This document shows positions 1 through 64,000 of a stretch of 64,000 nucleotides of DNA, piece by piece. This DNA comes from Octopus bimaculoides (lineage: Eukaryota): contig NC_068995.1 of NCBI RefSeq assembly GCF_001194135.2, positions 50,181,572-50,245,571 of the forward strand, read 5' to 3'. Made by a program: the position numbers and the translations under genes. Positions within the stretch are counted from its first letter, which is position 1, and each line of letters begins with the position of its first letter. Under the pieces are notes generated by a model, which saw nothing but the letters and a program-made list of their open reading frames with translations, did no database searches and was not told the origin of the DNA.

Positions 1-1898
1 AGAATCATTAGGAAGTTTGGCAAAGTGCTAAGCAGCATTTCTTCAGGGTTTTTACATTCTTCTGTTCAAATCTCACCATGGCTGACTTTCGTCATTTCGT
101 GTTTGATAAAATAAAGTACCAGCCGAGTACTGGGAGTCAATGTAGTCAACTCCCCGCCACTTTCCCTGCTAAAAATATTTCCGGGTCTTATGCCAAAATT
201 TGACACTGTTATTATCATCATATTAAAAGTTCTATTGCTACAGACTGCAGCATTGGATTCACTTACATCGCATCTGTAATAAAATAACAACAAAAAAGAA
301 AAAAAAAATTAAATCCGTTAGTTGCTCTTATGACCTCCACTTAAATGTTTGTAGAACTAATTTGATTCTTGCTTCCTGTTGGAATATGTAAATATTTTAC
401 AAGGAAGAGCTGAACATTTACCCAATTTACCCTCTGTCTGTTTCTCTCTCTCTCTCTCTCTAAACATAACTTTACTGCATTCGTTGTGAATTTATTCTCA
501 AACTATTTCCTTTCGTTAATTGCCAACTAATTCTCTATAATTAAGTCATAATTACAGCATAATTATGTATGAGTTTTGCAGAACCCATGATCGGTGATGG
601 TTACTGGCAGAATTGTTCTACACAAGTGGTGTCTTTATTCACCATTGTCAACCATGTTGCTGCCGTCACTGCCACCACTGCTATCATTACCATTAACCAT
701 CACCATCACCATCATTGAATCAGCATCACCATCATCATCATCATTGTCATATAACAAAAACCCACTTAAGGCATAATACACAAAACATTTAATTTGAAAA
801 ATGACTACATAGTCACTCGACATGCTAATAATAGCAACCAAACTTCCTTTAAATCATACCACTCTGCAAAAAAAAATGGGAATCCCTTTGATTACAGATC
901 TTCATCATCATCATCATCATCGTCGTTTAACGTCCGCTTTCCATGCTAGCATGGGTTGGACGATTTGACTGAGGACTGGTGAAACCAGATGGCCACACCA
1001 GGCTCCAATCTGATTTGGCAGAGTTTCTACAGCTGGATGCTCTTCCTAACGCCAACCACTCCGAGAGTGTAGTAGGTGCTTATACGTGCCACCAGCATGA
1101 AGGCCAGTAAGGAGGTACTAGCAACAGCCTTGCTCAACATGGTGTATTTTATGTGCCACCTGCACAGGAGCCAGTTCGGAGGCACTGGCAATGATCCACA
1201 GGGAACATCAACACAAGGAAATGAAAAAATACAATAAAAGACAATCAAGACATGAAAGGGGATAGGGTTTGTTGCAGCAGTGAACCGGAACCATGACAGT
1301 CGCTGCCTCTACATGTATGACCACATCTAAACAACCCAGACACATCTACAACACTACTGTAACACTATCCGAGTGTATAAACTTTCCATGTTCAGTCTGG
1401 ACAAACATAAAATTTACCTCACACACACACACACACACACACATGCAGGTGTGGCTGTGGTGAGAAGTTTGCTTCACAACCACATGGTTCCAGGTTCAGT
1501 TCCACAGCATGGTACTTTGGGCGTGTGTCTTTTAGTACAGCTTTGGACAAGCAAATCCTTGTAAGTGGATTTGGTTGGTGGAAACTGAAAGAAGCCTGTC
1601 ATATTTGTGTATGTATTATACATACATACATACATACATCTATATACATACATACATACACATACACACATAGTTAGATTTTGTGGTATCTTTGGAGCAT
1701 TATTATGTCAATAATAAACCCATACAGTAGTTCTATTATTCCTTAATTGCTTTACTACTTAATCAACTAATCAATTATTTGGTCAGTCACTCAATTAGTT
1801 AGGTTTGTCCAAGTCCTTTTCGTTGCCATTCACAACCGTTTCAAAAACAAAAACGAAAGACATACACACTCACACATATATGTATGTTTGTATATATA

Positions 1899-2260
1899 GG
1901 CGTAGGAGTGGCTGTGTGGTAAGTAGCTTGCTTACCAACCACATAGTCCCAGGTTTAGTCCCACAGTGTGGCACCTTGGGCAAGTGTCTTCTTCTATAGC
2001 CTCAGGCCAACCAAAGCCTTGTGAATGAATTTGGTAGACGGAAACTGAAAGAAGCCTGTCGTGTGTGTGTGTGTGTTTGTACCCCCAACATCGCTTGACA
2101 ACTGATGCTGGTGCGTTTACGTCCCTGCAACTTAGCAGTTCAGCAAAATAGACCGATAGAATAAGTACTAAGCTTTCAAAGAATAAGTCCTGGGGTCGAT
2201 TTGCTCAACTAAAGGCCGTGCTCTAGCATGGCCACAGTCAAATGACAAATAATTAAAAGA
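1899..2260 (+). mobile_element. tRNA-derived SINE family A (representative copy)
   Basis: Head GGCGTAGGAGTGGCTGTGTGG (A-box-like) and GGTTTAGTCCC (B-box-like), then CTTGGGCAAGTGTCTT..GGAAACTGAAAGAAGCC, a (GT)n spacer and a 3' module. Other copies at about 1446-1600, 2900-3180, 11905-12200, 20195-20355 (+) and 5828-5960, 31725-31870, 60680-60835 (-). Confidence 0.8.
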
Positions 2261-3711
2261 AAATATATATATATACACACACACACACACAGGCACTATA
2301 CGTATATAATTACTTACATAAATGTGCAGGTGTTTGTGTTAATAGATGATCAAGGATATATAGGCAAGGAAAAGAAAGGGAAAGAGGAAAACACAGTACA
2401 TGTATTTCAGTTATGTATAGTTTAAAGAGATATTTATAGGAAAAAAATATGGAAGGGAAGGGAAGTAATCTAGAAAATTACTTCCGCAGGTCTTAGCTTG
2501 GTAAGATGATTTTGTTGTTGTTTGGCCACAGGTCAGCATTGATCAGGTGTGCATTTGATCAGGTGTGCATTTGATCAAAGTGTTCCAACCATGGCCATCT
2601 TAGGGTATTTTCAAGCCTTGTATATAGGATTACAGTATCTCAGGTAGTCTTATTTAAGATGGTAAGCTATGGCTTGAAGGGAATTTTGCCGCTGTTTATA
2701 GCTGGTCAAACAACCACAGAGAAAGATTATGAAAGAGGAGGAATGATAAATGTTGGTGAGATAGCAACAGAAAAGGGGGGGGGGAACTAGTTTGAGGAAC
2801 CAAGTCTTGGTGTGCACCACATACCAAAAAAAAAACTGTTACCATATTTAATGCCAGATACGATGCATTTTTATTTTTAAAAAATCTCACAAAATTCATG
2901 GGTGCAGACATGGGTGTATGGTAAGAAGCTCGCTTCCCAACTACATGGTTCCATGTTCAGTCCCACTGCATGGTACCTTGGACAAGTGTCTTCTACTATA
3001 TCCTTGGATTGACCAAAACCTTGTGAGTGGATTCGGTAGATGAAAACTGAAAGCCTGTGATATATATAAATGTGTGTGTGTATGTGTGTCTCTGTCCCCC
3101 ACCACTGCTTGACATTGGTGTGTTTATGTCCCTGTAACTTAGCGGTTCGGCAAAAGAGACCAATAGAATAAGTACTAACCTTGTGATTGCATTTGGTAGA
3201 CAAACTGAAAGAAACCCATTGTACACACACACACGCACATATGCCGTTGCCAGTACTGCCTGACAGGCCTTCGTGCCGGTGGCACATAAAAGCACCCACT
3301 ACACTCTCAGAGTGGTTGGCGTTAGGAAGGGCATCCAGCTGTAGAAATTCTGCCAGACCAGACTGGAGCCTGGTGAAGCCATCTGGTTCACCAGTCCTCA
3401 GTCAAATCGTCCAACCCATGCTAGCATGGAAAACGGACGTTAAACGATAATGATGATGTATGTATATATATATCTACATGTGTGTGTCTTTGAGTATGTG
3501 TTTGTCCCCCACCATCACTGCTTGACAACCGGTGCTGGTGTGTTTACGTTCCTGTAACTTAGCATGGAGCAAAGAATAAATAGATTCAATATCTTAAAGA
3601 AATTGTGCATCTACATAGATAATGTAGGCATCTTCTGCTATAGCCTCTCAGGCCAATGACAGCATTGGGAGTGAATCTGATAAATGGAAACTAAAAGAAG
3701 TCCATTAAATA

Positions 3712-3756
<45 letters not shown>

Positions 3757-4728
3757 GTGCATGTGTATTTAACATACATATGTATATACATACACTTTAT
3801 GGTATTCCATAATAATAGTAATGTAAACATATGTGCGTGCGTGCATGTATGTACGTACGTAAGTACATAAATATGTACAAACGGATGTACCCACCTATGT
3901 ATGTAAGCACATACGTAAAGCAAATATACGTGTGTGTGCGTATGTATGTGTGTATGTATGTATGTGTGTATGTATGTATGTACATACATGTATGCATGCA
4001 CACATATTTACTTTATTCTCATTATAGAATTGTAGGGCAAAAGTGAAAGTGTTTTTTTCCTCGGCATATAAAAAATAAAAAAACAAAACGATTTTTCTAG
4101 CCAAAAGTGAAAGTATTTTTCTTAGAAAATAAAGGAAAAATGTTTTTGTGTTTTCCTGAGCAAAAAGTAAAAACTGCATTTATTGTTTTTTTTTCAATAA
4201 AAAGGTTAAATAGATCCAATATCATAAAGTAATTGTTCACATCATGTATCTTTTAGCTTTTACTTGTTTCAATCATTAGACTGTGGCCATGCTGGGGCAC
4301 TGACTTGAAGGACTTTTCGTAGAACGAATCAACCCCAGGACTTAATTTTGTTAAGCCTCATACTTATTCTGTCATCCCTTTTGTTGAACCACTAAGTTGT
4401 GGGACATAAACACACCAGTCAGGCGGTACTGGCAACGGCCACGCTCAAAATGGTGTATTTTACGTGCCACCCGCACAAGAGCCAGTCCAGCGGCTGGGAG
4501 ATTTGGCTACTATTTCTAGCAGGTCATATAATTTACTTCACTCCAACTATTGAGGATCCCTCATTGGTTTGTGAAAGAATGTACAGCATTACATGTCACT
4601 GTACCATATCTTGTAACAGTAAAGAGGAGGAAAAGAAGCAAGGCAAAAGCTAACCAACAAAAAACAAAAAAAAATAGCAGTAATGTAAAAGAAATTAACA
4701 AAAAAAGCAACAAAAATAGAATACCTAC

Positions 4729-5120
4729 TTTTCATAAGGTTCTGGTGGTGGATATAGCTGGACTGTACATTTTAGCTGACCACAGGTCAAAGTCATAACA
4801 TAGGGAGAGAAGATGTCATCGGCAAATCTCTGGAACATCTGCTGGACAGATTTTGTAGAAAGGGCAGCATCAGGGGTATAAATGTCTCCGCCATATCCAT
4901 TAATGTCAATTAACTTTTGAAAGAGCGGCAGAGAAACCCGGAGGTTAGGATCTGAGGGGGGCGCAATGCACATCACATAGAGTTTGCATCTTGTGTTGAA
5001 AGGTAACGGGAAATTTCCTTTCTCACTGTTGTTCTTTGATTCTCTTTTGTGATACTTTTGTAATGAATAGGACAAAGAACCAGGACCAATGCCAGAACAA
5101 CCATCGGTGATTAACAGAAC
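4729..5120 (-). CDS. INTS14: INTS14 coding exon 3 (392 nt)
   Basis: ttttgcag|GTTCTG...GAAAA|gtaggt. The TAG that ends the ORF-track entry lies in the intron. Confidence 0.9.
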
Positions 5121-5305
5121 CTGCAAAACAAATTCAGAAGGAGGGTGAAAATGTTACAGAGGTAAAGGAATTTGTGTTTATACAGATATATATGTGTGTG
5201 TGTATATATATATATTCTCTCTTTCCTTTCCTGAGCGTCCAATAATACTATCCATATCACGTCCTCACTTTGTTGTTTTTTTGTTTTTTTGTTATTGTTT
5301 TTTTG

Positions 5306-5372
<67 letters not shown>

Positions 5373-8300
5373 GCATGATTTTTGGGCCCCACGGAGGCAA
5401 TGACTAGTGACCGAGACCTTTGGCATTGTGCTCTGCTTGAGAGAACCGATCAAGCCAAGTGAAATCGTAGTCATGGCTGATGCTGGTCGCACATAAAAAG
5501 CACCTTTCGAGTGTTAAGCCTCATGGAGACAAAGTGGCTAAGCTCCTTTCAAATGTCTGGCCTCATGGAGGCAATGACCAAAACCATTGGCATTATGTCG
5601 TGCTTGAAAAGAAGACCCATCAAGCCGGGCAAAATTGCAGTCATGGCAGATACAAGTGTCAAGTAAATGGCACCTGTGGCTGTGGCATGTAAAAGCACCC
5701 ATTACACTCTTGGAGTGGTTGGCATTAGGAAGGGCATCCAGCCATAGAAACCTTGCCAAATCAGACTGGAATCTGGTGCAGCCTTCCAGCGTGCCAGCCC
5801 TGGTCAAACTGTCGAACCCATGCCAGCATGGACAGCATCCATCTACCAAATCCACTCTCAAGGCTTTGTTCGGCTCGAGGCTACAGTAGAAGACACTTGC
5901 GCAAGGTGCCATGCAGTGGCTCTGAACCCAGAACCATGTGGTTGGCAAGCAAGCTACTTTGTGCCTATATATTTATTAGAAAGGGCATCCAGCTGTAGAA
6001 ACCATGCCAAATCAAACAAGAGTCTGGTGCAGCCCCACCTCCCAGCTTGCCAGTTCTGGTCACATTGTCCAACCCATGCCAGCATGGACAACAGATGTTA
6101 AATGATGACAATGATGTTGATGATGATGATGAAATACATAATACATGTATAACCTATATATAATATATAAAAGAGACATTCTGTCTGTGTGTTTGTTTGT
6201 TTGTCCTCCAAAATGAAAGTAAGTGGCTTAAGGGAAACTATTATGCTTTTTGTTATCTTATCTTATCTTATATCTTATATATATATACATGAACCGCAAA
6301 AGAAACACAAGCCGTGTGTGACTATGAGATATGTTTTAATTCCATTATGTCAGAGATAAAGTTTGATAAACCTGATAAAGTTCATTTCTTTGAAACACTT
6401 TGACCACAGTCTATGGGTCATTATCATGTGTTTTGAGAGTGGGCGGATCCAGCACATTGAGATTGTAGGGTGCGACATGTTCAATACCGTGTATGCCCCT
6501 CCTTGGGTGTTCAAAACGACCATACACCGTTGGTACATGGAGTGCATGAGGCAGTTCACAAAAGCCAGTGGCACTTATGATCACAGCCTAAGAAAAGCTG
6601 CCTCCATGTCCACACAAGTTGTTGGCCTTGGGACCACCTGGTTCTGATGTTGTGCTGATGCAAGAAGTCCATGGTGACCCTGGCTGGTGGGAGGGAGCAT
6701 TGTCCTGCTGGAAAATGTGGCTATGGTGATGCACGAAGAAGGGCATGATGTAAGGTCTTAAGATCTGGTCAATGTGCTGGGCTGTGATGCCATTCCCTCT
6801 GCCTGCACATTTTGGAACATATGGGGCCTAATTCTCTGATTCAGGCCTACAGCACCTCAAACCATGCTACTTTGGCCACCCCATGCGTCTCTCTCCATGA
6901 CATGTGTCTGTAGTGCTCACCTCTCCTACGCCACACCCTCACTCTGCCATCCAAGGTGGAAACGCAGTACTGACTCTCATCAGGGAAGACTATCAACCTC
7001 CATTGTTGGTGCTGTGTAACCCACTGTAGTCATGCCTGACAGCGGTGGGCAGTGAGGACAGGATGTTGAGCAGGACGGCAGCAACGCAGGTTGTTGGCGG
7101 TCAGTCGACGTCGTACTGTGTCGTTGCTGATGGGTCACTGTCCAGTGCCAATGGTCTCACAAGCTGTCATGCTGACCGGTCTGAAGCGATCATGGAGGTG
7201 TTGCAAGTGAATGGAGTGATCCTGCCTGGGTGTGGTCACCCAGGGGCCCCTCTGAAGGCATGGTCTGCAGTGCTGTTGTTGTTGTAGCACTGTTGTAAGT
7301 GATAGATGGTGCTGACATGGACAGTGAAAGCTTTCGCATCAATCAGGGCACACAGCCCTATTTGCAATCGGCCAATAGCTTGTTCCCTCTATGCTGCTGA
7401 CAATCAGGTCATACCAGATGCGTCCAAATTACAAATGCCAGGAACATGGTTCAAGTTGATTTTTATACCCATAACCTCCACAAGATGCATGTGCATTTTG
7501 GTTTTCGTGACAATTGTTTGCAACTGCCACCCATGCCATTCAACACAGCTGCATTTTGACATCTTGTTTCAGGGAAAGTTGAAAGGTTACCTGCAATTTG
7601 GGTCTCTGCAATAAACCAGCATGTCTTGGAATATTTACACTTACATCCCCAAAATAAATTTTCAGAATTTACCATATAAGAATGACATTTGAAAAAATCA
7701 TGTTTCTTTTGTGGTTCAGTGTATATGAGAGATTCTGTCCATCTGTGTGTTAGTTCATTTGTTTGTCCACCAAAATGAAAGTAAATGGTTCAAGGGAAGC
7801 TACTATGCTTTTTTTTTTATCTCCCGTTATGCTATTACCTAAGATGTCTAGAAAAAAATGGTACAACACTAATTGTACACAAACCTATGAGGAACTGCAT
7901 TGAGGCAAATATTCTCACTGGTTGTGGCAAAGGTGACACCGTCTTCGTTCCTTGCATACCAGTTATACCAGTTTCTGGAGAGATTACATATTTTCTTTGG
8001 TGGCATTTTTTTTCCAACATTGTAAACAAAAAATTATGAACAAAGAATAATACAATAATAGAGAAAGGGAGGGAGATATATACAGAGAGACAGACACATA
8101 TATATACACATACACAATATATATTCAATTAGTTTTACCCAGAAGATAGTTGAAACACTACATCATAACCTTCATAATTTTCTCTTTCTCTATTTTCCAT
8201 TAGGTTAAGTTGGAGTTGGATCAGAGGATGGCCAAGAATTTAGAGAACAACCTAACAAATAAATCGAAAATGACTTCGACCACACAGTCTCAGCTGTGAA

Positions 8301-10260
8301 TCAGTTTTACACGGTCAAGATGAAGGGGGACAACTCCCGTCATCAGAGTGTCAGTGCGAAAACAAGAATTACACAAACGTGTATGTGTTGGCTATGGGCG
8401 GTGATGTTGCTGTAATTTCTCCTATCAATGGGTCAACGATGAATGGAAAAAAGAAATAGTAATAGGAAGTGTGTCCAAGAGTCTGGTGCAGCCCCACAGC
8501 TTAATAGCCCTGGTCAAACCTCTTCTAATGCTAGCATGGAAAATCTTATGTAAAAGGGAATGAAAAAGCTGTCATCATCAATATCTGTACATAAATTTTT
8601 CTACTGTGGCATGGATCTGATGATTAGTGCAGTAATGAGGTTGTGTGATGGTTACACTTGAAGAAACCCATGGAACCTTAGTTAAGATTTTTAGTTAAAT
8701 ACACTAAAACAGACATTTAACATGCAGTTAGTATTAAATGTTTAATTAATATGATAAGAGTCTATTTAGGATAACTCACCTGAGATGTGGCAAAGATACT
8801 CCACTCTTCAGTTATGATTGAATTCACTCCACTCAATGCTGTTTCAATGCAGGTTTTACTATATTCATCCACTTTGTTTAGAACCATTCTTATTTGTTCA
8901 ACATCACGAGTAAATGGCACCAGTTGTTCCCATAAATAAGAAAACACTACCTGAGTGCAAAAAGAAATAAAAAAGATATATTTCTGGGTAAAAAGAAGTT
9001 GCCTTAACTCATCCACAGGGGGCAGCCTGGTATGGTAGGGAATTTTATAGAGAGATAGTGTAGTGTCCCCTTTAATACGATGCTTGTGTGTGTGTTTGTG
9101 TGTCTGTGTTTGTCCCCCCAACATCGCTTGACAAACAATGCTAGTGTGTTTACGTCCCTGTAACTTAGTGGTTCAGCAAAAAAGAGATAGAATAAGTATT
9201 AAGCTTACAAAGAATAAGTCCTGGGGTCAATTTGCTTGACTAAATGGTTATGAAGGTGACTAGGTATATATCCATAGAGAGTCAGATAGTGTTGATGTCT
9301 TCATGGCACTACAAGATATGGTAGGGAGTTTTTAAACAGTATATTATCTTTTCTCTACAATGCCTGGTTCATTGAGAAGGGCTCTTTCTGAGGTGTAATA
9401 GTAAATGAACAGCTGATAATCCTAGGTGCTGTCTGCCAAATTTAAAGGGCATATCCTCTCTGCTAGTTCAGCCTTTGTTGTAGGTACAATAGCATATGAG
9501 CTTAAGACTGTCACTGGCTGTGCGTCTGTTGTCAAAATGGGCAAAGTAAACTAGTCAGCTGGCAATAGGGGAGTAGCAGAGTTGACAACCATGCATTGCT
9601 ATCTCCTGCCACATAGGGTGGCATAGAGTGAGAAAGAGGAATTGATAGAAGATATAGTAATGGAAGAGGGTTAGAGTGATTGGAATGAGACAGTGACAAA
9701 AGAGAGAGAGAGATAGTGTGATAGACTGCTATATTTGATGGTTGTTAGTAAGAAACTTGAATAGAAGCAGACTAAGCAAGGGAGACCTAAAAGTAACTAT
9801 TAAACATCCGAGCCAATCTTCCTGGGTGTTTCCAGCAATTGTGTTTGACACAGGCTGTTTTCCCAGTCTTCTGTGGAAAAAATATTTGGTGATGGGGGAA
9901 ATATTGCTTTGCTTGGAAACAGGTGAGGGTTGTGAAAGGAAGGACAGCCAACCATACAAAAATCATCTGCCTCAATTTTTGCCTGTTCCATAGAAGCATG
10001 GAGAAATAGATAATAGATGATGATGATGTTGAGACATACACACACACTTACACACACATCAGAAAAATAAAAGCTATTGAAACGTAGAAGGATCTTACAA
10101 GAGATGTAAATTCTAATTTACAATTGGTTCCCATATAATCCAGTAAAGTATTAATTCCTTGTATAGCTAGATGTCTCCTCTGTACTTCTTCTGAAAACTC
10201 AGGCAGGTTCACAGGACGGCTCATTGATAATGAGCAATCCAGAAGGATGATCGTTGGCAT
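4729..10260 (-). CDS. INTS14: Integrator complex subunit 14 (VWA9), 5' part; exons 10260-10099, 8950-8780, 5120-4729; gene continues beyond the left edge
   Basis: The spliced translation MPTIILLDCSLSMSRP..EFTSL/VVFSYLWEQLVPFTRD..ATSQ/VLLITDGCSGIGPGSL..YPPPEPYEK matches the remembered human INTS14 VWA N-terminus (MPTVVVMDVSLSMTRP..VVFSSLWELMVPFTRD..VVLVTDGCLGIGRGSL). All junctions are GT-AG, phases 0, 0, 2. No further exon was found in 1-4700. Confidence 0.93.
6153..6265 (+). mobile_element. Helitron-like 5' terminal fragment, copy 1
   Basis: cctatatataatatataaaagagacattctgtctgtgtgtttgtttg...; a diverged direct repeat of 7722-7822, which runs into a Pif1 fragment. Confidence 0.55.
6288..7721 (-). 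mobile_element. Degenerate Tc1-family DNA transposon in an INTS14 intron
   Basis: TIRs CA-TGAACCGCAAAAGAAACA (6288) and TGTTTCTTTTGTGGTTCAGTG (7701-7721), flanked by TA at 6286-87 and 7722-23. A broken minus-strand transposase reads REQAIGRLQ..VHVSTIY..TVRRRL..VFPDESQYC..VWRRRGEH..FQQDNAP..SMYQRC. The segment normally carrying the catalytic E (SPDLNPIE) is deleted. Confidence 0.9.
7722..7970 (+). mobile_element. Helitron-like 5' fragment, copy 2, plus a Pif1 helicase remnant
   Basis: SPVMLL (7820) then NGTTLIVHKPMRNCIEANILTGCGKGDTVFVPCIPVIP, resembling the Helitron Pif1 C-terminal motif PxMLLRNL..LCNGTRL..IEAxILTG..G..VFIPRIPLIP. Confidence 0.72.
8780..8950 (-). CDS. INTS14: INTS14 coding exon 2 (57 codons)
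   Basis: gcactcag|GTAGTG...TCTCAG|gtgagt; open, phase 0-0. Confidence 0.92.
10099..10260 (-). CDS. INTS14: INTS14 coding exon 1 (54 codons)
   Basis: Acceptor tttacag|ctgtcaccATG (exon starts 10268, so a 5'UTR exon lies further right). Donor CTT|gtaaga. Confidence 0.92.
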
Positions 10261-10859
10261 GGTGACAGCTGTAAATTACAAACATAAGGTCAAAAGTTAA
10301 TATAAACAACCAAGATAACTTAATCATTATACATTTTAAAAACACAACAGCAAAAATGCAAATATAGAAATGCTTCCATGTCTAAGATAAATCATACTTG
10401 GATAAGCTGAAGTAGTTGATCTTGATAGTAAGCAACATTAAATCGATATCCTTCTGCTTGTGTGGATAGATTTTAGACCACCTTCTGACTGTGTCACTAG
10501 ATCTCACAATTTACGTCATCATCGTCGTTTAATGTCCGCTTCCCATGCTAGCATGGGTTAGACGATTCGACTGAGGACTGGTGAAACCAGATGGCTACAC
10601 CAGGCTCCAATCTGATTTGGCAGAGTGTCTACAGCTGGATGCCTTTCCTAACGCCAACCACTCCAAGAGTGTAGTGGGTGCTTTTACGTGCCACCGGCAC
10701 GAAGGCCAGTCAGGCAGTACTGACAACGGCCATGCTCAAAATGGTGTATTTTACGTGCCACCTGCACAGGAGCCAGTTCGGCAGCACTGGAAACGATCTC
10801 GCTCGAATGTCTTTACACATGCCATCTGGCACAAGTGCCAGGAGGGCGATGCCTCTCAT

Positions 10860-11195
10860 ATGCCTAATGCTAGTGAATTATAAAAGCCGTCTCTGCTTTA
10901 GCTCGAGGAATATTGGTATCAGATTTCTGTAGATGTTACAAAGTGTTGAATATGATCTCCTACTGATGTTTTGTATCTTTCTGAGCAGGTCGGTATATGT
11001 TCCATCAAGTTGTTTTTCTAAGAGAGCCGATAAGGTCCAAGTCTCTGATCCTTAGAGAAGGACCGGCTCAATCAGTGTTTCTAAATATTTTAACTTTTAA
11101 CGTGAGCAGAAGGCTTGAGTGCCAGATCTTATCAAGCCTGTTACATGCATCCCGAGCAAGAGCTTTGCGGATGCGAAAGTCCCTTTGGGAGTCTA
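10860..11195 (-). mobile_element. RTE-like LINE fragment (post-RT region)
   Basis: DFRIRKALARDACNRLDKIWHS..LKVKIF/TLIEPVLL*GSETWTLS..LDGTYTDLLR, with a frameshift and a stop. Confidence 0.75.
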
Positions 11196-12276
11196 CTATG
11201 TATGATATCTGGAATCGTCAACGTTTTTGATTGATATATTATTGAGACAATTAAAACAGGTGGGTCGGGGTAAATGATGCAATAATCGCCAGTGTGGCAC
11301 AACTACCGTTGACAGAAAATAGAATTAATTTATAGGATTCAAACTGAATGACATGAATTTGTGTTGCAAGATTCCTGATGTGAAGTCGTGTGTTGAAACA
11401 GATATTGTTGTATTTCGGTTATGTCATTTTTTTTCTTCCAAATAAACACTCGCACTGTATATTCGTTCTTCACTCGTTTATTACTGTTCTTATTCTCATT
11501 CATTGTCCGGAAATCTTTCGTCACACATCTGAGACCTCCCAAGCGACACTTTCCGCAGAGCAAGGGCACATACCAAGACGGAAAGTGTCGCTGAGGAGGT
11601 CACAGATGTATGAAGAAAAATTTCCGGACATGAATTAGAATAAGAACAGTAATAAACAAGTGAAGAACGAATATATAGTGCTTGTATCTTTGGGGGGTGG
11701 GGAGACCATCCCGAGATATATGAATAACATGAGTTATCTCCCTTATATATATGTTTTCTTCTATTTTCAATTATTTAAAGTTTGCTTGAAGGGAACGAGC
11801 TGGTTTCTGATAAAGATACAAAGCTCCATCATTGGAATAGAGATAGTAAAAATGTCATATGTTGAACGTAAGCGCGTTTGGTCTTCAATTCCTTGAAAAT
11901 AAATTAATATAGTGTGGCACTTTGGACAAGTTTCTTCGATTATAGTCTCGCGTTGACCAAAGCTTTGAGTGGATTTAGTGGAGGAAACTGAAAGGAGCCC
12001 GTCGTATGTGTGTGTGTTTGTCCACCACCATCGCTTGACAACCGGTGTTAGTGTGTTTACGTCTCCCTAACTTGGCGGTTCGTCAAACGAGATTTTTAAA
12101 AAAATAAGTACTGGGGTCGATTCATTCGACTAAAATTCGTCGAGGCAATGTTTTAGCAAGGCCTAAGTCTAATGGCTGAAACACGTAAAAGATAAAGGAA
12201 TATATATATTTCGTGTTTGTATCTAGTTTGCAATATTCTTTATGTGAATTCGTGCGTTGAAACAAATTTTGTTTTG

Positions 12277-12452
12277 TCTAGAGAGAGTCATTTATGCCAA
12301 TATTATTGACACACACACTAGTTCGATTCCACTCTTTTATTATTAGTCAATTGGTTAAATATCCAGACTAACTAATCGATTGTTTGGTTAAACAGTAAGT
12401 CATTTGTTTTGTTTTTGTTTGTCAATATTGGCATAATGATTCTCCCTAGACA
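12277..12452. repeat. Imperfect inverted repeat (MITE-like)
   Basis: gtctagagagagtcatttatgccaatattattgac ... gtcaatattggcataatgattctccctagac. Related sequence at about 11345-11420 and 32490-32560. Confidence 0.55.
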
Positions 12453-12739
12453 CAACAGCATATATATATGTAGCAAATATTAGATCAAAACGAGATCTTA
12501 TTTTCCTCATTGAAAAAAAAAATTCCCTGTAATTAATAAAACTGTCACGTATTTTGTTTGAGATATTGAATAAAAGGTGATTTATTTTTTTAATATACGT
12601 GTAATAAATACTTTCTATTTCGTATTCTCGTTATATATACAAGAAATGCATTGTCAATTAATAATCGATTTTAAAAAAGAAATTATCTCTTGTACATCTA
12701 TAAACAGATCGTTCGCACTTAGCCATCAACTGATAATCT

Positions 12740-12960
12740 ATTAATATTTGCTTCAAATTTTGGCACTGGGCCAGCAATTTTTAGAAAGCGGAGAAGTCGA
12801 TCATATCGACCCCAGTGTTCAGCTGGTACTTATTTTATCGACCCTGAAAGATTGAAAGACAAAAACGACCTTCGCAGAATTTGAACTCGGAACATAAAGA
12901 CGTATGAAATGCCACTGAACATTTTGTCCGGTATGCTAATGACTCTACCAGCTCGCCGCC
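12740..12960 (-). mobile_element. tRNA-derived SINE family C (representative copy)
   Basis: Core GGTCGACTTTGCCTTTCATCC..GGGGTCGATAAAATAAGTACCAG with a GTTCAAATTC B-box-like head. Other copies at about 15130-15410, 23080-23210, 30830-31030, 40430-40590, 48990-49160, 50200-50560, 57500-57650, 58520-58700. Confidence 0.78.
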
Positions 12961-13289
12961 TTCCTATTAACTATTAATATTAAATACATGTGAAGTCTAT
13001 TAAATCTATAATCACCAACAACTTTGCACAAGTGTTAAAAGAACACACGCATACACACACATATATATATATATATACACATATATATATATACACACAT
13101 ACACACAAACACGTTTGATGTATAGATTGGAGCAGTACTCAATACATGCGGCAGAGTTTATTTATCTAGGAGATTAATGATTACATACAACGAGGAACTC
13201 TTGAGTAACGACGAAGTGAATTATATATATATGTATATAAAGTTACAAAAATATAATAAATGGTTGGCGTTTAATGAAGTAGTATTACT

Positions 13290-27661: not shown

Positions 27662-30575
27662 GTAAATATAATTTATATCACTTTGTCACTGTGTCAACTA
27701 GGTTATCAGATGTGGTTATACACCGCTAGTCACAATACACTTTCTCACATTATTATAGCTTTTGAATGATGTCACTCTGTGGCCAACATTATCTCTGAAA
27801 GGAAGGTCAGCGCATTTCAGGGTTACTTGCTTACAGCTTACTGGACTGGAGCTGTGTGAAATGAAGTGTTTGGCTTAAGAACACAATGCACTACTGGTCT
27901 GAGAATTGAAACCATGATCTTGTGATTGTGAATGCAACACCCTAGCCACCCTAGCAGTGTCATTCGTTTCCAGTCTTCTACAAAAACATGTCTGGTTGTA
28001 GGAAGATGTTGCCTTGCTTAGAAACAAGTGAGCGCTAGTGACAGGAAAGGCATCCAACTGTAGTAAATCTGCCTCAACGAATTCTGTCTAACCCATGCAA
28101 GTAAGGAAAAGTGAATATTAGAACAATGATGATGATGATGATATTGATGGTGATGACATAGGCTGTATATTATGCTGGAAGCATAATCATGAAAATATTA
28201 AAGTTTCAACTTATGTTGACTTTTATATGAAGCTGTGTGGAATGACAACATTCCTAATTGTGGTTAAGATTGCAGCATAACATGTTCAATACATTAACAC
28301 TTCTGCCTACCAAACCACTATAATAATGATGATAATGATACTGGTGGTGGTGATGGAATTTTCCTTTAAACTTTTAAGTATGGTTACTCCAGATGCAGCA
28401 CAGAATTTTGTCAGTGAACAGGTCGCGGTCTCAAAGCGACGAAAATATTTTGACAAATTAAATTTAAATGTTGAAGTGAATCTAACGGTTTTTGTGTGTT
28501 ATTTTAAATGGCTTATAAACACCTTCTACGCTGCAGATGTTAACTATCTTATAAAGAAAAAAAAAGAAAAAATAGAATCGGTATTTTCTGCAAGTCACAT
28601 TGCCTTAATAAACTTGACATATCTAAACAGAAAATAGCTTCAAACATGACTTTCCTCAACAAAAGAGAGACTGGTATATAAAATTGCTTTCTGTAGTTAA
28701 AGATTATCAAGTTCTAAGTGGATATATTTGATTTGTGCAGTAAAAGGGTTAATTTTTAGCCTAATCTTTTCTGGATTGTCACACATTTAATTTCAAACTG
28801 TTTTTTTTCCTTCATCAATTTATTCTTATATTTATTTTTTCCTTTCATCAACAACAGATGGAAAAAATCAAAGCCTGTTCCAGTAACATCACTGTCATCC
28901 CAACCAACTATTCTCAAAAGAAAACCTATAAATATCAGCAGATTAGATCTGAATCCACAAAACTTTGCTGGGCAGCAAAATCCTGTCTATACAGTGCCAA
29001 CTGTAATACAAACAGTTCCAAGCAGAAATCCAATTTCATATGAGAGGCAATCAAACAGGCCCCCTAACAAAGTTTGGCCACCTCTTGGTCAGTTTTTAAC
29101 GATGAATGATTCAGTTATGTGGTATCCAGTTGAGAATGCTACTGTTGTCCCTGGTAAGTAAGATAACGTAATTTTGATTGATTGGTTCAATCGTATTTCC
29201 TGTGATTACTCAGTCATTACATAGTTGAGATAAAATAGTTTCTTTGGTTCCTTAGTTTGGTTTAACCATTATGACTAAAGCTGTACTGAAATGTTGATGG
29301 AGCGGAGAATATTTGGGGTGTATTTTTGTTATTTGTAAGCTAGTTAGAAGGGGAGGGAGCAGGCAGTACTCATGGCTATTGCAGGACTTCCCGGCCTGGT
29401 GAGATTGATGCATTCAATGTTTGGCATCAACATTTTGTAGGTCAATGTTTGCAAGAAGAGCATGTGTGAAGAAGGAATTCCAAGTGATTGCCATCCTGGG
29501 GAAGGAAGAGAGAATTTGGCGAAGTGTTTGGTGAGGCTTCTTAAAAGTTAAAAGTTAGACACAATGGTGGAGAGAGGAACATAAATAGTTGAGTTGGGTG
29601 AGCTTGCATGGCAAGGGTGTGTGTGTGTGGTAAGGGTGAGCTTGTATGGCAATGGTATGCAGTTACCTAACTTACAAGTGTGATGATGGGACCACCATTG
29701 CCACATGTGTGAAGTAGATTGCAAAATACAGTAATATAAGACAGTCTCCATTGGTCAAAAGCTAATCATGTATCTGGACGTGTATACCCAAGTCTAGCAA
29801 GACTTTTATATGCTTTGAGTTCTACAGTTTTGAATTAATATATAAATGTGTGTGTGTGTGAGTGTATGTACATATGTGTGTGTGTGTATATATATATATT
29901 TCGAAACGTCTAGTTAGAATAGAGACAGCTAATGAAGGGATATTCCAAGTGGCTTTCCGTTTTCCATGTGTTCGTTCCGTTGTCTGTAGTTCATTGTTCT
30001 AACGTCCTGTGCCCTGATATGCATATATATACACATGTAGATGTATGTACATATGTGTGTATACATGTATATATACATGTATATATATTCTTTGTATATA
30101 TATATATGCACACACACATACACACATTCTAAAAGTGGTGTTAACAACCTGGTTAATTATAATTTGCTGTTTCTTTGTATTATGTTTATTTTTTATTTTA
30201 TTTTTTTTCCAGCCAGACAACAAGCTCAGTAAGTAATATCTTCATATATTTGTCTGTCATTTATTCTATAGCTTTTTTGTCTGCAACTGTTGTTAGAAGG
30301 TGTGTAGTATGTGATGAAATTTATTATCTATTTTTTTTTTCTCATTTTTGTTAATAAATTGGACAATGGAGTACAAATGTGTATTGATGGCCTTTCCTGT
30401 TCCTTAAAGACTAGTGAGATGGATATGGCCTGGGCATCTGTGGATAAATGTTTGCAAGATGGATGCAAGTAAGGAGGGATCTGGGGATCTACTAGTCAGG
30501 TTTTACTCACACAGTGTCAACATGAAGACATGTTGCAACACCCACACACACATACACACTCACGTCTGTGTGTGA

Positions 30576-30610
<35 letters not shown>

Positions 30611-31391
30611 NNNNNNNNNNTGGGCTAGATGGTTTAACCGGGCTGGCATGCTGGAAGGCTGCGCCAGGCTCCAGTCTAGTTTGGCATGGTTTTCTACAGC
30701 TGGATGCCCTTTCTAATGTCGACCACTCTGAGAGTGTAATAGACACTTTTACATTCCACCAGCATGGGTGCCAATTTGCGTGACACCAGTGCTAAAATTT
30801 GAAACCAATATTATATATCTTGTAAGTGGGGAGCTGGCAAAATGGCTAGTACGTTGGGTAAGTGGTATTTCGTCCAACTTTATGTTCTGAGTTTATATTC
30901 TGCCAAAGTAGACTTTGCCCTTCATCCTTTTCAGGATCAATAAATGAATACCAGCTGAATACTTAGGTTGATGTGAATGACTTATCCCCTCCCTTGGCAT
31001 TGCTGGCCTTGTGCCAAAATTTGAAATTAATGTTACATATTTTGACTTTCATTAAAACAATTACTAAACAGTTTTTTTCTTTTTTTCTTTTTAACTCTTT
31101 CAGGAACTCAGTGAGTACAATTTTATATTTTTCTCATAATTCATAACTTTATAAAATGTGTTACTATATAAAAATAGATTAAAACAAAAACAAACATTGA
31201 ATAATTCTTTTATTGGAGATAGCACTCACTAATATAACAACAAACCAACAAAGTAGATTGTTGATTTTAACATAATTTATTTCATATCTCTTTTTCAGAA
31301 AGAAAGACCTGAATATTTGAAGAGACAGAGAGACCCAGGCTTTGGATCAGTAGAAATTTTACCTGATTATGATGATGATGTATGTTATTGA
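27564..31391 (+). CDS. Uncharacterised single-pass (signal-anchor/type III) membrane protein; exons 27564-27661, 28858-29153, 30213-30228, 31104-31110, 31299-31391 (169 aa if the last exon is read through to TGA)
   Basis: An in-frame TAG lies upstream of the ATG. N-terminus is MTLGIVAALTAASTIAAINFVFVIAIIVWRCKR (hydrophobic segment, then a basic cluster). Five exons have strong AG/GT sites and compatible phases (2, 1, 2, 0), totalling 510 nt = 170 codons with no internal stop. No family recognised. Confidence 0.78.
28858..29153 (+). CDS. Membrane protein gene, exon 2 (296 nt, Pro/Ser/Thr-rich cytoplasmic region)
   Basis: tttcatcaacaacag|A TGG AAA...CCT G|gtaagt; 98 codons open in the phase set by exon 1 (WKKSKPVPVT..NPVYTVP..WYPVENATVVP). 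Confidence 0.8.
30213..30228 (+). CDS. 16-nt microexon (ARQQAQ)
   Basis: Long T tract ttttttttccag|CCAGACAACAAGCTCA|gtaagt; phase 1-2. Confidence 0.7.
31104..31110 (+). CDS. 7-nt microexon (QNS)
   Basis: tttttaactctttcag|GAACTCA|gtgagt; phase 2-0, which restores the frame for the next exon. Confidence 0.68.
31299..31391 (+). CDS. Membrane protein gene, exon 5 (KERPEYLKRQRDPGFGSVEILPDYDDD then VCY* or donor at 31379)
   Basis: atctctttttcag|AAAGAA...; internal donor GAT|gtatgt at 31379/31380, or stop TGA at 31389-31391. Confidence 0.72.
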   Translation, partial: KERPEYLKRQRDPGFGSVEILPDYDDDVCY

Positions 31392-32236
31392 TATGATATG
31401 AATTGGTGTTAGATTTTAAGGAATAGCAGAGAGGAACAACAAGATGGGGGTGGAATGAAGAGAAAGAAATTTTTAAGGAGTTCACATGAATAATGTGAGA
31501 AAAAGATGCATATATATATATGTGTGTGTGTGTGTGTCTGTATACATGTATGTATGTATGTCTGTCTGTATGTATCTCTCTCTCTCTCTTTATATAAATA
31601 CACACACACATGCATTTACACACATACACACGCATGCACATGAACACTCATGCACAAATGCACTCACGCACACACACGCATGCACACACACACGTGTGCG
31701 CATACGCACACATGCCAGGATTCTTTCAGTTTCAGTCTTTTGAACCCATTTACAAGGCTTTGGTTGATCCAAGGCTGTTGTAGAAGACACTTGGCCCATG
31801 TGCCATTCGGTGGGACTGAACCTGAAAGCATGAGGTCTGGAAAGCAAACCCTTTTAACTGCACAGCCATGCATGTGTGTGTGTGTGTATCATCATCATAA
31901 CATACATATAACATAAAGTAATATATATCTATAATATAACAAGGATACAGCAATGAGTTCTTAAAATTATTACTGCACCAGACAAAATGCTTAGCACCAT
32001 TTCTACTGACTCTTTATGTTTCTGAGTTCAAATGCTGCTGAGGTTAGCTTTGATTTTTGTCCTTTTGGGGGGTCGACTAAATAACAGTGTAATCGACACC
32101 GTCCACCTCCCAAAATCGTTGTCCTTGTGCTATAATTAGAAAGAATACACTTGTCTGGTTAAAGATAATTCTGCTATCACTTTTTATTTTTACAAGAATA
32201 TTTAAGGATATATATATATACACATATATATATATA

Positions 32237-33324
32237 TGAGGTGGTAACAAAAAGTTCCAGGAGTAGTTATGTTTAATAAAAAATAACTTATTCACTTGAG
32301 TTTTAACATCATCTCCTTCGAAATAGTCACCTTGTGACAGCAACACACTGGTTCCAGTGTTCCTGCCATTTTTGGAATCCAGTATCGAATCCAGAATTCT
32401 GGCCAAAATAGGATTAATGTAATGTAATATAAAGCTGAAGCAAATTAACACCAAATATACAGTGCATGTGTTTTTATTGGCTAAACTGGCAATATGACCA
32501 TCCCCAAGTACAACAACATCTGTTTCAACACACGATTTCACATCAAAAATCTTGCAAAACAAATATATAGTATGGAAGTTGTTTTCCGTAATTGAGTTGA
32601 GGACCTTCTGTGATTCACTCTAGATCTCGATAACAGTGTTAAAATGGCAACCTTTGAGCTGCATTTTCATCTTGAGGAAGAGATGGAAGTCTGCAGGTGC
32701 TAAATCTGGCAAATAGGATGGGTGCAGAAGCAATACCATGTTGTTTTTGGTGAGAAACTCATGAGTGAGGAGAGATTGGTGACATGGTGAATTATCGCCA
32801 TGAAGAATCCAGTTCTTCATGTTCCAGAGATCTGGTTGCTTTTGCTCCTTCAAACGCTTCAAAACATTGCAGTAGAACTCTTAATTGACGGTCTGGCCCT
32901 GGGGGGATGAATTCTCAATGAACAATACCATGGATGTTGAAAAAAATAATAAGCATGACCTTGATTGAGCTGCAGCACTGTCATGTGGTCATGCCACTGG
33001 AAGCATTGTGTACGACCCATTAACTCATCGGCATAAGCTTGCAGAAGCAACTTCAATGGCTCCGCAGTAGACTTCCCAAGTTTAATGCAAAATTTCACGT
33101 TGGCTCTTTGTTCCAACTTCCTGTCCATGACAAAAAATTGCAAACTATAGCATACATGTGATCACAAAAACACAAATTGCACAACTTGCGAAGTAAACAC
33201 AGTGATGTCACTTGGCACACTACACCATGAAGGTCACTGTTATCTCACACTGCATACACAACCATGTGCTGCCATCTGTTGGTGTGCTACAGAATTAGTT
33301 CGGGAACTTTTTGATACCCACTCC
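32237..33324 (-). mobile_element. Internally deleted mariner (DD34D) transposon
   Basis: TIRs TGAGGTGGTAACAAAAAGTTCC / GGGAACTTTTTGATACCCACTCC with TA flanks. N-terminal EQRANVKFCIKLGKS; C-terminal HGDNSPCH..34 aa..DLAPADFHLF. The region with the first catalytic D is missing. Confidence 0.88.
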
Positions 33325-33348
33325 TATGTAGTTTTATATGTAAATACA

Positions 33349-33426
<78 letters not shown>

Positions 33427-35009
33427 NNNNNNNNNNNNNNNNNNNNNNNNNNNNNNNNNNNNNNNNNNNNNNNNNNNNNNNNNNNNNNNNNNNNNNNNNN
33501 NNNNNNNNNNNNNNNNNNNNNNNNNNNNNNNNNNNNNNNNNNNNNNNNNNNNNNNNNNNNNNNNNNNNNNNNNNNNNNNNNNNNNNNNNNNNNNNNNNNN
33601 NNNNNNNNNNNNNNNNNNNNNNNNNNNNNNNNNNNNNNNNNNNNNNNNNNNNNNNNNNNNNNNNNNNNNNNNNNNNNNNNNNNNNNNNNNNNNNNNNNNN
33701 NNNNNNNNNNNNNNNNNNNNNNNNNNNNNNNNNNNNNNNNNNNNNNNNNNNNNNNNNNNNNNNNNNNNNNNNNNNNNNNNNNNNNNNNNNNNNNNNNNNN
33801 NNNNNNNNNNNNNNNNNNNNNNNNNNNNNNNNNNNNNNNNNNNNNNNNNNNNNNNNNNNNNNNNNNNNNNNNNNNNNNNNNNNNNNNNNNNNNNNNNNNN
33901 NNNNNNNNNNNNNNNNNNNNNNNNNNNNNNNNNNNNNNNNNNNNNNNNNNNNNNNNNNNNNNNNNNNNNNNNNNNNNNNNNNNNNNNNNNNNNNNNNNNN
34001 NNNNNNNNNNNNNNNNNNNNNNNNNNNNNNNNNNNNNNNNNNNNNNNNNNNNNNNNNNNNNNNNNNNNNNNNNNNNNNNNNNTATATACACACACACATA
34101 TAAACGCACACACACACATACACATATAAACACACACACATATATATATAGTTAAAAAAAGACAAAAAACAATAACAAAAAACAACAACGTGAGGACGTG
34201 ATACGGATAGTCTTATTAGACGCTCGGGAAAGGAAAGAGAGAGAACACACATATATATATATACATGTGTGTGTGTATATTCTTTTATTCTTTTATTTGT
34301 TTCCGTTATTTGGCTGTGGCCATGCTGGAGCACTGCCTTTAGTCGAACAAATTGACCCTAGGACTTATTCTTTGTAAGCTCAGTACTTATTCTATATATA
34401 CATATATATACCCAACTCCTTATTTTCCCAGCAGTTCTTCAATATATTTTATCATAAGTTGACTCTTCATATATCTTGTAATTTTGTAGTGCACCTGAGC
34501 ACTATATGCAAGAAGTTCATTGTATATGACTAAAGAAAGTTCCTTCTACACACCTTCTTTATATCACTTTCTAATTTTGCCAAATAATATAAAAATAATA
34601 ATATACAGTATTTATTCCTGAAAATAATGTATATCATATTTGTGTTACACCTACAAAATATTTACATGTAAAAGTAACAAAACATAAAATATAAAACATG
34701 GATATTGTCAAATGGTTTGTAGATTTATTGGATACAATTTTAAAAACAATCAAATAGAGAATGCACTCACACACATACAAGTAAAGATTACATATGATCA
34801 TATATATATATATATATATATCGTCATCATCATCATCATCATCATCATTTAACGTCCATTGTCGATGCTGGTATGGGTTGGATGGTTTGACTGGGCTGGC
34901 ACACTGGAAGGCTGTGCCAGGTTCCAGTGTGATTTGGCATGGTTTTCTACAGCTGGATGCCCTTCCTAACACCAACCACTTTGAGAGCGTAATGTGTGCT
35001 TATACTTGT

Positions 35010-35520
35010 CTCCTAGCTTCCCTTCTGGTTATCTGATACAGTTCCATGCTACCCCAACTCTTTTGGGCCTTCCAGGCCTNNNNNNNNNNGATTTGGCATG
35101 GTTTTCTACAGCTGGATGTCCTTCCTAACACCAACCACTTTGAGAGCGTAATGTGTGCTTATACCTGTCTCCTAGCTTCCCTTCTGGCTATCTGATACAG
35201 TTCCATGCTACCCCAACTCTTTTGGGCCTTCCAGGCCTGTTTCCTCGCTCTAACAGCCCTGTCTACGGTATTGTTCCACCACCACATTATCCTAGGTCTG
35301 GAAGGGACTTTGCACCAGCCACAGATTTGGTCTGTGGCACTCAGCAAGCTATCCCACAGGAATTCCCAGTTGCCCACTATGTCACAAGTTTGTAGCTGCT
35401 CCTCTCTCTCATCAAATTTCTCAATTAGGATGTCCCTAAATCTCTGACCATATGAAAGGTCCTTAAGCTTTCAAATCCTTTTCCATATTGGTCTGCTTCT
35501 TGACATTGTTCTGGCCTGGA
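35010..35520 (-). mobile_element. RTE-type LINE fragment (endonuclease-RT linker)
   Basis: WEFLWDSLLSATDQICGWCK..WWWNNTVDRAVRARKQAWKA..YQIARREARRQV; appears to be the same family as 37590-38330. Confidence 0.7.
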
Positions 35521-35731
35521 GACTAAAGTTGCTAATATATACTCTGCTGAGTGGTTGGGGTTAGGAAGGGCATCCAGCTGTAAAAATCCTGCCAAAACTG
35601 CCACAGAAATCTGGTGCAGGCTTTGGCCTGGCCAGCTCTTGTGAAACCATCCCACTCATGCTAGCATGGAAGGCAGACTTTAAATGATGATGATGCTAAT
35701 GGTATAAGAAAAAGAATTCATATTGTTACAG

Positions 35732-36593
35732 AATTATTCTGGTGTTGTCTACAGAAAGTAATTTTATTGGTAAAAATGTGAAGAACATTAGAGCACATTT
35801 CCTTGGCAAATTTCAGATTATCGTTTTTCAGCCTTCAACCATATTCCATTCTCTGCAAAAAGAAATATTTGCCCTCCTATCTTAAGAGGAACCTAGAAAG
35901 AGAATTACCAGGAAATAAAGTCAGTAAGCATTGAGATATTTCAATTGCTGATGAATGATGAAGTGTAACAATCAATATCATGCGACTAATTAATGATACC
36001 TTTTAAAAAATTTCAGATTCAGTCAAAAGGTAAAATCTTCTAATTTTTATAACAGTTACAAAAACTCATTTATAAGTGAAGAATTCTTACCTTGTCCAAT
36101 GAAAATTTAGATTTCAAATAGTCAAAGTCATCACACAACACTTAAAATTCACTTTACTTCAGAAGATGCATTAACACTTCAAATGTCGATTTCCTATATC
36201 CCCAGGTGAGTTCCAAATTCATTTCTAACTATACTAGTGGGGCTGAGGGTACAGTAATAAACTATGCATTCAGCCAGCCAACATGCAATCCAGTTTCAAT
36301 TCCCAGTTGTATCGTCTAGACTTACCTCATTAATTGCATTGGAAAAAAATGTTATGATTCTGCTGAAAGGAACGAAGATCACGTCTTTCCTAAGATTATC
36401 TGAGGTGTCCAGAATTCCCAGTGGAATAATGTGTTACATTTTATTTCGTTTGTGATTTTGCATTAAGGTAACAGTAATAAATGTTTCATGAAAGAGATTC
36501 TATTAAATAGGAGATTATTAAAAACAATAATATTCTTCTACATATTTATCTCAGCTGAAGTTTAAAATAAATAAACTTAAAATGCAGATGTAG
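35732..36593 (+). CDS. Possible 3' extension of the membrane protein gene: 35732-35757, 35832-35923, 36017-36029, 36163-36205, 36555-36593
   Basis: A chain of AG/GT-bounded segments whose phases fit (0-2-1-2-0) and stay open from the 31379 donor, giving 236 aa in total. It overlaps the P450 last exon in antisense, and some splice sites are weak. Confidence 0.3.
35818..35892 (-). CDS. P450 exon 14 (VPLKIGGQIFLFAENGIWLKAEKR*)
   Basis: ctctttctag|GTT...CGA TAA; typical clan-3 C-terminus. Confidence 0.88.
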   Translation of the reverse strand, partial: VPLKIGGQIFLFAENGIWLKAEKR

Positions 36594-39500
36594 ACTTCCA
36601 ACAATTAACAAATGTAATTTGAAGTTGAATGGTTTGTAGTAAGAAAGACGTCCAGATTTCTTACAAAATTAGTGTGCAAAATATTCTGAGAAAAAGTATT
36701 TTTTTCACTACAACATCACACACACATACACACATATATACACACAGGTGTATCTGTAGTAACCTGAGCTACTACAGATAGCAGCCAAACCTCTCTTAAA
36801 ACACAGCCTTTCGTCAAAAGAAAGACACAGATTTACAGTATTTCAAGAAGAAGAAAAAAAGCAAAACTATGCAATGACTCTACTACATCAGAGGCAAATC
36901 TGGGCTAAACAAAACACAAATATACTTCACATTAGATTATCTACTAAATAATACTAATAAAGTTGACGGTATATCTTCAAAGTTTCATTCCCTCATAAAA
37001 CTCCATGTATTCTAAACATTTTCTCATTATGTTCTATGTAAGACGTAAAGATAAGGGAAGCAGAGTTGCAGAAAACATACTTTATTCGGTTGCTGAAAGA
37101 TTATGGAAACATTTTGATACCTCACACGTCAAAATCGACAACCAGGTTTTCAAATCCATAAGGAACATATGTGCGCACACACACATACACACACGCACAA
37201 ACTCTGTTTTATATATTAAGATTTCATATTCATATTATCTTACCTCGGTTTCCGGAGATTTCACAAATTTATATTTTCTGATTATGGTAGAGATAGCTAG
37301 CTTAAATTCTATTCTTGCCATTTTTTGGCCTATACACATTCTTGGTCCAAAGCCGAATGGTAAGAAGGTATAAGGATTCAATTTGTCTTTTGCTTCAGGT
37401 GCAAATCTGAAGATTAGAGTACCATTATTAGAAAATACCAAACGATTCGTAAATCATGACAGTTTTATGATACACTAAAAAGTAATATAAAATACATACA
37501 ATTTTAGAACAAGAATTTACCTTGTAAGGTGCATAATATATCGTTATTCATCTATATGTGTTTTGTATTGTAGCAAAGAACTACACCAGGTAGCTATGAG
37601 GGAAGATAGAAGACAGGTATGCTTGATCAAGGGAGAAGCAGAAAGGAGGAAGTTTGTTTATGTCTAGCGATGTGAAGACCAGAGGCTTGAAGTATTAGGG
37701 ATTGCAAAGCAGTCTCAGAGAAAACCGTGATGTGGTAGGAGAGCAATGTGTTTGCATAGATGATGGCTCACTTGTAGTTAGTGAGGCTGCAAAGAAGGAG
37801 GCTTGGAAGTGCTACTATGAAAGGTTGCTAAGTGTAGAAAATGCATGGGAGAAAGACAGCCTGCTTAATGTGAACCTAACAGAGGAACCAGCTATCTGGT
37901 TGACAGTAGCTTAGTAGATAAAGCAATTAAGGATATAGAGACAGGAAAAGCCTTCATCCCATCAGGAATCACTGCTGAGATGCTTAAAATATCTGACAGA
38001 GTGAGATATGACCTGGTCATCAATATAGTTAATCAGGTTGTCCAAGTGGGAGTCATGCCCAATGATCAGTGTAGCAATATTATAGTCAACTGCTACAAAG
38101 ACAAGGGTGATGCCCTAGACAGAAATAATTACAGAGGCATCAAATTTCTGGCCCAGGTGATGAAAGTTGACGAAAGGGACGTAGCTCAATTAATTAGGAA
38201 AAGAGTTAGCAGAGATGAGATGCGTGTGTGTGTGAGGTATTGGTATCCAGAAGACCCAAGATGGCAGATAAGGCTATGTATGTGCTACAGGAGGGCCATA
38301 GTTAGACTCTCAGTTCGATAATAATATCAATGAAGAGTCTAATGCGGGTCTAGTGTGAGCATGTATATGTTAAATAAAATGAGACAACAAAATGTTTTAA
38401 ATGTTTAATAATAAATATATATACATATATATTGGGTTAGATTGATGGTCAGTCTGCACGGATAGAAGAATTGGGAAGGTATGATGCTGGATGTCAGGAT
38501 CAGTAAAATTAAGAAGTTGACCATCAGATATCAGTGGATGTACAACATTTGTATTTTTATAGTGTAAAGTTACTATTCCCAGTCATAGTATCTGCAGGGT
38601 TGGGGTTGCAGAGTACAATAGCTTAACGATATGGTTATTAGATACTTGGTAAATATGTGCGTTTACATGCATGCACATGCACACATGTGTGTGGGGGCAT
38701 GCATGCATGTAGAATGCTTCTATATAGATTTTTTAAATATATATATATATTTTAAATATATTTATTTTTAAATATATCAATATTGGATTTCTTTGTTTTC
38801 TTATATCAAAATTTTAATAATTTACCTACCTTTCTGGAATAAACTTATCTGGTTCCGGCCAATATTCAGGGTCGTGCTGAAGGCTATAAATAGATATGTC
38901 TACAGGAATGTTCTTCGGAATTATCCAGTCCTTTATCTTAACAGTTTCCTTGGCATACCTCTGAAGCCTTTATAAATAAACAAAAGTGAAAATTCTTAAT
39001 AAATTGTAATATTAATTAAGAATACCTAAGAATAATTCTATAAAATATACAGATATATATTAAAGTGTCTAGCAGACACAATCATTAGCAAAACAGGGAA
39101 AATGTTTTGTGTTGGGCAAAATGCTACATTCTTAGTTCAAATTCCTCCAGTCTAACATATGATGTCATAATTTGTTGTAATGAAAAGTTATAAAATTTGG
39201 TACTAATATATATCTCTTATGGAACATATTTTTAAAAACAAGTGTAGAATATTGATATGAATAGGGAGCTATAGAATGGGAGATATGCCATTGGTACTAT
39301 TATGCATGTCTTATGGTACTATTATATGTTTCTTATGAAGCACATTTTTGGTACTATTATATATTTCTTGCGGAACACATTTTTCAAAACAATAAGGGAA
39401 GAATATTGATACAAATAGGGAGTTATGGAATTGGAGATGTGCCATTGGTTATCGTAACTTTCCTTTATAATTTTCACTGCCAAATTGTTCATTCACTTTT

Positions 39501-42500
39501 CAATTACTTGCTCGCTTCTCTTAAAAAAGGCCATAAACAACAAGTAGTCTTATATCCCTTCTCTATAGTTTTCATTCGTATTAAGTAGAATATATTCTAT
39601 TAACAAACCATACAGTTGATACAATTTAACGTGGGATATTCCTGATACAAATAAATAAAATTCATAATGCATCATTTTAGTTCACTTCTTTACAACAAAC
39701 ATTATTTAATTATTTCATATAGATGTAAACCTTGTAACACTACCTGAATGATGGAGGATACAGTCTAAGTATTTCAGATATACACATATCGAGGTAACTT
39801 AGTTTGTTCAAATCTTCAAACGTAGGTACTTTCTGCAAACAAATAAATATCAAATTCAATTCATTACACTGATCTGCTATTGAATCATAAATAAAATAAG
39901 TGAAATATAAGCATTTAACAAAATACAGTTTAGGACTATGTTGATATTAAATTCACAATAGTTACTGTCATTTCCACACTTTTGTGAGTAATCATAATTT
40001 GTTCATATCTTAATTTTGTAGTAAAAATAATTATTCTATTTTTATTAATATCCCAATAATATTAGTCAAAATATATATACACAAAGCAATATCTCACAAT
40101 CACCTCAGACATATGCAGCTAACTGAATAGCTTCTATAGTTAGAAATGTCTGACTGGCTTAGATAGACTTCTAAAATAATTAATGCTAAATTTCTCTAAT
40201 CATTTGTATTCACTATGACTGGAATTTGTAAGTCACAGACAACCAAATCTTTAGAGTGATGAGCTACCAAATTGCAGATCTCTTGCATTATGTTTGGACA
40301 CAAGTGCGATTCTTCAATACAATACATATTACTTGAATTCAAAACTGTTTATCACATAGTACAGCAGCACACATCACTACAACATCTTTAGTTTATGAAT
40401 TATTCAGCTATTATTAGGTTACTGACTTGCCAGCACACCAGGTGAAATGCTTGGCAGCAGTTTATACATCTTCAGGTGTTTTTTGCCGTTCATTCTTTCA
40501 GGGTTGATAAAATAAGTACCAGCTGAATACTTGTGTTGATGTAATCAACTTAGCCCCTCCCACCAAATTACAGGTCTTGTGCCAAAATCTTAAGGAAACT
40601 TACGTCACCAATTACATCCATCACTTCATCATATACCTTCTGCTGTATTTCTGGTTGAGTGGCAAGGATATAGGAAAAAAAACCCAATGCAGTTGAAGTT
40701 GTTAAGTGTGCAGCAAATAAGAACAACACCACCTGAGAAACAATTTCTTCATCTGTTAAACCTGCATTAATAAAAGATGGTAAATTGTGCTTATGTTGTT
40801 ATATAGTAAGATTGAAATATCCTGAACTAAGGATTCAGTCTTTTTGATAGAGACATATAGAACTTGCAGCTGGCAATAAATATACAGTAATGGAAGTGAG
40901 CAGATATAATTTTGGGGTGTTTACAAAGCCAATAGGAATAATTACAAACAGAACAGTTGAGCAACACACACACGTTTTGATTACAACAATGCAGTCATAT
41001 GTACTAGACACCAAAATATCTTTAAAAAAGACAGTAGTAACACGATGAGTAATTAACTACTTCTTTGTTAGATTTGTTTCTTCACACTGGCTTGCAACTC
41101 AATTTATGAACAGCTATGTTTTCCAATCATAGTGTTTGGATGATCTCTCTGTTGATTTGTTTTCTGATCTGATTGGACAAACGACTATTGTGTTGTGCTG
41201 GCTAGAGGACAGATACCATTACTATACCAATACTATCAGCCTTCGTTAGATAACTTAATTGTTTTTGTACACACTCACCCTTATCTGATAAGATTGCATG
41301 AATCCAATTTTTGTAATATCTACATCTTTCTCTTTCTCACGGCCTTGTTTCACCTTTATCTGACATTCTGCGTTTGCATTTGCAGCTATAATTGTGTCTG
41401 GTGACTGCATCATGTGATCTGCACGAGCTCTCCACTAGTTGGCACGAATGTTTCACTGTTCTCATTCTGCTCTCTCTCATGAAACGCAGAGAGCAGAATG
41501 AGAGCAGTGTATCTGCTGTGGATCAAATAAACGGTTAGGTCTGAAATTGCAATACAACAACTAAGTTCAACACAAGATGTCTGAAGAAGGCAGGAGCATA
41601 CAACAGCTGAAATGTAGTGAAAGCAACAATCAAGATGAATACACCAGTTCAACTAATGTAAACAGTCAAATTTTATACTGCTTCAGACACTGAAGACCTT
41701 ACAGGTTTTCATGGTTCTTGTGATTAAGACATCATTTCAGACAACTGTTTTTCTGGGTCTTACTGAAGCAGTAAAACCATAGCATAGAAAAGCACTATGC
41801 ACCCTCGTGCATTGGTAAAGATCTTCACTGGTGTATGCATTGCCATCAAGCATGCATCAGGTGCTTTTGTTTTTGGTGGTAGTTTTAAATTACTATTGTA
41901 CCTTCATGGTTTAATGATAGAGTTCTTCGTAGTTAACAGATTAGTTTGAATGAGTGGTACTTATGTGCATACATATAAAAACAATCATGCACACACAGAT
42001 ATATATATATATATATATATATCATTATACACACACAAATATACGTATATATGTGTGTGTGTGTGTATCATTCACTCATATATATATATATTAGTCTATT
42101 CTCTGCACATTCTTAGTGTTTATTGTACCCACACATTTGCTACACACAAAGTCTATTTTCTTTGTTAACCTTCCCATCATACCACTACGCCCTCTATGTG
42201 TTCAAAGCTTGCACTATGTAGTTTCTACTAACACACTTCTTACTTATCGAACAGGGCTGTCCCCTCGAAGGGATTTGTGATTTACCTGTTTTCCTACTTA
42301 CTAAGACTTTGGTCTTTTCTCAGTGAATTTCTGCAGAATATTGTATCTAAAGTGTTTATATACATTTTGTATATATACATCATTTTATATACATTTTATA
42401 TACATTTTATATACATTTTATATACATTTTATATACATTTTGTATATCAAACCTATATTTCAAATAACCAAATTACTTATTCTTTGTTATAATCAAAATT

Positions 42501-45500
42501 TACTTGCCTCTTTTCGACCTCCAGTCACGCATGTTCTCAAATGTGAGTGTTTCCAGTTCATGCTTCATATCATCGTCAATTTTATCAACATCTTCAAGTT
42601 TTGCATCCAACAAAAGTTGGAGAAAATCGTGTCTTACCTAAAACCGACAAGAAAATCTAGAAATATTAAATAGCTGAATAAAATTACTGAGGTTTTAATA
42701 TAAATATTAGGCATTCTAAGCACTAATTTTAGAAATATGCAATCACTGGATTTTACTGGTAGATTTCTTTGGACAAGTGGAACATTAATATGAATGAGAT
42801 GTATATCGTGATATGGCAAAATGCGATTTGGTATTCTATAAACGCATGATGAACAGAGCAGTAATATAGAAAACTCCTTTTTAATTTCTTGTAAATATGG
42901 TTAAATAGAAACTGTAATAAGGAAATGCAGAACATATATTTCATATTTTTCAGTAGATAGTATATAATTCTAATTGTCACTGTCTAATCTCATTTTCTTA
43001 CTGGAAAAAAATGATTTTCTTGCTTGTTATAAAAGACATTTAAAAAAACTTTGATTGAAAACAAACTATGGAATGCTCAATAACATTAAATAAATTTCAA
43101 ATATTACCGTTTTATTTTTTCTCCGTTCTGCTATAATATCTTTGGAAAACTTAGCCATAGTCTGCAATGAGCTGGAAAAGTTACTTTTGATTCCGAGTAA
43201 ACCCAGAATTTTTGGAATTACTGGAAATAATGCTGAAACAACAAATACTCCGTCTAATTAGTACTGTGTTTATATTGACGATAAGAATTTGTATTCCATG
43301 TAATAAACCAATAAACCTTAGTTTTTTTGAAATGAATGATATACATGTTAATAAATAAACTCACTGATCAAAACTAGGAACTTTGAAACTCAAGATATTG
43401 AGAATCTATTGAGAGTATGTTTGGTTTTAGTGAAATCAACAATTAAAACAGAACCAAATTTTCTCAACAAGCTTATATTCTAATTCAGATGAAAGAAAAA
43501 TGCTCTCCATCTCGCAGTCAACTGTTTTTGGCATTTTTGTGTTAATTCTGTAGAGGTAAATATTGTAAATGCAATGAAAGATAGGCTAGGTGCCTTGCTA
43601 TCTATAGATTTGTTCAAGAGAAAGTGGAATTTTCTGGAGAGAAAACAAAAGGCTTCAATTTAGTGTTGTATAATTCATGTATCTGAAGAGTGAATTGCAA
43701 TGATTTATTTATATATAAAGCGAAAAAAAGGAGCTTAATTTCAGCTTATTTTGTAACCAAGATAAAAGGTTATTGTGATATTTGCTGAGTGTGGCTTTTC
43801 CTTCTTTTCTGTACCTTTACCATAGTTACAGCCTTTCATGATGGTATAGAGGTTAAAATTTACACACACATACAAACTCATTTAAACATACATGGATTCA
43901 AGCACACACATGATGTGTGTCACTGCAATGCGCACAATTAATAACAACAAGGTCATATTCATTCAATAACATATCTTAAGAGAATAAATAAATATTTACT
44001 TTGAGCAGAAGTGATCGGGTTACGAAAATTGACATAAAAGAATTTGTCAAAGCATTTTATTAATGCATGATTTGGATTCTTCATTGAATTAACTTCGATG
44101 CCGAATGCTGTAGATGAAATCATATCAATCGTGTAATGAGAAAATATTCTGAAATAAAAATAGAGGTATAAGAAACTAAAATAATACTAAAACTCACTTT
44201 GCTCTGCTCTTTTAAATACTTTTTAATTGTGAACTATTGTTGTGCATTGAGTACATTTTAAAACAAAAGAGATGCTACTAGTATGTGACATGATGGTATA
44301 GATTCAATTCACGGGTTAAATTATTTCACATATCTTACATTGCTTATAATTATTGGAAATGTAGCAATTCCAGTTTTTCTCTCCAAATAGAAATATATCA
44401 TGCATAGTGAGAAAGACATGATTTCTTTTTTTTTTTTTTCTGCTTATTATAGAATTAACAAATTACTTGTAATTTTTCACTTGAATGGGTCAAATACCTA
44501 CATTGGTGCTCTTTGGCATAGACAGTACAATCCTTACTGAATGCCGAAACTTTCAGACGGGATGACAAAGGACCAGGATACCTGGTACCTTGCTGTATTC
44601 AAGAAGACCTATTGTCCACAGCAGAAGTGTTATGGTCGCATCCACTGGTGAAGGGGATTGGCCTACAAAAGTCCTGTGCCAGTGCCATATAAAAGCACTT
44701 GTGTTGGTGCCATGTTAAAAGCACCCAACACACATTGTAAAGTGGTTGGCATTAGGAAGAGTATCCAGCTGTAGAAACCAAGCAAAATCAAACTGGAACC
44801 TGGTGCAGTTCTCTGGCTTGCAAGCTTTAGTCAAGCTGTCCAACCCATGCCAACATGGAAAACGGACATTAAAGAATGATGATGATGATGATGATGATGA
44901 TGCTATGATAGTTTATACAAACATGGTTGTATAACTTGGTTAAAAATAAAGACTTTATTTGACATCAATACATAAACACTCTTACATACTTACACATAAC
45001 AACAAGAACAACACAAAAGTAAATCAGTTTAAACAGTGTCACTCACTGTTTTATTTCAACAGCTTTGTTACTGTCAGCAAAAAGTGAAAAGTTTTCTTCC
45101 AGGTTTTTCACAACACTATTCATAATTCCCATTGTCTGAAAGAAATTGAAATTCCCAAAATAGTTCTTATTCTTTTCTCATGCTTTTAGTTTTACTGCTG
45201 TAGACATTTAAGAGAGTTGATTTTCTAACAATTCTTGAAAATATAAATCATGTTATCTCTTCATTTTAACAATTCTCCCTACAACTACGGTCTACATTGG
45301 TCTTCTGACAGAAACTAGTTGTTGTATACTATTTCTACTTAATGCCACATGAAACACCTCCTCTTGTCACATCTGCTGTATCTTATCTTTAAAAGCTGCA
45401 CTAACCATACAGTCCAATAGCCTTCCCAGTCAACCAATAATCTGGAATTCATTTCCTACTGTGACAACTTGGTCAGTTAAAGTCTAGACAGTGTCACGTG

Positions 45501-47027
45501 ACAACTTGCTGGGGCTGCCTGCTGGAGCCTAGCAGCAGGTATTTAAAGGGAAATTTGACAAGACAGTCAGTCGGCTGTTGACACTCGTTGACACTGCATC
45601 GAAGAGGCCAGGGAACAGAACAAAGAAGACATGCACTCAACACCAGAGCTGAAGACGCCTCCGAAAGGTGAAACCGGATGTGGTTCCTCCTGATGATGTC
45701 TTGAGCCAACTGGCTCCTATAAAGGAGCTGTTGTGGTAGCAGACCACAAAACATGGTTGAAATTCCCCCCCCCCCCACTTCCTTTCCCATCAGTCATTGA
45801 ATTACTGAAATACATGAATACCTCAGGTCATTGAAAGCCAGCAGACATTTGTAAAGATCATTCCTCCTACCTAGGCCATTAGAAAAAAGGTATATTAATT
45901 AGTAGAATCAAATTCATTCTCCCCAACACAATTATAAAGTTATGTAATTGACATAATTAAGTGTGGTGAAATCTAATGATGAAAAGGTGTATCTTATAGA
46001 CTTTTATTAAGTCAATGTGTCAGCATTGAAGACTTTCTCCAGATAGTATATGGAAAATAAGCTTGGTAGCAACAATATCTGAGTTTGTTGTAAAGAGGAG
46101 TCTTGCCCTGGCACAACTATTAACATTATGATTTGTTAGATGATTACAGTTTATTACCTTTAACCAAATTTATAAAGCCTCTTGCTTATCAACTAATGAT
46201 TGAAGGAAAGGATAAATAATATTTAAATGTATTAACAACATATTTTAAATTAAGACTATATAAAAGGAAATGGAATTGATCTTACCTGTTTGAAGTGACT
46301 GGTACTGAAGGCTGGGAGCAGTAGAGTACGGGCAAACTTCCAATGATTGTCTGTGAGAAAGCTTATGAATTTATCCCCAATTTTGTCTGGTGGAAATACA
46401 TCCTATAAAGAACATGTGACATCTGATCAAATTTTTCTAAGAAATCTTTGCAGCAATAAAATGTGAAAACACCATGAAGAAGATATTACAAAGCAATTAT
46501 TCCATCTTTCTTTGAAATGAAAATAGAGAGAAAAGAGGAGAAATATATCACATTTTGTGGGGTAAATGAGAAAAGTCAAAAAAATTTCTGAATCTGCAAA
46601 TCAAATTTTGGATTAGGATAATCCACTGATAAACAACATTGTTTATCAGTGGATAAAATCTTTTTGCATTGGTAAAAGCTATGATCATATTAGCTTAATA
46701 TCCAAGTAATTGAAAATCAACTATCCTGGTTGTTGATGAGGACCTAGAAATTAACCAATTACCCTAGGGTCATTGATTTTGAGGTGCAAAAATCTTATTT
46801 ACTTATCTTATATACTGTTATCAATGTTTACCAGAAAAAGAAAAATCAGCATTCGTCGAATGAAAATGAAAATGTTGTTGAGAGAGAGAGAGAGAGAGAG
46901 TAATAGAGATAGAGTGAGTGAAAAAGAGAGAGTGTGTGTGTGTGTCTGTAGATAGATAGATAAATAGATAAAGAGAGAGAGAGAGAGAGAGAGAGGAAGC
47001 ATTCATCAATAAAGTGAAAAGGATTTT

Positions 47028-47120
<93 letters not shown>

Positions 47121-50100
47121 AGTGCTGTTTGATACCAATCCCTCTCTCATTATTATTACCATTTTGTTTCATCTCATTTTTTACTCTTACTCAACTCTGC
47201 TACTCCCTCATTGCGTGATTTTCGACAAACTTACAAACAAGCTCATTATTACAATAGATTTGTGCAGTTTTCTTAAAGCCAATTCAACGAGAGAACCTCT
47301 CTCTTGTGCCATTCAGCTGTAGGTTCACATCTTATTGAAAATCTATTAATGAGGCAAGAAAAGAAAGCTTAGATGCATGCCTGGATCTAAAACATCTTAA
47401 ATTTTAAAAAGTAAACTTACGTATCTATTTGAAAATATAGCAAACTGTTTGACGCAAATTTCTTTAACCATTTCTGGGTCACTGATGAGTATATGAGGTT
47501 GATTACAAATGTAAAATCTGTAAAAGTAAGAAAATATAGGAAAATTACAATTCAAATTTTCATATCTGCTCACAAAATTGCACTGTATATCTTCCAGAAG
47601 TTATAATATGATTGGTTTTTGTGTCTACAGCATAGACAGTAAAATTTCCACAACACTATTATCATCATTGTTTAACGTCCGCTTTCCATGCTAGCATGGG
47701 TTGGACGATTTGACTGAGGACTGGTGAACCAGATGGCTACACCAGGCTCCAATCTGATTTGGCAGAATTTCTACAGCTGGATGCCCTTCCTAACGCCAAC
47801 CACTCAGAGAGTGTAATGGGTGCTTTTACGTGCCACCGGTACGAAGGCCAGTCAGGAGGTACTGGCAACGGCCACGCTCAAAATGGTGTATTTTACGTGC
47901 CACCTGCACAGGAGCCAAAACTAACATTTCAGTGATTGTTAACATATTTAAAGTTGGAAGTAAAATAATTAACAAGAAACAATTATGTTTTAACAAAAGA
48001 AAATATTTACTAAAGATTAAAATTAAATGAATTACTTTGACATGTACTGGCAACAAATATAGATATAATTGTTGATCTAAATGAGCTTTGGTGATGTTGT
48101 ATCACCAACTGACTTGAATAACTGTGCCACACACTCAATACAGATGTTAAAGTATCTTGACACAATAATACAACTGATACATAAAGTTATATTTCTAATG
48201 GAACAACAATGATCAATGCTTAATAGAAAATATGAGAGAAATAGAAATATCACCGGCAATACAACAGCACTGGACACATGGTTATAAATCCCTGTCACTG
48301 TTATCAAATATGTAAGGACATGCATGTGTACGTATGTGGTGTGCATGTGTTTACGATCCTGAGAGTGTGGAAGCATTCCAGTATATATATATATNNNNNN
48401 NNNNCACACACACACATTGAGAAAGGCTAAAGAGCTAGAAATGCACATGTGGCAATCTGTTACATGGAAACACTGAATTGATATGGTGTTTTTACACCGT
48501 TTATCATAAGAGAGAATCTTTTCTCCATTGCAGCTGCAGTGAATTTTCCTTTGGAAGTCGAAATATGTTGCAAATATATTTTAATTATCCTAAAATTTAT
48601 ATATATCTATTTTCTTACCCCCAGTTGCACTTCATGAGGTGTAAACATTAAAATGTACACATTTAGTCATCACATCAGAATGAGATATAACGGTTAAAAA
48701 TGTTCATACCCTGTTACTTCTCCATATTTCTGCTTCATTTCTTTGTCAAATGTTGCCATTCCCTAAAAAAGAATAACTAAATTGTTATTTCAATATAGAA
48801 AGGTTTAATTATTTGTTGTTTTCACTTTTCCAAGATAATATTTTTATGAATAGTCTTGCATTAATAAACATATTTAGTTTTATTTACATAAAGATCCAAT
48901 CACAATTTTATTATAAAGAAACAAAGTAAAGAAAAAAAATGGGGTGGGAGGGATTAAGCATCAGAAAATGGGTGGGGTGGGGTGACAACACCTCCAGAAT
49001 AAAATAGTACAATCAAATTCTGCCAAGACTGATTTTATCTTTCATCTTTTTAGGGTTGATAAAAAAGTACCAGTTGAACACAGGAGGGGGAGGAGGAAGA
49101 AGAGTAATCGACTTATCCCTTCCCCAAAATTGCTGGCTTTGGGCAAAAAATTTGAAACCAATATTACATGCACACACGCACAGACACAAACACACACACA
49201 CAAACCAGGAAAATGAAGAGTTTCTACTGGTTGGTATATTTTAAAAAGTACAAAGAANNNNNNNNNNNNNNNNNNNNNNNNNNNNNNNNNNNNNNNNNNN
49301 NNNNNNNNNNNNNNNNNNNNNNNNNNNNNNNNNNNNNNNNNNNNNNNNNNNNNNNNNNNNNNNNNNNNNNNNNNNNNNNNNNNNNNNNNNNNNNNNNNNN
49401 NNNNNNNNNNNNNNNNNNNNNNNNNNNNNNNNNNNNNNNNNNNNNNNNNNNNNNNNNNNNNNNNNNNNNNNNNNNNNNNNNNNNNNNNNNNNNNNNNNNN
49501 NNNNNNNNNNNNNNNNNNNNNNNNNNNNNNNNNNNNNNNNNNNNNNNNNNNNNNNNNNNNNNNNNNNNNNNNNNNNNNNNNNNNNNNNNNNNNNNNNNNN
49601 NNNNNNNNNNNNNNNNNNNNNNNNNNNNNNNNNNNNNNNNNNNNNNNNNNNNNNNNNNNNNNNNNNNNNNNNNNNNNNNNNNNNNNNNNNNNNNNNNNNN
49701 NNNNNNNNNNNNNNNNNNNNNNNNNNNNNNNNNNNNNNNNNNNNNNNNNNNNNNNNNNNNNNNNNNNNNNNNNCGAAACTGTGTTCTAAAAGTGCTGTGT
49801 ATCCCACCCACACTTAACAAGACAAATTTTTTTTGTTCTGCAAGTACTTGGTGACTCTTTCAGTGCAGGTGCCACTTAAAAGAAGCCAGTCCACACTGTA
49901 AAGTGGTTGTTCGGAAGGGCATCCAGCTGTAAAAATCTTGTCGAAACTGACCTCATCTGTGCTTGTGTCACGTAAAAAGCACAACTCACCTCCCTTGTGC
50001 TTGTGCCACAAAAAAAAAAAAAAAGGCACTAAATCCACTTTGCTGAGTGGTTGGTGTTTGGAAGGGCATTCAGCTGTAAAAATCCTGCCAAAACAGTCAT

Positions 50101-52897
50101 AGAAGTCTGGTGCAGGTTTTGGCCCAACCAGCTCTTGTGAAACCAACCCACCCATGCTAGCATGGAAGGCAGACGTTAGACGACGATGATGATCAAGGCA
50201 GTGACATAGCAGAATCATAACCATGCCAGGCAAAATGATTAGCGGCATTTCATCTGTCTTTATGTTCCGATTTCAAATTCCACTGAGGTCAACTTTGCTT
50301 TCCATCCTTTTGGGATCGATAAAATAAGTACAAATTACTGGCCTTGTGCCAAAATTTGAAAACAATATTAAGACAGGGATCAAGGCAACAAGCTGGCAGA
50401 ATCATTACCATGATGGACAGAATACATTTCATCTGTCTTTATGTTCAGAGTTCAAATTCTACTGAGGTTGATTTTGCCCTTCACCCTTTCATGGTGAATA
50501 AAATAAGTACCAGGTGAACATTGGAGTCGATGTAATTGTCTTGCTCCCTTAGTTTGGGGTTGTCAAAGTAGTTATTTGATGTTGGCCTATTGATAGGTCA
50601 CACTATAATCTGAGGAGTTACAATGGCCCCCACATAACATAAGTAATATTTGTTAAATATTCTCAAATATACACCTTTATTTCAAAACTTTGCTTACAAA
50701 TATTAAAACATTTTGTAGAAGTGATTTTATGAAGGTAGTCTGATTGATAAATCTTCTCGACTATTGATACACCAGTATCTACTTCTGATAAGTCACATAC
50801 CTGATTTTATCAAAATTTTTGGTAAAAAATGTGCAACCTATTTACAAGTATACATGATAATTTTTTTATCATTCAGCCATCTAAGTCCATCAAACAAAGT
50901 ACACATAGAGTATGAAAAATTCAAATGCCACCTACCTTCTTCATGACTTCTAACAAATTTCCGAAAAAGAACCATGGCTCTGGGCCAGGAATATTGATAT
51001 TTTTGAAGTAACTGTATGGTTGTTTTGTCAATCTAATATGTAATTGAAAAAACATTACATGCAAGATTATTGTTTATAAAATTTAGAAATACTTGAACTA
51101 AAATAATTGAATTAGTTTATAATGAAAAATAAAATATATTAGATCATAGAAATGCACTCACCGCTTTCAATTTGAGAAATGTTGAAATATGAGATATGTT
51201 CATTGTGTAGTTTTAGAAGCCTAAAGTCTCACTCCTTTGTTGTCTCAGTCCCTTGTTGTCTCCTCTGTGAAGCCCAACATCTGAAGACCCTTTCTCAAAA
51301 TTTCATCCCAAATTTTCACTCCTCAAGTAGAGATTGGAAATTCTCGATGCAGCTGTCCTCGTCCATATGCATCATATGACCATATCAGCACAATCTTCTC
51401 ATTCACTACATCTAATGCCTCATATACCCAACTTTTTTTTCCAATCACTTACACCATCATACATGCACACTGACATTATCCATCCAGTGGAGTATGCTGG
51501 CTTCATTTCTTTCAAACCTTCACATGCTGTCAGTGGTCACAGCCCATGTTTCACTGCCATGTGGTACATTGGATCTCAAGGATTGCCAGAATGTTCTGAA
51601 ATGTTTCTTGAACAGACACCTTTTATTGGATTAATAATCTCCCCCTCCCACATCCCCGACACCCTCCCTTCAGCACCCATCACACCTCTCCCCCGTATCC
51701 ACTACAATCCCACACGTCACCACCCGGACATTTCTATTCCGACCCTGAACCCACTCCCTTCACCACCCTGATCACTATACCACCCAACCTTCCCCTGTCT
51801 GCTGCCGAATGCTTACTCCTCAGCAAGGGTCTTTGCTTCACACCTATCATGCCCCAGTGCAACAAATTTAGGACCCGCACTGATGTCAGCTAGTTCCTGC
51901 ACCGCATCAAACTACGCGTGTTTTTCCACACGTCCACACAGTGTCATGACAATCGGGATTGTTTCTTGAAGCTGGGGTGCTACCCATCCTACTGGACTCT
52001 GCCTCCAGGCCAGTTCAGCAGCCTGGACTTGTTCATGCATGACTGCAATGCGCTGGTCAACTGATTCAATTTCGAAAAATGATCCCTCTGGACCAACATC
52101 ACCTGGGCTGAATTGATCATCTTCACTGCAATGACATCATTGTCAGGCCAGCAGACAGAGGTGGAGCAGTGGTGGTGTGGCGTGTGGACCTATACAGGGA
52201 GGAAGTACTCAGTCAGCTTCGAGACCCTCTCTTCTATTGCCTCCTCCTCTCTTTCCCCACCTCCCCCAACCAGCAGCACATGTCCTCAACCATCCATGAC
52301 CTCGTCTCCTCTTCTGCCTTCCCCTCTACTGCCACCAACCTCATCGTCCGAATGCCCCGTACCTCAACCATCTTTTTCCTTCCCAAAACACATAAACACA
52401 CAGTTACCACCACCCGCATACACATACACGCACACAATTACAGCCACAGACATACACTCACGTGCGCACGCACATACCCACACATACACACGTGCGCACG
52501 CACATACCCACACATACACACGTGCGCACGCACGCACACATACCCACACATAAACCCAGATACCTCCTTCTCTTACACTCTCGTGACTTAGAAAGAACTT
52601 TTTCTTCATCCATTCCCTTCCGGTCATTCCAAAATGTAACTACATGTGGATTGTTGGCGATTTTGGCACCAACAATTTTTAAAAAGTGGTGGAGGGGTCG
52701 AGTTACGTCTCCGCCATATGCACCGCGATTTTTTTTTTTTCGCCATCTTCCTTTTCTCTTGGACTTTCCTGTCTTCTCTTTCTGAAGAAGAGCTTTGCTC
52801 GAAACGTAAAACTGACTTTCCTTCCACGAGCGTCTCTTAATACTTTGCCGGTACCACGTCCTCGCGTTGTTTTTTCTCCGCTTTTTGGATTAATTAT

Positions 52898-52958
<61 letters not shown>

Positions 52959-53580
52959 TATGTGCGCGTGTATGCGTATTATTTACGATTACAGTTTGCA
53001 CAACAACTTTATAAACATCTTGCTACAGTTCGCCTGCACTGAGTTCTCCGATTGTTGCTTTAGTTCTCTCTGCAACGTTGACCGATGTAAAACACATTAT
53101 ATTTTGTTATGTGTAAGATGAGATTAGTTAAGTCTATGAATGCAGAATGAACTTTCAGATATATTACATCAATACTTTTCTATTGTTTATTCTCTCCCTT
53201 TCCTTAAACTACTTTTGTGTTTTTTAAACATGTTGTCTACAAATCTACTCTCAGTCTTTCTCTTTCTCTTTCTGCCCTTTACTGTGTCTTTCTCTCTTTC
53301 ATTATATTTCTTTCTGTCATTTTTTTCTCACAAAGATCTCTCTTTAATAACTAACCTTCCCCCCCCTCTCTCTTTCTCTCATATATCTATTTATATATTC
53401 TATCACTGATGAAGGCCGGTTTATGGGGTGACCCTGGGTAGAGGTCTTACGCCATAAGGTCAAACCATTTATGGACGGGAACCCCAGGATAACCCCATAA
53501 ACCGGCCTTCACCAGTGATAAAATATAAACTGCTCTACATCTTAGAGTGTGCTTCTCCGGATTTATGCTTTCCTAAAAAC

Positions 53581-53648
<68 letters not shown>

Positions 53649-53871
53649 NNNNNNNNNNNNNNNNNNNNNNNNNNNNNNNNNNNNNNNNNNNNNNNNNNNN
53701 NNNNNNNNNNNNNNNNNNNNNNNNNNNNNNNNNNNNNNNNNNNNNNNNNNNNNNNNNNNNNNNNNNNNNNNNNNNNNNNNNNNNNNNNNNNNNNNNNNNN
53801 NNNNNNNNNNNNNNNNNNNNNNNNNNNNNNNNNNNNNNNNNNNNNNNNNNNNNNNNNNNNNNNNNNNNNNN

Positions 53872-53904
<33 letters not shown>

Positions 53905-55613
53905 ACTTGTACTTTTTTCCTTATATATTTTGCTTTTCTTATCTCTTCCTGTCTCCTTCTTTTACTCGTCTGCCTCGCATTCAAATTTCTCTCAGTCTCT
54001 CTGCCATCATCCCCCTATGTAACATTGTGTGTGTGTGTGTGTGTGTGCGCGATCGCATACGTATGAGAAACAAACAGAGATGCTTTGCCCCACACAGAAA
54101 CTGCAGGAGCTACTCAGCAGTTTTGTAAGCTATTCTAAATCCATTGCAATGCTGGTAACCCTTCCATATCGTCAGCAAGTATCTCAGGGTCACTGAACTG
54201 GTCTTCACCAACCAAAGGGTTTCACTTGCGGTCTCTTATCAACCATAGCTATCTTGAGCAAGTTTTAGATGTGCCTATTTTATCGATGGCTTTCTTCAGT
54301 TGTCCGAGTCCCAGACCTATTTTCTGCAGGAAATAACACACCGACCCACATGAAAAGATGCGGCAGCCGATTTCAGTGGAAATAAGGCTGCAAGCCAGCC
54401 TCGTTATCTAAGTCCTAATATTTCGATTTCTTTACTTGGTGGGAAATATCGAGTCTGTCCTCCTAGGGCACAGTAAGTTCGACCACGATGCAGGAACCTG
54501 CAGTGCAAAAATATCTCTAGTTGGGGTGAGGTTACCACTATCTTCTCTCGAAAAACAAGTCTACCCCTCAGGTCAACTTGCATCTCCCAGTCTAAGGTTT
54601 AATACAAAATGGCAAACGGTTCGCCTTTCATTACTTTCGCCTTCGTCGCCTTTCTTTAGGAATTTGGTACCCTTTTTTGGTGGTGGGTGGTGTTTATTAG
54701 CCTTCACCCTTTGCAGATTAGTCCACTAGGCGATTTCGGCAAGAACCTCGTCATATCTCCCAATTTCCAGCCCCACAAAAACCACTCAAAAATAATTTTT
54801 CATGAGTTTTAAAACAGAGATGTAGTTACAAGTAAAATGACAATTATAAAGAAGAGAATGCAAAAGAAATATGTAAACTGGTCTTATTAACTGAGTTACC
54901 TTAAAGATGGGACGATTCGTGTGCTCGTACTTCAAGANNNNNNNNNNACGATTCGTGTGCTCGTACTTCAAGACAAAAATTCGCACGAGTCTCGGCTCGT
55001 ACAGCAAATTACTCATACAATGGGGCACTCGTATTGCGAGGTTCTACTGTATAAACAAAGGCACACAGCGTACTGATGGTGTAAGTGAGATGTTGATATA
55101 AGAGGAGGAATTGACAATTGGAGAACAATGTCAACGATGGCATAAGCGCAGATAGCGTAGACTCTTGAGTGCCACAATATGTCCACACTAATAGCACTAG
55201 AGACCTATTGGAGAGAAATTTCTTTTGAAATTTGCCCGTAAACTCGGTATTCTGTCGTGCATTGCAGTAAAAGGTGAACAAAAGTGTGAAAAAAGTGAAC
55301 TCATAGAATTAACTCTTACAACATTTTAATAAATTATCTTTTAAATGAGCTTTTATGTAAAAACAATTAATTGATATTTAAAAACGGTCATAGCGAGTAT
55401 AGAATTTTTAGTCATAATGAGAATACAAATGTTTTAGTTATAACGTTAGTATAAATATTTTAGTAATTTAGTTGGTATAATATTTTACAATTCGAAGTTT
55501 GTGCAATTGTTTTCTGTATAAGAAGCTGATAAATTTACTTACATATATAATAGCAGAAGAGCAATCGAGAGGAGAACACAATTCGGTATAGTAAAGAAGG
55601 TGAAGGTATCCAT
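35818..55613 (-). CDS. Cytochrome P450, clan 3 (CYP3A-like), complete, 14 coding exons, 1551 nt = 516 aa
   Basis: The joined exons give an N-terminal anchor, IPGPEPW, C-helix WKFAR, K-helix EILR, FIPERF and the heme motif FGFGPRMCIG. All phases are compatible with no stops; 12 introns are GT-AG and one is GC-AG. AATAAA (minus strand) at 35763-35768. Confidence 0.95.
37244..37406 (-). CDS. P450 exon 13 (heme motif FGFGPRMCIG)
   Basis: 163 nt, aatcttcag|A...GAG|gtaaga. Confidence 0.95.
37590..38330 (+). mobile_element. RTE-type LINE fragment (linker plus RT N-terminus) in P450 intron 12
   Basis: AKKEAWKCYYERLL..KAIKDIETGKA..GITAEMLK..IVNCYKDKGDALDRNNYRGIKFL..VMKV. Confidence 0.82.
38830..38967 (-). 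CDS. P450 exon 12 (HDPEYWPEPDKFIPE)
   Basis: ttataaag|G...AG|gtaggt. Confidence 0.92.
39744..39832 (-). CDS. P450 exon 11 (K-helix EILR)
   Basis: gtttgcag|AAA...AG|gtagtg. Confidence 0.92.
40604..40761 (-). CDS. P450 exon 10 (I-helix)
   Basis: taatgcag|GT TTA ACA GAT GAA...GAC|gtaagt; LTDEEIVSQVVLFLFAAHLTTSTAL. Confidence 0.93.
41440..41700 (+). mobile_element. Probable PLE pseudo-LTR fragment with a CpG-decayed hammerhead core
   Basis: CTGAAGA-A-GGC...GCT-GAAA-TGTA (41581-41616). Boundaries are approximate. Confidence 0.45.
42385..42441. repeat. 11-bp minisatellite (TACATTTTATA)n
   Basis: About five tandem units in P450 intron 9. Confidence 0.85.
42508..42637 (-). CDS. P450 exon 9 (RHDFLQLLLDA), GC donor
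   Basis: ggttttag|GTA...AGAG|gcaagt; only the GC site gives the phase 1 needed by exon 10. Confidence 0.85.
43108..43232 (-). CDS. P450 exon 8
   Basis: ttgtttcag|CA...ACG|gtaata; ends IIAERRKNKT. Confidence 0.9.
44000..44148 (-). CDS. P450 exon 7 (YTIDMISSTAFGIEVNS)
   Basis: 149 nt, ttatttcag|A...A|gtaaat. Confidence 0.92.
45047..45135 (-). CDS. P450 exon 6
   Basis: 89 nt, tctttcag|ACA...CA|gtgagt. Confidence 0.88.
45490..45770 (+). mobile_element. Probable PLE pseudo-LTR fragment with a degenerate hammerhead core
   Basis: GC-rich island containing ggtatttaaa and CTGAAGA-C-GCC-tccgaaa-GGT-GAAAC (45649-45674). Confidence 0.45.
46286..46402 (-). CDS. P450 exon 5 (C-helix WKFAR)
   Basis: ctttatag|GAT...CAG|gtaaga; 39 codons. 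Confidence 0.92.
47030..47119. repeat. (GA)n microsatellite, representative of many (CA)n/(TA)n/(CAT)n/(AAAG)n tracts
   Basis: Directly visible. Other large tracts at 3715-4000, 5308-5368, 16880-17010, 17940-18410, 58060-58170. Confidence 0.97.
47421..47517 (-). CDS. P450 exon 4 (FYICNQPHILISDPEMVKEICVKQFAIFSNRY)
   Basis: ttttacag|A...TAC|gtaagt. Confidence 0.92.
47660..47915 (-). mobile_element. SINE/retroposon 3' module family B with (GAT)n tail (representative copy)
   Basis: CACGTAAAAGCACCC..AGGAAGGGCATCCAGCTGT..CCCATGCTAGCATGGAAAGCGGACGTTAAAC-GATGAT. Other copies at about 905-1200, 3245-3460, 5660-6130, 10515-10810, 16960-17160, 18920-19108, 24190-24620, 30620-30790, 34820-35000, 35530-35700, 44690-44900, 49870-50190, 60940-61140. 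Confidence 0.82.
48710..48762 (-). CDS. P450 exon 3 (GMATFDKEMKQKYGEVTG)
   Basis: 53 nt, ttttttag|GGA...GG|gtatga. Confidence 0.9.
50936..51032 (-). CDS. P450 exon 2 (LTKQPYSYFKNINIPGPEPWFFFGNLLEVMKK)
   Basis: catattag|A...AAG|gtaggt; proline hinge PGP. Confidence 0.92.
51230..51640 (-). mobile_element. RTE-type LINE 3' fragment
   Basis: Decayed frame with ..KLGI*GIRC.. and ..YGHMMHMDEDSCIENFQSL.. Confidence 0.6.
52459..52550. repeat. 30-bp tandem repeat (cacgtgcgcacgcacatacccacacataca) x~3
   Basis: Directly visible, between the PLE RT remnant and its pLTR. Confidence 0.8.
52779..52811 (+). ncRNA. Minimal type I hammerhead ribozyme candidate in a PLE pseudo-LTR
   Basis: CUGAAGA (52782-88) + extra A + stem II GAGC/UUU/GCUC + GAA + palindromic helix III ACGU + A17 (52808); 3-bp helix I UUU/AAA. 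Confidence 0.6.
53401..53520 (+). mobile_element. 120-bp MITE-like hairpin
   Basis: 28-bp arms 53401-53428 and 53493-53520 are reverse complements with 1 mismatch; the outermost bases are TA...TA. Confidence 0.7.
54150..54640 (-). mobile_element. HERO/R2-like non-LTR retrotransposon, restriction-like endonuclease C-terminal fragment
   Basis: DWEMQVDLRGRLVF..IVVTS../IVVELTVP*EDRLDISHQVKKSKY../ISTEIGCRIF..LWLIR, resembling the RLE motifs ELTVPWE and PxEVGCRGF. Confidence 0.72.
54910..55051 (-). mobile_element. Pogo/Tigger-like terminal fragment
   Basis: The minus strand reads TA|CAGTAGAACCTCGCAATACGAG, with repeated subterminal (g)ctcgta motifs; the other end was not found. Confidence 0.5.
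55543..55613 (-). CDS. P450 exon 1 (MDTFTFFTIPNCVLLSIALLLLY)
   Basis: 71 nt, TATAT|gtaagt, phase 2. Confidence 0.88.
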
Positions 55614-56283
55614 TGTCTCAGAATTTGTTGATGAACGACTGTCAAAATTAATATAAAATAGTTAACCACACGACTGTTTTCGTAATATAACTAATGTCGG
55701 CTATAATAAAGTTAACATCAAAGAAAAGTCGAAATGATATCGGATGAAAAAAATTGCTTCTGAAGTATTTCTAATTTAAGCAGCAGGCTTGCGATTTTAA
55801 GGAGAAGAGGTACATAATAAAAATGACTTTAGTACTTGACTGCTATCTCAATTTATCGAACTTGGAGGTTCACTGTTCAATTGGGGAATTCAGAACGTAA
55901 AAAAGCGACACTGGATATTGCGAGTTATTTTTGCAGACGTTCAGTAAAAATTTAGTTAAAAACAATTTACGGGCATGGCTAAACTTGCCATTTGTTAAGG
56001 GATGTACAACCCGTCACTCCACCCAGCCATTTAAATCCCTCCCCTTTCTTTTTCTTTTTCATTGTCATTTAATTGTGATTCAACTTACGTTAATAAAATT
56101 ATGGTATATTTGCAAAGCGAGTTATTATTTTTTATTATCTTCCAACGTAGTAAAGAATGTTGTGAACTGAACAGAGTTAATGTTGTCTAAATAATATTAT
56201 ATACAGATAACGATGGAGGCGGGTCAGAGAATCTGCAAATAAGGAAGTTGAAAGAAGGTGGAGTTTACCAGATATTAAATGAC

Positions 56284-56329
<46 letters not shown>

Positions 56330-59300
56330 GAAATTTAACATACGAGAAAATATGGTAAACGACAAAAGTATGTTGAAAGATGTATGCTATCAATTAATAA
56401 CATTCAAATAATCAAAAGCCAAGGTAAACTTTTGAGAGGTCTTTGAGCTGTCAGAAATAGTATCAAGGTCTCTCAAATTTCCATCTATCTTAAAAAAAAG
56501 TACGATGGGGTAGTTAAATGATAAGGTTACAGTTATTCCATTTTCTAAATAAGGTGGCTATAAATAGAATGTCATAGATTACATTGGGAAACAATTTTTA
56601 ACATAATTTCTCTTGTTTGTTTTTTTCACTTGATTTAGACCAAAGGTTTTCAACGAGTGCCATTTGGAGCTCGAGGGGGCGTTTTGGAGCAAAGGGGCGC
56701 TAGTGGGACGTTAATAAAATATAATACTAGGCAAGTCATTGCTTATGTGCTTCTACTCCTCTCTTCCTTTTACATCTTCCTCTCTCTGTCTCTCTCCTTT
56801 GAGCTCTGTCTATCGGTTCCCCCCCCCTCTCTATCAATCCCTCCTCTCTGTCTCTCTTTCACTGAATAATAGCTCTCATCAACTGTAGAAATCAGGCTCT
56901 TCTGAAAATGTGTCCTTATATTTCTTGTTGCCTTTAATAAATACCTTGGCAGTATTTGAACTCAGATTACAAATAATCAGAACAACAACAATATTTATTG
57001 CTAATTAGCAAATGAGATATAAATCCTACATGTTCAAACTATTAGAAAAAAACAACCAAATATTATTGAAATAACTTACCCCACACATAAAAATCACAAC
57101 GAATAAAAAGAAAATACTAGATAACATAGTCTGAAATATAATATGTTTATCTCACCATACAAAACAATAGTATTTAAAATCTAACTGGTCCACAAGTCTG
57201 CTCTTTCAGAGTTAACTAGGACAAACATATAACTATAACAAAGCTTTATCTTTGAACATGTTGAATTGAGAAAAAAATTGCTTGTTAAAGCTGGCAGAAA
57301 ATATCTCAAAAGATGTTTTCAGAATTTCAGCAAAAAAACCTCTACAAATCATCTGGTTTCTTAGACATAATCATGCTGTGTAGGTTTTCAATTTCTAGTT
57401 AATGTGAGATGTTGAATATTTGCTAATATAAGAGTGTCTGAGAATGGTAGACCTGTTTGTCTGCTTTACATGTCCTAACATTCTGGATTATGTCTTCAAA
57501 ATATACAGAATCCTTAAAATGCCAGGCAAATTGCTTTGTGGTATTTTATCCACCTTAATGTTTTGAGTTCAAATTTCATCGAGGTCAACTTTGCCTTTCA
57601 TCTTCTCAGGGTTGATAAAATAAGTACCAGTTGAGCATCTGGGTCGATGTATCCAACTTAATTACTCATGGGAATGAGTATAAAAGCTGCCCCCTCTACC
57701 AGACCATGTTGAACCAATGTGGCAGAGTAAGCTCATCAAACCAGCATGATCTCAAACTCAAATTCATGGCCTACACATCAGACTGTGGTTGGTGGAGAGA
57801 ACATGCTGAGGCCTTCATCCTGCAATGGACTGAACATGGGCAATCTAATCTAAAATGTATCTGTATGGTTGTGTGTGTGTGGGGGGGGGGAGTGCATGTA
57901 TGTAACTATACTTTCTATAGTCTAGTTTTAAAATGCCAATGGCTAACAATACAAACATACCATGTAAAAATATGTAAACTATCTAACTTATGACAACTGA
58001 TTTATACTAAACGTATAGATTTCAGATAAAAACCATGAACAAATAAATAAATAAAAAAAGTAAGTAAAGAAAGAAAGAAAGACAGACAGAAAGAAAGAAA
58101 GAAAGAAAGAAAGACAGAAAGAAAGACAGAAAGAAAGAAAGAAAGAAAAAAGAAAGAAAGAAGGAAAGAAGGTGAGTTTTAATGTACATAGTGTTGCGTT
58201 AGATTATGACATTTATAATCTAACAAAACTTGAGGGTAGAAATGAATGTTAGAATAGAAGCTAAAAAAAGATCAGTTGAGGAATGTCCATAATGTTTGTG
58301 ATATACGTTATTTTCCTGGAACAGTTATAATGTAAGTCTGTATTATTGATATTACATAGCAAGTAAGGCTGTCATCGTAGGTAAAATCCGAAGCTGGATG
58401 AGGAGAAAGAAGCAGGTATGCAGCCTTACAGCTGTTTCAAGAATGATGTGCCGCTCTTGCAAGCATTCTGCAGCTAGCATTTTAGTGACAACGTATTCCA
58501 TGATAATAATGGTTTAAAATGTTGAAACACGGCCAGCAATTTTGGGAGAGTAGTAGAGTAAATTACATCGTCTCTAGTACTCCACTGGTACTTATATTAT
58601 CAACTCTGAACAAATGAAAAAATGAAAGACCAAGTAACATTTGAACTCATAACGTTATGCATTTTGTCCAAGTATCTAAGAATTTCGCCAGCACGTAGTC
58701 TTAAAATTACCGTGTGTGCTTGGCCTATGGGAGATAATTCTGTTATCACTGTTTAAGAAGTATGTTTTTTGATAGGAAAATTGTCGTAAAATGATACACT
58801 ATTATAAAATAGCGTTATGTGTGTGTGTGTGTGTAAATAATCTTCGTTCATTTGCATAACTGTTTTTCTCCACAAGCATGGATTAGGCATATGTTATTGA
58901 GGTATTGTTTTACATGTAAATGTTTGTTCTGTCGCTAACCCTTATCGGTTCGTCAAGTCAAGTCATCCCTTACTCTGTATCACTTCAAAAGTGCAAAGTC
59001 AGCAGATGATTTATTGACAAGCAGCATAAATAATGTCACTGCTTTTAGCTCATGAATTTTTGGATAAGCACACAGATTATCAGAGAAGCAAGAGTCCCAA
59101 ATGTCTGATCCAAAATTCCCATCTATTCTTTATGGTGAATCTATTCCTTTTTTTTTTTTTACTGTTTATATTCACTTTTTGCCAACATAGACCAATCACT
59201 AGATTTCTTGGGTCCTACTTTCTATTTTATTAACCTTTTTGATACCAAACTGCTCCTGATTCTATGATACAAAGCTGTCCCTGTTTTAAGGTTTTCATAT

Positions 59301-59661
59301 CTATACTGAAATCTTCAGTCAAAATTGTATGCAAGAACCATTGCTAAGTTAAGTTTTAAATGCCAATAAAATACCATAAAAGTTAATCATTCTATTAGAT
59401 CCTTCCAAATTTATGACCATTTTCAAAATTTATTAAAATATATAAGAAATGTATTTTGTTAGAAATGAAGTGATAGAAGACTAAATGATGTTGCTAAAAT
59501 CTGAGACGATATAGAATACATATATAAAACTAAGCTGAAAGGTAAATAACAAAACTTTCTCACAATGTTGATAAACTAATTTTTATTGCAAATTTATTTA
59601 AAGTGTAAAACAAGTTCACAAGAATTTACAATAAAACAGGAAATGGACTGAGTTCTCCATT

Positions 59662-59756
59662 TCAACTCTGAATCACTCTCCGTATCTCTTCAGCGTCTTT
59701 GATAAGTTGTTCGTTGTTGGGATCTAATTTCAGGGCAGCTTCATAGTCCTGTAAAC
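59662..59756 (-). CDS. DNAAF4: DNAAF4 last exon ([13 protein letters not shown]...VIQS*)
   Basis: aaatttcag|GT...AGT TGA. Confidence 0.92.
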
Positions 59757-62700
59757 CTGAAATTTAAATACAGAAACAATAATTAGTCAGGTAAACAAAG
59801 CAAATAACCAAGTATTAATTAGCAAACAGTAGCAGTTGATGGCAACTGATTGCACCAAATGATCTGAATAAGCCAATGAGAATAAGCCTTACATATCAGC
59901 ATAAATTATTGAGAGCCTATGAAAGCCTTGAAACCTAGCAGCTGATTGGTCAGAGATACTTTTCTCATTCTTGTGGAACTCAGGTAATGTGATTATGAAT
60001 GAAACTATTAACACAAATAGATATAAACTTCTTTCATTTTATGTGTGTGTATGCATGTGTGCAAGGTGGTTGATGTTAGAAAAGGCGTCTAATTGAGGAA
60101 ACCATGCCTAAGCTAACATTGGAGTGCAATGTAGCCCTGCGGCTTGCTGGATTCTGTAAAACCAGTCAACCTGTGCCACCATGGAAAATTGAGGTTAAAT
60201 AATAACAATGATGACAATGACAATGATGATGATGATGACAACAATGATGATGATGATGCTGTTGCCTCTGCTGCTGCTGCTGACGATGATGATATAAAAT
60301 GATATCACAGATACGTTTTTCTAAAACATTTAGAATAAAATTAATAATGAGCAGTAATTTACCTTCCACAAAAAGCTCCAGTTTACAGAATGCCGTTCCT
60401 CTTCTCACAAAAGCTTTACACCTGCTGCTGGCATTCTGAGGTACAGGAGGCATGAGCAGATCCAAAGCCTGTTCAATGAATATGAAATAACAATGAATCT
60501 AGATTAAGCCTTCATCAGATTAGAAATAAAGATTCCAGATTTGAATCTATGTTGAGATCCAACAAAAAATGTAGTTGTTTTTTGCTGAACCATCAAGTTA
60601 CAGGAACATAAACCAACCAACACCAGTTGTCAAGCATTGGTGGGAAGCAAACTCAAACCCAAACACACGAGATGGGCTTCTTACAGTTTCTGTCTAATAA
60701 ATCCACTCACAAAGCTTTGTTCAGCCTGAGGCTATAGTAGAAGACACTTGCCCAAGGTGCCACACAGAGGGATTGAACTCAGAACCAAGTGATTGGAAAG
60801 CAAACTTCTTATCACAAAGCCACCCCTGCACCTATGTAGATGTAAAACTTGATGAATTTAGTAGACTGAAGAACTAGAATCTCATTAACATAGATTCATT
60901 GATTCATCCCAAGTATTTAGACATTTCATCATCTTCATCATAATCATCATTTAATGCCTATTTTCCATGCTGGCATGGGTTGGACGTTTTGATAGGAGCA
61001 AACAAGGATGGGAGCTGCACCAGGTTCATTGTCTGTTTTGACATGGTTTCTATAGCTGGATACCTCTTTCTAATGCCAACCACTTTACAGGGTGTACTGG
61101 CACCAGCACCAGTGCTTTTCATGTGACACCAGCACCAAAAATAATCAAAACCACAAAATATTACACAGAAATATTGTATGATAAATATATTTCATACGTA
61201 ATTATTACTAGAGCACCAATACAGCATTGATATATTGATATATATCATCACAAGTTTGAGGGAGTATATATTGGTATATATCATCTCTAGCAAGTGATAG
61301 ATATGTGTTTCTGTGGTATGACGTCAGCAACTGGGGAGCTGACCACTGACCGGAATGGCGAGCTGACCGGAAGAGGAAGAAGGACAGAGGGAGCCTCGAT
61401 CGGGATTTTGCCCCTTTTTCGAACGGGGTTGTTGTGACGAGGACATGCCAAGCGATCGTCTAGGTGTTGGGAGAAGCAGCTGCTATTTCTAGCGTTCTTG
61501 GGGTTGGGCCAGCCGCGAGGATCGGATACTGCAGGACAGACTCGTGCAAAGGAAGGCAAACGAGGTAAGCCGATTACTTCTACTCGCACGCATACACCAC
61601 AGTTTCATATCTCATCAATGGAACTATTGCTTTTTTCTGTCTCAAATTGGTGTTTATAATGTTCAAAAAACAAAGAACACATTACCTTTGAACTGTCTTC
61701 AATACATTTCATATAATTCTTTACTTTAAGGTGGCAAGCAGCTCGGTTAGAATATAAACTGAACATGAAGAAAATATTAAGGAAAAACACAATAAACTTA
61801 AGATAATTATATTGATATAAAACATCTGAGAACTCACTACTGAGAGATGAAGGCTCTGCAAATTACACACAGGCAACCCATTCAAGGGAGCAGAAACTTG
61901 ATGTATACAAGACTCTTTAGCCATGTTGTAGGTGATCTCTCTGGTATTGGTAGCACTCTAAACACCCTCAATATCTTTTTTACTGCCAAATCCAAACACT
62001 TCCAATGACTGGAAACTGTTCAAGAAGTACGTTCACCACAAATCTCACCAACCATATAAAATCTGTGGAAATCATGAATGTATCCTGCTTCCTCCTGGCC
62101 AAACCAACATAAATTAATAAAAATATACCATAGTGAAAACTGCATCACAAAATGTAACTTTCCTCATCAGAGCCAGAAGAATTTGTCATATCCTGGCAAT
62201 TACCAACCCTTTACAAAGCTCAGGGAAGACCCATAATTGCGTACTGCTCCCACATCTGGAATGGTGCGACTGCTACACTTACCAAGTGCTAGACTGCACT
62301 CAAAGAAAGACCATTCAGCTGGTTGACATAAAGTTGCTTGCCAACACACTCCCACTTCTGGCCTAGATGGTATGTTTTAAAAGATACGCTGGCATTTTAT
62401 AATCAAGTTGAATAGCATGAGTATATATATTAATGGCTGCCAAATAGTTCCCATCTTGGAAGAATTTACTGAAAAAAAACAAAAAGACAAAAAAATTATT
62501 ATTTTCAGGCAATTTCAACTATGGATGTTAAATATACTGTCTTAACATAATGACTGAATTGCTTAGATCCTAGTCTCTGTTAGTCTTTCTTTCACATCAA
62601 TAATGCTTGATAAAAATATTAAATCAATGCCAAAGCAAGACTGTTATTTTATTGACACCAAAAACCCTGAATGCTTTTTGTTTTTGTTCTTTTTTTTTTT

Positions 62701-63692
62701 AGGAGTGGAAGCCGTACAATAAAGCAGTGGCTGCCAACCGTTTCACAGTGGTTCCCAACATCTTTTATTTAAATGAGTTTTCACACAGACCCCCTTTTAA
62801 TATGCTTATCCTTAGCTGTGTGTGTTGAAATCGAAATCGAAATTGAACCAAATTTTATGACTGGCACCCATGGACACTAAACTCAGCTTGCGAAGACCTG
62901 TTGGGGCAAGTGAGATCGAAACTGAACCAAATTTGATGACTGGCACCTGTGCCAGTGGAGCGCAAACAACACCATCCAAGCGGGATCACAAGAAAGGATG
63001 TGTCGGTGTAAATTACTTGCTTGTGCAAGTTTGTCTGCATGTGTTTTGTATGCGCACACACGTGTGTGTGTGTGTATGTTAGTATAAGGATGTGTGTGTG
63101 TGTGTATTAGGATATGCATGTGTAAGCATATATCATCTGATTGTGCATATTTGCTTGAATATGTTTCTATGTGTGTGTTTAGGATGGTAATAATAGTTTT
63201 TACCTTTGGCACTCTATCATAATCATCTATTTGTGTGAAAGGGGTACAATTAATTATATCAATCACCAAGTACTTGATGGGCACTATATTATCAACAACA
63301 AAAGAACAAAGTTGTCTTTGGCAGGATTTGAACTCAAAATAGAAAAGGGATTCCACTAAATACCACAAGGTATTTTGTCCACTTTTTTTCCTCTGCCTTC
63401 TGTTAGAATAATAGTAACAATAACACAGAGAGCTGTTGCCCGACATCTTCAATACATGACGTTTGTTAATCTCAGTCCCTACCAAGGCAGATGATCGGGC
63501 AGGATACCACAAGGTATTGTATCTGATGCTCTACTGATTCTATGATCCACCAGTTATGTACAGGAAATGCAATGAACTGAAGGATACTTACTTTCCTTTA
63601 TCTCTCAAAAAGAGGGGGTTTTTCTCTTCCTCAGTGAGATCCTTTGTCATAAATTCCTTTATCCGAGTGGCTTCAGCCTGTTTCCTTAACCA
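59662..63692 (-). CDS. DNAAF4: Dynein axonemal assembly factor 4 (DYX1C1), last five exons: 63692-63592, 62468-62388, 61758-61686, 60468-60363, 59756-59662; 5' part lies beyond the right edge
   Basis: The TPR C-terminus [61 protein letters not shown] matches remembered human DNAAF4 ([55 protein letters not shown]). All junctions are GT-AG with phases 2, 2, 0, 1. Confidence 0.93.
60363..60468 (-). CDS. DNAAF4: DNAAF4 exon (ALDLLMPPV...LELFVE)
   Basis: ttgaacag|GCT...G|gtaaat. Confidence 0.92.
61312..61601. mobile_element. Solo LTR (290 bp) in a DNAAF4 intron
   Basis: TGTGGT...ACCACA termini, perfect 5-bp TSD GTTTC (61307-61311 and 61602-61606), GC- and CpG-rich against an AT-rich background. 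Confidence 0.85.
61686..61758 (-). CDS. DNAAF4: DNAAF4 exon ([24 protein letters not shown])
   Basis: atgttcag|T...AAG|gtaatg. Confidence 0.92.
62388..62468 (-). CDS. DNAAF4: DNAAF4 exon ([26 protein letters not shown])
   Basis: ttttttcag|T...GC|gtatct. Confidence 0.9.
63592..63692 (-). CDS. DNAAF4: DNAAF4 exon with two compensating frameshifts and an in-frame TGA
   Basis: accaaag|TGG TTA AGG...GGA AA|gtaagt. [10 protein letters not shown] and LRDKG are in frame 0; DLTEEEKNP is in the shifted frame. Confidence 0.8.

Positions 63693-64000: not shown

What the first reader, a model, noticed from the sequence alone, without database searches (positions are those of the whole stretch)
40697..40714. 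Intact clan-3 P450 with a rewired oxygen-activation motif (AAHLTT for AGxETT)
Seen: the I-helix reads LFLFAAHLTTSTAL (GCT GCA CAC TTA ACA ACT). Gly is replaced by Ala and the acidic residue by Leu, while WxxxR, ExxR, PERF and FxxGxRxCxG are canonical and the 516-aa frame is intact. Established: the acid-alcohol pair delivers protons for O2 activation. P450s that deviate there often have unusual chemistry or substrate-assisted catalysis (CYP5A1 thromboxane synthase, CYP8A1, CYP7A1, CYP51 His-Thr, CYP74). Inference: this may be a non-standard monooxygenase or an isomerase/peroxide-using enzyme.
Basis: partly seen in the sequence, partly recalled or inferred. Interest (0 to 1): 0.7.

Follow-up and report, generated by a model that had tools for sequence, protein, structure and literature searches.

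The report
Octopus P450 lacking its proton-relay acid
This is a real, intact octopus CYP3-like cytochrome P450 gene in which the glutamate that normally feeds protons to bound oxygen has been replaced by leucine. The change is shared with sister octopus species, but the gene is evolving about three times faster than its normal-looking paralogue, so it is a modest curiosity and not a demonstrated new enzyme type.

Summary
On the minus strand at 40714-40697 the codons GCT GCA CAC TTA ACA ACT read AAHLTT. They align to CYP3A4 A305-G306-Y307-E308-T309-T310, so G->A and E->L. The gene is Octopus bimaculoides XP_014772532.1 ('cytochrome P450 3A8'). It has 14 coding exons (55613-35818), all splice sites are usable, the product is 516 aa, and all assembly gaps lie in introns.

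The change is not an assembly error and is not private. O. vulgaris copy A has the identical 18 nt. O. sinensis reads AADLTT and O. vulgaris copy B reads ASHFAT. The nearest paralogue keeps AGHETT.

The scaffold is preserved: 54 of 60 family-conserved positions match, the AlphaFold model has pLDDT 90, and it matches CYP3A4 with TM 0.92-0.94.

Constraint is weakened. dN/dS is 0.46-0.69, against 0.16-0.21 for the canonical paralogue at the same dS. The two O. vulgaris duplicates evolve near neutrality. One copy has lost a splice donor and one has a frameshift.

About 4% of other clan-3 relatives also lack the acid. The proposed analogy to thromboxane synthase fails, because that enzyme keeps Glu and loses Thr.

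Most likely this is a down-tuned or specialised monooxygenase in a fast-evolving detoxification family. Incipient decay is the main rival explanation. Interest is low to moderate.

The parts
40697..40714 (-). I-helix oxygen-activation hexapeptide A326-A327-H328-L329-T330-T331 (GCT GCA CAC TTA ACA ACT). It is equivalent to CYP3A4 A305-G306-Y307-E308-T309-T310.
40604..40761 (-). Coding exon 10 (158 nt). It encodes most of the I-helix (model helix 313-344 = 40753-40658). Acceptor cag|GT, donor GAC|gtaagt.
55543..55613 (-). Coding exon 1 (ATG at 55613-55611), encoding the N-terminal membrane anchor. Isoform X1 merely starts 18 codons further upstream.
50936..51032 (-). Coding exon 2 (PGPEP hinge at 50989-50975).
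48710..48762 (-). Coding exon 3.
47421..47517 (-). Coding exon 4.
46286..46402 (-). Coding exon 5 (WKFAR, the C-helix WxxxR, at 46342-46328).
45047..45135 (-). Coding exon 6.
44000..44148 (-). Coding exon 7.
43108..43232 (-). Coding exon 8.
42508..42637 (-). Coding exon 9. It has a GC (not GT) donor, which is conserved in the O. sinensis and O. vulgaris copies but not in paralogue P0004.
39744..39832 (-). Coding exon 11 (K-helix EILR = ExxR at 39775-39764).
38830..38967 (-). Coding exon 12. The PERF motif begins at 38837 and continues into exon 13.
37244..37406 (-). Coding exon 13. It carries the heme-thiolate loop FGFGPRMCIG at 37357-37328 (Cys462).
35818..35892 (-). Coding exon 14, including the stop codon (35820-35818).

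Best explanation
The locus is a genuine, intact, Octopus-lineage paralogue of the CYP3 clan (microsomal type, CYP3A4-like fold). Its I-helix acid was replaced before O. bimaculoides and O. vulgaris/sinensis separated. The replacement GAA->TTA needs two nucleotide steps. The preceding Gly also became Ala.

Shown: the protein keeps everything needed to fold, anchor in the membrane and bind heme through Cys462. It also keeps the Thr-Thr pair.

Inferred: it still binds and reduces O2 with electrons from P450 reductase. Without Glu329, the protonation of the ferric-peroxo and hydroperoxo intermediates must go through Thr330 plus ordered water or the substrate. That makes it a slower, less coupled or more substrate-dependent monooxygenase, possibly one biased toward non-standard outcomes as in other acid-less P450s.

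Shown: consistent with reduced catalytic demands, the gene is under weakened but still detectable purifying selection, within a gene family that duplicates and decays rapidly.
For: - The window gene is an intact 14-exon ORF with usable splice sites. O. vulgaris copy B is also intact.
- 54 of 60 positions that are >=80% conserved in 153 relatives are kept. These include W127/R131, E382/R385, R395, P436/R438/F439 and F455-G464 with Cys462. Apart from G327A, the deviations are to common alternatives.
- The structure model is confident (pLDDT 90.2, pTM 0.90) with a continuous I-helix. The best structural matches are CYP3A4/3A5/3A7 with TM 0.92-0.94.
- The loss of the acid is shared by four copies in three species: L, L, L and F.
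- The paralogue codon is GAA against TTA here, which is two steps.
- Omega is significantly below 1 (Fisher p = 0.006 to 0.0001). The O. bimaculoides branch carries 19-43 replacements, against roughly 86 expected under neutrality (my arithmetic from the counts, using dS and N).
- The ancestral stem, which already lacked Glu, changed little: 4 polarised replacements.
- There is a precedent that acid-less, Thr-retaining P450s are active. In CYP114 the acid is Ala or Val, and its absence is required for ring contraction, while A261D gives only hydroxylation (PMC10293830).
- Other clan-3 relatives without the acid exist. One cluster (AGQHTT) comes from Logan run assemblies on short contigs that I read as transcript-derived, which suggests expression.
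Against: - Omega is about 3 times that of the canonical paralogue at equal dS (0.46-0.69 against 0.16-0.21; p = 1e-4 to 1e-3).
- After duplication in O. vulgaris both copies evolve at neutral N:S ratios.
- O. vulgaris A has lost the exon-10 donor, and O. sinensis has a frameshift in exon 10.
- The motif is not held fixed: AADLTT and ASHFAT also occur.
- No transcript, read or biochemical evidence was available.
- No orthologue was found outside three closely related Octopus species.
- Only one control gene was used for the rate comparison.
Confidence: 0.5

Rival explanations
1. Incipient non-functionalisation. Loss of the proton-relay Glu crippled catalysis in a redundant member of a multi-copy detoxification family. 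The gene is now drifting. The O. bimaculoides copy simply has not yet acquired a disabling lesion.
For: - Omega is elevated about 3-fold over the canonical paralogue.
- Omega is about 0.92-0.98 between the O. vulgaris duplicates.
- There are independent lesions in exon 10 of O. vulgaris A (donor GT->AT) and O. sinensis (1-nt deletion).
- O. vulgaris B has additionally lost the alcohol Thr (ASHFAT).
- At least 19 replacements lie on the O. bimaculoides branch alone, against 22 for both branches of the control.
- Long-term distances to outgroups equal those of the paralogue, so the acceleration is recent.
- No orthologues were detected in other cephalopods.
Against: - The window ORF and all 26 splice signals are intact over about 20 kb.
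- Omega is significantly below 1.
- All heme-binding and fold-determining invariants are retained in all four copies.
- Most derived changes in O. bimaculoides are conservative.
- The lesions in the other species are unverified in reads and could be assembly errors. The O. sinensis genome is a long-read assembly (my recollection; not checked here).
Confidence: 0.33
2. One reading: an O2- and reductase-independent isomerase or peroxide-using enzyme that rearranges fatty-acid hydroperoxides or endoperoxides, like CYP5A1, CYP8A1 or CYP74.
For: - The acid that serves O2 activation is dispensable for such chemistry.
- The acid position is hydrophobic (Leu or Phe) in all copies.
- One conserved basic C-helix-region residue is replaced in the lineage (K142H). 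This could hint at weaker reductase docking, but that is an inference only.
- TXS and PGIS are self-sufficient P450s, and TXS is in the same clan (PMC13049297).
Against: - CYP5A1 shows the opposite pattern: Glu kept, Thr replaced by Ile345 (PMC13049297).
- The octopus protein keeps Thr330-Thr331, which serve hydroperoxo-iron chemistry.
- The Cys loop has canonical length and sequence, with no CYP74-type insertion.
- Annotated thromboxane synthases are no closer than CYP3A-like proteins (about 34% identity).
- The pattern of relaxed constraint is not expected for a newly essential signalling enzyme.
Confidence: 0.1
3. Sequencing, assembly or annotation artefact. The true sequence would be canonical AGxETT, or the exon would not belong to the gene.
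For: - The window comes from a gap-rich draft assembly (10 N runs).
Against: - O. vulgaris copy A, from an independent assembly of another species, has the identical 18 nt. O. sinensis and O. vulgaris B also lack the acid.
- Three nucleotide differences separate the motif from the paralogue's AGHE codons.
- The exon has canonical splice sites and sits in the same position and phase as exon 10 of the paralogue, with the same length of 158 nt.
- No gap lies within 1.9 kb of the exon on the nearer side.
Confidence: 0.01

Closest known systems
Human CYP3A4 / CYP3A5 / CYP3A7 (CYP3 family, clan 3 microsomal xenobiotic monooxygenases)
   Same: - These are the best sequence matches among solved structures (E = 5.5e-100, alignment over residues 23-516).
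- They are also the best structural matches (TM 0.92-0.94, 36% identity).
- They share the N-terminal anchor, PGP hinge, WxxxR, ExxR, PERF and Cys loop.
- The multi-exon gene layout looks similar (CYP3A exon count is from memory, not tested here).
   Different: - The I-helix reads AAHLTT instead of AGYETT. The equivalent of Glu308 is Leu and the equivalent of Gly306 is Ala.
- Identity is only 36%, below the 40% convention for membership of the same CYP family.
- There is an extra acidic insert between helices G and I (residues ~275-300, low pLDDT).
Octopus bimaculoides XP_014788122.1 (P0004), the nearest canonical paralogue, and the cuttlefish 'TBXAS1' cluster (P0125 / CAE1143300.1)
   Same: - Identity is 44-46%.
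- P0004 has 14 coding exons; 12 of the 14 exon lengths are identical, including the 158-nt I-helix exon, and exons 9 and 14 differ.
- P0004 has His at the x position (AGHETT).
- All three lineages are equally distant from one another.
   Different: - The paralogues keep Gly and Glu (AGHETT, AGYETT).
- P0004 evolves with omega 0.16-0.21, against 0.46-0.69 for the window gene.
- P0004 uses a GT donor and a shorter exon 9.
CYP114 of bacterial gibberellin biosynthesis (an acid-less, Thr-retaining P450)
   Same: - It has the same local pattern: the acid of the acid-alcohol pair is replaced by a small or medium hydrophobic residue (Ala or Val there, Leu here) while the Thr is kept.
- It shows that such enzymes can be active, and that absence of the acid can redirect the reaction (PMC10293830).
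   Different: - It is a bacterial, soluble, ferredoxin-dependent enzyme with no specific homology beyond the superfamily.
- In CYP114 the hydrophobic residue is conserved family-wide, whereas here the motif drifts among close relatives.
Thromboxane synthase CYP5A1 (clan 3) and other peroxide-rearranging P450s (CYP8A1, CYP74)
   Same: - CYP5A1 is in the same clan.
- All have a non-canonical acid-alcohol pair and chemistry that does not need proton-assisted O2 activation.
   Different: - CYP5A1 keeps Glu and replaces Thr with Ile (AGYEI345ITNT, PMC13049297), which is the reverse of AAHLTT.
- The octopus protein shows no closer similarity to annotated TXS than to CYP3A.
- It has no CYP74-type Cys-loop insertion.
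Other acid-less clan-3 relatives: Lingula XP_013394381 (AGFSTT), chiton Liolophura XP_064613083 (AGYATT), mite Medioppia (TGYLTT), scorpion Centruroides XP_023219934 (AGYFTT/SGYFTT), and an unnamed cluster from Logan run assemblies (AGQHTT)
   Same: - These are CYP3-like animal P450s with a non-acidic residue, including Leu and Phe, at the same I-helix position and with Thr retained.
   Different: - They are independent origins at 30-45% identity.
- None is characterised, so they show recurrence, not function.

Membership tests
Cytochrome P450 superfamily (PF00067) | Heme-thiolate loop FxxGxRxCxG with the ligand Cys | tested here: met
   FGFGPRMCIG at 37357-37328, with Cys462. Every conserved loop position matches 153 relatives.
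Cytochrome P450 superfamily (PF00067) | K-helix ExxR and PERF (PxRF) triad | tested here: met
   E382-I-L-R385 and P436-E-R438-F439.
Cytochrome P450 superfamily (PF00067) | Profile match and P450 fold | tested here: met
   Pfam E = 1.2e-101 over positions 2-458 of 462. AF2 pLDDT 90.2. Foldseek TM 0.92-0.94 to CYP3A4.
Cytochrome P450 superfamily (PF00067) | I-helix (A/G)Gx(E/D)T(T/S) acid-alcohol motif of O2-activating monooxygenases | tested here: not met
   AAHLTT. Gly->Ala occurs in 4.6% of 303 related domains. Glu/Asp->Leu is a change at a position that is acidic in 94.7% of them. Thr-Thr is retained.
CYP3 clan (clan 3: CYP3/5/6/9-like) | Best reciprocal similarity to CYP3-like proteins rather than to other clans | tested here: met
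   All top database hits are annotated CYP3A-like, TBXAS or CYP6/9. The best PDB hits are CYP3A4/5/7, and the next is CYP4B1 at E = 1e-44.
CYP3 family proper (nomenclature rule) | More than 40% amino-acid identity to a named CYP3 member | tested here: not met
   Identity to CYP3A4/3A5/3A7 is 33-37%. The RefSeq name 'cytochrome P450 3A8' is an automatic label.
Thromboxane synthase (CYP5A1) type | I-helix AGYEIITN: Glu retained, distal Thr replaced by Ile | tested here: not met
   The window protein has Leu at the Glu position and keeps Thr-Thr. The TXS motif is taken from PMC13049297.
Thromboxane synthase (CYP5A1) type | Orthology to TBXAS1 | tested here: not met
   Annotated thromboxane synthases score 30-34% identity, no better than CYP3A-like proteins.
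Thromboxane synthase (CYP5A1) type | NADPH/reductase-independent isomerisation of PGH2 | not testable with these tools
   This needs an enzyme assay.
CYP74 / CYP8A peroxide-rearranging P450s | Loss of the distal Thr (Asn or a non-polar residue at the distal position) and, in CYP74, an insertion in the Cys loop | tested here: not met
   T330-T331 are retained and the Cys loop has canonical length.
Unitary or duplicated pseudogene | Frameshift, premature stop or destroyed splice site | tested here: not met
   None is present in the window gene. The feature is met in relatives: O. vulgaris A has an exon-10 donor AT, and O. sinensis has a 1-nt deletion in exon 10.
Unitary or duplicated pseudogene | Neutral evolution (omega not different from 1) | tested here: inconclusive
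   Pairwise omega is 0.46-0.69, which is below 1 (p <= 0.006) but 3 times the control. Omega specific to the O. bimaculoides branch could only be bracketed at about 0.2-0.5 (my arithmetic).

The most novel reading that the evidence does not exclude
The Leu-for-Glu I-helix is an adaptive, selectively maintained state. On this reading, Octopus has a microsomal CYP3-clan enzyme that has abandoned Glu-mediated proton delivery and performs non-hydroxylating or substrate-assisted chemistry. Candidates are CYP114-like rearrangement or desaturation, or use of lipid peroxides. The burst of replacements in the distal pocket of the O. vulgaris duplicate (A327S, L329F, T330A) would then reflect positive selection for new activities rather than decay. 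This would be the first animal clan-3 example of a functionally rewired acid-alcohol pair of this type.
Probability: 0.12. Interest if true: 0.6.

Novelty: new variant of a known kind. Interest (0 to 1): 0.28.

Why it matters
If the enzyme is active, it would be a natural experiment on how a CYP3A4-like microsomal P450 works without the conserved proton-relay acid. That bears on coupling, peroxide-shunt use and reaction redirection. It would also add to the small set of acid-less P450s with known consequences, such as CYP114 and CYP255.

If the gene is decaying, it documents the birth-and-death dynamics of detoxification P450s in cephalopods. It also warns that automatic names such as 'cytochrome P450 3A8' hide catalytically atypical members.

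Either way the practical impact is limited. The gene is already annotated, and similar deviations recur in about 4% of its relatives.

Tried and rejected
1. A short-query protein search (exons 9-11, 126 aa) was meant to catch transcript-derived fragments or other octopod orthologues. It returned only 9 word-sharing candidates and no hit, not even the self protein. It is uninformative, so expression could not be assessed.

2. Literature searches found nothing specific to this gene. One search covered an octopus or cephalopod CYP3 inventory and one covered CYP3A4 E308/T309 mutagenesis.

3. The head-to-head P450 neighbour called in the O. sinensis locus could not be identified by tblastn. Its first exon is too short, and the equivalent position lies just beyond the window end.

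4. A second dN/dS control from the AGYETT group (P0005, P0006, P0008) was rejected. Those proteins are only 63-72% identical across species and are probably not one-to-one orthologues.

5. RNA editing as a way to restore the acid was rejected. A-to-I changes cannot turn TTA into GAA or GAG.

6. A shifted register, with an acid one residue away, was rejected. There is no Asp or Glu between residues 316 and 346 of the window protein. Asp328 appears only in the frameshifted O. sinensis copy.

7. A lifelong fast-evolving lineage was rejected. Distances from cuttlefish and other mollusc outgroups are the same for the window protein and the canonical paralogue.

8. RT-like intronic ORFs gave no significant Pfam match.
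Full report
**1. Observation**

The reported 18 bases lie on the minus strand. The window at 40697-40714 reads agttgttaagtgtgcagc, and its reverse complement is GCT GCA CAC TTA ACA ACT, which translates to AAHLTT within ...VSQVVLFLFAAHLTTSTALGFFSY....

The sequence is eukaryotic. The motif sits in a 158-nt exon bounded by cag|GT and GAC|gtaagt.

A spliced reconstruction starting at the ATG at 55613 gives 14 coding exons ending with a stop at 35820-35818:
- All acceptors are AG.
- Twelve donors are GT and one is GC (exon 9).
- The translation is exactly the 516-aa database protein P0002.
- The ten N runs in the window all fall in introns or outside the gene.

Pfam p450 matches at E = 1.2e-101 over almost the whole profile.

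**2. Identity**

The protein is Octopus bimaculoides XP_014772532.1 / A0A0L8HGD1, automatically named 'cytochrome P450 3A8'. Isoform X1 only adds 18 N-terminal residues.

The closest solved structures are human CYP3A4, 3A7 and 3A5 (E = 5.5e-100). The ungapped I-helix alignment maps A326-A327-H328-L329-T330-T331 onto CYP3A4 A305-G306-Y307-E308-T309-T310. Leu329 therefore replaces the acid of the acid-alcohol pair, Ala327 replaces the groove Gly, and the alcohol Thr is kept.

An AlphaFold2 model built on 64 homologues is confident (pLDDT 90.2, pTM 0.90) with a continuous I-helix at 313-344. It superposes on CYP3A4/5/7 with TM 0.92-0.94 at 33-37% identity. It is a clan-3 P450, but it falls below the 40% convention for the CYP3 family proper.

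**3. How unusual is the motif?**

I tabulated 303 P450 domains from 253 relatives, gathered by a word-indexed search and an exhaustive representative search:

| Position | Residue counts |
|---|---|
| 329 (acid) | Glu 196, Asp 91 (94.7% acidic) |
| 327 | Gly 282, Ala 14 |
| 328 | His 66 (22%) |

His328 is therefore ordinary, and it is ancestral, because the nearest paralogue reads AGHETT.

Thirteen non-octopus domains (about 4%) also lack the acid:
- AGFSTT in Lingula
- AGYATT in a chiton
- TGYLTT in a mite
- AGYFTT and SGYFTT in a scorpion
- AGQHTT in a cluster from Logan run assemblies (short contigs, which I read as transcript-derived)

The deviation is uncommon but recurrent.

**4. Is it fixed in orthologues?**

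I fetched the orthologous loci and extracted every exon at nucleotide level. O. vulgaris has two tandem copies.

| Copy | I-helix motif | State |
|---|---|---|
| O. bimaculoides (window) | AAHLTT | Intact, 516 aa |
| O. vulgaris A | AAHLTT (identical 18 nt) | ORF intact, but the exon-10 donor is AT instead of GT |
| O. vulgaris B | ASHFAT (acid and alcohol both lost) | Fully intact, 512 aa, all splice sites canonical |
| O. sinensis | AADLTT | 1-nt deletion later in exon 10 causes a frameshift |

The canonical paralogue's codons are GCT GGA CAC GAA ACA ACA. Glu->Leu therefore took two nucleotide steps.

The loss of the acid predates the O. bimaculoides / O. vulgaris split (dS about 0.13-0.15). 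It is neither an assembly error nor a private change.

**5. Constraint**

Pairwise dN/dS between the window gene and its orthologues is 0.46-0.56 by NG86 and 0.52-0.69 by LWL85, YN00 and ML.

The matched control is the canonical paralogue P0004 against its O. sinensis orthologue P0267. It has the same 14-exon structure and nearly the same dS (0.131). It gives 0.16-0.21.

- The window gene differs from the control (Fisher p = 1e-4 to 1e-3).
- The window gene also differs from neutrality (p = 0.006 to 0.0001).
- The two O. vulgaris copies differ from each other at omega 0.92-0.98.
- Polarised with O. bimaculoides, copy A carries 16 N: 5 S changes and copy B carries 20 N: 3.5 S. Neutral expectation is about 3.9: 1. 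Copy B's changes include A327S, L329F and T330A within 10 nt.

Of 47 fixed amino-acid differences between O. bimaculoides and the other three copies, at least 19 are derived on the O. bimaculoides branch and 4 on the other stem. The control pair has 22 differences in total. This brackets omega on the window gene's own branch at roughly 0.2-0.5 (my arithmetic).

Distances from cuttlefish and other mollusc outgroups are equal for the window protein and the paralogue (about 1.0 against 0.95). The lineage is therefore old and its acceleration is recent.

**6. Specificity of the change**

Of 60 alignment columns that are >=80% conserved in 153 relatives, the window protein matches 54. The mismatches are G327A plus Y367F, H422Q, M465Q and R466K. 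The last three are each to the second most common residue, and Y367F is a conservative change to a minor alternative.

All heme-propionate, ExxR, PERF and Cys-loop residues are retained in all four octopus copies. The departure is concentrated in the O2-activation motif.

A handful of lineage-specific replacements are shared by all copies, such as T/S135L, K142H and M146T. None introduces a new acid near the I-helix. No Asp or Glu lies between residues 316 and 346.

**7. Mechanistic reading**

Established knowledge: the acid delivers protons to the iron-oxygen intermediates, and the alcohol stabilises compound 0 (PMC11842817, PMC10293830).

Inference: without Glu329 but with Thr330, the enzyme should still bind heme and O2. 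It would have to protonate via water or the substrate, giving slower, less coupled or redirected chemistry.

CYP114 is the best functional precedent. Its acid is Ala or Val, its Thr is kept, and absence of the acid is required for ring contraction, while restoring Asp gives only hydroxylation (PMC10293830).

- Thromboxane synthase keeps Glu and replaces Thr by Ile345 (PMC13049297).
- CYP74-type features are absent.
- The His is not in the CYP51 register.

I therefore favour a down-tuned or specialised monooxygenase under weakened selection (0.5). The rivals are incipient decay (0.33), a peroxide isomerase (0.1) and an artefact (0.01).

**8. Limits**

- No reads, transcripts or biochemistry were available.
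- A targeted search for transcript fragments failed technically.
- Only one control gene was used.
- The lesions in O. vulgaris A and O. sinensis are unverified.
- No orthologue outside three close Octopus species was found, so the time of the Glu loss is bounded only on one side.

**9. Verdict**

This is a new variant of a known kind: an annotated CYP3-clan P450 with an acid-less I-helix that is shared within a genus. There are clear signs of relaxed constraint, and relatives show the same feature. Interest is about 0.28.

Noticed in passing
window 4725-5126 and 8762-9124 (minus strand): Two ORF segments are exons of an unrelated neighbouring gene, Integrator complex subunit 14. The Pfam IntS14 beta-barrel domain scores E = 6e-6, and there is a weak VWA_2 hit. 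The gene lies downstream of the P450 on the same strand.
   Followed up: partly
L002 (O. vulgaris OX597828.1) copy A ~7545-37307 and copy B ~47690-80586: The P450 is tandemly duplicated in O. vulgaris (dS about 0.04 between copies). The public 697-aa protein model (P0001) is a chimera that skips exons 10-11 of copy A and runs into copy B. Copy A's exon-10 donor is AT.
   Followed up: yes
L002 68394-68573 (O. vulgaris copy B exon 10): Three amino-acid replacements lie within 10 nt inside the I-helix motif (A327S, L329F, T330A). This is far more clustered than the roughly 20 derived changes in the rest of the gene would predict. The cause could be selection, a complex mutation or gene conversion, and it is unresolved.
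   Followed up: partly
L001 ~31117 (O. sinensis exon 10): A single-base deletion (CCTTG-CACTCAG) shifts the frame just after the I-helix. The RefSeq model XP (P0003, 509 aa) reads the shifted frame (…ILALSQKYSRRYMMK) and then regains the frame of the downstream exons, presumably through an alternative donor. It is either a real pseudogenising lesion or a long-read indel error.
   Followed up: partly
window 42506-42507 (donor of exon 9, minus strand): This is a GC-AG intron. The GC donor (GGC|gcaagt) is conserved in O. sinensis and in both O. vulgaris copies. The canonical paralogue P0004 uses GT there and has a 91-nt rather than a 130-nt exon 9.
   Followed up: yes
window 878-971, 10480-10573, 16963-17056, 18899-18992, 34800-34893, 47623-47716, 60902-60995 and families D4-D13: There are many copies of short interspersed repeats. 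One family begins with a (CAT)n run followed by GTTTAACGTCCGCTTTCCATGCTAGCATGGGTTGG.... They are scattered in both orientations through the P450 introns and flanks. (TA)n and (CA)n microsatellites border most N gaps.
   Followed up: partly
proteins P0150, P0273, P0275, P0276 (Logan run assemblies on short contigs, organism unknown): A CYP3-like cluster, about 36% identical to the window protein, carries AGQHTT. This is the His-Thr arrangement typical of CYP51, found here in a clan-3 background and consistent across four full-length members.
   Followed up: partly
window 37980-38321 (+) and ~35162-35470 (-): Intronic ORF fragments look like remnants of retroelement proteins. There was no significant Pfam match, only a spurious weak ECSIT_N hit.
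   Followed up: partly
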